This document shows, piece by piece, positions 1-64,000 of a DNA stretch of 64,000 nucleotides (position 1 is its first letter; each line of letters starts with the position of its first letter). The notes beneath the pieces were generated by a model, which searched no databases, was not told where the DNA came from, and worked only from the letters and a program-made list of their open reading frames with translations. Source of the stretch: Macrostomum lignano. Its lineage: Eukaryota. The DNA is taken from assembly GCA_002269645.1 (NCBI GenBank), contig NIVC01000169.1:496001-560000 (forward strand). The letters are read 5' to 3'. The translations under genes were made by a program, and so were the position numbers.

Positions 1-164
1 TTCTACGAGTATTTATAGCTAAGCGAAATTTTTCACTGATTGACTAAACGCTCTACAAAATTTTAAATCTTTAGCTCTAACAAACAAATCTGTTCAAAAT
101 AGATATCTTTCAGAAATGCAAATTTATATTTTTTGTTTGCTTTTTTATCAAAAAGAGGGTAAAG

Positions 165-1040
165 TTCGGGAAGACAACTGAATTGGGGTAAAATTCGGGA
201 AGAGAACTGAGTAGGTGGTAAAGTTCGGGAAGAGAACTGAGTAGGTGGTAAATCCGGGAAGAGAACTGAGTAGGTGGTAAAGTTCGGGAAGAGAACTGAG
301 TAGGTGGTAAATCCGGGAAGAGAACTGAGTAGGTGGTAAAGTTCGGGAAGAGAACTGAGTAGGTGGTAAAGTTCGGGAAGAGAACTGAGTAGGTGGTAAA
401 GTTCGGGAAGAGAACTGAGTAGGTGGTAAACTTCGGGAAGAGAACTGAGTAGGTGGTAAATCCGGGAAGAGAACTGAGTAGGTGGTAAACTTCGGGAAGA
501 GAACTGAGTAGGTGGTAAACTTCGGGAAGAGAACTGAGTAGGTGGTAAATCCGGGAAGAGAACTGAGTAGGTGGTAAATCCGGGAAGAGAACTGAGTAGG
601 TGGTAAACTTCGGGAAGAGAACTGAGTAGGTGGTAAAGTTCGGGAAGAGAACTGAGTAGGTGGTAAAGTTCGGGAAGAGAACTGAGTAGGTGGTAAAGTT
701 CGGGAAGAGAACTGAGTAGGTGGTAAACTTCGGGAAGAGAACTGAGTAGGTGGTAAACTTCGGGAAGAGAACTGAGTAGGTGGTAAACTTCGGGAAGAGA
801 ACTGAGTAGGTGGTAAATCCGGGAAGAGAACTGAGTAGGTGGTAAATCCGGGAAGAGAACTGAGTAGGTGGTAAACTTCGGGAAGAGAACTGAGTAGGTG
901 GTAAACTACGGGAAGAGAACTGAGTAGGTGGTAAAGTTCGGGAAGAGAACTGAGTAGGTGGTAAAGTTCGGGAAGAGAACTGAGTAGGTGGTAAAGTTCG
1001 GGAAGAGAACTGAGTAGGTAGTAAAATTCGGGAAGAGCGG
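165..1040. repeat. 31-bp minisatellite (AAGTTCGGGAAGAGAACTGAGTAGGTGGTAA), GMPPA intron 3
   Basis: Direct tandem copies with 30/31-bp variants. Confidence 0.95.
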
Positions 1041-1152
1041 CAGAGAAGAGCTTGAGAATGTTACACAGTCGAGAATTACAACTACGCAGCATCTCGCTAT
1101 CCTGCAATATTGTCAACAGTGAAAAGAATCTATATATATACGGAAGCCTCAC

Positions 1153-3007
1153 CCAGCGGTTTTGACCTGACTCCAGAAGCGGGTCGTGACGTAAGCAAAT
1201 AGGCAGTTACGACTAGCCAATGGCTGGAATACCTCTTGTTCCATCTGAACGCACTCGTTGCACTGAGAGGACAGATCGAAGCTGCAAGGAATAGATTTAT
1301 AGATTATTAATGCATGCATAAGGCGCAGTTGTTAATATTTTGTAAAAACTCAAAACTTAGAACGTATGGAGCAGAGTTTCTCACGTGAAATGTGCATCTT
1401 TGTGCACTTTAACGGCCGATTTTAAGTATTGAAAAATGCTGGGGCTGAGTATGTACACGCCGCAATTGATCATTGTGCTGACAAATGTGGCCGGCTTCTC
1501 TACATAGTGCATTATCTGAATAGGAGTTTCATTGTTAGATATATGGTATATAGACACCTGACTTGAATTCAAATCAAGGTGAAAATGTTGATGAGGATCA
1601 GTGCTGTATTGTTGAGCTTTTCAAAAGTACCCAAGCCTATGGGTTTCTCCTTAATGGTTATTCTGACGGATCTACGGGATCTTATAAGAACGGGGTACAG
1701 AAGAGAGTAGGGGAGAGCGGTAGAGAAGAGAGCAGGGGAGAGCGGTAGAGAAGAGAGCAGGGGAGAGCGGTAGAGAAGAGAGCATGGGAGAGCGGTAGAG
1801 AAGAGAGCAGGGAAGAGCGGTAGAGAAGAGAGCAGAGGAGAGCGGTAGAGAAGAGAGCAGGGAAGAGCGGTAGAGAAGAGAGCAGAGGAGAGCGGTAGAA
1901 AAGAGAGCAGGGGAGAGCGGTAGAGAAGAGAGCAGGGGAGAGCGGTAGAAAAGAGAGCAGGGGAGAGCGGTAGAGAAGAGAGCATGGAGAGCGGTAGAGA
2001 AGAGAGCATGGGACAGCGGTAGAGAAGAGAGCAGGGGAGAGCGGTAGAGAAGAGAGCAGAGGAGAGCGGTAGAGAAGAGAGCAGGGGAGAGCGGTAGAGA
2101 AGAGAGCAGGGGAGAGCGGTAGAGAAGAGAGCAGGGGAGAGCGGTAGAGAAGAGAGCATGGGAGAGCGGTAGAGAAGAGAGCATGGAACAGCGGTAGAGA
2201 AGAGAGCAGGGGAGAGCGGTAGAGAAGAGAGCAGGGGAGAGCGGTAGAGAAGAGAGCAGGGGAGAGCGGTAGAGAAGAGAGCAGGGGACAGCGGTAGAGA
2301 AGAGAGCGGGGGAGAGCGGTAGAGAAGAGAGCAGGGGACAGCGGTAGAGAAGAGAGCAGGGGAGAGCGGTAGAGAAGGGAGAGGGAAATATCTGGCAAGA
2401 CGGGGGGATTAAAGTTCGGTGAGAGTGACAGAGAAGAGCTTAGAAATGCAAACTAAACCCCCTAACCAGTCACATGTACATGTAGGCTAAGCTTCACCTC
2501 GTCCGTGCCCTTCCGTATGACCGCGCAGCCGTACTGCACGCTCTGAGACCTAGTAGCCTCCGTGCACATCACAGTATAGGTCCCGGGCCTATGCTTAGCC
2601 AGCATATCGGCCAAAGAGAAATCGCAGCAGACGTCAGAGTTCATAACAAAGAAGGCGGCCGGATCGCCCAGCATAATCTGGTCCCGGAAATGATACAGAC
2701 CGCCCGCTGTGCCCAACGGCGTGAACTCCTGCAAATAGCGCATCCTGATGCCGAACTTGCGCTGGCATTCGTCAACAAACTGGCTTAGCTGATCTTTGGG
2801 ATAGTAGCCAATCAGGATGATCTCTCGCATGCCAGGCACGGCTGCGCACGCCTCAACGTGATGAAATATCAACGGATAGCCGCCGATGGACATCAATGGA
2901 ACCGGCTGGTCGAGTGACAGCGGACAAAATCTCGTTCCTTTGGCCGGGCCGCCTAGCAAGATAACGGCTTTGTAGGTTGCCTCGGGATTCGAGTCGCAGG
3001 CTGGCAT
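1153..3007 (-). CDS. GMPPA: Mannose-1-phosphate guanyltransferase alpha (regulatory GMPP subunit), 5' three exons; gene continues left of the window
   Basis: Exons 3007-2498, 1515-1385 and 1281-1153 with GT/AG boundaries and consistent phases (0,2,2). Motifs: KAVILLGGPAKGTRFCPLS (the GGP.KGTRF insertion typical of alpha, not beta), YLQEFTPLGTAGGLYHFRDQI, HYVEKPATFVSTMINCGVY, QMEQEVF...FWSQVKTAG. Confidence 0.92.
1697..2400. repeat. 25-bp purine-rich minisatellite (AGCGGTAGAGAAGAGAGCAGGGGAG), GMPPA intron 1
   Basis: Period 25 seen directly. Confidence 0.95.
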
Positions 3008-3159
3008 GCTTGCTGTGCTTTGGGCGCTGCAATAGCGATATTAATAGTAATAATAATAACACTGCATACATCCGTCTATTGTTTATGATAGAGGCACCGG
3101 GGAACAGAGGGGGGGGGCAGAAACAGAGGGACAGCTGTCCCCTGGTATTGACATTGTTG

Positions 3160-4975
3160 CGGCCTGTGGCTCTAAAATCTGGCATGTGGCGCTTAATTCT
3201 GGCCTGTGACGCTAAAATCTGGCCTGAGGCGCTAAAATCTGGCATGTTGGCGCTAAATTCTGGCCTGTGACGCTAAAATCTGGCCTGAGGCGCTAAAATC
3301 TGACATGTGGCGCTAAAATCTGGCATGTGGCGCTAAATTCTGGCCTGTGACGCTAAAATCTGGCCTGAGGCGCTAAAATCTGGCATGTGGCGCTAAAATC
3401 TGGTATGTGGCGCTAAAATCTGGCATGTGGCGCTAAATTCTGGCCTGTGGCGCTAAAATCTGGCCTGAGGCGCTAAAATGGCACTAAAATCTGGTCTGTG
3501 GCGCTAAAATCTGGCCTGGGGCGCTAAATTCTGGCCTGTGGCGCTTAAACCTGTCCTGAGGCGCTAAAATGGCGCTAAAATCTGGTCTGTGGCGCTAAAA
3601 TGGCACTAAAATCTGGTCTGTGGCGCAAAAATCTGGTCCCTGGCGCTAAAATGGCACTAAAATCTGGCCTGGGGCGCTAAATTCTGGCCTGTGGCGCTTA
3701 AATGGCGCTAAAATCTTGTCTGTGGCGCTAAAATTTGGTCTGTGGCGCTAAAATTTGGTCTGTGGCGCTAAAATTTGGTCTGTGGCGCTAAAATTTGGTC
3801 TGTGGCGCTAAAATGGCACTAAAATTTGGTCTGTGGCGCTAAAATCTGGCCTGGGGCGCTAAATTCTGGCTTGTGGCGCTTAAATCTGTCCTGAGGCGCT
3901 AAAATGGTGCTAAAATCTGGTCTGTGGCGCTAAAATCTGGTCTCTGGTGCTAAAATGGCACTAAAATCTGGTCTGTGGCGCTAAAATCTGGCCTGGGGCG
4001 CTAAATTCTGGCTTGTGGCGCTTAAATCTGTCCTGAGGCGCTAAAATGGTGCTAAAATCTGGTCTGTGGCGCTAAAATCTGGTCTCTGGTGCTAAAATGG
4101 CACTAAAATCTGGTCTGTGGCGCTAAAATCTGGCGCTAAAATCTAGTCTGTGGCGCTAAAATCTGGTCTGTGGCGCTAAAATCTGGCCTGGGGCGCTAAA
4201 TTCTGGCCTGTGGCGCTTAAATGGCGCTAAAATTTGGTCTGTGGCGCTAAAATGGCACTAAAATCTGGTCTGTGGCGCTAAAATCTGGTCTGTGGCGCTA
4301 AAATCAGGTCTGGGGCGCTAAAATGGCACTAAAATCTGGTCTGTGGCGCTAAAATTCTGGCCTGTGGCGCTTAAATGGCGCTAAAATCTTGTCTGTGGCG
4401 CTAAAATTTGGTCTGTGGCGCTAAAATGGCACTAAAATCTGGTCTGTGGCGCTAAAATCTGGTCTGTGGCGCTAAAATGGCGCTAAAATCTGGTCTGGGG
4501 CGCTAAAATCTGGCCTGGAGCGCTAAATTCTGGCCTGTGGCGCTTAAATGGCGCTAAAATCTTATCTGTGGCGCTAAAATTTGGTCTGTGGCGCTAAAAT
4601 TTGGTCTGTGGCGCTAAAATTTGGTCTGTGGCGCTAAAATCTGGCCTGGGGCGCTAAACTCTGGCCTGTTGCGCTTAAATGGCGCTAAAATCTTGTCTGT
4701 GGCGCTAAAATTTAGTCTGTGGCGCTAAAATCTGGTCTGTGGCGCTAAAATCTGGCCTGTGGCGCTTAAATGGCGCTAAAATCTTGTCTGTGGCGCTATA
4801 ATTTGGTCTGTGGCGCTAAAATCTGGTCTGTGGCGCTAAAATCAGGCCTGGGGCGCTAAATTGTGGCCTGTGGCGCTAAATTCTGGCCTGTGGTGCTTAA
4901 ATGGCACTAAAATATGTGTGGCGCTGTGTGGCGCTAAAATTTGGTGTGTGGCGCTAAATTCTGGCCTGTGACACT
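3160..4975. repeat. About 20-bp minisatellite (GGCGCTAAAATCTGGTCTGT) between DCTN6 and GMPPA
   Basis: 1.8 kb of tandem variants. Confidence 0.95.
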
Positions 4976-5669
4976 AAAATGTGCCCTGTGGCGCTAAAAG
5001 GACACCAATATCTCGCCTGCAGTGCTTTAAGGCAATAAACATTATAGCCAGTGAAACCCTTGCCCTCTTTCCCTTGCAAAAAACACACTTCCACGGCGGT
5101 GCCTGTCAATATGGTAAACGCAATTAAGCCAACACAATTATTTGAAATGTATTTTGTACTGGAGATTACCAATACTAAAATGAGCAATAACAGCTTGCTC
5201 TGAGTGTAAGGCTTATTACACATATATTTCTGTAATATTTTATTACTAAACAAAGTTCAATATAATGCTTTGTGATCAATAGTATATACACAAGGATAGA
5301 TAAGCAGACACCAGGTGCAGGTATATTGTTAATAAGCTTTATTAATTATAATAGACTTATAGCATAACAAAATTATCAGAACTAAGACGGTAAGCGAATC
5401 AGTTTAGAAAATTACACCAAGGAATCTAATGAACAATGAAATTAGTAGAGCTGTCACCACAAAGCATTAAAAAGCAACCGAATTGGTGTTAACATAATAT
5501 CCATACTAGTTAAGTTGTTCACAGAAACATAAGACTTTCTTCAATCTGCAACCGGTAATTATTAATTTCCACTTGCGATGGTTTTATTCACTAAGTTGAA
5601 TTTTTTAAAAACTTAATGACTAAAAACTACATTAGAGTACTAAGTCAGGTTGTCTTTGCAGGCATTAAT

Positions 5670-6060
5670 CCAACTTACTAATCCAAGTTACTAATTTAAG
5701 TTACTAATTTAAGTTACTAATTTAGGTTACTAATCCAAGTTACCAATCCAGCTTACTAATCCAACTTACTAATCCAAGTTACTAATCCAAGTTACTAATC
5801 CAAGTTACTAATTTAAGTTACTAATTTAAGTTACTAATCCAGGTTACTAATTTAAGTTACTAATTCAAGTTACTAGTCCAAGTTACTAATCCAAGTTACT
5901 AATCCAGTTTACTAATCCAAGTTACTAATCCAAGTTACTAATTTAAGTTACTAATAAGTTACTAATCCAAGTTACTAACCCAGGTTACTAATCCAGGTTA
6001 CTAATCCAAGTTACTAATTTAAGTTACTAATCCAGGTCACTAATCCAGGTTACTAATACA
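5670..6060. repeat. 13-bp minisatellite (GTTACTAATCCAA) downstream of the DCTN6 stop
   Basis: Tandem copies. Confidence 0.93.
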
Positions 6061-6120
6061 AGTACAACTCAAGCGTTAATAAAATAAGTTTACGAGCTAC
6101 AATATTGCAATCTCAAGCGA

Positions 6121-6723
6121 TTAAGACGGCCTATGCTGTTTAGCGGCGGCCGCTGCGGCAGAACTCGCGCCAGCCTTTTTAATATGATGAAAGTTGGGCA
6201 AAATCTTAGCCAAAAAGTCCAATTGCAGAGTCTGAGCTGGCGGCTTCTCGCTGACCACTTTCCGATGACTGGCGGCTCCGTAGACCACGCAGTTGTCTGG
6301 CAGGACCTCGCGGCCAGTGACGCTGCACATTGCGCCAATAGTACAGCCATTGCTAACAACAGTGTCACGTGATACAAAACTGCGCGCCTCGAGTACGTTG
6401 AAATCGCCAACTTTGACCGCCTCGCAACGGGAGCCAACCTCGAATATGTTCTGCGATCCAATTATCATCACCTTCTCGTTTGGATTGCTCTCGTCTGGCC
6501 TATTATGAATGACGGCAACCTCTTCAATTAAATTTCCATCGCCAATGATGATTGGCCCAGCCTCGGCTAGGATTCGCGCCTTCGGATGGATAACAGTTCG
6601 CTGGCCAATCGTGATGTCGCCTCGCAGTTCGCACTCGCTGCAGACGACAGCGCCTGGCGCTATTTTCACGCTAGTTCGAGACATTTCACTGATTTTAGGA
6701 TTGGCTGCGCTTAAATTTGACAT
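6121..6723 (-). CDS. DCTN6: Dynactin subunit 6 (p27), single exon, 200 aa
   Basis: Left-handed beta-helix hexapeptide repeats; [48 protein letters not shown] and C-terminal [20 protein letters not shown] match p27 family motifs. Confidence 0.95.
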
Positions 6724-6944
6724 TGAAATTGAAATTGAAGCTCGTTATTGCAGCCAGTTATAGGCATTGTATCCTAGCCTTTTAACTCTTATTTCGAATC
6801 AATTCCCTATTTATTCAGACAAGCGGAACATCAATTCAGACACTCATGCAAGCGTAATGGTGCTTGTCTTAATTGATTTTCTGTAAGCACTATGCCAGAT
6901 GTGCAACCGAAAGCTCAACTGCTACTATTGAGTGGCGCATTAAA

Positions 6945-7165
6945 GGCTGCGTACGGCTGTTCAGTCCAATGACTGGGGGGTCGCCACACACACACCCTCA
7001 ATTACCTCAGCTAATGCTGGCACCCATTTTATAGCTGGGTGAACTGAAGCAATGCAGAGTTAATTGTCTTGCTCAAGGACACAAACTGTTTCGAATGAGA
7101 TTGGGAATCGAACCTCCAACCTTCAAGTTGTGAGTCTGATGCTCTAACCACTGGGCTACAACCCC
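6945..7165 (-). mobile_element. tRNA-derived SINE with CORE-like body, copy 1
   Basis: Minus strand: A box TAGCCCAGTGGTTAGAGC, B box GGTTCGATTCC, then TGTGTCCTTGAGCAAGACAATTAACTCT...CTTCAGTTCACCCAGCTATAAAATGGG. A second copy lies at 60846-61027. Confidence 0.8.
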
Positions 7166-10100
7166 ATATGCTGCTAAGTGCAAGCATAAGTCCAGAGCAA
7201 AAGTGTCTATATGGACAAACCTGCATGTTCCTAACTGATTTACTCAAATAGAAAACCCTATGCCAAGACCTTTCAAATGCAAAACAAAAATAGCAAAAAA
7301 GACAAAAAAGAATCTTTTGAAATCAAGCATGATAGCTGAGGCCAGGAGTGAAAACACAAAGGAAGAAGTGCAAAATGAACTCCTTAGAGAGGAAGGCTAA
7401 GAATGGACAGCAAAAGATGAGGAAGCTGAAGGTCCAACATTCCCAACAGGCCATAGAAACTTTGGCTCTGACTGAATTGAAAAGGTTCTATTTAATATGA
7501 AAGGTAGTTTGCCTTTATTATTGATTTTCTGAAATCCTTGCGTAGTATAGTGCTTACAGAAAATCAATTTAGACAAATATCCTTATGTTTGCATCAGTGT
7601 CAAACTTGATTTTCTATTTGTTTAAATAAGAGTTTTTTCAAAAGTAGGAGATAACAAATAGTACTAAGCATTTATCATATACCAAACTTTACTCAGAAAA
7701 ATTGCAAAAAGCTATATTTATAATTTAAAATAAAAATTCAATATGAAGAAATGACAAAAATGAATATAAAATATGACAATATATGAGTTTTTAATGCACT
7801 ACAATATAAAGCAAATTAGTTTATGAGCAAGTTCTTTAGCTTTCTAGTCTCTAGCAATTTATAGATCTAATTTGCATCCAATAGATATATAAATATAGAT
7901 AAAATATAATTGACTTTTATCTTTATTAGAATAATCTGTCTCATTTTCAAAATTTTCTAATGTCCTTTGCAACTGATAGGCAATGGAGGCAAATTTTTCT
8001 ACAATGCTAAATATTTATAAAAATGTATAGGTTAAAGTTTTGCATTATGGGGCTATTATATAAAAGGAATTGTAACAAATGAGTTATTATAAAATAATTT
8101 AAGAGATAAAATAACATACTTAAAACACTTATTATTTTATCTTTAATATTTATGTCACATTTTCATACTTTATGTTTTATAATATTTCTGTTGCATGCTA
8201 AACTTTTAGGCTATTTTTGTAGCTTATATTAGGCTTTATGCATCTATAGATTTTTAAACTTATTCTAATAGAGACTATATAAAAGGAAAACTAACCTTTC
8301 TTATTGCCTACTAGCCAATTTCCATCTAAACTTTTATCTAAAACAAAAAAGTCTAACTTTATTATTTTGAACTTAGATATTTAGATGTCCTATAATCTAA
8401 CATTATCCGGCAATTTCCTAGTTTTGCATGTTTAATTATTTTCTATTTGAAATTGCATGTTTATGTGGCACAGTTGTGCTAAAGTGATGTGGCATATATT
8501 CTATAGTTCTCGTAGTCTATAGTCTATGGAATAAAGGTCTGAGGGTGATAAGAGCGAAGGTGATGGCGAAGGGAAAGGATTAGCTGCAAATATTGAAACT
8601 CAAAACATGGCTAGTAGACTTCCAGCGCCTACAACAATTGTGCCACCTACAGACTTATGCAATCCAATCAACCTCTGCACTCTTGAGTGTACTATGTGAG
8701 AGATGGCAGCACTGACCATTGATAAGGAGACTACCATAAACGCTGACTGTTCTGCAACCACATATTTGGCAACTTTCTATATTAGGTGCAACACTACTAT
8801 AGCATTTAATACCCCTTAATACCCATTTAAGAAACAAACTATTGACATTACAAAATTTTATTGATATTTAGGCCTAACTACCAGTTTTTAACTTGTTCTA
8901 TTGCCCATTTGTTTTTGGGCCACATAAATGCACAATTTCAAATAGAAAATAATTAAACATGCAAAACTAGGAAATTGTTCATTATCATATTATGTTATAT
9001 TTGATTGGATAACAATGTATATTTTTATTGTTTTTGTGAAATAAAAAGTGCAAGTAATATTGATAGTTAAGGGAAAATTACTAAGAAAAGGAATTGTTAA
9101 GTGATCTATCTAAAGATTCAGTTTAATCAATGCTATGCTAGTGAATTTTATAATGGGCAAATTACCAAACAAATATGTACCCCTATCAAAAATTTCTATA
9201 GGTCTACCTACCCCTGGCCAAAATGTCTATTCATTCAAATGTTTAGTTGCCTAAAAATAGTTATTTTTATTTATTTTTGTAGCATTTTTACTACATATTT
9301 GCATTTCATCTGCAAGTAAAAAGGCTTTTCAAGTTTTGTATTGAAGTATTGCAGAGCAAATTTAAGATTTGGATAGATTTAACCAGCTTGGCACTTTGGC
9401 AGCCCTTGAACTTGTATCCTTGACTGTTTGCGCCTGTGATAATAATTCGGAATAGAATTCAAGTACACATATAGGTAAGCCCTATATGTGAATTTAAGTA
9501 CACATATAGGTAAGCCCTACACATATAGGTAGTATAGTATAGCAGAGAGCAAACTGTTTAGTACAAAACAGTTCTGATGGTAAGAGTGCACGTAAAATAA
9601 TGTATAAAATACGTGTGCTTTATTAGTACCAAGCAAATCAATGTAAGTATACGACATTATATGTATTAATATACAAAATACTAAGAAAGAAGCTTTTGGC
9701 TTTCGGGGGGTCATGACACGACACCATGCAAGCTTGAAAGTATAACGTTTCTAAGAAATTTCTGTATTTCACTGTCAACTCAAATTCGCGCTAAAATCGA
9801 CTCGTAATAATCCAACAATTACTCCTATATTAAGATAGCATAGCTCTTCTCAACGATTAAGAAGTTTTTGTTTTGTGCAAGAAAATAAATACGAATGAAG
9901 GAACTTGTTTAATACTTTCAAGAAAGCCTTGACTGTATTTTGTACTTGTCGTGAGAGAGTCTCGATTGAATTTATGTGAACAATTATCTATCCGAATTAT
10001 CGGTCCGGCAAAAAAGCATCGTAGTATATAAGTTGGCCCCAGAATATCAATATGTTACTCCAATTTGACCACAAAATTCTAAAACCGGAAAAGGGCAGTT

Positions 10101-10570
10101 GGACGAAGCACGTAAGATTGATCTTAAGATAAGAAGCCCGACAAATAAATTTTAAACAGTGTATGATGTACAAGAATATGCAAAACATATTCTAGAATGC
10201 GGCTGTCTATTTACAGTACTTATTTTAGTATAGGGGATTATGACGCATCCTGGTTAAAATAACTGACTGGTTATTTCATTTGGCTAGGTGCGTTAAAATT
10301 AATCACGGCAAAACTTACTCGCGTTATTTTAATTATTACCTATCATTACTTATATTACTTAAATTTATATTTAGCTAAATTACGATCGGCTTAAAATAGA
10401 TGCTCGCAATTGGTTGCGTAAGTCTACGTAAGTGACAGTTGGCAGTTACCATAAATTATGCCAATCTTCCAAAAGTGTGTTCGCTTTAATTGCGCAAAAT
10501 TTTGTTTTCACAATAGAAAAATCTATATGTACAATAGAACACACAAATCTACTAGGAAAACTAAATGCAG

Positions 10571-11414
10571 AGAAGCCAGGAAAAATCTGTGTGGTTGAGC
10601 ACACAATAAAATGGTGCAATGGTTCGAGTAGTGAGGCGTGGAAAGAAAAGAAAGAAAGGGGCGCCCGCAGGTATGCAAAGGTGAGGACGAAAAGCAAAAT
10701 ATAGCTATACACATGTATGTATTATTTGGCTCACCGAGCTGCTAGGTAGAAAGGCAATGCAGCCTGCAGGTGTACGCTCCAACCCAGTGTGGCCAATTTT
10801 CTATTTTGTCTCGGTTGTCTTGGCGCTTCAAGGCGCGATATAGTCTTCTTGCGCTCTTCCTTTTCTCTCTCTGCATGGTTTCTCACCCTCAACTCCACTG
10901 GCCATATTAGACTGAGACGCGAGTAGTATTAGCAGTATACCGCACATGTGCCTGTTCCTACAGGCCCCGTGTTCAAGAGCTGACGAAGATCGAGGAGAGA
11001 AACGGAAAAAAACAGGACGAAGTGGCGCTATTAGTTTGGCCCAGACGCCACGCCCCTTCGCGTCCAGTGTCCCCGCCAGTGTTAGGAAAGTAAATAATAA
11101 AGTTGCTGGCTGGATTCTCTCGGCGCTTGTCTAAACCCTGCATACAGATTTGAAGCCGCTTTGACAGTTCTAGTTCATATAGTCCAGGCCCCAGCTCTGG
11201 AAACGGAGCGGATCGGTTGAGACACCTCCTGTCCCCAAGGTTTCCGCTGGACCACTCGGAGACGGCGCGACCGACGGCGGCGGAGTGGGGAGGAGACGAG
11301 TCCGTCGAGACGGCACAAATCGCTCCGCCACGGTGCGTTGACCTCGAATTTCAGGACGCTCAACAACAGAGGAGGCTGGACTGGCAATCGGACGAGGCTG
11401 ACTTCTACTGGCTG
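10571..11414 (+). CDS. Candidate upstream exons of the uncharacterised gene at 12957
   Basis: Phase-consistent chain: exon ending 10670 (CAG|GTATGC, phase 2; its start is uncertain), 10964-11089 (phase 2/2, PRVQELTKIEERNGKKQDEVALLVW), 11168-11414 (donor CTG|GTGAGT, phase 0), joining 12957 in frame. No homology recognised and no start codon fixed. Confidence 0.35.
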
Positions 11415-11569
11415 GTGAGTTTTGTGTGCTGTCTGGCTTAATCGATCTGAGCTTAAAGTCTAGTTTCAGCAGAGTGAGAATTAAACTGTTAGAGCATGCG
11501 TTGCAGCAAGCAAAGCGGCCGACCCTAGCTCGTAGAACCAATTCTGGCCGCGATTCTGACGTCTGGTGA

Positions 11570-12095
11570 CACCAACTGTAGCATCCACCGTACCCAGTTG
11601 TATAGCGTCCATGGCACCTTAGTTGTAGCGTCCATGACACCTTAGTTGTAGCGTCCATGACACCTTAGTTGTAGCGTCCATGACACCTTAGTTGTAGCGT
11701 CCATGACACCTTAGTTGTAGCGTCCATGACACCTTAGTTGTAGCGTCTATGGGCACCTTAGTTGTGGCGTCCATGGCACCTTAGTTGTAGCGTCCATGGC
11801 ACCTCAGTTGTAGCGTGTCCATGACACATCAATTGCAGTGTCCACTGATACCTTAATTGTAGTGTCCAACGTACCTTAGTTGTAGTGTCCACCGTACCTT
11901 AGTTGTAGTGTCCAACGTACCTTAGTTGTAGTGTCAATGGCACCTTAGTTGTAGTGTCAATGGCACCTTAGTTGTAGTGTTTCCATGACACATCAATTGC
12001 AGTGTCCACTGTACCTTAATTGTAGTTTCCACCGTACCTTACTGTAATTGTAGTGTCCACCGTACCTGAATTGTAGCGTCCATGACATCTTAGTT
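11570..12095. repeat. 23-bp minisatellite (CATGACACCTTAGTTGTAGCGTC)
   Basis: Tandem copies, degenerating rightwards. Confidence 0.9.
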
Positions 12096-12956
12096 GCAGC
12101 CCTAGTGTTCTAGCTCACATGACCCACCCGAGCAACTAAAATTGATACCCATAGAATCGCTTCAATCAACCCAAATTAGCATCCACGTAAACTCATATCG
12201 CTAGGGCAAGTGAAAATATCTGTTTTGTCCTTATCCAATTGTTGTGCCGCGTATAGCTCGTATGCTACATTAATCCCTAATTCCCTTCACTGAGTCAGCC
12301 TGCATCGCCGCCCCCAGCTTCCCAATCAGCCTATCTCCAGCTCTTTCTCTTTCCAAACCGCTGGTTGTCAAAGCAGAGCCGGGATAAACAGTGTTCTTTG
12401 CATTTTACTTCAACTAGGGCCTCAGGTATAGAATGGGCATGAGGGGAGGGTTGACGAGACGTCGACACTGGACTAGCGAGCGCCGAGTGAGTCATTCTGA
12501 GAGCAGCGTCGCATCTGCCAGGCTGGAGAGATCTCCAAAATAGAAAGCAAGGGCAGAGAAAAGCAAGAAGGCAACGGACAGGCCCGTGACACTGCAGCAG
12601 CCAATGGTAGACTCGCTCCCTTCGCGGGTGTACTCAAACAAGATTATTGTACAGGCTACGTAGCATATAGGATTCTTCCTATCTTATTGTGTACACCTAC
12701 CTGAGCGCGAAGTTCCGCTCTGCCTTTCCCATACTACTCTCCCCTATGCCTTCCGTCAGTCCCTCGTAGCCTTTGAAATTTCTGTTCCAAAGCTAAAAGC
12801 AAAGCCTGAATTTTCTTCGCCCAAAGTCAATAGCAAGGCAGCCGAAGCACTAATCATAGCGCAGCAAACCGAACCAGCGAACTCTGAAAGCACTTTTCTA
12901 CAGCAGACCGGCGGCCTTCCCAACCCGCATTCCCTACCGGTTTGCCTCACCTGTAG

Positions 12957-15900
12957 ATGCGCCGCGGCCCCGGCCAGCAACCAACTTCTAGCGGCAGTGG
13001 GATCACGGTCAACCAGTCGCAGGGCTTCGACACGTCCGCCTTCAGCGTTCGCTCCGCGTCGCCAGCGGCCGCAGCGGTCGGAGCTCCGCAGCCGAGCGCC
13101 AGCGAGTCGTCACCGAAGCCGCAGCGCCGTCGGACCAGCGGCGACACCGCCGTTGGCATCGACGCGGGCAGCAGCGGCTCGACCGACTCGAACAGCCTCA
13201 GGCGCAGCCTGGAGCTCGACCGTCAGCAGCAATCGTCGGCCTTCCTGCCGCTGCCGAGCATGGAAGACCGGAGAGGCAAGTCCAGTTCTGGGCCCATTAA
13301 TACTCAGCAGCAGCAGCAGCAGCAGCCGCAGCAGCAGTCGCAAACTCCGCCACCAGGCGTCACCAGCCCGGTGCGTCGAACTCGCAGTCTGAAGGAGAAC
13401 CTCATGCAGCGGTTCAATTCGTCAATGGTCGGCGGCGGCGCCGCTGTCGGCATCGCCAGGGTCGCCGGGGTCACCTCGGTGTCGCCAGCGCCGTCGGAGG
13501 ATTCGCCGAAGTCGTTTCCACCGCCGTCTGGCGAGGAGGCGTTCAACTTCGATCTGCGTCATGCGGCGCTGACGCCAAGGACGCCGGCTGCTGCAGCTGC
13601 TGGCGGCTCTCGCTCGTCGAGTCCCAAGAAGGCGGCTCAGGAGGCGGCCAGCAAGCAGCAGCCGGTGCAGATGAGCCGCAACAGAGCCGGCAGTCTCCGC
13701 GGCGGCTCCGTAGTGAAGGTGCTGCCCGACAAGAAGCTGCTCGACAAGGCCAGCAGCAGCGAGAATCTCACCAATCAGAATGCGGCGGCAGCCGATTTGA
13801 ACAGCCTGGCCTCGCTGGTGCAGAAGAAACGCGACCGGTCTCAGGAGAGCCTCGAGCAGGCTAAGACGGGCGGCAGCGGAGGCATCAGCGGCAGTCGGAA
13901 GCCGCCGACTCCGACGCCAGCTGTCGACTCGGACGATGGCTCCGAGGTGGCAGCGGCGAAGAGCAAGCCGCCCAGCGGGATGGCTCGCGGTGCCAACAGC
14001 AGGCGGCTGGAGAGCCCGACTAGCAGCGGTCGGGGTGCCGCCGTTGTGGCCGCGGCGCTCTTGCCGGCGGCTACGGACGACTCGCCGGCTGAGGCGAACG
14101 ACACGGACAGGGAGTCGCCAGGCGAGGATCAGCAGTCGGACGGTGAGGTGGCTGCTCAAGCCGCCGGCAGCCACAATCATTCCAGCAGCTTGGAGTTTCT
14201 AATGCAGGTGGGAACTGCGAGATTAAGATTTTTTAAGCTTCCGCGCTAACCAATGCTGTGAAGAGTTGTTTTTACTGTATAAGGAAAATAGGAGGGCTGC
14301 TGTCAAAACTCAGTGTTTCCAGGCTTCCATTTATATAAATTTCATCTGCTACCCGAAACCTTCCTGAATCCTTGATCTGCTACCCGAAACCTTCCTGAAT
14401 CCTTGATCTGCTACCCGAAACTTTCCTGAATCCTTGATCTGCTACCCGAAACCTTCCTGAATCCTTGATCTGCTACCCGAAACCTTCCTGAATCCTTGAT
14501 CTGCTACCCGAAACCTTCCAGAATCCTTGATCCGCCATCCGAAACCCTCCTGAATCCTTGATCTGCTACCCGAAATCTTCCTGAATCCTTGATTCGCTAT
14601 CCGAAACCTTCCTGAATCCTTGATCTGCTACCCGAAACCTTCCAGAAACCGTGATCTGCTACCCGAAACCTTCCTGAATCCTTAATCTGCTATCCGAAAC
14701 CTTTCTGAATCCTTGATCTGCTACCTGAAACCTTCCTGAATCCTTGATCTGCTACCCGAAACCTTCCAGAATCCTTGATCCGCCATCCGAAACCCTCCTG
14801 ACTCCTTGATCTGCTATCCGAAACCTTCCTGAATCTTTGATCTGCTACCCGAAACATTCCTGAATCCTTGATCTGCTACCTGAAACCTTCCTGAATCCTT
14901 GATCTGCTACCCGAAACCTTCCTGAATCCTTGATCTGCTACCTGAAACCTTCCTGAATCCTTGATCTGCTACCCGAAACCTTCCTGAATCCTTGATCTGC
15001 TACCCGAAACCTTCCTGAATCCTTGATCCGCTATCCGAAACCTTTCTGAATCCTTGATCTGCTACCCGAAACCTTCCTGAATCCTTGATCTGCTACCCGA
15101 AACCTTCCAGAAACCGTGATCTGCTACCCGAAACCTTTCTGAATCCTTGATCTGCTACCCGAAACCTTCCTGAATCCTTGATCTGCTATCCGAAACCTTC
15201 CAGAATCCTTGATCCGCTATCCGAAACCTTTCTGAATCCTTGATCCGCTATCCGAAACCTTCCTGAATCCTTGATCCGCTATCCGAAACCTTTCTGAATC
15301 CTTGATCTGCTATCCGAAACCTTCCAGAATCCTTGATCCGCTATGCGAAACCTTCCAGAATCCTTGATTTGATATCCGAAACCTTCCAGAATCCTTGATC
15401 CGCTCCCCCTAACCTCCCAAAACCCTAGATAAGCTACTGAAAACTCAACCCGATCATTGATCCTCAACCTCGAGTTTCCTTTGATGAATTCACAAAGTAA
15501 CGTTCCTTCTGACCCCACGACCTTCAGGACGCCCAGTCTCGAACGGCGCCCCAGATCCGTCATCCCAGCGCTAGAAAAATCGAGTACACCTCGTCAGCGG
15601 CTGCGGCTGCGGCAGCCGCCAGACGCGAGGGCAGTCCGTCGAAAATTCTCGGTGCCGGAGGTAGCAGCCCGCCAAAGGCGGTGTCCTTCAATCCAAACGA
15701 CGAGATCAAGACCTACGAGGGCGATTACCACAGTCGCTACAAGAAGCACCACCGCAGCGGCTCGTCCTCTCATTCGCAGAGGCAGCAGCAACATCATCAG
15801 CGGCAGCATCGAGCCGTAGCGGCAGCAACAGCGGTGGCGGCGATGACTGCGGCGACTTCTGATGGCGGCGGCGACAGAAACGGACACGGAGAAGCTTGGG

Positions 15901-16110
15901 GCTCAGGAAGGATTGGCGACAAGTGAGCTTGCTACCGCTGGCATGCCGCGGTTGTCGGTGTTCGATGATTTTAGCTGCATTAGCTGGCTGACTAACTGAA
16001 TAACTGACAAACTAACTAACTGACTAACTAACTACCTAACTAACGAACGAACTAACTAACTAACTAGCTAGCTAACTAACTAACAAACTAACTAACTAAC
16101 GGACTAACGG

Positions 16111-16142
<32 letters not shown>

Positions 16143-16156
16143 GCTAACTAACTAAA

Positions 16157-16194
<38 letters not shown>

Positions 16195-16346
16195 GCTAAC
16201 TAACTAACTAATTAACCAACTAACTAACTAACTAACTAACCAACTAACTAACTAACTAACTAACTAACTACCTAACTAACGAACGAACTAACTAACTAGC
16301 TAGCTAGCTAACTAACTAACAAACTAACTAACTAACGGACTAACGG

Positions 16347-16382
<36 letters not shown>

Positions 16383-16403
16383 GCTAACTAACTAACTAAC
16401 TAG

Positions 16404-16439
<36 letters not shown>

Positions 16440-16440
16440 A

Positions 16441-16471
<31 letters not shown>

Positions 16472-16611
16472 ATAACTAACTAGCTAAATAACTAGCTAAC
16501 TAACTAACTAACTAACCAACTAACTAACTAACTAACTAACTAACTAAATAACTAACTAGCTAACTAACTAACTAACTAACTAACTAGCTAACTAGCTAAC
16601 TAACTAGCTAG

Positions 16612-16666
<55 letters not shown>

Positions 16667-16958
16667 GCTAACTAGCTAACTAACTAGCTAACTAGCTAAC
16701 TAACTAGCTAGCTAACTAACTAACTAACTAAAAAAACTGCCAAAAACCACCCGCAGCGCCCTTATCGAGGTCCACAGCGCCATGGTGGAAAGCATGGACA
16801 AAATGGTTGCTAAGCAGCGCCAATTTCTCAGCCAGGTGAAGGAGGGCAGCATCACAGTCAGCGAGTACAGAGAAGTGATGAAGAGCCTACTGACTATGCA
16901 GACAAAGACTATACATCAAATTTTGGACGCTATCCAGTCTAACGAGAAGCCGTCCTAA
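12957..16958 (+). CDS. Uncharacterised low-complexity protein (about 615 aa from these exons) with RVxF motif and C-terminal helical domain
   Basis: Exons 12957-14207, 15528-15922 and 16757-16958 join in frame (phases 0, 2) and end at TAA 16956-16958. GC-rich and Ser/Ala/Gln/Gly-rich. Contains KAVSFNPNDEIKTY; the last exon reads NALIEVHSAMVESMDKMVAKQRQFLSQVKEGSITVSEYREVMKSLLTMQTKTIHQILDAIQSNEKPS. Confidence 0.8.
14345..15405. repeat. 31-bp intronic minisatellite (TGATCTGCTACCCGAAACCTTCCTGAATCCT)
   Basis: Tandem copies fill most of intron 14208-15527. Confidence 0.95.
15985..16730. repeat. (CTAA)n intronic microsatellite
   Basis: About 740 bp with CTAG interruptions. Confidence 0.97.
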
Positions 16959-17054
16959 CTAAAGTATCGAACAATTCAAAATGTGTCTCTTTTACTCGTA
17001 AGCCCGTGGAGAGCTAAAGCAGATTCGGCCGATACACTAACGATACACGGGTTT

Positions 17055-17120
17055 TCAGGGCCGCTGTACACCCTGTGTGAGCGTGTGTGTGAGTGCGAGC
17101 CTGCAAACAGTGTTGGCGCG
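17055..17120 (+). mobile_element. Partial copy of the 30580-30900 repeat family, just downstream of the plus-strand gene stop
   Basis: TCAGGGCCGCTGTACACCCTGTGTGAGCGTGTGTGTGAGTGCGAGCCTGCAAACAGTGTTGGCGCG aligns by eye with the reverse complement of 30653-30719. Confidence 0.65.
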
Positions 17121-17574
17121 CTTGTGTGCTTCCTCGACCGAGTTCGTCTCAAGGACTACTGAATAAGAAACGATACTTAAATAGTTCTTGGACTGTGGAA
17201 TTTTCTACCTCTGTTAAATTTGCACAATATGTGAGTGTAGCCTCCGTCTGCTATAGTTGTCCGTGCTGTCGTAACGGACCCGACGGTCTGGACCCCCAGC
17301 ACACTGGCGCCGCATTGTTTGCATTGGCTTTGCAAAAAAAGCAGAAATAATACCTTTCAAAATATTCCGCTCGTCTGTTTGCTTGAGCCCCTCACAGCAA
17401 TAGCGTACACTTTTGCAATCCCGCGATAACCAAACCTTAAGCTTGCTTTCTTATTGTATGTTTTTCAGCCCACGTTTGCTCTCATTTTGCACTGCAATTA
17501 ATATTTTTGCCTTTACTGCATCTATCTGCTTCGATCTAAACCTCTTTTTCGGGCCATTTTGCTATCGTGTTCCT

Positions 17575-18020
17575 CCATCCCTCTCTTCCTTTGTCTCCTT
17601 CTCTCTGCCTTTGTCCCCTTCTCTCTGCCTTTGTCCCCTTCTCTCTGCCTTTGTCCCCTTCTCTCTGCCTTTGTCTCCTTCTCTCTGCCTTTGTCCCCTT
17701 CTCTCTGCCTTTGTCCCCTTCTCTCTGCCTTTGTCCCCTTCTCTCTTCCTTTGTCCCCTTCTATCTGCCTTTGTCCCCTTCTCTCTGCCTTTGTCCCCTT
17801 CTCTCTGCCTTTGTCCCCTTCTCTCTGTCTTTGTCCCCTTCTCTCTGCCTTTGTTTCCATCTTCTCCTTATCTGTCTCCCTCTCCTTATCTGTCTCCCTC
17901 TCCTTATCTGTCTCCCTCTCCTTATCTGTCTCCCTCTCCTTATCTGTCTCCCTCTCCTTATCTGTCTCCCTCTCCTTATCTGTCTCCCTCTCCTTATCTG
18001 TCTCCTTCTTCTTCTTATCT
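17575..18020. repeat. Compound 20-bp (CTCTCTGCCTTTGTCCCCTT) plus 18-bp (TCTCCTTATCTGTCTCCC) arrays
   Basis: Two abutting pyrimidine-rich arrays. Confidence 0.93.
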
Positions 18021-18079
18021 GTTTCCCTATTATTGCTCTTCACTCTGATTTACAGCTTCAAGTTTCAAGCAAGCAATTG

Positions 18080-18275
18080 ATTCTGTGCTCATCAGTGCTC
18101 ATCGGTGCTCATCTGTGCTCATCTGTGCTCATCTGTACTCATCTGTGCTCAAATTGCTGTGGTCATCAGTGCTCATCTGTACTCATTTGTGGTCATCAGT
18201 GCTAATCTGTGCTCTCATCTATGCTCATCTATGCTCATCTATGTTCATCTATGCTCATCTATGCTCATATGTGCT
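18080..18275. repeat. 10-bp degenerate array (TGCTCATCTG)
   Basis: Tandem variants. Confidence 0.85.
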
Positions 18276-18784
18276 CAACCGTGCACATCAGTCATTTTAA
18301 ATTTGCTTCTCAATCACTGACGCACATTTTGATTCCCACCAGTTCATTGAAGAGTAATGAACTTCGTTTGCGCTCCGCTTTCAACCAAACCAATGCCTAT
18401 ATTTTCTCTTTCCTCGATGAGGCACAACGCTTGTGAGCACAAGTTCTTTCAGCGGTGTTATAATTGCTGCATTGTCAAATTTTTAGTACATTTGTTAATT
18501 GACTTCATGACTGCTTACCTATTAATACAACATGGTCGACAAGAGTAAAAATAAAAATAAATAAATAACCAGAAAGGCTAATTTAGACTTTCATGGTCCG
18601 AAAAGTTCATGGTGAACTTTGAAAAACTGTACTGTTAATAATTATTGATAATCTCTTAATAAATTATCACACTAGAATGCATTTAGAGCCGAAAAATGTT
18701 ACAAGCATAATTAGATTAAAAAAGTACGTGCATAAGTTTACTCACTACTCTGGTATGTAAGTAGATACTTCTCGATTTCATTGC

Positions 18785-19240
18785 AGTCAGTCAGTCAGCC
18801 AGTCAGTCAGTCAGTCAGTCAGTCAGTCAGTCAGTCAGTCAGTCAGTCAGTCAGTCAGTCAGTCAGTCAGTCAGTCAGTCAGTCAGTCAGTCAGTCAATC
18901 AATCAGTCAGTCAGTCAGTCAGTCAGTCAGTCAGTCAGTCAGTCAGTCAGTCAGTCAGTCAGTCAGTCAGTCAGTCAGTCAGTCAGTCAGTCAGTCAGTC
19001 AGTCAGTCAGTCAGTCAGTCAGTCAGTCAGTCAGTCAGTCAGTCAGTCAGTCAGTCAGTCAGTCAGTCAGTCAGTCAGTCAGTCAGTCAGTCAGTCAGTC
19101 AGTCAGTCAGTCAGTCAGTCAGTCAGTCAGTCAGTCAGTCAGTCAGTCAGTCAGTCAGTCAGTCAGTCAGTCAGTCAGTCAGTCAGTCAGTCAGTCAGTC
19201 AGTCAGTCAGTCAGTCAGTCAGTCAGTCAGTCAGTCAGTC
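18785..19240. repeat. (TCAG)n microsatellite abutting the kinesin stop codon
   Basis: About 455 bp, nearly pure. Confidence 0.97.
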
Positions 19241-22200
19241 CTACATTGCAGCGCAAGTTTTGCTCTTCTTTGCTAACTCAGCCGTCTCTCCAGAAGCAGT
19301 GCTAGGCGGTGGTGGCTCCACCGTGACTGCCGAATCGCCACCATTCAATAACTGCTCCTGCTGTTGATCCACATTTGCCGCTCCTTTTCTCAGTTGCATC
19401 ATCTGAAAGGTCAATTAATGTCAAGGTAAAAACACAGTATGTTAAGGGTAGGAAATCAATCACCAATGGAGCCAAAATTTTTAAACCGCGTCGCAAGTAT
19501 AAAAGGTATATCAGGCAATACAAGCATCTCATTTTGAAAGGTATCACAGGTATCACAAGCATCACAGGTATCACAAGCATCACAAGCATCACAAGCATCA
19601 CAAGCATTACAAGCATCACAAGCATTACAGGTATCACAAGCATCACAGGTATCACAAGCATTACAGGTATCACAAGCATTACAGGTATCACAGGTATCAC
19701 AGGTATCACATGTATCACAAGCACCACAGGTATCACAGGTATCACAGGTATCACAGATATCACAGGTATCACAAGCATCACAGGTATCACAAGCATCACA
19801 AGCATTACAGGTATCACAAGCATCACAGGTATGATGGGTATCACAACCAGCACAGGTATCACAAGCATCACAAGCAATACAGGTATCACAAGCACCACAG
19901 GTATTACAAGCATCACAGGTATCACAAGCATCACAAGCATTACAGGTATCACAAACATCACAGGTATCACAAGTACCACAGGTATCACAAGCACCACAGG
20001 TATCACAGGTATCACAGGTATCACAAGCACCACAGGTATCACAAGCATCACAGGTATCACAAGCATTACAGGTATCACAAGAATTACAGGTATCACAAGC
20101 ATCACAGGTATCACAAGCATCACAAGCAATACAGGTATCACAAGCATCACAGGTATCACAAGCATTACAGGTATCACAAGCATTACATGTATCACAAGCA
20201 TCACAGGTATCACGGGTATCACAGGTATCACAAGCATTACAGGTATCACAAGCATTACAGGTATCACAAGCATCACAGGTATCACGGGTATCACAGGTAT
20301 CACAAGCATCACAGGTATCACAAGCATCACAGGTATCACAAGCATCACAGGTATCACGGGTATCACAAGCAGCACAGGTTGGGTCAAAAGGTTCACCTTT
20401 CCAACCAGTCCAGCTTTTCCACGAAATCGGCCGCCCGGCCCGCTGGCCAGAGCGGTCAGAGCCCGCAGCAGGCCGTGATAATCCCCGCCGCTGCCGTCGG
20501 CTTTACTCGCCCAGTCCGAGCACAGCTGCATCAGGCGGCGCTCCCGGGCCTCCAGACGGGCCACTCGATGCTGAAGGGCCACCAGCTCGCCCCGGGCCCG
20601 GCTCAGCTCGGCTGCATCCGCCCCGCCGCCACCGCCGCCGCCGCCGTTGCCACCTCCGCCAACATCGAAACCCGAAGAACCTTCGCCGGCGCCTCCGGGA
20701 CCGGAAGTAACGCCACCGCCGCCGTTGCCGCCGCCTCCGCTCTCGCGGATTCGCTCGCGCAGCTGCCTGGTGGACAGGCCGGCCAGCCGAGTGTCTGGTT
20801 GGGCTTCGCGCTGCTGGCACAGCACCTGGCAAATAAAATAGACAGTTGTCACGGTGACAAAATCGGATAAGACTGTGGGTCCAAGTAGGTTTCGATTATG
20901 GGTCCAGGTAGGTTTAGATTGTGAGCCTAGGTGGGTTTCGATTATGGGTCCAGGTAGGTTTAGATTGTGGGTCCAGGTAGGTTTCGATTATGGGTCCAGG
21001 TGAGTTTAGATTGTAGGTCCAGGTAGGTTTAGATTGTGGGTCCAGGTGAGTTTAGATTGTAGGTCCAGGTAGGTTTAGATTGTGGGTCCAGGTGAGTTTA
21101 GATTGTAGGTCCAGGTGGGTTTAGATTGTGGGTCCAGGTAGGTTTAGATTGTGGGTCCAGGTGGGTTTAGATTGTGGGTCCAGGTGGGTTTAGATTGTGG
21201 GTCCAGGTAGGGTCGCGGAGTGCAATGAAGTGGATGCGAGCTGCCGACCTCAAGCGTCACGCTGCCCTGAGTCAGCAGTTTGAGGTGCTGCGGCTGCACG
21301 CTGGCCAGACTGAACTTCTCCGAGAAGGCGAATTTGGGCGCCGCGGTATCGGCCAGAGTCTGCGTTGTGGCCGACCGGCTCAGCAGCGCGAAGGTCACCC
21401 GGCAGGCACCGCGGGCGTGACGCTGTCTGAGCAGTTCAGCCGACTCAATCCGGACATTGAATCGCAGCGGCCGGCCAAGCAAGTCCTCGGGCTCTTCAAC
21501 GAATTCGTCTTCACCAAGCGGCCGGCCGTCCGAGTCGCAGGGGGTCAGGCCGGCAGTCACGTGACCTTCAACAACTCCGCGATGATCGACAATCGGCAGT
21601 CGATCTTCAAAGTCCAGACAGTAGGCCAGCGACTGTAGGAACAGGGTGGCAGTGCCGACAGTAACCTCTTCGGGCGGCTCCCAGAAAGGGTCGGCGTCCT
21701 TAGCAACCGAGTGCACGGATGCGTCGCCTGCCTGGAAACGTTGGTACAGTTCCAGCATGAGGAATCGCCGGTTCATGAACTTTCCGCGCTCCCAGCGCCA
21801 TTCCAGGTCGCTCAGCAGGTCCTGCATCTGCACCGCGCACCTGTGGGTTTTGTAGAGAGCTGTTAAAATCATACAGTAATGTGCTACTTAAAGTAAATTT
21901 AAAATGAGTCATGTGCAAACAGAGTGACTCAGAACCCTACGTAGAACCAACATTTGTTTGATCAAGGAACCGGATTTCAGCAGCTGTGTTTGCTTATAAC
22001 TCCATATATGACCTAAGTAAATATCCGATCTTAAACCATTTTTCTCCAAAAATTTACTATAAATATATATGAAAATTCGAGTAAAAAGTTCCGACTCAGA
22101 GCGGCCTCAAAGAAGACTTTAAAAAAGAAAAAAGAAGACCCATCTCTGAGGGACTACACCTGTCCAATTGCTAAAGGCTTACCGTATTTAGTTCTTTGTA

Positions 22201-25200
22201 ACTAGCGTTAATAAGTTGATTGATTAAGTTTACGAGAGCCGTTTATTGTCGATAGATTTGAGAAAGGCCTCCTTGTTTCCTAGGATATATTCCTAGAGGA
22301 TCTATTCATTGATTTGAGTTATCCCTTACGTTTCGGACGTAACGAAGAAGACGCCCTTCAGGAGGACCTTACAGACCTCGGAGAATTCAATTGTCCATTT
22401 GGGCGCACGTTCCATTGTTAATTCCCAGCTCGAGTACACCGTCAAGACTTCTGATTCGCTCTCGTTTTTGGTCGACCCACAGATAAAGTCAAGGGCTCCC
22501 GGAGACAGCAATTCACCGAAGCCTGTCGTCACTACAGCACAGCGAGACCAGCTAGCTCACCTACACCCGTCACTACAGCACAGCGAGACCAGCTAGCTCA
22601 CCTACACCCGTCACTACAGCACAGCGAGACCAGCTAGCTCACCTACACCCGTCACTACAGCACAGCGAGACCAGCTAGCTCACCTACACCCGTCACTACA
22701 GCACAGCGAGACCAGCTAGCTCACCTACACCTTTCAAGACCAAGACGTTTGCAAGTTACACGAGGAGCCGCTCCAGTAAGATTTTTTACTTTTCATATAC
22801 GTAGGCACTTGTTCCCCAGTGTCTAGAAGTGGGAGTTTTCGAGTGACTGACCACCACTCTTAAACTTTTCAGTTTCAACGGCGAGGGGTACGGCTGTTGA
22901 ACACTGAGACTGTCAATGGAGCATACTGCTGGACCCCCCAATATTTACCTAGTTACCCATACTTAAAATCTTGACCAAACTGGACTCACAACGTGTACCT
23001 AAGACACTCAATTTAGACCTACGTAAGACACCCAATTTAGACCTACGTAAGACACCCAATCTAGATTTACCTAAGACATCCAATGCGGACCTACCTAGAC
23101 CCCTTGGTGCCATCTGGTCGAGTGACTGGCAGCAGGATGACCTCAAACGATCGATATTTGTTCAGCTCATCGGAGATCGCGTTCACCTCCGTTACCATCG
23201 GAATGAGCTCCAAGATTTGCTCCTGCACAACTGCTTGCTCTGAAATTATTCGTTTTTACGTAAACTTCAATAAATTTAGTGCTATATGTACGTCAGAATA
23301 CTACTATCAGTAGTAAATAAATCGCTTGCCTTTAGTCAGACCGGCAGATCCGGTGGCAAAACCCTTGACATTGGCAATTTCCTTCTGCACAAATTCCCAG
23401 TTGATGCGCTTCGGTAAACCGGCGTTGCATGACCGGTTCTTCGGGTTGATGAATACGTACACGTGATTTGATCCTGGCATTGGCGAATGGGTCCAGGTGT
23501 TAGTGGAATTTGTTACTTTTTCTGTTTTTCTACCGGAATCAATTTGTTTTGAATATTCGAAAATTGTATTCGATTATCTATCTCACTCTGATTGGATAGA
23601 GTCAAGCTAATCTCTGATTGGCTAGAATCAAGATTCTCTCTGATTGGCTAGGATCCAGCTAGTCTCTGATTGGCTAAAAACATGCTCCTCCATGATTGGC
23701 TCGAATCAAGCTACACTCTGACTGGCTGGAATCAAGCTACTATCTAATTGGCTATATAATAAAGCTACTCTTTGATTCGCTAGAATCAAGCTAAAATCTG
23801 ATTGGCTAGAATCAAGATACTCCCTGATTGACTTTGATCTAGCTAATCTATGATAATCTATGATAATCTATAATCTAAGCTATACTATGCCATACTAATC
23901 GCTACCAGGATTTAAATTAATAAATTTTGTCCCTTTCTTATCGGCCGCCCCGAAGGGGGGCACTAGATTGCTAGTGATTGCCTAAAAACATGCTTCTCCC
24001 TGATAGGCTAGAAACATGCTCCTCTCTGATTGGCTAGTTCAGCTAGATTCAGCTAGTCTCTGACTGGCTAGGACCAAAACCTAAGAAAGATTTACTCACC
24101 GAACACAATCCGATCCTTGTGAGTGAGCTCCATCGGGCCAGTCAACGGCAGGCCATTCACAAGAGTCTTGGCACCCTGGATTGCCGGTCGAATTTCAAAT
24201 TCCGTGTCAGTTAGTCGGGCAATCACGGCATGTCGCTTTGAGATTGACAGGCCCATCAGGCGAATCTGCGGCTGCAATTCCTCCTCCGATCGGCCAATCA
24301 AAATCTCGGCCGACTCCAGAAAATGAACCACCACCCCTGACAGCATTGGATCCTCGTTCAGGTTCAGCAGGTGCGGAATTTGCGACTTTTTGTCTGCCGC
24401 TTCGCTGACCGGGGCGAGATCGGCTCGAGCTTCGGCGAGCTTTGAAGTTTTTGTTTGTTAGAGTTGGCACGGAATCGAATTCGGATTTCTGAACTGAGAC
24501 AGGGAATCTTCTCATTGGTTGAGACAGGGAATCTTCTGATTGGCTAAGACAGGAACAACTCTCATTGGCTGAGACAGTGGATCCTTCTGATTGGTTGAGA
24601 CCACAGATACTAAAATAACTAGATGGGCCACTCAGGCATATATACACTCGTACTTATTAAAACAGATTTCTATTTTTAGTTCTGTAGCAAAGAAGAATAT
24701 ATAGACTATTTTATAAAGATACAGGCAGCTAAAATGACTTTGGTAAGTTTAGAAGCCGAAGCTTGCAGGCGCAAATAACTTGCTAATTGGTCAGTAATAA
24801 TGTACGTTAGACAGTCCACTGAAATGTACATGGCAGCTTTAGGCTGGAATTCTGAGAAAGGCAATAAAAATTGGGGCTGGGCCGGGGTAGTGTGGAAAGG
24901 CGCAGTTGGAGGGTTCAAGCTGGGGGGGTAATAGCACAGACCAATAAGTATAACTAGACTGCGCATCCAGCATTGCTTGCGTGGGCTCGTTTTTTGACAA
25001 AATGACAAAGCAAAAAATGGTCCTCTCTACCCCAGCCCAAAACGATCGATATTTTTGGCTTGGGGAAGACTGGCCCTTCTTCAGCTGTCTGCACTGCCCT
25101 TTTTTAAATTAACATGTATATTAATGCGGCTTGGGGACCACAATAGCAATGCTATACTAACCTAAAACAGCTAAGCAAAGTTATTAAAAAATTAATAATT

Positions 25201-28200
25201 TCTCAAAACGAAATGGAAGAACAACCTGAATCTTCTAAATTGCCGAGGAAAAGAAAAGGAAATTACGGCAGCTTTTGCTGCGCTGCTGGCTGCTCGAACA
25301 ACTCAGCAATGTCTTTGGCGGGAGTGTCCTTTCATACTTTTCCAAAGGACAAGGAAATAAGGAAAAAGTGGCTGATAGCGCTGAGAAGAAAAGATTTTGA
25401 GCCATCGCCATCCACGCAAGTCTGCTCAATGCATTTTGAGGAATCTTGCTTCAAAGAGCAATTTGCAGGCTTTCTGCCTAGCGTCAAAAGACGGCTTTAT
25501 CCAAATGCCGTTCCTTCCATCTTCCCGGCGTTCCCTGACCATCTGCAGCCGAAAGCTGAGAAGAAACGGAAGACTGCCACCGCGGCCGCAGCTGGCGAAG
25601 TTGATTTCGCTGCATTTTGTAAATCAACAGAGAGCAGCGAGCCGGAAGCTCCAGTGGCTGCCAAGGAAGATGAAGATCCTGGACCGGACATCCATGTTAA
25701 CTGCGTGCCCAGAGAAGAATTCGACAAGAAGGTGAGAGCACTTAAAAATCTTCGGCGCAGATACAGAAGGCTTCTATCTACTCATAGCCGGTTCAAGAAA
25801 AGTGCAAAGGCTGTTGAAATCTTAAGGCGGTCGCTCCAGAGCAAGTACCGCAAAATTCGATCACTGCGCTCAAAGCATAGGCAAATTAAACAAAGAGCCA
25901 AGACCCTGAAAGATGTGATTCGAGAGTTAAGGGCCAAATGTAGTTTGAATGAAGCTGCTGCATCTCGGCTGAATTTCTTGACCTCCGATTCACTGCTTAG
26001 CAGCATTTTGCCAAGCAAGATTACCAAGAGGACAAGAATATTCTCCCACGAAGTGCGGAAATTCGCCTCCACATTGCACTTTTACAGCCCGAAGGCCTAT
26101 GCGTATGTGAGACAGTACTTTCAGCTTCCGCATCCAGCTTCGCTTAGAAGATGGCTCTCGAATGCGAAATGCCTTCCAGGATTTTGTGACCAAGCCTTTC
26201 AGAACTTTCTCGGCGACGCAGCTCCAATGATGACCGATCCTTCGACTACTGCAACGTTGTAGCTGATGAAATGTCACTGGAAGCGATGGTTGAGTGGAAT
26301 TCAAATGAAGGCAGTTTCTTTGGCTATGTTGACAAAGGCGATGGCAAGTCAACTGATCAGGAGGCAACTTCAGCATTGGTAGTGATGGCAGTGGGTCTCA
26401 AGAGCTATTGGAAGCTACCTTTAGGATATTTTCTAGTGAGCGGAGTTGATGGCGAATTTCTTTCAAGTGTCGTAGAGGAATCAATCCAGCGGCTCTACCA
26501 GGTTGGCGTTATTGCCTCATCATTTACATGCGATGGGACTCAGCACAATATTCGAGCGATCGAGCTTCTTGGTGCCAGAATAAGCTCTCCCAATGAGATA
26601 GTTTCCTCTTTCCCACACCCCTGCGATCCCGGCATTCAGGTTTCAGCCTTCTTGGATGTGCCGCACATGTTGAAGCTGATTCGAAACCAGTGGCAGTCCC
26701 TGGGAACATTTGTTTGGCCGGACAGAGGAAATATTGATTGGAAATATGTGTGCATGTTGCAGCAAGTACAGGAGAGCCATGGACTCAGACTGGGCAATAA
26801 GCTGAGCAGGAATCACATTAACTTTGCTAATTTAAAGATGAAAGTTTATTTGGCCTCACAACTTTTTAGTAAGTCGGTGGCTGACTCATTACGATGGGTG
26901 CACAAGCAAGGCTTGGCCGGATTTGATCATTCCGATGTATTAGTGACAGCAGATTTTATTGAGCACATCAATGATCTGTTCGATGCGTTCAACTCGAAGC
27001 GACTGGTAAATTATGGGGCTAAAATGGCTCTAAGAGCTGACAACCAGTCTGACTGGATCGACTTCTTCACTGACTCGATCCAGCTTCTCAAGAGCTTAGA
27101 AACTCCAGCTAGATGCAAAATCGTTGACACTGCAAAGAAGACAGGATTTTTAGGCTTCATCACCAATTGCCATGCCGTTATTGCGCTTGCCAAGTATTTA
27201 TTTTCAACTGGCGAATTCTTCTTTCTTTGCACTTACAAGCTGTCTCAGGACTTTCTAGAACTATTCTTTAATGCAGTCAGGCTTCGAAATGGCTGGAACC
27301 ACAACCCGACACCAAAGCAGTTTCGCTCGGCATTTAGGCAGCTGCTGGTGCATGCCGGAGGTGGGATTCTCCAGTCTGTCAGCCCGAATGTGAAGCAGCA
27401 GGATGCCACCATTCAACTGTCCTTGTCATGCCTACCATCATCAGCTGAATCAGCACAGAAGCAGTGGAAGATGAAAGTTCAGAATGATATGGGACTGAGT
27501 CTTGAATCCATCCAGCACTGCATGAATGCATCTAATTGTGAGATTTGCCAGTCTATTGTGTACTATATTGCCGGAGCAGTTGTGCGAAGCATGTTGAAAG
27601 TTGTCGAATGTGCTACGTGCAGGTCAGCTCTGACTGCCAGCTCCGAGACGCCACCAGCTTTTCGTGCCCCTTGCTCACTTGTTGCCTTGAAGAATGTTTT
27701 GAACAAGGAAGGAACTGGCGGCTTGATTTTTCCCAGCAGCGATGTCTTCCGTGTGCTGCTCAGTGCTGAGTCTGTTATTCGACGTGCCAGCTATAACAGC
27801 CAATTCTCCAGTGACGTAGCAGTTCACGAGACTTTGCGCATGTCGAGCAATCTGTTCCCTGAGCTTGACTCGCATTCGGCATCCGCAAGCAGCGGCATTG
27901 AGTCGCACAAGCTCCATTTAATTCGAGTCATGGCCGGGCTCTTCATAAAGATCAGAATGAAAAAACTAGCTAAAGAACTTTCTCGCGCAGGAAGAAGACC
28001 AGGAAGGAGGCAGAGACTACTTCGAGCAGCGATATTTCTTAATCTATAGTATATTCGAAACCAGGTGAGCTATTTATTTACTTTTATTACTGCTTCTAGC
28101 TCGTATGCTATCAGCAACAACAAAAAGGTCTCATTTTGTCTGCAAGCGTTTTGTACGGTTTTTTAGTTTTTAATAAATCGAAAAATAATACTGGATTTAA

Positions 28201-31200
28201 ACTGTTAAATTGCTAGTTGCACATAAAGTTGGTTAAATGGTTAGCAATCCGTGTTCCATGGCAAAAGGCAACAATTAATACAGCGGGCCCAATGACAGAG
28301 GGGTAGGAAGGGAAAGGAAGCCAAAAATATCGATCGTGAGGGGGTGGGAGCTGGAGTGCCATTTTTCCTACTTGGAAAGAGGCACACATTTCTTGCCCCA
28401 CACGCGCAGTCTAGTTATACTTATTGGTCTGTGGGTAATAGTCAATAAATGAGCCTTGGCTTTAAAAATCAAAATGCTTCTGTTTAACTTACTACTGAAC
28501 TGAAAGTAGCTTGCACGCAAATGTGCTGAGTGAGTGACCCATCTAGTTATTCTGTGGTTGAGACAGGGAACTTTCTGATTGGTTGAGACAGGATTCCTCT
28601 GATTGACTGAGACAGGAATTTCTCACATTAGCTGAGACAGGGAATCTTTCTGATTTTCTGAAGCAATATTTTCTTTCATGAGAAAATCAGTGCCTGACCA
28701 ACCTTGGCCTCCCAATTGTCAGAGCTGCTCTGCTGCATTAGCTCACTGTTGGACATCAGCTGGGCCCGAATTTCCTCTTCAAGTTCTTTGCGCATTTTTT
28801 CCACGTCTGAAAGAAAGAGTTGAGAGTAAATTAAAAACAAAGGCCTGGCATGCAGCCGCAAAGGGTACTCATGAAATTGAGCATAGACCTTCTTTGGACA
28901 TGCCGGTCTGCTGCTGTTGCTGCGGGAATCCTGCGCTACTCAGATCTCCAGAATCCAGCACCTTCTTTAAACGTTCGTTCTCCATCTGGTTTTTGGAGTT
29001 GGCAGAATGTTTTCTTTTTAGTAAATTGAATATTCTCTTACATAGTAGCTTAGAGTGACCGTGCCGGACAGACTTCAAGTCACACTATATAAATAGCACT
29101 GAGTGACCCCAAAGTTTCAGCCTCTCTACAAACCTAACACTAATCCTCTCTCTCAACCCTCTATCTCCACCCCCTCTCTCTCTTTCTCTCTTTCAAACTT
29201 TCTCTCTCAATCTCCTTTCTCTCAACCCTCTAATGTAACTCCCAACCCTCTATGGGTATTTTGTTGTACTTTTTATTTGCAACTCAGTTTGTCATAAATT
29301 ACCATAGACTAATTTCCTTTTACAGTTCTTTCTCGCAGTTAAGTTTCTCGCCCCAAGCCTTCTCGTCCTTAACTCATAAAATATATTGCAATTCAAATCT
29401 AAGTTAAGTTGTAGTTTCACTACAAATTGGTCCGGTGAGGCGGCGAAAGATATTACTCGCATACTCAACACTCACAGAAGACAAATCCAATGACGGACAG
29501 TGCAAGCAACAATTCCGCTCCGACACCACCTACAACCACGCAAGCCGCACCAAGTTCGGCCGCACCAGTGGTTACACATGCAGTAGGAAACGCCGCCGAC
29601 ACCGCTTCAGTCTCCCTGGCCCACCTGAAGCTGCCAATCTTCTATCGCAACAACCCGGAAGCATGGTTCCTCACGCTGGAGGCCCAGTTTATGCTCAACA
29701 GGGTGACCAACGAGACCGCCAAATTTTACCACCTAGTCTCTCATCTACCGGAGGATATCGCGGCTCTGCACTTGTCCGCTCAGACTCCAAAACAGTACGA
29801 ACAACTGAAAACAGCGATTACATCGACTCTGCAAAAGTCCAAGCAGCAGAAGGTTTCGGAAGTATTGCAAGTCTCGGACCTCGGAGGAGACAAGCCATCA
29901 ATCTTCATGCGCAAACTCCGGAGCAAGATGGAGCAGTGCCAGATACAGCCCGACGAGGAACTCCTCAAGGCCACTCTGATGCGCTGTCTTCCACAGGACC
30001 TTCGTATCGCACTGTCGGGATTCCAACAGCAGTCATCCCAGCAAATTTCCGAGATTGCTGACTCGATGTTGGTCGTCAGAGGCCTTAGCTCTCCATCGCC
30101 AGCGACAGTTTGCCCAATTCAGCAGGCCGGTGCAGATCGGACACCCCAACAGCGCTTTGAGCAAGCTCCACACCGACAAGCATCTTCTGGTAACCGGCGA
30201 GACCCTATTTTTTCTCAACCCTCTTTCCCAACCCTCTCTCTCAACCCTCTCTCTCTCAATTCTCACCTGCAGTTCGCGCAGCAGCTTATCCATGGGATTC
30301 TCATTCACTACGGCTTGATTTTTAATTTTCTTTGCCCGATCAGCGTAGCGCAGAGTGCTCAGCGTCTCGTCGTAGTTGATGTCGGCCGGGGACAGGGCGG
30401 CGATCATCACCGTTTTGCTGGAGTTGAAATTGCTCAATCGAGTTTTTCAAGCTCTTTGGATGCTACTGGCAGTAGGAGAAGTGGCTTATCTATACTGAGA
30501 AGTTGCTGGGTCAAAAAGGCTATTAAATACTGACACCCAATTAAAAACATGAATATTCGCAGGAGGGTTGCGGTGCACGTACGGCGACATTGTCCCACAG
30601 CCAGCGCTGACGGCAATTCTGCCTTTTCCACTGACTCCTGAGCACATGCGATCGCGCCAATACTGTACGCAGGCACAGCACTCATGCACACGCTCACACA
30701 GGGTGTACATCGGCCCTGACTGTCTAATCGTCAGGCATGTACACTGTGCCTTGGGGGTTTAGCGATCATGGGTGTGAATCGCACAACAACCCCGGTGGCT
30801 AATTTTCGCGTGCACACAAGCCCCAGCAAATGAATGCGGCCGCGAATCGAACCAAGGGTTTACCGCTGCCCGGCGCTGCCCTACACCGACACCTCCACGA
30901 GTTCAAACACAAATTAGCCACCCGATTCGGCACTCAATAGCACCAAACATGAGCGCCACAGAATTACATTCTTACATCCTCAGTATTACATCCTGACAAT
31001 ATTACATCCTTATAAAACTGGATCCCATCCAAATTTACCTGTTGCCGCCAAGAGCATTCTGCAGCAGCTTAGTTAGAACGGAGTCCCTATAGGGCACCAT
31101 CACTTTCTTCTTGCCAGTGGACAGGTCAGCCAGAGCGGAGATCACGTTGCCCAGTGCTGACAGGGACTTGTTGATGTTGGCGCCTTCTTTGAGTCTGTCG

Positions 31201-34200
31201 CCAGTAGCTCCTGTGCTGTCCGCCCTTTCAGAACCTGGCGTAGGAATGCATTGTGGGTAAGTTATTGTGTAAATACGGTATTGCGAGACAGTTATTGCGA
31301 GACAGGTATTGCGAGACAGGTATTCGGAGGCAGGTATTCGGAGACAGGTATTGCGAGACAGGTATTCCGAGACAGGTATACGGAGACAGGTATTCGGAGA
31401 CAGGTATTCGGAGACAGGTATTCGGAGACAGGTATTCGGAGACAGGTATTCGGAGAAAGTTATTGCGAGACAGGTATTCGGAGACAGGTATTCAGAGACA
31501 GGTATTCCGAGAAAGGTATTGCGAGACAGGTATTCGGAGGCAGGTATTCGGAGACAGGTATTCCGAGACAGGTATTCGGAGACAGGTATTCGGAGACAGG
31601 TATTCAGAGACAGGTATTCCGAGACAGGTATTCCGAGACAGGTATTGCGAGAAAGGTATTCGGAGGCAGGTATTCGGAGACAGGTATTCCGAGACAGGTA
31701 TTCGGAGACAGGTATTCGGAGACAGGTATTCAGAGACAGGTATTCCGAGACAGGTATTCCGAGACAGGTATTTTCGAGACAGGTATTCGAGACAGGTATT
31801 GGGAGACAGGTATTCGATAAGCATTAATAATCTTCCGAGCTCACCTGCCAAGTCCACCAGATTCATAACGCTACTCTTCTTCGTCTCTTTGCCGCCGCCG
31901 CCAGCAATCTGATCGAAGACAATCGTGACTACTGTGTGCGCCCTGGAACTCGTAGCGTTCATATTAGTAGCCGCCACTGTCCGACTGGCCGTGCCCTGCT
32001 CCATGCGCTGCTCGATCTCCCTGTAGCTGCCCACTGGCACCCGCTTCAGGCCGTGCACGTAGAAGCCCTGGCTGGGGTGCTGCCGAATCGGTAGGCCGGA
32101 CTTTGCCGAGGCGTCGCCAAGAAGATCGCGGACGTTCTCGTTGTAGATCTCCAGCATTGAGAAGGTCACCTCGTAGCGCTGCGTGGTGGGAGATGGGTGT
32201 CGGGAAACTGATGTGGGGACACGGGTGTCAGGAAACGGGGGTATGGGGACTCTGGTGTGGGACACGGGTGTGGGGACAGGTGGTGTGGGGACTCGGGTGT
32301 GGGGACACAAGTGTGGGGACACTTGGGGTGTGGGGACTGTTATGCCTTATGATCCGTTAATGCAGCCAATACGTATGTGCTTAAACTGTGTCTATGTCCA
32401 AACTTTGTTAATCCTTCGAGTTGTAAGCGAGTATATCAATACCATCTTTCAGTGTGTATGCCTTCTTTCAGTTCCAAAATACAAGCGCTCGATTTGGCTT
32501 GGCCGCAAGCACGACCATGCCCCTAAACTCTCATTGACTGACAACTAAATAACATTGTGCTCCACATAATTAGCCATCATGACAGGGACATGACACGGGT
32601 GTGGGGAAATATGTGTGGGGACACAGGTGTGGGGACAGGTGTGGGGACACAGGTGTGGGGACACGGGGTGAAGACACGGGTGTGGGGACATGACACGGGT
32701 GTGGGGACACAAGTGTGGGGACACTTGGGGTGTGGGGACATGACACGGGTGTGGGGAAATATGTGTGGGGACACAGGTGTGGGGACACAGGTGTGGGGAC
32801 ACGGGGTGAAGACTCGGGTGTGGGGACACAGGGTGTAGGGACTCGGATTTGGGGACACAAGTGGGGGACACGGGGTGTGGGGACTCGGGTGTGGGGACAT
32901 GACACGGGTGTGGGGACTCGGGTGTGGGGACATGACACGGGTGTGGGGACACAAGTGTGGGGAAACATGTGAGGGGACACGGGTGTGGGGACACGGGTAT
33001 AGGGACACAAGTGAAGGTACCGAGAGCAAGCAAGCTGTCGGAGAACAGGTGACCCTGATTCTTGATACCCGGGAATTCCAGAATTTAAATGAAAGAGGTG
33101 AGCAAGCTTGGCGAAGGACAGGAGCTAAACTTTTTCACTTCTTAAGCAGCATGGCATCCACTGGCTAATGAGATAGGGGTTGGAGCGCCCACCGAGAGAC
33201 AGTGGCGCCCACCAAGGATATTGGGGCGCCACAACACCAAGTATTGCGCGCAACCAAGAGACACGCTTGACGGCTGTGCTTTTTTGCTTCACTTTGTTGC
33301 ATAAGAGAGTCTTCAAGCCGCTTGTCCCTCTAAGAAGTCAGCACCGACGAAGATGTATCAGCGTACTGTTTAGCAGACTTGAGTCTCGTTCTCTATCGGA
33401 ATGAACCAGACAAATCGCTCCACCAACTAAGAACGGCCATGCATCAGCGCCCCTGAAGTAAACCTTATAAATCCGTACTAAGGTTCAAGTCAGCCGCCAT
33501 CCCATTGTTCCACTTCCCTGAGCAAGCGTAAAAGCAAAATTATTTTAACGATTTGTTCGATTAACAATAGAATTTACGACTTATATACTGAATACAGTAC
33601 TGGTAGCAGTCCTGCTTTTTCATAAGTTCTCGATGGTTCTGAAATCCGAAATAGAGTTCTGCAATGTTTCAGCCATGCGGGAAAGCGATTGGCAAATAGA
33701 GTGTCACGGCTGCACTTAGGCCCCTAGCAACAAGCAATTGCCTCAATCACGTAGGCATGCGACTTGGGCTGGCAATGTTTGCCTCGCCATCTCAGGCATC
33801 CCTGGGCTCTCCAAGTTCAGTTTCCAGCAAGTGCAGAGCTCCAGATGCCACAAGCTTTATCGTCCCGAAAGCAGCAGAGCCTGCAACACTTGGAGTTGAG
33901 GCTGGGGCTGCACTGTACTAAAATGAACGGAAGAAGAAAGCAGGAAGCCACGTATTGCTGCTTCTGCAAGCTTAGAAGGAGAGAACGACTAGGAGAGAGA
34001 AGCCAACAAGAGGCCCGCAGCTTTCAAGCTTTCCCCCTGGTCGATACGAAGCAGCCTTCAGGTTGGGGCTGCGTGGTGGTTGAGGGGGGGGGGTTCAGCT
34101 GCATCCACCTCAATTGAAACCATCGTGTCTGCATGCATTGTAGCTGCAGGCGACTAGCTGTGTCAAATAGTTCGCTCTGAGTTATATATAAGGAAGTATT

Positions 34201-37200
34201 AAGTTTCTGTTGTCATGACAACAGGGTTGAGAAAAACTGCATGGCAATTGTGAGAGTCTGCGGAGAGAGAGAAGAGAGAAAAAAGCAGATATGCAATATT
34301 CTCCCAATATACGAGCTAGTTCCCTCCCTCCCCAACCCAACCAGATGCACTCCCGAATCCCTGAAACCAGCTGTTTGAATAAGCGCGGAGCAGATGTGAA
34401 AATTCCTTTTATAAACAGAAAACCTGCCTCCCGCCTCTATCCCCGTTTTTTGTTCACGTCAAAATGGCATAACTGCAATGGCAGCAGTTTGCGACTCAAT
34501 TTGATGCCGGATTTGAGAATTCTTCCGTTGCCATGACAACGGATTTCTTGCTCAGCTACGCGCGCAGGCATGCATACAAAAATGAGGAAAATGTTGAACT
34601 AAAGCAAACATGCATAAATTTGTATGAATTAAATCAGACGGAATTTTCAGCCAATAACCCGGGATCATTATAATATAACTGTTTTAGCTGTCACCTGTGC
34701 GGAATTGCTGGAATTCTCCGCGATCGTCTTGAATAGCTCGTCGCACGTGATTGGCACAATACCTCTGGAGTGTTGGCGTTTGGGAAGGGGGAGTGAAGGT
34801 GCAATTAGTGTTTCATGATATTTATGGCGTTTTTGTGACCGCACTGTGCAGATCACACAGTAGTATCTACCCATATTAGCTCAGAATTTCACTCTATTAG
34901 ATGCAATGTATCAGCTTAACCTAAAATCTATTAGCTACCCTCTATTAGCTACCCTCTATTGGCTACCCTCTATTAGCTACCCTCTATTAGCTACCCTCTA
35001 TTAGCTACCCTCTATTAGCTACCCTCTATTAGCTACCCTCTATTAGCTACCCTCTATTAGCTACCCTCTATTAGCTACCCTCTATTAGCTACCCTCTATT
35101 AGCTACCCTCTATTAGCTACCCTCTAATAGCTACCCTCCATTAGCTACCCTCTATTAGCTACCCTCTATTGGCTACCCTCTATTAGATGCAATGTATTAG
35201 CTAAACCTAAAATCTATTAGCTACCCTCTATTAGCTACCCTCTATTGGCTACCCTCTATTAGATGCAATGTATTAGCTAAACCTAAAATCTATTAGCTAC
35301 CCTCTATTAGCTACCCTCTATTAGCTACCCTCTATTAGCTACCCTCTATTAGCTACCCTCTATTAGCTACCCTCTATTAGCTACCCTCTATTAGCTACCC
35401 TCTATTAGCTACCCTCTATTAGCTACCCTCTATTAGCTACCCTCTATTAGCTACCCTCTATTAGCTACCCTCTATTAGCTACCCTCTATTAGCTACCCTC
35501 TATTAGCTACCCTCTATTAGCTACCCTCTATTAGCTACCCTCTATTAGCTACCCTCTATTAGCTACCCTCTATTAGATGCAATGTATTAGCTAAACCTAA
35601 AATCTATTAGCTACCCTCTATTAGCTACCCTCTATTGGCTACCCTCTATTAGATGCAATGTATTAGCTAAACCTAAAATCTATTAGCTACCCTCTATTAG
35701 CTACCCTCTATTAGCTACCCTCTATTAGCTACCCTCTATTAGCTACCCTCTATTAGCTACCCTCTATTAGCTACCCTCTATTAGCTACCCTCTATTAGCT
35801 ACCCTCTATTAGCTACCCTCTATTAGCTACCCTCTATTAGCTACCCTCTATTAGCTACCCTCTATTAGCTACCCTCTATTAGCTACCCTCTAATAGCTAC
35901 CCTCCATTAGCTACCCTCTATTAGCTACCCTCCATTAGCTACCCTCTAATAGCTTACCCTAAAATCTATTAGCTATTCTCCATTAGCCAACCTATTAGAC
36001 ACCCCCATTAGACACCCCCATTAGCCAACCCCATATTCACATAGCAACATGAATAAACCTGTTGCTGCCGTAGCCAACCATCGAATACGATTTTCCCGCG
36101 CCAGTCTGTCCGTAGGCGAACAGGGAGCAATTGTAGCCAAGGAAGGCGTTGTTAAGGACGCCCTGGCCTAGGTCGCCAAACACTCGCTTCTGGCTGGCGT
36201 AGTTCGAGCTGGCCGACTGCGGCTCGAGCACTCCGTCCGGCCTCTCTTCGAATCCGTCATGCGACCTAAAAAAAGTACAGGTTGTCAGGACAATTACTGC
36301 AGAATATCAGCCGTGAAGACTTCGATTTAGCGCACTAACCAGTAGGAATAGTCGAATGCGAACGTCTTGACGTCTGAAGGATCTGAAATATTTGGGATTC
36401 GTTTTGTTATAATTTTTTTATTTTGGTACTTTATTAAACTGCTGCCACTTACATATAGCTATTTCTAGCGAAACTGCATGACTGATATATGTCTGACATA
36501 AAAAGTGAAACGTCAGGAATGAAAGCGAGATGTCAGGAATAGAAGTACAATGTCAGGGCAGAAATCGAAATGTCAGGGAACGAAGTGAGATGTCAGGGAA
36601 GGAATCGAGATGTCAGGGAAGGAATCGAGATGTCAGGGAAGGAATCGAGGTGTCAGTGAAGGAAGTGAGATGTCAGGGCAGGAATAGAGATGTCAGGGAA
36701 CGAAGTGAGATGTCAGGGAACGAAATTAGATGTCAGGGAAGAAATTGAGATATCAGTGAAGGAAGTGAGATGTCAGGGAGAGAAGTGAGACGTCAGGGAA
36801 GAAAAAAAAGATGTCAGAAAGGAAGTGAGATGTCAGGGAAGAAAGAAAGATGTCAGAAAGGAAGTGAGATGTCAGGGAAGGAATCGAGATGTCAGAAAGA
36901 AAGTGAGATGTCAGGGAAGATAGAGAGATGTCAGAAAGGAAGTGAGATGTCAGGGAAGAAAGAGAGATGTCAGAAAGGAAGTGAGATGTCAGGGAAGGAA
37001 TCGAGATGTCAGAAAGGAAGTGAGATGTCAGGGAAGGAATCGAGATGTCAGAAAGGAAGTGAGATGTCAGGGAAGGAATCGAGATGTCAGAAAGGAATCG
37101 AGATGTCAGGGAAGGAATCGAGATGTCAGGGAAGGAAGTGAGATGTCAGGGAACGAAGTGAGATGTCAGGGAACGAAGTGAGATGTCAGGGAAGGAAGTG

Positions 37201-37549
37201 AGATGTCAGGGAAGGAAGTGAGATGTCAGGGAGCGAAGTGAGATGTCAGGGAGCGAAGTGAGATGCCAGGGAAGGAAGAGTGATATTATGACAGCTAATA
37301 TCATACAGCCCCAAAGAGATAAAATACTGGATAAAAAATTAACTCACTGTCAGGGTTAGTTATAGCTGTATTTTTGTCCTGCATTTGAATGATGAGTTTA
37401 GCCTGACGGTCCTTCTCTCTCTGGTTGAATGGCCGAACTCTGACTGCTACTTTCACACTGAAATTTTGTGATACGAGGGCCAGATTAGCGTGTACAAAAA
37501 CTATTTAAATGTATTTATTCGAATGAACGACTTACGATTCTTCCGACAT
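19241..37549 (-). CDS. KIF28: Kinesin-3 family motor, KIF28/KLP-6-like, 16 exons, about 1045 aa (motor, FHA, KIF1B-type region, C-terminal CaaX)
   Basis: Exons 37549-37536, 37457-37348, 36382-36340, 36265-36059, 34764-34695, 32178-31845, 31234-31039, 30417-30267, 28985-28889, 28806-28703, 24439-24100, 23473-23330, 23239-23095, 21840-21249, 20825-20397 and 19402-19241; total 3138 nt, all phases consistent. Motifs: [25 protein letters not shown]-loop [37 protein letters not shown] + [24 protein letters not shown]. Confidence 0.9.
19540..20375. repeat. 9-bp two-variant array (ATCACAGGT/ATCACAAGC), kinesin intron 15
   Basis: Tandem 9-mers. Confidence 0.95.
20872..21209. repeat. 23-bp array (GGGTCCAGGTAGGTTTAGATTGT), kinesin intron 14
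   Basis: Tandem copies. Confidence 0.95.
22526..22730. repeat. 41-bp array, 5 copies (CGTCACTACAGCACAGCGAGACCAGCTAGCTCACCTACACC), kinesin intron 13
   Basis: Exact tandem copies. Confidence 0.95.
23575..24075. repeat. Degenerate about 25-bp array with TGATTGGCTA core, kinesin intron 11
   Basis: Recurrent CTCTGATTGGCTAG. Confidence 0.8.
24935..28433 (+). mobile_element. Full-length P-superfamily (THAP9-like) DNA transposon, 3499 bp
   Basis: Perfect 30-bp TIR CACAGACCAATAAGTATAACTAGACTGCGC at 24935-24964 and, inverted, at 28404-28433. 8-bp TSD GGTAATAG at 24927-24934 and 28434-28441. Encodes a THAP + RNase H-type transposase. Confidence 0.95.
25213..28049 (+). pseudogene. THAP-domain P-element transposase split by a single -1 frameshift near 26197
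   Basis: ORF1: C2CH THAP ([27 protein letters not shown]), coiled coil, [31 protein letters not shown]2 frame: [62 protein letters not shown]. Confidence 0.88.
29290..30205 (+). mobile_element. 3'-truncated Ty3/Gypsy-type LTR retrotransposon remnant (LTR end, PBS, gag N-terminus), antisense to the kinesin, in intron 8
   Basis: TG at 29290 to ACTACA ending 29424, then TGGTCCGGTGAGGCGG (PBS-like) at 29428. The ORF from 29490 has [49 protein letters not shown] (Gypsy gag-like). It runs into host TC-rich repeat at about 30205; no pol and no 3' LTR. Confidence 0.8.
30580..30900 (-). mobile_element. Second SINE-like dispersed repeat family (Pol III B box)
   Basis: Minus strand: GGTGTAGGGCAGCG (A-box-like) and GGTTCGATTCGCGGCCGC (B box). 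Segment 30653-30719 is a reverse-complement near-copy of 17055-17120. Confidence 0.5.
31265..31817. repeat. 14-bp array (GAGACAGGTATTCG), kinesin intron 6
   Basis: Fills nearly the whole intron. Confidence 0.95.
32180..33010. repeat. About 14-bp G-rich array (GGGTGTGGGGACAC) in two blocks (32180-32340, 32585-33010), kinesin intron 5
   Basis: Tandem variants. Confidence 0.92.
33317..33444 (-). pseudogene. 18S rRNA fragment (about 130 bp, around V7), not a functional rRNA gene
   Basis: Minus strand reads ATGCATGGCCGTTCTTAGTTGGTGGAGCGATTTGTCTGGTTCATTCCGATAGAGAACGAGACTC...ACTTCTTAGAGGGACAAGCGGC, two highly conserved eukaryotic SSU blocks in the correct order. The flanks are not rDNA. Confidence 0.88.
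34207..34224. promoter_or_regulatory. RFX X-box-like palindrome
   Basis: Perfect 18-bp palindrome CTGTTGTCATGACAACAG containing GTTGTCATGACAAC. Confidence 0.45.
34527..34540. promoter_or_regulatory. RFX X-box-like motif
   Basis: GTTGCCATGACAAC, one mismatch from the canonical GTTGCCATGGCAAC. Confidence 0.5.
34890..36030. repeat. 14-bp array (CTATTAGCTACCCT) with higher-order interruptions, kinesin intron 4
   Basis: Tandem copies with a recurring AGATGCAATGTATTAGCTAAACCTAAAATC cassette. Confidence 0.95.
36510..37272. repeat. 20-bp array (GAGATGTCAGGGAAGGAAGT), kinesin intron 2
   Basis: Tandem variants. Confidence 0.95.
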
Positions 37550-40004
37550 GGCTATAGTTCAGTAGCTCAGTCAGTCAAAGCTGATTTTTAGGCGATCGAT
37601 ATACTGCAGCAGCTAATAAAAATAGCGCAGTTACGATTTAAACGATAATATTATATAAGTTCAACTTTACCCTTACATACGGCTCGTATAACAATATGAA
37701 AAAGTAAAGTCTTTGGATTTTATTTTATTTCCATGTATTACTATGTTTTCAGGATTTACTAAAGCTATTTTTAGAAGAATTAAAAAATTCTATGCCTAAA
37801 TTTTTAGTCAAAAATTTTAAGCTTAGTGCAAAATTGAGGACAGATCAATCAAAATTTGTTTGCAAAATACTCTAGCTCTCTTGTATTTTTACTTAAATTT
37901 ACACTTTTCGCTTTTTACCGAAGTTGATATGATTATATTTTGATAAAACTTTTTTGATTCAAAAAAGCTTCACATTTTTACCTTTGAAGTAATAAAATAG
38001 ATGTGATAAATTTCAAAAATTCGAGATACATGTTCGTTCAATTTAAAAATACGTTTTATGGATTTCCAATGCGGATTGATTTTTGCTCTACTGTAAAATT
38101 GATTCTGTCAGTAGAAAATTTAGGTTATTATGCACTTTAGTTTAGTTTGTGCTCTTGTAATACTTATCAATATGCCAAAATGGTTATACTGAGGCTTGCA
38201 ATTTTCCGGGTTCGATGAACAATATTTTTTAAATATTTTATAAGCATTAAAAGTTCTTTTCAATACCATAATCGGGGCATATTTTTGTAAATCTGCACAT
38301 TAAATATTTATCAGATTCTATTCATTTTTGACCTTAGCGGACTTTTCCGAACTATTATTTTGCTAAAAATATTTCGTCCGTACAACTTTCAAACTATATA
38401 TCAACGTATAAATCGTTTGGTCAATCGTTTGACTTTGATTTTAAATGATACATGTACGCTCGCATATTCTGAAATTACAGTTTTATCATTGTAACCATAT
38501 ATTTTAAAAGTTTTTTTGCTGGATGTAAATCAAAATAAGTCAGTGGCGGAGCCAGTATTTCTTGGGGTACATGTAAACTCCTTGAAATGATATAATATAA
38601 GTAAATAAAAAGTTCCGAACATTATTTGAAAAAATTTTTGGGTTGTGTTGCACCCCTTGGATCCCACAAAAATCAGAATAAATAGATTGATTATGCAATA
38701 GTGAATTGCTTTTGTCAAAATTGTCTCTGCATACTAAAAGTAGTAAAGATGAAGCATCTACATGAATCAGTAGGTATCAGCCAAATCCAGCCCTCGGGTT
38801 CTTTGAAACTTTACAATCGCAATCCGGCCCGCTCAATGTCTGTCTCTTCTCAGCTCTCTTCTCTCTTCTCTCTTGTCTCGCCTCTTCTCTCTCCCCTCTT
38901 CTCTCTCCCCTCTTCTCTCATCTCTCATCTTTTATTCTCTCTCCTTTCCACTCCTAGGCCCCGCAGTCGTGAGCTGAATTCTTTATCTGGTGATAAAGGT
39001 AAAAAAGTTTGTCAACCGATGTCCATAGAATTCTAGATATTAACTAGATTTACAAATCTGGATAAATTCTCCAATGACCTGGTCATGAGATATCAATGTC
39101 ATGAGATTTGAGTTGGCCCCGCAGTCGAGGTTTTAGCGCTATTTCGGCACCACAAGAGAGATGTCTATTCTGTCCTGGGAGGTCCTAATCTAGATGGGTC
39201 AACCCCCATTGCCGTAGGCAACTTCCGCCCCCTATTTCGTGAAATTGTCACAGCGCTTGCAGCCGCAAGAACACTGTATTGAGGATACAGGTGCATTCGA
39301 ATTGCAATTGTGACAAAAAGGATTTTGTCATTCTTTCCAACTTAGCCCAACTATGAGTTATGTTATTAGGTCGTAAAATAAGGGGGCCAGTGCCTGCCTG
39401 CCTGCCACCCGCACTGAGCAAAGACCGCGCTAGATGGAGATTCATTCAACAGATCCTCCCCGAGGCGGGACAGCGGGGCAGCTGAAATCAATTCCCTTTC
39501 CCTAACTCTCCCCACCCCATCCCGGCATCGCTGGGAATTGGGGTGGGCTGGTTTTGCTCACGCTATTGGGATTATTACTGCCCAAACACACTTGTACGCC
39601 ATTTTTCAGCTGCCCATTTTCCCGTATTTTATACTATTTTAACTATAGTTATGTCTTGCCTGTTCAGCGCCAACGGGCAGACTTAAGGCTGGGCATTTTT
39701 CCCTTTCCCAATATCTTTTTCCTTACAGTTGATTCCCACGTCCACGTGGAAGCACGTGGGAGGCTGCAGCAGCACCTTTCGCTGGCGTGGGAACCGCTGA
39801 TAGTAGGAGAACGAATATTATTTGCGGCAATCGTAACAATAAAACAAAACCGACTTCGAAACCGAAGAATAAGAGTAGAAATATTATAAAAGGTCAAAAA
39901 AGTAATTAAAACTATATGAAATTTATTCGGATCAATATAGTTCGTATTTCACATCAGCGCTTTCTAATGTCTAAACTTCCCAATCCCCAAAACTTCTTAA
40001 TACC

Positions 40005-40760
40005 AAAAACTTCCCAATCCTCAAGAATTCCCAGTCCTCAAGAATTCCCAATCCTCAAGAATTCCCAATCCTCAGGAATTCCCAATCCTCAAGAATTCCC
40101 AATCCTCAAGAATTCCCAATCCTCAAGAATTCCCAATCTTCAAGAATTCCCACTCCTCGAAACTTCCCAATCCCCGAAACTTCCCAATCCCCAAAACTTC
40201 CCAATCCCCGAAACTTCCCAATCCCCAAAACTTCCCAATCCCCGAAACTTCCCAATCCCCAAAACTTCCCAATCCCCGAAACTTCCCAATCCCCAAAACT
40301 TCCCAATCCCCGAAAAATCCCAATCCCCAAAACTTCCCAATCCCCGAAACTTCCCAATCCCCAAAACTTCCCAATCCCCGAAACTTCCCAATCCCCAAAA
40401 CTTCCCAATCCCCGAAACTTCCCAATCCCCAAAACTTCCCAATCCCCGAAACTTCCCAATCCCCAAAACTTCCCAATCCCCGAAACTTCCCAATCCCCAA
40501 AACTTCCCAATCCCCGAAACTTCCCAATCCCCAAAACTTCCCAATCCCCGAAAAATCCCAATCCCCAAAACTTCCCAATCCCCGAAACTTCCCAATCCCC
40601 AAAACTTCCCAATCCCCGAAACTTCCCAATCCCCAAAACTTCCCAATCCCCGAAACTTCCCAATCCCCAAAACTTCCCAATCCCCGAAACTTCCCAATCC
40701 CCAAAACTTCCCAATCCTCGAAACTTCCCAATCCCCAAAACTTCCCAATCCTCATTCCCA
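40005..40760. repeat. 17-bp array (TTCCCAATCCCCRAAAC)
   Basis: Tandem copies. Confidence 0.95.
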
Positions 40761-41467
40761 AAAAACTTCCCGAATTCTCAAAATCTCAGGAAAAACTGAT
40801 TTCAAAATTGAATAAATGCATTTAGGTGCAAAAGTACTTGCCAAATTTTATATATAAATGCAATTTACAGTCGGCATGAACACGAGCTCGAGCTAAATGC
40901 ATTAGCATTATTAGTAAATTCGAATCAAGGACATGGCGCACCCATCCCCAGTGGTTTGAGCCAGTCTAGCAAACTTTCACTTGGAAACAGCAAAAAACAC
41001 TTATGCAAAATAACTATAAATATGTTGAAATGTTGTCTATCTGTGTTACATTTTGGACAGTTTGTCTACATACTGCAGCTCCGGCGTGAAAGCTGGCATA
41101 TCAGTGTTTATGATATCCTGGATTCACCGTGTGCCTGCTAATACCGAAAGTTGGAGCAGGTGATTTTAAAGCAGACTAAAAAGCAACCTATTGGAGTTTC
41201 AGTTACTAATAATAATCATATAGTCCTGGATAAATAAATAATCCGATTCGGCAGACAATTCGTGTCGCCAAACGATTTCACGAGAACGGAATTATCCCAA
41301 TGTTTTCAGTTCCCGTCATAACTTCTTATACTCTTCGAGTCAGACAGAAAAGTCTGCAGTCTGCCATCTGAATTGCTAATTCTGTGCGGAGTCACCTACG
41401 CTGGAAAATAAAAAACTGTTTTTGGTTTCTTTTAAATTCCCTTTAGCTTCCTTCCTAAAGTTTTCCT

Positions 41468-42695
41468 GGGTGAGGGAGCGGAAATCCCCAGTGAGGGAGC
41501 GGAGATCCTCAGTGAAGGAGCGGAGATCCTCAGTGCGGGAGCGGAGATCCTCAGTGAAGGAGCGGAGATCCTCAGTGAAGGAGCGGAGATCCTCAGTGAA
41601 GGAGCGGAAATCCCCAGTGAGGGAGCGGAGATCCTCAGTGAAGGAGCGGAGATCCTCAGTGCGGGAGCGGAGATCCTCAGTGAAGGAGCGGAGATCCTCA
41701 ATGAAATGGCGGAGATCCTCAATGAAATGGCGGAGATCCTCAGTGAAGGAGCGGAGATTCTCAGTGAAGGAGCGGAGATCCTCAATGAAATGGCGGAGAT
41801 CCTCAGTGCGGGAGCGGAGATCCTCAGTGCGGAAGCGGAGATCCTCAGTGCGGGAGCGGAGATCCTCAGTGAAGGAGCGGAGATTCTCAGTGAAGGAGCG
41901 GAGATCCTCAATGAAATGGCGGAGATCCTCAGTGCGGGAGCGGAGATTCTCAGTGAGGGAGCGGAGATCCTCAATGAAATGGCGGAGATCCTCAGTGAAG
42001 GAGCGGAGATTCTCAGTGAAGGAGCGGAGATCCTCAATGAAATGGCGGAGATCCTCAGTGCGGGAGCGGAGATCCTCAGTGCGGGAGCGGAGATCCTCAA
42101 TGAAATGGCGGAGATCCTCAGTGCGGGAGCGGAGATCCTCAGTGCGGGAGCGGAGATCCTCAGTGAAGGAGCGGAGATTCTCAGTGAAGGAGCGGAGATC
42201 CTCAGTGCGGGAGCGGAGATCCTCAGTGAAGGAGCGGAGATTCTCAGTGAGGGAGCGGAGATCCTCAGTGAAGGAGCGGAGATCCTCAGTGAGGGAGCGG
42301 AGATCCTCAGTGAAGGAGCGGAGATCCTCAGTGAAGGAGCGGAGATCCTCAGTGAGGGAGCGGAGATCCTCAGTGAAGGAGCGGAGATCCTCAGTGAGGG
42401 AGCGGAGATCCTCAGTGAGGGAGCGGAGATCCTCAGTGAAGGAGCGGAGATCCTCAGTGAGGGAGCGGAGATCCTCAGTGAAGGAGCGGAGATCCTCAGT
42501 GAGGGAGCGGAGATCCTCAGTGAGGGAGCGGAGATCCTCAGTGAAGAAGCGGAGATCCTCAGTGAAGGAGCGGAGATCCTCAGTGAGGGAGCGGAGATCC
42601 TCAGTGAGGGAGCGGAGATCCTCAGTGAAGAAGCGGAGATCCTCAATGAAATGGCGGAGATCCTCAGTGAAGGAGCGGAGATTCTCAGTGAAGGA
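41468..42695. repeat. 21-bp array (GAGCGGAGATCCTCAGTGAAG)
   Basis: About 58 tandem variants. Confidence 0.95.
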
Positions 42696-43204
42696 GTAGA
42701 GACAGCAGAAAAGTTGGGCAATTCCAGTGAAGGAACATTCCAACGCCACAATAGCATGAATTATTAATGACCCGTCCAGACTTCAGACTCGAAACGAAAG
42801 CTCGAGTTTTAGTTTAAAAAACTGACCGAACGGATTCAGACAACAAGCAAGACACAATAATACTCGAAATTATAACAAAACTAACACGGCAAGAAGTTTC
42901 TATGCGGGCAGTTGGGGGGGGGGGGGGGTCGCGACATGCTCAACTGTCTGAGTTTTCTGCACGTCGCATCGACGCCAGTCTGCAGCGGCTAAATTTCGAG
43001 TTTCTGGGGTTGGGCAGCATGGAACTGTCTGGCTCGAGACAGCGCTTGCTCGGCAGGGAGTACTAGATATGAAGTGGCATCTGGAGCTGGAGTATCAAGG
43101 GGCGCTCAAAGATGGCGCGCAACATTCATAACACAGCTCCTCATATCGCTTCACTCATTACCGCACCAACTTCACAACACAAAAATTTCACAAGACATAA
43201 CCTT

Positions 43205-43715
43205 ATTATAAGACCTAAACTTCATTAGACTTAAACTTCACAAGAACTAAACTTCATTAGACCTAAACTTCATTAGACCTAAACTTCATTAGACTTAAAC
43301 TTCATTAGACCTAAACTTCATTAGACCTAAACTTCATTAGACTTAAACTTCACAAGAACTAAACTTCATTAGACCTAAACTTCATTAGACCTAAACTTCA
43401 TTAGACTTAAACTTCACAAGAACTAAACTTCATTAGACCTAAACTTCATTAGACCTAAACTTCATTAGACATAAACTTCATTAGACCTAAACTTCATTAG
43501 ACCTAAACTTCATTAGACCTAAACTTCATTAGACCTAAACTTCATCAGACCTAAACTTCATTAGACCTAAACTTCATTAGACCTAAACTTCATTAGACCT
43601 AAACTTCATTAGACCTAAACTTCATTAGACCTAAACTTCATTAGACCTAAACTTCATTAGACCTAAACTTCATTAGACTTAAACTTCACAAGACCTAAAC
43701 TTCATTAGACCTAAA
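43205..43715. repeat. 16-bp array (AGACCTAAACTTCATT)
   Basis: Tandem copies. Confidence 0.95.
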
Positions 43716-44559
43716 ACACAAGACATGGACCTTAAACTTCACAAAAGTCTAAAATCTTTTTGGGATAAACAAAAATAAAAAATTAAGAGATTTAACTTTT
43801 TAAAGTTTTGCCGACAATTAGTTCGCCACTAGCCAATATTCATCTCTGAACGCCATGAGCATTGGGAACGGGGGCAGTTTTATAACTGTTATATATAAGC
43901 GCCAGATTTTCATCTGCATGTGGCGTCGTGCTTTTTGCTAAACAAGCAGCTTGACAAATAATTTTGTGTTATTCTTGCTTTACATTTCTTATATAGTAAA
44001 CACATTCGGTGGGGAGGGCCCTGGCGACTAAATATAGGTAATGACTGCTAGATAAGGGAATGTGGGGAGGGGGGCAAACTCAGGTACCAGCAGCTATAGC
44101 TCGTATATCCCCCATGTCCGGCAAAAACTGCCCCAGCATGTTTTTCCAGAACCGCCACCACAAACACGGGAGTCTGCGACTGTCTCAACCTCCCTTGGGG
44201 GAGGGGGCATTATTAGCAAGAAATCCCTGCCCATGCGGAGACAGGCAGTCTCGCCTCTTAGCTGGCATGGCGGCAACTCTCTGTCCAAACAAGTCCTCGT
44301 CTGGACAGAGACAGCGAGCGGCGTGCTTCAATCAGGGAGCCGTCGTGCGAGCAGTTTATAGCGGTGCTGGCGCTAGTTGCTCATTCGCGAGTTCCCCCAG
44401 CCGCGGAGTGCAGACTCTTGGAGCCTCGGAGATGCGGGAAAGATTAGAGTATGCGAGGAAACTAGCATTTTTGTTTTTATTCATTTTCTCTTCTTCGCAG
44501 AAAAACCGAGAACTAAAAACTTTGAAAAAATTGTAAAATGGAAGAAATTCATGGCGCCA

Positions 44560-45140
44560 CTGGTTTTCTTGTCATCGCCACCGTAAGGAACTTCTGGCGC
44601 CACTATAAGGAACTTCTGGCGCCACTGTAAGGAACTTCTGGCGCCACTGGAAGAAACTCCTAGCGCCACTGTAAGGAACTTCTGACGCCACTGGAAGGAA
44701 CTCCTAGCGCCATAGGAAGGAACTTCTGGCGCCACTGGAAGGAACTTCTGATGCCACTGGAACTGGAAGGAACTTCTGGCGCCACCGTAACGAACTTCTG
44801 ACGCCACTGTAAGGAACTTCTGGCGCCACTGGAAGAAACTCCTAGCGCCACTGTAAGGAACTTCTGACGCCACTGGAAGGAACTCCTAGCGCCACCGTAA
44901 CGAACTTCTGACGCCACTGGAAGAAACTCCTAGCGCCACCGTAACGAACTTCTGACGCCACTGTAAGGAACTTCTGGCGCCACTGGAAGAAACTCCTAGC
45001 GCCACTGTAAGGAACTTCTGACGCCACTGGAAGGAACTCCTAGCGCCATAGGAAGGAACTTCTGGCGCCACTGGAAGGAACTTCTGATGCCACTGGAACT
45101 GGAAGGAACTTCTAGCACCACTGGAAGGAATTTTTGGCAC
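44560..45140. repeat. About 22-bp array (GGAACTTCTGGCGCCACTGTAA)
   Basis: Tandem variants. Confidence 0.92.
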
Positions 45141-45837
45141 CTAATTATAGGAACTTTTGAAACTTAGAAGGCACTTAGGCACTTAGACTTACCTACCATA
45201 TTAATACTAATAATTTTGCAGCTATATATTTATTAGTGCGTGACTGACGGTGGCTGGCTTTGGAACACGCGACTTTTACATAAATAACCTCATGGTTCTC
45301 GCACTCAATCTTGTCTAGAAATGCCCAATATGAAGGCATTGTGTGTGTCTCGCATTTGAGCTCGCCGGACCGAACGATCACTTTGACAATGTGCTGTAAA
45401 AGTCAAACCAGCAGCTCATCAAAATCAGTCAATCCGATTGCTATAGTATAATATATATATAATACGGTGATGCAACAGTGTTGCAAACCCATTCATAGCG
45501 CCAATCAAACACGGGGCACCCGCAGATTTTCGGCTCTTTTAAAAATCGGTGCCTGCCCTGTCTGCGGTCACAAATAGATTTATCACATTGTAAACTGTGC
45601 ATGGCTCCTGCATGTGGCGCCCCCCCCCACCAACCACCTCATCTTCAACCCGGATCACTGCCCTGATTGCGCAACAGGCTTCCCATGTCTCCGCGATTTC
45701 AATACCCTTTTCACATTTCCTCCCATCTGCAGCGCGCGGGCATGCGATGTTCAACTCTCTCTTGTGAATAGAGAAGCTGAAACTGGATCAAATATTTTCA
45801 GCATTCCTGATGGCTGAGCTGACTCAAAACCTCATCA

Positions 45838-46632
45838 ATCCCAAGCTTCACAATCCCGAAGCCTCACAATCCCGAAGCTTCACAACCCCCAAGCTTCACA
45901 ACCCCCAAGCTTCACAACCCCCAAGCTTCACAACCCCCAAGCTTCACAACCCCAAGCTTCACAACATCCAAGCTTCACAACCCCCAAGCTTCACAATATC
46001 CAAGCTTCACAACATCCAAGCTTCACAACCCCCAAGCTTCACAACCCCCAAGCTTCACAACCCCCAAGCTTCACAACCCCCAAGCTTCACAACCCCCAAG
46101 CTTCACAACCCCCAAGCTTCACAACCCCCAAGCTTCACAACCCCCAAGCTTCACAACCCCCAAGCTTCACAACCCCCAAGCTTCACAACCCCCAAGCTTC
46201 ACAACCCCCAAGCTTCACAACCCCCAAGCTTCACAACCCCCAAGCTTCACAACCCCCAAGCTTCACAACCCCCAAGCTTCACAACCCCCAAGCTTCACAA
46301 CCCCCAAGCTTCACAACCCCCAAGCTTCACAACCCCCAAGCTTCACAACCCCAAGCTTCACAACCCCCAAGCTTCACAACCCCCAAGCTTCACAACCCCA
46401 AGCTTCACAACCCCCAAGCTTCACAACCCCCAAGCTTCACAACATCCAAGCTTCACAACCCCCAAGCTTCACAACATCCAAGCTTCACAACATCCAAGCT
46501 TCACGACCCCAAGCTTCACAACCCCCAAGCTTCACAACCCCCAAGTTTCACAACCCCCAAGCTTCACAACCCCCAAGCTTCACAACCCCTAAGCTTCACA
46601 ACCCCCAAGCTTCACAATTTCGAAGCTTCCCA
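45838..46632. repeat. 15-bp array (CCCCAAGCTTCACAA)
   Basis: Tandem copies. Confidence 0.95.
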
Positions 46633-47451
46633 ACTTTTAATTTAAACTTGAAATCCAGATGAACCGACTAAATGATTGGAGGACCCATACAGGTCTATTG
46701 GCTGTGGAATTCCGGAAGTTCTGACTAAAATAAAAGCAAGAATGACACTCTGAACTCAGCCCAAAGCGGCTTCTGAGTCTTGACATGCATTTTTATTGCT
46801 ACATTTTGCTGGTTCGTGGTTTATATAAATAATCTATAGGTCGTATTTTTGTGCTAATTTAACGACTAAAAAGTCACCTACGACTAAAAAGTCACCTATG
46901 AGCAGTATGAATTCCGGAATATGTTTCTAAAAATTTCGCCTACTTTTATTGATCTTTTTTATCATGGTAATAATCTGAAAAAAAAGTGAATACCCCAACA
47001 ACCCGAAAGCAAAATAATCACCAAAAAAGGCAACAAAAAACCGAATTGATAAAGATCAAACTCATTGAATTTGAAACTCATGAAGTATTCATATTGATGA
47101 TGGTGTATTTATGATATAACTGCGCTACAAGAAGGTTTTGGGCAAATGGAGTCCATCATAACATTGTTGCATATGATATGATTGTAAGCAATAATTAGTT
47201 AACAAAGCAAAACGTGTAACAATGGTCAAAGATTTACATGCAAAGTATAATTTTAAAAAAATTTGCGTCACGAAATCTTCATTTTAGCTACTTAAACGAC
47301 AAGCCATGTACGAGTAAGCAATTCTTTTTGGCAGTGAATTTGGCAGTGACTTGAGTGAGGAATAACTGATAAATATGAGCTATTTTGCATTTCAAATCCA
47401 TCAATTTTTATTACTTATCAAGGATAGCTTAGGTTTACTAGACTGCAAAAG

Positions 47452-48120
47452 TGCACTCTCACACTGTACACAGTCACTCTGACTAGTCACTCTCACACTG
47501 TACACAGTCACTCCGACTAAGCACTCTCACACTGTAAACAGTCACTCTGACTAGTCACTCTCACACTGTACACAGTCACTCCGACTAAGCACTCTCACAC
47601 TGTAAACAGTCACTCTGACTAAGCACTCTCACACTGTAAACAGTCACTCTGACTAGTCACTCTCACACTGTAAACAGTCACTCCGACTAAGCACTCTCAC
47701 ACTGTAAACAGTCACTCTGACTAGTCACTCTCACACTGTAAACAGTCACTCTGACTAGTCACTCTCACACTGTAAACAGTCACTCTGACTAGTCACTATC
47801 ACACTGTAAACAGTCACTTTGACTAGTCACTCTCACACTGTAAACAGTCACTCCGACTAAGCACTCTCACACTGTAAACAGTCACTCTGACTAGTCACTC
47901 TCACACTGTAAACAGTCACTCTGACTAGTCACTCTCACACTGTAAACAGTCACTCTGACTAAGCACTCTCACACTGTAAATAGTCACTCTGACTAAGCAT
48001 TCTCACACTGAAAACAGTCACTCCGACTAAGCACTCTCACCCTGTACACAGTCACTCTGACTAAGCACTCTCACACTGTACAAGTCACTCTGACTAAGCA
48101 CTCTCACAGTCACTCTCACA
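47452..48120. repeat. 34-bp array (CACTCTCACACTGTAAACAGTCACTCTGACTAGT) directly after the bHLH stop
   Basis: Tandem copies. Confidence 0.95.
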
Positions 48121-48130
48121 GAAAACACAC

Positions 48131-50182
48131 TCAATCGGTCAGCGGCACGGCCAGCTCCTTGCGCTGGACCAGCTGCAGCAGGCTCTGATAATTAACGCTA
48201 GACTCCGTGTCGACGCCGCTATCAAACTCGTGCAGTACCTGCTGCAGCAGTTGAATGTACTCAATTGTGATTCGAAGTGTTTTCACCTTTGACAGACGCT
48301 TGTTGCGCTTCTCGTACGGGATGTACCTGCGGGGCAAGGGTTGGCGCAGTCTGTATATAAAGTTTTAAAAGGACGTCTTGAACTATATAGTTTATACGAG
48401 GTAATGTGTTTTTCTAGTCAATATTAATCGGAGCCATACAATATTGATAAGATTTTAAATTTATATTCATACTTATTCATCATTTAAAATAATTATAGGG
48501 AGAGAAAGAAATCTAGGTGGGTATCGGTTAATTCTGATTTTTACAACTTTATTCTATGGGGTATTCTCATTTCTCAAGGCGATTTTTGTAAGGGTATTCT
48601 TAGGGGTATTTTGGGGGTATTTATTCTTTGGGTATTTTTGATGGTATTCTAGTGGTATATTGGGGGTATTCTCGGGCGATTTTCAGGCGCATTCTTAGCG
48701 GAAATATTTAGCAAAGAGAGGGGTATTATGGGGACAATAAGGGATAGATAATATCGTAACTGTTATGGCTTCAGATCCAACAGAACAGCAAACAGAACAG
48801 CAAACAGAACAGAAAACAGAACAGCAAACAGAACAGAAAAAAACAGCAAACAGAACAGAAAAAAACAGAACAACAAACAGAACAGCAAACAGAACAACAA
48901 ACAGAACAGCAAACAGAACAGCAAACAGAACAGCAAACAGAACAGCAAACAGAACAACAAACAGAACAGCAAACAGAACAGCAAACAGAACAGCAAACAG
49001 AACAATAAACAGAACAGCAAACAGAACAGCAAACAGAACAACAAACAGAGCAGCAAACAGAACAGAAAACAGAACAGCAAACAGAACAGAAAAAAACAGA
49101 ACAACAAACAGAACAGCAAACAGAACAACAAACAGAACAGCAAACAGAACAGCAAACAGAACAGCAAACAGAACAGCAAACAGAACAGAAAAAAACAGAA
49201 CAACAAACAGAACAGCAAACAGAACAACAAACAGAACAGCAAACAGAACAGCAAACAGAACAGCAAACAGAACAACAAACAGAACAGCAAACAGAACAGC
49301 AAACAGAACAGCAAACAGAACAGCAAACAGAACAGCAAACAGAACAGCAAACAGAACAGCAAACAGAACAGCAAACAGAACAGAAAACAGAACAGCAAAC
49401 AGAACAGCAAACAGAACAGCAAACAGAACAGCTGAAAAGAAAACTCACTTCCTCAGCCTGGCAAACGCCGAGTTCACCGCTTCAACTCTGCGCCGCTCCC
49501 TGGCGTTCCTCTTCGCCACCATCAACGGCGTCTTCACTTTCGTCTCGCCGCCGCCGCCGCCGCTACCAGACCCTGGCGTCGCAGCCTCGCCGCCGCAAGG
49601 CGCGGAGGCCGACTTTGTCAGCTTTCGATTATTCCTGCCCGAGCAGCCGCCTGTAGCCGGGACGGTGGCCGAGGAGGCGGCGCAGGGGTATAAAGGAGGC
49701 GAAGCCCCGGTCAGCAGCGAGGAGGAGACACTTGACGTCGAGTCTGTCGGGAGCCGCGGCTGCTGCTGCTGGACCTCGTCGTCGTCCTCGGCTGTCCCGG
49801 CGGCCAGCAAGAAGCCACCACCGGAGCAGTCGGAGGCCTCGGCAGGGGAGGCCAGATAGGCCACTGGGCTGGACGAGTAGCCAGCTGAGCAGGTTGGCAA
49901 ACTGTTTGCGAAGATCGGCGGCTGCTGCTGCTGCTGGTACTGGAGCTGCTGGTACAGCTGGTGCTGTTCATCAAAGTCAGCCAACTGGTGCTGATACTGC
50001 TGGGGATGCTGCGGCAGCAGAAGCTCACCCTGATGATGAGGCACCTGACAGGTTGGCTGATTGATGTAGATAAAATCAGAGCCGGGCAGAGGCTGAGGCT
50101 GGCTATGCCAGTGCGGATAAACTCCGCTGTCACCGCAGCCGCTCAGATACAAAATTCCACATTTGCTGTCAACATCCGCCAT
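48131..50182 (-). CDS. Achaete-scute family bHLH transcription factor, 2 exons, 309 aa
   Basis: Exons 50182-49449 (AA|GTGAGT) and 48326-48131 join to give VAKRNARERRRVEAVNSAFARLRKYIPYEKRNKRLSKVKTLRITIEYIQLLQQVL. N-terminus is Q/S/G-rich. Exact paralogue not assignable. Confidence 0.9.
48775..49432. repeat. 12-bp array (AACAGCAAACAG) in the bHLH intron
   Basis: Tandem copies. Confidence 0.95.
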
Positions 50183-51234
50183 GCTGTGTTAACTTTTGCT
50201 GCTCTGCTAATAACTCACTGGGGGGGGATTAATGCTAGGGAGGGTGCTTGCAGTTTGTGCTGGCAGTTTTCTATCCGGGCAAGTTTGTCGCGGGTGCTGT
50301 CTCCGCCCGCGGGCCGGTCGCGCTGCTCTCATTGGTCCGCTGACTGGTGGCGGCGGGCCTGCAGCCACCCCCACCACCCCTCCCTGTCCCCCCGGCTCAA
50401 GTCATCAAGGAGTTGGAAAATCCAGTCAACACTTGGACTGGAGACCGCCAGTTCTATCTGTCTACTTAAGTTTATTAAGTCCATTTTTCCAAGTGGTTGG
50501 GGTCAGATGACTCCCGTTTTGACCCCCCTCCCCTAGATCTAAGGGTCATGGCGACCCCGTTGTTGACTTCTGAAGTTGTGTATTCAACCAAAAAGCAATG
50601 AGATACTTAGTGTCTTAGCCCATCAACTATAATAAATAATAATAATAATAATATTTCTTTTGTAGAGTTCATTTCGTCTGTTAACTTCATCATTTCTCTT
50701 ACGTTTACGTTTAAAAAGCTTATAAACTGTGTTTCTATCAATATTTTCTGTTTTCGAATATTTTAGCTTTCGAACTTCATGAATTTTCCGATTGGCCTGC
50801 AAGGGCAGCGATCGGGCAGAGGGGGCCGGCCACAAGCAATGGGAGAAAAATCACCTGCTCCTTTCTTTTTCACTCGTGCCTGACTTGCTTCCTTTTTTCT
50901 AACTGCCGAGTGCTGCTGCAGAACTCAGTTGCTTATAACTCAACCGAGTCCACTCACTGTCTTCTATAAGCACCCACTCCCAGTTCTCAACCAAGGAAAT
51001 AATTTTGTTATATTGACTGGAAGATCATTGGGTCCTGATACGATCTTGCTATACTGGCCACGTCTTGAATATAGAATTCAAATTTATTCTATGCATAGTT
51101 TATATTAGCTATGCACAGCCAAGTTTGTTTTAAACAATAAATGACAGACTTTAAACTACAGCAGCGGCAGAGGCTTAAATTTATACCTTTAAACGCTGCA
51201 AACTAGAGGGGAGTGAATAGAGAGGGAATAGGGG

Positions 51235-51535
51235 GGGAGCTGATGGAGAATTGATAGTTGATGGGGGAGAGTTGATGGGGGAGAGTTGATGGGGGAGACT
51301 TGATGGGGGGAGACTTGATGGGGCAGACTTGATGGGGGAGAGTTGATGGGGGAGACTTGATGGGGGAGAGTTGATGGGGAGAGTTGATGAGGGAGAGTTG
51401 ATGGGGGAGAGTTGATGGGGGAGAGTTGATGAGGGAGAGTTGATGAGGGAGAGTTTATGGGGGGAGTTGATGGGACAGACTTGATGGGGGAGAGTTGATG
51501 GGGGAGAGTTGATGGCGAGGTTAATGGGGGAGGTT
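51235..51535. repeat. About 14-bp G-rich array (GGGGGAGAGTTGAT)
   Basis: Tandem variants. Confidence 0.9.
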
Positions 51536-51861
51536 AGTGGGCCTGAAGGATGGAGTTGAAAGGGATCGACAGCGACTAGAGGTGAATGAGTTAGGAGGCT
51601 GGTTTTGGAAGCATGCAATGGTACTCATAAGCGTGACCAATACAAGCTACCAACCAACAATATAGGTAAAGTAGCACTAATAGAACATAACAATCGTAAC
51701 ACGAATGAACTATAATAACAGCTGTAAAACACTCACACCCACAAGGTCTCACACAGCCCAGTGTGAACAAATAGGAGAAAAGCGGGATGTAAAGGATAAG
51801 AGCTCACTTCTTATGCTCCATAGCAGCGCTGTCTCGCTGGTCTATGACGCAAAATCAATAA

Positions 51862-52268
51862 CCACTGTGTCTTTAGATGGGCGCCACTGTGTCTTTAGAT
51901 GGGCGCTATTGTGCCTTTAGATGGGCGCCACTGTCTCTTTAGATGGGCGCCACTGTGTCTTTAGATGGGCGCCACTGTGTCTTTAGATGGGCGCCACTGT
52001 GTCTTTAGATGGGCGCCACTGTCTCTTTAGATGGGCGCCACTGTGTCTTTAGATGGGCGCCACTGTGTCTTTAGATGGGCGCCACTGTCTCTTTAGATGG
52101 GCGCCACTGTCTCTTTAGATGGGCGCCACTGTCTCTTTAGATGGGCGCCACTGTGTCTTTAGATGGGCGCCACTGTGTCTTTAGATGGGCGCCACTGTCT
52201 CTTTAGATGGGCGCCACTGTCTCTTTAGATGGGCGCCACTGTCTCTTTAGACGGGCGCCACTGTGTCT
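51862..52268. repeat. 22-bp array (GGGCGCCACTGTGTCTTTAGAT)
   Basis: Tandem copies. Confidence 0.95.
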
Positions 52269-53164
52269 TAAGCCGGTGATGCCAACGTCCAAGCGGGAGG
52301 CAAAATTTGAGCTTCTGTCATTCGTCGGCTGCCTCTTCTAGTTTTTGAATGAGAGTAAATTTTATGAAGGCGGCCCCACGGCACCGTTGTTATACTTTCG
52401 GATGTTGAAGATATCCGTGTCTTGTGTTGTCCGCCCAGATAGTACAAGTACTTTCTGATCCCCCTCCAGATATTCCAAGCATCTTTAAGCATCCGGTCCG
52501 GATATCTCAAGCTACTTTGCGTTCTCCGGGGTCCTTTCCCCGGAAGTCACAAGCAGGTTTAAATATCCGGCCGAAGAACTAAGGTTTGCTTTGCGATATC
52601 CGGATTGTGAAGTCCGGGTCAAAGAACGATTTGTCAGTTGAATATTTTCAAAGCAAAGAAGCAATAAATACCAAATTGTCAAAAATTTCAAGAAACAATT
52701 GTTGTTTTGTATTTTTACGAGCGTAATGAATTAGTTAAATTAGGAGCGTAGTTAGTTAGCAGTTATTAGTATTTAGTTTAATTAATTTGTTAGTTCAATT
52801 AGTTAAAGTCAACAGAATATTGGGGAAGCACTTCTACTACGAGTAGATTGCCAGGTTTGATTGTTTCCGCACTTTTGGCAATCCTTTGACATTAATTAAA
52901 TAGCTTTTTAAATACACTGAGCATCAGAGACAATGAGTTATGCATTGCGCAATTACACTGACAATTTAGCTAGATCTCACGCTGCAAAGTACACAGCTGT
53001 TCGTATATAAGGCCGTGTGAGTCCCCGCACATGCAACCTATAATTATTTGGCAGAGTTTTAGCCCGAGGCTGCACACCGCTCATGTACATTTTTACCCCC
53101 GGAGATCTCAAATCAGGGAAAACGCAAGGCACGACTTATGTTATGCCTTGCGTTGTCCGGGACT

Positions 53165-53545
53165 GTAGATCGCAAAGCAGAGTCACATTTGTCTTGCGAT
53201 CCCCGGCCGGAGACTGCAAGCGCGCGGAGATCGCAAAGCAGAGTCACATTTGTCTTGCGATCTCCGGCCGGAGATTGCAAGCGCGCGGAGATTGCAAAGC
53301 AGAGTCACATTTGTCTTGCGATCTCCGGCCGGAGACTGCAAGCGCGCGGAGATCGCAAAGCAGAGTCACATTTGTCTTGCGATCTCCGGCCGGAGACTGC
53401 AAGCGCACGGAGATCGCAAAGCAGAGTCACATTTGTCTTGCGATCTCCGGCCGGAGACTGCAAGCGCACGGAGATCGCAAAGCAGAGTCACATTTGTCTT
53501 GCGATCTCCGGCCGGAGACTGCAAGCGCGCGGAGATCGCAAAGCC
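53165..53545. repeat. 61-bp self-complementary array, about 6 copies
   Basis: Period 61 (53227 to 53288). Unit GAGATCGCAAAGCAGAGTCACATTTGTCTTGCGATCTCCGGCCGGAGACTGCAAGCGCGCG. Confidence 0.93.
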
Positions 53546-53739
53546 TAACACCGGCCCTCTGCGCACGCCACAGAGGCATGGATGGAATGTTTGACCCTCT
53601 TTAAAATTCAAAGCTAAGTGACGCGAGGTTTTGTCTATGGTCGGAACCAAAGAAGGGTTATAAGTGGATCCAGTCATTTGTTTTCATTATTTAGCATTCA
53701 GTGTCAATCTTGAATAATCATTCTCAAGCCTGCAAAAGT

Positions 53740-56700
53740 ATGAGAGCTCAGCGCAATAAATTTCTGCAGCGGCTAGAGAAACGGCTCACCCTGACTGAGC
53801 AGCGACAGAACAGCGGCGAAGGCGGCGGCGGCGGCAACAGTAGCAGCAGCAAGGAGGCCACGTCACAGGCCGTCAGCGCCAGGCCATCCCTGACGCAGTC
53901 CATCGATCCGAACCGCATTCCAGACGAGCCGTGGCTGGAAAATAATTGGGAAATTAATCCCGAAGCCTACGAGAATCTGTGCCGTCTGTATAGTGATTAT
54001 TTTCACAGAATTCACGGCGGGGTGATAATGAAAGATCAAACCAAGAAGGTGCTGATTGATCTGGCTATTTGCCAACTGAACTCCTTTGTTGCTATCGACG
54101 CACTGTTGGATAGGAAGCTGCTTTTGGTGCTGGTGAACAGCCATGTTCAGGTGAGGCAGTGGCAGTGGCCAGTGACATTGGGGCAGTGACATTGGGGCAG
54201 TGACATTGGGGCAGTGAAATTGGGATAGTGAAATTGGGGTAGTGACATTGGGGCAGTGACATTGGGGCAGTGAAATTGGGGCAGTGAAATTGAGCCAGTG
54301 ACATTGGGGCAGTTAAATTGGGGCAGTGAAATTGGGGCAGTTAAATTGGGGTAGTGACATTGGGGCAGTGAAATTGGGGCAGTGACATTGGGGCAATGAA
54401 ATTGGGATAGTGAAATTGGGGTAGTGACATTGGGGCAGTGACATTGGGGCAGTTAAATTGGGGCAGTGAAATTGGGGCAGTTAAATTGGGGTAGTGACAT
54501 TGGGGCAGTGACATTGGGGCAGTGACATTGGGGCAGTGACATTGGGGCAGTGACATTCGGGCAGTTAAATTGGGGCAGTGAAATTGGGGCAGTTAAATTG
54601 GGGTAGTGACATTGGGGCAGTGACATTGGGGCAGTGACATTGGGGCAGTGACATTGGGGCAGTGAAATTGGGATAGTGAAATTGGGGTAGTGACATTGGG
54701 GCAGTGACATTGGGGCAGTTAAATTGGGGCAGTGAAATTGGGGCAGTTAAATTGGGGTAGTGACATTGGGGCAGTGACATTGGGGCAGTTAAATTGGGGC
54801 AGTGACATTGGGGCAGTGACATTGGGGCAGTGACATTGGGGCAGTGAAATTGGGGTAGTGAAATTGGGGTAGTGACATTGGGGCAGTAACATTGGGGCAG
54901 TGAAATTGGGGTAGTGAAATTGGGGCAGTTAAATTGGGGTAGTGACATTGGGGCAGTGAAATTGGGGCAGTTAAATTGGGGCAGTAACTTAGTAACCAAA
55001 TATTAAATACAATATCCCAGTTAAGATTTATTATTATTAAATTCTCTCTAAAATTGTAATCAATGTTTAGAGAATCGGCAAACTAAATTTCAATATCTAA
55101 ACATTTTTCAGGTCCATTATCTAGTAGTATTTTAAGCGCATAAGTATACACATATGTATTTATTTATTTTTGTACACACAGAGCAACGACCGGTACATCA
55201 GCATCAAGGAGTTCATCCGGCTGATGTTCTTTCTGTCTTACGCCTCCAAAGAGCAGCTGGAGGAGACGGTCTTCAGGATTGTCAGCGACGGCGAGGACAG
55301 AGTTAGCGTTGGCCAGCTGATACAGATGCACTGCTTCCGAATGCAGCGGCCGATGTCCTGCCATCTCATCAATCTGATCAGCGAGTGCGACAGGTCCGGG
55401 TCCGGCCTGCTTGACGTGTACGACTTCAGGTAAGAATTGCTTTATGGCAGTAATTATTGCAGTCCCTGACATCCCTGACGGAGTCAATATGCAACTGTTA
55501 ATGCATCACTGAATCTTGTAATCCATGAATCTTGTAATCAATGAATCTTGTAACCACTGAATCTTGTAATCCATGAATCCTGTAATCAATGCATCTTGTA
55601 ATCAATGCATCTTGTAATCAATGAATCTTCTAATCAATGAATCTTGTAACCACTGAATCTTGTAATCCATGAATCCTGTAATCAATGCATCTTGTAATCA
55701 ATGCATCTTGTAATCAATGAATCTTCTAATCAATGAATCTTCTAATCAATGAATCTTGTAACCACTGAATCTTGTAATCCATGAATCCTGTAATCCATGA
55801 ATCTTGTAATCAATGAATCTTGTAATCAATGCATCTTGTAATCAATGAATCTTGTAACCACTGAATCTTGTAATCCATGAATCCTGTAATCAATGAATCT
55901 TGTAATCAATGCATCTTGTGAATCACTCAATCTTGTAATCCATGAATCTTGTAATCAACTAATCTTGTAAATCACTGAATCTTGTAATCAATGAATCTTG
56001 TAATCAACTAATCTTGTAAATCACTGAATCTTGTAATCAATGAATCTTGTAATCAATGCATCTTGTAATCAATGCATCTTGTAATCAATGCATCTTGTAA
56101 ACCACTGAATCTTGTAATCAATGCATCTTGTAATCACTGAATCTTGTAATCACTGAATCTTGTAATCAATGAATCTTGTAATCAATGCATCTTGTAATCA
56201 CTGAATCTTGTAATCACTGAATCTTGTAATCAATGAATCTTGTAATCAATGCATCTTGTAAATCACTGAATCTTGTAATCAATGAATCTTGTAACCAATT
56301 TATCTTTTAAATCAGACATCAGCATCGAGATAATTTGATCTTTCCTTTTTAATCAAAGAACCTTGGTTACTGCAAATCCAGTTCTTTAAGAAAACATTTA
56401 GAAGAACCTGATCACCCACAGACTGCTCATAGCCAAGCTGCAGCAGATGGAGCAGCTCGAGTGCACGCAGGCCCAGCCTCCGATGGAGCGCGAGCGCGAG
56501 AAGATGGACGAAGCCCTGCTGGAGGCGAGCGACCTGCAGTCCTGGTCCTGGGACATCGCAGTGCCTCATCTTCGCATGAGTTCTCAGCTCAGAAGCCTGG
56601 CTCACTGCCGCTCTCTACTGGAGCAGCATCCGGCCCTCGGAGAGGCATTGTCCCGGCTGGCCTGGGAGTGTGAGCGGATTCGAGCTTGGGGAGATTCGAG

Positions 56701-57372
56701 CTTGGGGAGATTCGAGTTTGAGAAGATACGAGTTTGGAAAGATTCGATCGAGCTTGGGGAGATTCGAGCTTGGGGAGATTCGAGTTTGGGGAGATTCGAG
56801 CTTGGGAAGATTCCAGCTAGGGAAGATTCGAGTTTGGGAAGATTCGAGCTAGGGGAGTTTTTTCGTCTTCGGGAAGATATTCGAGCTTGGGAAGATTCGA
56901 GTTTGGGAAGATCTGAGCTTGTGGAGTTTACACGTAGAGTTCCGGAAGATTCGAGTTCGGGAAGATTCGAGCTCCGGAAGATTCGAGTTCGGGAAGATTC
57001 GAGTTCGGGAGGATTCGAGTTCAGGAAGATTCGAGCTTGGGGAGATTCAAGCTTGTGGAGTTTAGAGTTTGGGAAGAGTCGAGTTTGGGAAGATTTGAGC
57101 TTGGGGAGTTTACATGTAGAGTTCAGGAAGATTCGAGCTTGGGAAGATTCGAGTTTGGGAATATTCGAGCTTGGGGAGATTCAAGCCTTAACATCCGCTT
57201 CACAGATCCCGAGATGCTGTCGGCTTCGTTCGTTAAGAGCGCCATCAAGCACTGCTTCGAGCAGGGGACCCCGCCGCAACAATCAACAGCCTCCAGCAGC
57301 GATGACGACCGCGACGACATGCATGACGCCGGCGAGGGCCCCCTCGATGGAGAGAATTTTTCTGAAATCTAG
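53740..57372 (+). CDS. EF-hand protein (NCS/calcineurin-B/calaxin-like layout, degenerate loops), 4 exons, 357 aa
   Basis: Exons 53740-54150, 55182-55429, 56422-56669 and 57206-57372, phases 0,2,1, stop TAG. ISIKEFIRLMFFL..SKEQLEETVFRIV..GEDRVSVGQL..LISECDRSGSGLLDVYDF follows the NCS-type spacing. Confidence 0.75.
54172..54987. repeat. 14-bp array (GTGACATTGGGGCA), EF-hand gene intron 1
   Basis: Tandem variants. Confidence 0.95.
55505..56297. repeat. 16-bp array (AATCTTGTAATCAATG), EF-hand gene intron 2
   Basis: Tandem variants. Confidence 0.95.
56678..57190. repeat. 16-bp array (GATTCGAGCTTGGGGA), EF-hand gene intron 3
   Basis: Tandem variants fill the intron. Confidence 0.9.
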
Positions 57373-57687
57373 TAGCAAAAAATGCGCCCTAATTTTGTAC
57401 TACTTCTCATGAGTAGTATGCGTTTTCTAACGCTTATAACTATAAAAACATGGACAATTATCTATTCAAATCCACCAATAATACAGTTGAAAATGCGTTT
57501 TCTGGATCTCTGATTGATTGTTCATCTCTGACGACTCAATCTGAATAAATTGGCTTGGAATACAGCCAAAACACAATAGACCTTTCTAAGAGTATATATA
57601 TTGCAGATCGTGCTGTACTTTATAGGGACTTCAAACTCCCGGGAGTTTTAATGTAATTAATTCTCTTACATTTGTGTAGATTGATTG

Positions 57688-58290
57688 AGGGGCGATTCTC
57701 TAAGGGAAAGGGTGGCTGGAAGGGCGATTCTCTAAGGGAAAGGGTGGCTGGAAGGGCGATTCTCTAAGAAAAAGGGTGGCTGGAGGGGCGATTCTCTAAG
57801 GGAAAGGGTGGCTGGAAGGGTGATTCTCTAAGGGAAAGGGTGACTGGAGGGGCGATTCTCTAAGGGAAAGGGTGGCTGGAAGGGCGATTCTCTAAGGGAA
57901 AGGGTGGCTGGAAGGGCGATTCTCTAAGAAAAAGGGTGGCTGGAGGGGCGATTCTCTAAGGGAAAGGGTGGCTGGAGGGGCGATTCTCTAAGGGAAAGGG
58001 TGGCTGGAGGGGCGATTCTCTAAGGGAAAGGGTGGCTGGAGGGGCGATTCTCTAAGGGAAAGGGTGGATAGAGGGCGATTCTCAAAGGGAAAGGGTGGCT
58101 GGAGGGGCGATTCTCTAAGGGAAAGGGTGGATAGAGGGCGATTCTCTATGGAAAAGGATGGATGAGGGCGATTCTCTATGGAAAAGGATGGATGAGGGCG
58201 ATTCTCTATGGAAAAGGATGGATGAGGGCGATTCTCTAAGGGGAAGGGTGGATAGAGGCAATTCTCTAAGGGAAAGGGTGGATAGAGGGG
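57688..58290. repeat. About 32-bp array (GGGCGATTCTCTAAGGGAAAGGGTGGCTGGAG)
   Basis: Tandem copies. Confidence 0.95.
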
Positions 58291-59250
58291 CGAGTCTCAG
58301 GCGAGACTACTGATTAAAATAACTGCAACACGAAGGCTGAGTTCTCATTCTGCATTGCAGATCAAGCAGCATTAGTTTATATTACAGCAAGGCTGATTGC
58401 ACTCTCTATTCTTTTATTAAAGTGAAACTTACTACTTATTTACTAGTAAGTAGCAGAGGTGAGCTGCCTACTTGAAACAAAAATAAATAGCTTACCAATC
58501 GCTTACAAGAAACAATGGATAACTGCGGTAGAAGGAAGCTACACTCGACTTTCTTAAAAATAAGCTGTAACCTGCAAGCCCGCAAAGAACGAATATCTGC
58601 CGTATCACCAGTGCATTAACTGTGAATTAGGTTTTACCATAGACAAATTCAGTCGAGAAGAATCTAGACTAAACGCACTGGCGACACGAGAAATATCCGT
58701 CCCTTACCGACCTCCAGATCGTTTCTTAGCAAGTCGAGTGTAGCGACCTTCTACTTCAGATCTCCACGGGAGGAGATAACGGCCAGATAAAGGAAGGAAC
58801 ACACGGAATATTTGAACCATTTAGTGAGCACAGAATCGCACACACAGAATTTGAAAGCCAGACTTGAATACAACAATGCTTAAATAAAAATTCAAGTAAG
58901 AGGGGGCCCAACACTTCGAATCCCGTGGGGAAAAGTTATTTGACAGCCGCTTCGAGATGGATTATCAGATAGACAGATGCAACTGTTTGTACTTTTCAAG
59001 CCGTTATCTTTTCTGCTTAAAGAACACTCCAAAAAAAGTTTTGCCTACTGATAGTAGCATAAAAATACAAACGACACATTTTTACATTCAAAATGGTTAA
59101 ACAAAGTGAATACAACATACACAGAACGCATCGCGGGACAAAGTAATCTTAGCAGTTGAGCTTCTTACTTACAAAAATTAGAATAAAAATTAGACCAGAT
59201 GGTATTCAAAGAGTCTGAGAGCCGATAGAGCTCACAGGGAAGATTATTCA

Positions 59251-61027
<1,777 letters not shown>

Positions 61028-61031
61028 CAGC

Positions 61032-61402
61032 TTAAACTTCACAATCCCAAGCTTCACAATCCCCAAGCTTCACAATCCCCAAGCTTCACAATCCCCAAGC
61101 TTCCCAATTCCCAAGCTTCACAATCCCCAAGCTTTAAAATCCCCAAACTTCACAATCCCCAAGCTTCACAATCCCCAAGCTTCCCAATTCCCAAGCTTCA
61201 CAATCCCCAAGCTTTAAAATCCCCAAACTTCACAATCCCCAAGTTTCACAATCCCCAAGCTTCCCAATTCCCAAGCTTCACAATCCCCAAGCTTTAAAAT
61301 CCCCAAACTTCACAATCCCCAAGCTTCCCAATTCCCAAGCTTCACAATCCCCCAAGCTTCACAATCCCCAAGCTTCACAATCCCCAAACTTCGGAATCCC
61401 TA
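61032..61402. repeat. 16-bp array (TCCCCAAGCTTCACAA) abutting SINE copy 2
   Basis: Tandem variants. Confidence 0.93.
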
Positions 61403-62144
61403 ATAGGCGAGTCTTAAAGCAGCTTCCATCTCCTGAATCAGATTTTGAAAACTTAAATTTCATTTTAAAACTAAATAAATTCTCAACTCACTTGGGCTCC
61501 ATCGCATTCAAGGCAGCAGTTTTTGTATTGTCTGTCTCTAAACTACTTCAGAAACGAGATTTAATTAAACATTTCTGTAAACGTGGGTGCACGCGCCAGT
61601 TTAGCACAGCAGAAAGCTACATACATAGTACACAGACTTAGATGCGCACATGTAATTTGCACAACTACTCCAACGGGAATTTAAGCATTAATAATGCACA
61701 GATCCGATTGAGTTGAACTGGTCATTCATTCCCCCTGAATAAGGCCGCTTCTCGTGTACAGCGCAGCCGTACAACGCCCACAGAGACTCCCAAATTTGGC
61801 TTCTCTTCATCCTTTTGGATAGACGGGATATCCGGCTCATTCCCCTGACGTTCACGGGAATTCATGGGATTCAGAACCTTGTCTTCATCCAATCAGCCCC
61901 CACTCCTCCCGCCTCTGACAGCAGCGCATGGCTGGACCTGCTGATGGGGGGCAGCCTCGTTAATGATGAGGAACAGATGGCGGGTTACCCCACCCACTGC
62001 TTGACGGCTGCACTTTCTGTCGGCCGTTGTTGTATTATATAATGACCTCATTATCATTTTTGGGGATCTTTTCTTATTATGCAGAATAATCATTTTTATT
62101 TTATTATTTATTTCGATTTTCGCCATCAATTTTCTATATAAGAA

Positions 62145-64000
62145 TCAGTCTTGGCCTCACATGACTTTCTATAGGAATTGATCTTGTCTTCACTTGACTT
62201 TCTATAGGAATTGATCTTGTCTTCACTTGACTTTCTATAGGAGTCGGTCTTGTCTTCACTTGACTTTCTATAGGAATTGATCTTGTCTTCACTTGACTTT
62301 CTATAGGAATTAATCTTGTCTTCACTTGACTTTCTATAGGAATTGATCTTGTCCTCACTTGACTTTCTATAGGAATTGATCTTGTCTTCACTTGACTTTC
62401 TATAGGAATTGATCTTGTCTTCACTTGACTTTCTATAGGAATTGATCTTGTCTTCACTTGACTTTCTATAGGAATTGATCTTGTCTTCACTTGACTTTCT
62501 ATAGGAATTGATCTTGTCTTCACTTGACTTTCTATAGGAATTGATCTTGTCTTCACTTGACTTTCTATAGGAGTCGGTCTTGTCTTCACTTGACTTTCTA
62601 TAGGAATCGATCTTGTCTTCACTTGACTTTCTATAGGAATCGATCTTGTCTTCACTTGACTTTCTATAGGAATCGATCTTGTCTTCACTTGACTTTCTAT
62701 AGGAATTGATCTTGTCTTCACTTGACTTTCTATAGGAGTCGGTCTTGTCTTCACTTGACTTTCTATAGGAATCGATCTTGTCTTCACTTGACTTTCTATA
62801 GGAATTGATCTTGTCTTCACTTGACTTTCTATAGGAGTCGGTCTTGTCTTCACTTGACTTTCTATAGGAATCGATCTTGTCTTCACTTGACTTTCTATAG
62901 GAATCGATCTTGTCTTCACTTGACTTTCTATAGGAATCGATCTTGTCTTCACTTGACTTTCTATAGGAATTGATCTTGTCTTCACTTGACTTTCTATAGG
63001 AGTCGGTCTTGTCTTCACTTGACTTTCTATAGGAATCGATCTTGTCTTCACTTGACTTTCTATAGGAATCGATCTTGTCTTCACTTGACTTTCTATAGGA
63101 ATCGATCTTGTCTTCACTTGACTTTCTATAGGAATCGATCTTGTCTTCACTTGACTTTCTATAGGAATCGATCTTGTCTTCACTTGACTTTCTATAGGAA
63201 TCGATCTTGTCTTCACTTGACTTTCTATAGGAATTGATCTTGTCTTCACTTGACTTTCTATAGGAATTGATCTTGTCTTCACTTGACTTTCTATAGGAAT
63301 TGATCTTGTCTTCACTTGACTTTCTATAGGAATTGATCTTGTCTTCACTTGACTTTCTATAGGAATTGATCTTGTCTTCACTTGACTTTCTATAGGAATT
63401 GATCTTGTCTTCACTTGACTTTCTATAGGAGTCGGTCTTGTCTTCACTTGACTTTCTATAGGAATCGATCTTGTCTTCACTTGACTTTCTATAGGAATTG
63501 ATCTTGTCTTCACTTGACTTTCTATAGGAATCGATCTTGTCTTCACTTGACTTTCTATAGGAATTGATCTTGTCTTCACTTGACTTTCTATAGGAGTCGG
63601 TCTTGTCTTCACTTGACTTTCTATAGGAATCGATCTTGTCTTCACTTGACTTTCTATAGGAATTGATCTTGTCTTCACTTGACTTTCTATAGGAGTCGGT
63701 CTTGTCTTCACTTGACTTTCTATAGGAATCGATCTTGTCTTCACTTGACTTTCTATAGGAATCGATCTTGTCTTCACTTGACTTTCTATAGGAATCGATC
63801 TTGTCTTCACTTGACTTTCTATAGGAATTGATCTTGTCTTCACTTGACTTTCTATAGGAGTCGGTCTTGTCTTCACTTGACTTTCTATAGGAATCGATCT
63901 TGTCTTCACTTGACTTTCTATAGGAATCGATCTTGTCTTCACTTGACTTTCTATAGGAATCGATCTTGTCTTCACTTGACTTTCTATAGGAATCGATCTT
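62145..64000. repeat. 33-bp array (TTGACTTTCTATAGGAATTGATCTTGTCTTCAC), continues past the window end
   Basis: More than 55 tandem copies. Confidence 0.97.

Follow-up and report, generated by a model that had tools for sequence, protein, structure and literature searches.

The locus lies in a minus-strand gene for a kinesin-3 (KIF28-like) within the 64-kb window, i.e., the whole stretch of DNA that was analysed. The host intron (24440-28702, minus strand; GT donor at 28702-28701, AG acceptor ending at 24440) separates an upstream exon encoding the neck coiled coil (28703-28807, minus strand) from a downstream exon in which the FHA region starts (24077-24439, minus strand). The first-pass annotation had spoken of kinesin intron 10; the intron itself was recovered, and its rank is roughly anywhere from the 8th to the 10th. 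It measures 4,263 bp, and the transposon together with one copy of its TSD makes up 3,963 bp of this length (~93%).

Two elements, one inside the other, were found in this intron. The inner one is a full-length P-like element of 3,499 bp (24935-28433) bounded by perfect 30-bp TIRs, reading CACAGACCAATAAGTATAACTAGACTGCGC on the left (24935-24964, plus strand) and matched on the right at 28404-28433 (minus strand), so that the two arms are complementary at all 30 nt (100%). Its 8-bp TSD GGTAATAG stands at 24927-24934 and 28434-28441, with the target inside the outer element; across the 64 kb this 8-mer has exactly two sites, both flanking the inner element. The inner 30-mer had no third site in the 64-kb window with up to 3 mismatches allowed (shuffles with a match, 0/100). 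A subterminal inverted repeat of 49 nt (25013-25061, plus strand) is 78% complementary to its partner at 28318-28366 (minus strand), with a core of 31 nt at 87%, and these repeats lie ~70-130 bp from the element ends. An AATAAA at 28172-28177 (plus strand), ~120 nt past the transposase stop codon, may act as a polyadenylation signal. Because both TIRs and TSDs are identical and the 2.8 kb of coding sequence carries one lesion, the inner insertion looks young; the first-pass annotation had taken the perfect TIRs and TSD as a sign of recent activity.

The outer element (24602-28556) has 448 bp of its own, divided into a left segment of 333 bp (24602-24934; no coding remnant, GC 39.5%) and a right segment of 115 bp (28442-28556). 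It is non-coding, its longest open frame being 82 aa (stop to stop), and comparison of the 448 bp with the transposase gave no match. Its TIRs are imperfect: the left (24602-24634, plus strand) is CACAGATACTAAAATAACTAGATGGGCCACTCA, and the right (28531-28556, minus strand) is CACAGAATAACTAGATGGGTCACTCA when read inward from 28556. From 24602 the left end runs CACAGA, then 7 nt (TACTAAA) absent from the right TIR, then ATAACTAGATGGGCCACTCA; the 21-nt common core is 95% identical, and the arms differ by one 7-nt indel and one mismatch. As the right TIR is without the 7 nt of the left, the present transposition competence of the outer element is uncertain. Short, non-coding, and TIR- and TSD-bounded, the element has the form of a MITE, but that name is overstated, as it would apply only if there were many uniform copies and the element is known here from one locus, with no further copy in the 64-kb window and 0 matches in the collections searched.

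The outer TSD GTTGAGAC (8 bp; 24594-24601 and 28557-28564) belongs to the unit, about CTGAGACAGGGAATCTTCTCATTGG, of a 25-nt minisatellite, whose left half (24494-24601) and right half (28555-28655) were delimited by Tandem Repeats Finder and phase analysis. For this reason, the outer 8-mer was subjected to a repeat-phase test, in which unit spacings were determined with the element cut out and one, both or neither copy of GTTGAGAC kept. Keeping one copy gave spacings of 25, 25, 25, 26, 25, 24 and 25, while keeping both produced a 34-nt unit and keeping neither a 43-nt unit. Since the minisatellite period is restored when one copy is kept, the outer 8-mer represents a genuine duplication. This speaks against the objection, raised in advance by the first-pass annotation, that the 8-mer match could be explained by the repeat unit, and its description of an element splitting a minisatellite was borne out.

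The whole window was also scanned blindly for CACAGA...TCTGTG pairs flanked by 8-mers matching at 7/8 positions or better. Only two of the 11 candidate pairs passed, namely the inner and the outer element, and relaxing the terminus to CACA (8,700 pairs) returned the same two elements and no other match. Together with the perfect inner arms and the phase-tested outer TSD, the scan indicates that the double TIR/TSD nesting reported earlier is real and not due to chance. Both TIR sets start with CACAGA and have the 9-mer ATAACTAGA in common, as had been noted. An end-anchored alignment of the outer-left with the inner TIR scored 13, a value reached by 0/400 random 30-mers, also when these were forced to begin with CACAGA; 19 of the 24 terminal positions agree, which is significant, though the ends are not near-identical. 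The interiors of the two elements proved unrelated on comparison. Because the likeness is restricted to the termini, the outer element is best assigned to a sister family, as first proposed, and not to the deletion derivatives of the inner element. Searches of the window and of the metagenome, viral and prokaryote-genome collections returned no further copy of the inner or the outer element, and any account of their mobility and family structure would rest on a single locus. Two integration events are recorded in the separate 8-bp duplications.

The transposase of the inner element is encoded on the plus strand in two parts. Part 1 (25213-26199) holds the THAP zinc finger and a coiled-coil linker as well as the P-type HTH, and the RNase H N-terminal domain begins in it; as sequenced, its frame stays open up to a stop codon whose last base is 26262. 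Part 2 (26202-28049), in another frame, holds the rest of RNase H-N, D482-x2-H485, the GTP-binding insertion domain and RNase H-C; it ends with a stop codon at 28047-28049, and its C-terminal region keeps colinearity with relatives as far as the final IF-NL. At the junction (26200-26202, plus strand), 2 nt (CA) stand between codon F329 (TTT) and codon E331 (GAA). Intact relatives carry a single codon here (E or Q), and the 2 nt therefore point to a 1-nt deletion. The resulting frameshift, of which the first-pass annotation made no mention, falls within the RNase H N-terminal domain and splits the protein into frames of 349 aa and 592 aa.

A Pfam search with the frame-corrected transposase identified THAP (PF05485, E=1.6e-19), the Tnp_P_element HTH (PF12017, E=6.7e-22), a complete TNP-like RNaseH_N (PF21787, E=3.2e-38, positions 1-137), GBD (PF21788, E=5.3e-34) and RNaseH_C (PF21789, E=1.7e-15). 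The C2CH ligands of the THAP domain (C22, C27, C71 and H74) occupy invariant alignment columns, and this domain also matches the solved structures of THAP1, THAP2 and THAP11. Using phmmer, residues 217-714 matched PDB 6P5A, the Drosophila P transposase, with E=2.4e-40, and ADEMS, CDG, DVPH and QDFLELFF aligned with FDEM, SDLG, DTPH and QDIVEHFF. Furthermore, D352 and D441 (RNase H-N), E683 (RNase H-C) and D482-x2-H485, all encoded in part 2, align with the Drosophila signature residues D230, D303, E531 and D339; a DDE triad and a [C/D](2)H signature have been described for P transposases (PMC8230255). Ends composed of TIRs, subterminal inverted repeats and a 7-8-bp TSD are known for the superfamily (PMC3698922, PMC7776569). 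Judged by its Pfam architecture, the homology to 6P5A, the 8-bp TSD, the 30-bp TIRs and the subterminal inverted repeats, the inner element is a member of the P superfamily, and the original assignment holds.

The Drosophila melanogaster P element (2.9 kb; 6P5A) has the same THAP domain, coiled coil, HTH and GTP-binding-split RNase H as the inner element, the same DDE and D(2)H residues and an 8-bp TSD, and its TIRs are 31 bp long compared to 30 bp here. Its terminus is CATGATG, whereas the inner element starts with CACAGA. The transposases have distant identity only (E=2e-40 over the core), the coding region consists of four ORFs joined by splicing in Drosophila but is intron-less and frameshifted in the inner element, and the hosts are an insect and a spiralian. 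The 11-bp inverted repeats ~100 bp inside the ends of the Drosophila element (PMC7776569) are a parallel to the inner subterminal repeats. Zebrafish Pdre2/zfTHAP9 is a non-insect P-like transposon that likewise has TIRs, subterminal repeats and 8-bp TSDs, and it coexists with shorter non-autonomous relatives (PMC7776569; bioRxiv 10.1101/2024.03.22.586318). Its TIRs are 13 bp and its 12-bp subterminal repeats lie ~400 bp from the ends, in contrast to the 30-bp TIRs of the inner element; its activity was demonstrated experimentally.

Pairs of elements that have only their termini in common, with unrelated interiors and 8-9-bp TSDs, are represented by the BuT5 MITE and its P partner in the Drosophila repleta group and by the P-related MITEs of Anopheles gambiae (PMC3698922). 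BuT5 and its partner have near-identical ends and BuT5 occurs in many copies, whereas the outer and inner ends agree at ~19/24 terminal positions at one locus. Double or nested P insertions in Drosophila (tandem dimers, local hopping) arise by successive integrations with an 8-bp duplication each (PMC5932611, PMC7776569); those dimers involve the same 8-bp hotspot and the same family, whereas here the inner element sits in the interior of an element from another, related family. The closest proteins found belong to P-like elements from marine metagenomes and Logan assemblies (P0001-P0005; loci L001, L002 and L006), with 35-45% full-length identity. The inner transposase is colinear end to end with intact relatives of 904-933 aa at 41-45% identity, and with P0005 (920 aa) at 35%. 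These relatives stand on contigs of 3.3-3.8 kb, similar in size to the inner element, with one intron-less ORF each, and their termini, CACAGAAC(A)ATA...GTAGA, resemble the inner TIR; their ORFs are intact and they come from other organisms, while the ORF of the inner element is frameshifted.

Taken together, the locus very probably arose in two successive cut-and-paste steps, each an integration by a transposase of the P superfamily (THAP9-like). First, a non-coding element of 448 bp, bearing P-type ends, would have entered the 25-nt minisatellite of a 300-bp kinesin-3 intron, duplicating GTTGAGAC. A 3,499-bp P-like element would then have inserted 115 bp from the outer right end, antisense to the kinesin, duplicating GGTAATAG. 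In its sequence, the inner element lacks none of the features that mark a P-type transposon. By analogy with the Drosophila P element, its THAP zinc finger would bind subterminal sites, the coiled-coil region would oligomerise the transposase, and the RNase H-like DDE domain with its GTP-binding insertion would cut the TIR ends and join them to the target 8 bp apart; this 8-bp stagger, once repaired, would yield the 8-bp duplication. The nesting is an ordinary outcome of transposons landing in transposons, and no new mechanism is needed. That the composite could move by either of its two sets of ends, as suggested previously, is conceivable in principle.

The inner element had been called "autonomous-type". 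However, because the 1-nt deletion breaks the transposase frame, the copy as sequenced is non-autonomous, and since the protein is truncated after the HTH, it could move only with transposase provided in trans. It is possible, though doubtful, that the frameshift was introduced in sequencing or assembly and that the inner copy is intact, autonomous and perhaps active. The lesion shortens a 2-nt run (one base lost from AA or GG, turning CAAGAA or CAGGAA into CAGAA), which makes such an error conceivable, and it is the sole one in 2,838 nt of an element with perfect TIRs and TSDs; yet 2-base runs are no typical error hotspot, the deletion is present in the sequence as given, and neither half-protein is on record in the collections searched. 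A domesticated THAP9-like host gene, with no transposon involved, deserves practically no credence, even though such genes have been domesticated repeatedly (PMC7776569, PMC3698922): perfect 30-bp TIRs and an 8-bp TSD bound the gene and refute this reading, its frame is broken, and it lies antisense in the intron of another gene and within another transposon.

The order of events could also differ, with the inner element entering the short element elsewhere and the 3,955-bp composite then reaching the intron by means of the outer ends. This would leave an identical end structure with both TSD pairs intact, and P-family transposases tolerate divergent ends; the Drosophila P transposase and zebrafish THAP9, for example, excise each other's elements (bioRxiv 10.1101/2024.03.22.586318). 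We consider this route unlikely nonetheless, given that the outer right TIR is without 7 nt and that one copy of the composite is known. Short elements are, moreover, usually far commoner and more mobile than 4-kb composites, which also counts against it. A homing-like target preference, in which the inner transposase is drawn to resident relatives, e.g., by THAP binding in the short element, appears quite unlikely. The sole inner copy in 64 kb does sit within the sole related element, but this is a single case that was chosen because it is nested. Likewise, outer positions 24877-24895, ~40 bp from the insertion point, weakly match the core of the inner subterminal repeat (16/19), but 15/300 shuffles reached the same match in one of four comparisons and the match is therefore not significant. 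P elements are known to hop locally and to insert twice at the same site (PMC7776569, PMC5932611), but in Drosophila the double insertions were put down to strong target sites and not to recognition of a resident element (PMC5932611). That the transposase of this P-like family prefers sister-family residents, perhaps by THAP binding at target sites resembling the subterminal repeats, with composites carrying two usable end sets and with self-targeting that spares host genes some damage, is very unlikely in our view.

The locus presents a P-type transposon that is young, nearly intact and equipped with classic ends. Its host is a spiralian, and little is known of such elements in that group; the best protein match to its transposase is only 45% identical. 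For annotation, this means that ~93% of the kinesin-3 intron is transposon and that both THAP9-like frames are halves of one broken transposase and not host genes. The earlier designation as a candidate native transposon system is overstated, as it would call for another copy in the genome that is intact. If the genome does hold intact sister copies, the family could become a native gene-transfer tool and provide a further comparison for the mechanism of P and THAP9 transposases.

The TIRs of the inner element (24935-24964 and 28404-28433; 30 nt each) were perfectly complementary according to the repeat finder. The same 30-mer did not occur elsewhere in the window at up to three mismatches, and 0/100 shuffles matched it. 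The element was flanked by the TSD GGTAATAG at 24927-24934 and 28434-28441, a word found nowhere else in the 64 kb. Further inside, ~70-130 bp from each end, we observed subterminal inverted repeats of 49 nt with 78% complementarity. This layout recalls the internal repeats of 11 bp that lie ~100 bp inside the ends of the Drosophila P-element (PMC7776569). Given that the termini of the nearest relatives share the CACAGAAC(A)ATA... start and also contain GTAGA, the inner TIR has the form usual in its clade.

The outer element runs from 24602, where it starts with CACAGATACTAAAATAACTAGATGGGCCACTCA, to 28556, where its last bases are the reverse complement of CACAGAATAACTAGATGGGTCACTCA. Its two TIR arms have a common core of 21 nt with 95% identity and are offset by a 7-nt indel. 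For both elements, the sequence of 24300-28900 and the repeat finder agreed with the coordinates in the first-pass annotation. The outer element is flanked on either side by GTTGAGAC, which forms part of the 25-nt minisatellite unit that it interrupts, and the first-pass annotation had raised the concern that this 8-mer might be due to the repeat unit alone. The repeat phase decided in favour of the element. When the minisatellite flanks were joined with one copy of GTTGAGAC, the unit spacings were 25, 25, 25, 26, 25, 24, and 25, whereas retaining both copies produced a 34-nt unit and retaining neither a 43-nt unit. As the repeat phase is restored by a single copy, the outer 8-mer is a genuine insertion duplication, and a by-product of the minisatellite was ruled out. 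After removal of the inner insert, the outer element measures 448 bp (333 + 115) with 39.5% G+C, and no coding remnant was seen across its length.

The claim that the two sets of termini are related was substantiated by alignment. Both begin with CACAGA and share the 9-mer ATAACTAGA, and the end-anchored alignment of the outer-left TIR with the inner TIR gave a score of 13, which was reached by 0/400 random 30-mers, also when a CACAGA start was forced. The interiors showed no similarity in any orientation, so the outer element did not arise from the inner one by deletion. BuT5 and the P-element that partners it show the same pattern, with likeness at the ends only (PMC3698922), although the ends of the present pair are much less alike. 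There is good precedent in the literature for P-like transposons, for their short non-autonomous partners, and for nested insertions (PMC3698922, PMC7776569, PMC5932611, bioRxiv 10.1101/2024.03.22.586318). The outer element, seen here in one copy, is a candidate MITE; in the strict sense the term denotes many uniform copies.

When the whole window was scanned blindly for CACAGA...TCTGTG pairs whose flanking 8-mers matched at 7/8 positions or more, only the inner and outer elements were recovered from 11 candidate pairs. With the terminus relaxed to CACA, they were again the sole matches among 8,700 pairs. Together with TIR searches at up to three mismatches and blastn of all three pieces, the scan revealed no other copy of either element in the window. 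Exact scans for both TIRs in metagenome and viral collections, for the inner TIR in a prokaryote-genome collection, and for both half-proteins in protein collections returned no match, but these collections do not represent eukaryote genomes and the results carry little weight.

The coding region of the inner element comprises two open frames on the plus strand that lie in different reading frames. The first (25213-26262; 349 aa) encodes a THAP domain and a P-type HTH, and the second (26271-28049; 592 aa) three domains of P-like transposases: a truncated RNase H N-terminal domain, the GTP-binding insertion domain, and an RNase H C-terminal domain. At the corresponding position, P0001, the intact 933-aa protein of the relative L001 (45% identity over the alignment), has PGFCIPAFEELSRRRKS. 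The window instead encodes PGFCDQAF and, in the next frame, ELSRRRSS, with 2 nt (CA, 26200-26201) in place of one codon. Judged from this comparison, the lesion is a 1-nt deletion, compatible with a change from CAAGAA or CAGGAA to CAGAA. The residues flanking the 2-nt gap are conserved (AF|CA|ELSRRR compared with AFEELSRRR in relatives). Because they abut the gap, there is no room for an intron that would bypass it. A programmed frameshift was likewise ruled out, as no slippery site of the X XXY YYZ type was present. Apart from this one indel, the 2.8 kb of transposase coding region contained no lesion and was free of stop codons. As sequenced, the copy can specify no more than a THAP-HTH fragment plus a headless catalytic one. 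Hence, the proposal of an autonomous-type element was not borne out: with its transposase split by the deletion, the inner copy is, on its sequence, non-autonomous, barring an assembly error at this position.

After frame correction, the transposase comprises 945 aa and is colinear with five intact relatives from the first methionine to the terminal IF-NL. The Pfam match to RNase H-N became complete (positions 1-137 of 137, E=3.2e-38), and residues 217-714 matched the Drosophila P transposase structure 6P5A (E=2.4e-40). D352, D441, and E683 correspond in the alignment to D230/D303/E531, the catalytic triad of the Drosophila enzyme, and D482-x2-H485 to the superfamily's D(2)H signature (PMC8230255). 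Consistent with the first-pass assignment to the P superfamily, the inner element thus combines, at the level of sequence, every expected feature: THAP and HTH domains, a split RNase H with GTP-binding insertion, the 6P5A match, TIRs, and an 8-bp TSD. Its nearest known relatives are ~35-45% identical and lie on unnamed contigs from marine metagenomes and Logan.

One of these relatives, on the ENA metagenome scaffold L002, spans 63-3494 with perfect 36-bp TIRs and an intact ORF, and lacks matching 8-bp flanks. A second CACAGA-type terminus follows 19 bp past its right TIR (3495-3513), also without TSD. This could reflect a further case of nesting or adjacency, a footprint of excision, or an artefact of assembly; because of the last possibility, we left it out of the evidence on nesting. 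In Macrostomum lignano, the gene model P0054 (UniRef A0A1I8H379) is a fusion in which a distinct P-like transposase is followed by a THAP segment at the C-terminus. Residues 748-899 of this model are 66% identical to the N-terminus of the window transposase, low-complexity linker included, which suggests that a closely related family may adjoin another P-like element in that flatworm.

The two independent 8-bp duplications record two integrations by P-type transposases. In the simplest order, the short outer element would have entered the minisatellite first and the long inner element would then have entered the short one. Alternatively, the composite could have moved as one unit on the outer ends, which would leave the same sequence. 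As divergent P-family ends have been cross-mobilised in experiments (bioRxiv 10.1101/2024.03.22.586318), trans-mobilisation of either end pair would be plausible here. The inner insertion appears young, given that its 30 TIR pairs and 8 TSD pairs are free of differences and that its 2.8 kb of coding sequence carries one indel and no stop codon.

A homing-like preference, in which the inner element was targeted to its resident relative, had also been proposed and is treated here as a possibility only. The outer element carries TGGGCCGGGGTAGTGTGGA at 24877-24895, ~40 bp away from where the inner element inserted. This stretch matches the core of the inner element's left subterminal repeat (25031-25049), taken as its reverse complement, at 16/19 positions. 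The match is weak and not significant, since it was reached by 15/300 shuffles in one of four comparisons. The case is, moreover, a single locus selected for being nested, and double P insertions in Drosophila have been ascribed to strong target sites (PMC5932611).

The host gene is a kinesin-3 (KIF28-like) on the minus strand, antisense to the transposase gene, with motor-domain exons at 37459-30270, a neck coiled-coil exon at 28807-28703, and the exon beginning the FHA region starting at 24439. The best named matches to its motor are spiralian and 75-76% identical (Lymnaea, Lottia, Bugula), and unnamed ones reach 82% with partial coverage. Transposon and one TSD copy account for 3,963 bp of the 4,263-bp intron (24440-28702); the original intron was therefore ~300 bp, mostly minisatellite. 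The first-pass placement in a kinesin intron held; it is roughly the 8th to 10th intron, and the number 10 given for it is tentative.

In the neighbouring kinesin intron, Pfam placed a DUF7041 domain (E=4.8e-17), which is gag-like and associated with transposons, in a 347-aa ORF (29490-30533, plus strand). The 3' part of this ORF runs antisense over the kinesin exon 30270-30422, and the ORF probably represents a fragment from a different mobile element. The majority of introns and intergenic regions in the 64 kb are filled by ~45 separate minisatellite arrays (60 finder rows, many overlapping) with periods of 10-61 nt and often 20-70 copies, for example at 158-1037, 14344-15415, 34927-35960, 41470-42696, and 62137-64000; two 4-nt microsatellites were also found. 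This tandem-repeat density is unusually high, and many spurious long ORFs result. The minisatellites at 23586-23830, 23975-24037, and 24494-24601 / 28555-28655 have differing units (26 nt, 25 nt) with the common core CTGATTGG(C/T)T, in which a CCAAT motif occurs in inverted form. The shared core suggests that these intronic repeats have one origin or are under constraint. Other genes, all on the minus strand, include an apparently single-exon dynactin subunit 6 (6121-6723), an exon resembling GDP-mannose pyrophosphorylase as judged by eye (2462-3007), and a bHLH transcription-factor exon with a KRNARERRRV motif (49445-50182). The best named match of dynactin-6 is 64% identical (Lineus), and its maximum in the protein collection is 68%, to unnamed metagenome proteins, indicating that the host lineage is poorly sampled.

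The practical value of these results lies in the correct annotation of the kinesin intron. Beyond this, they point to a P-type family that may have been active recently, in an animal lineage that has received little study.
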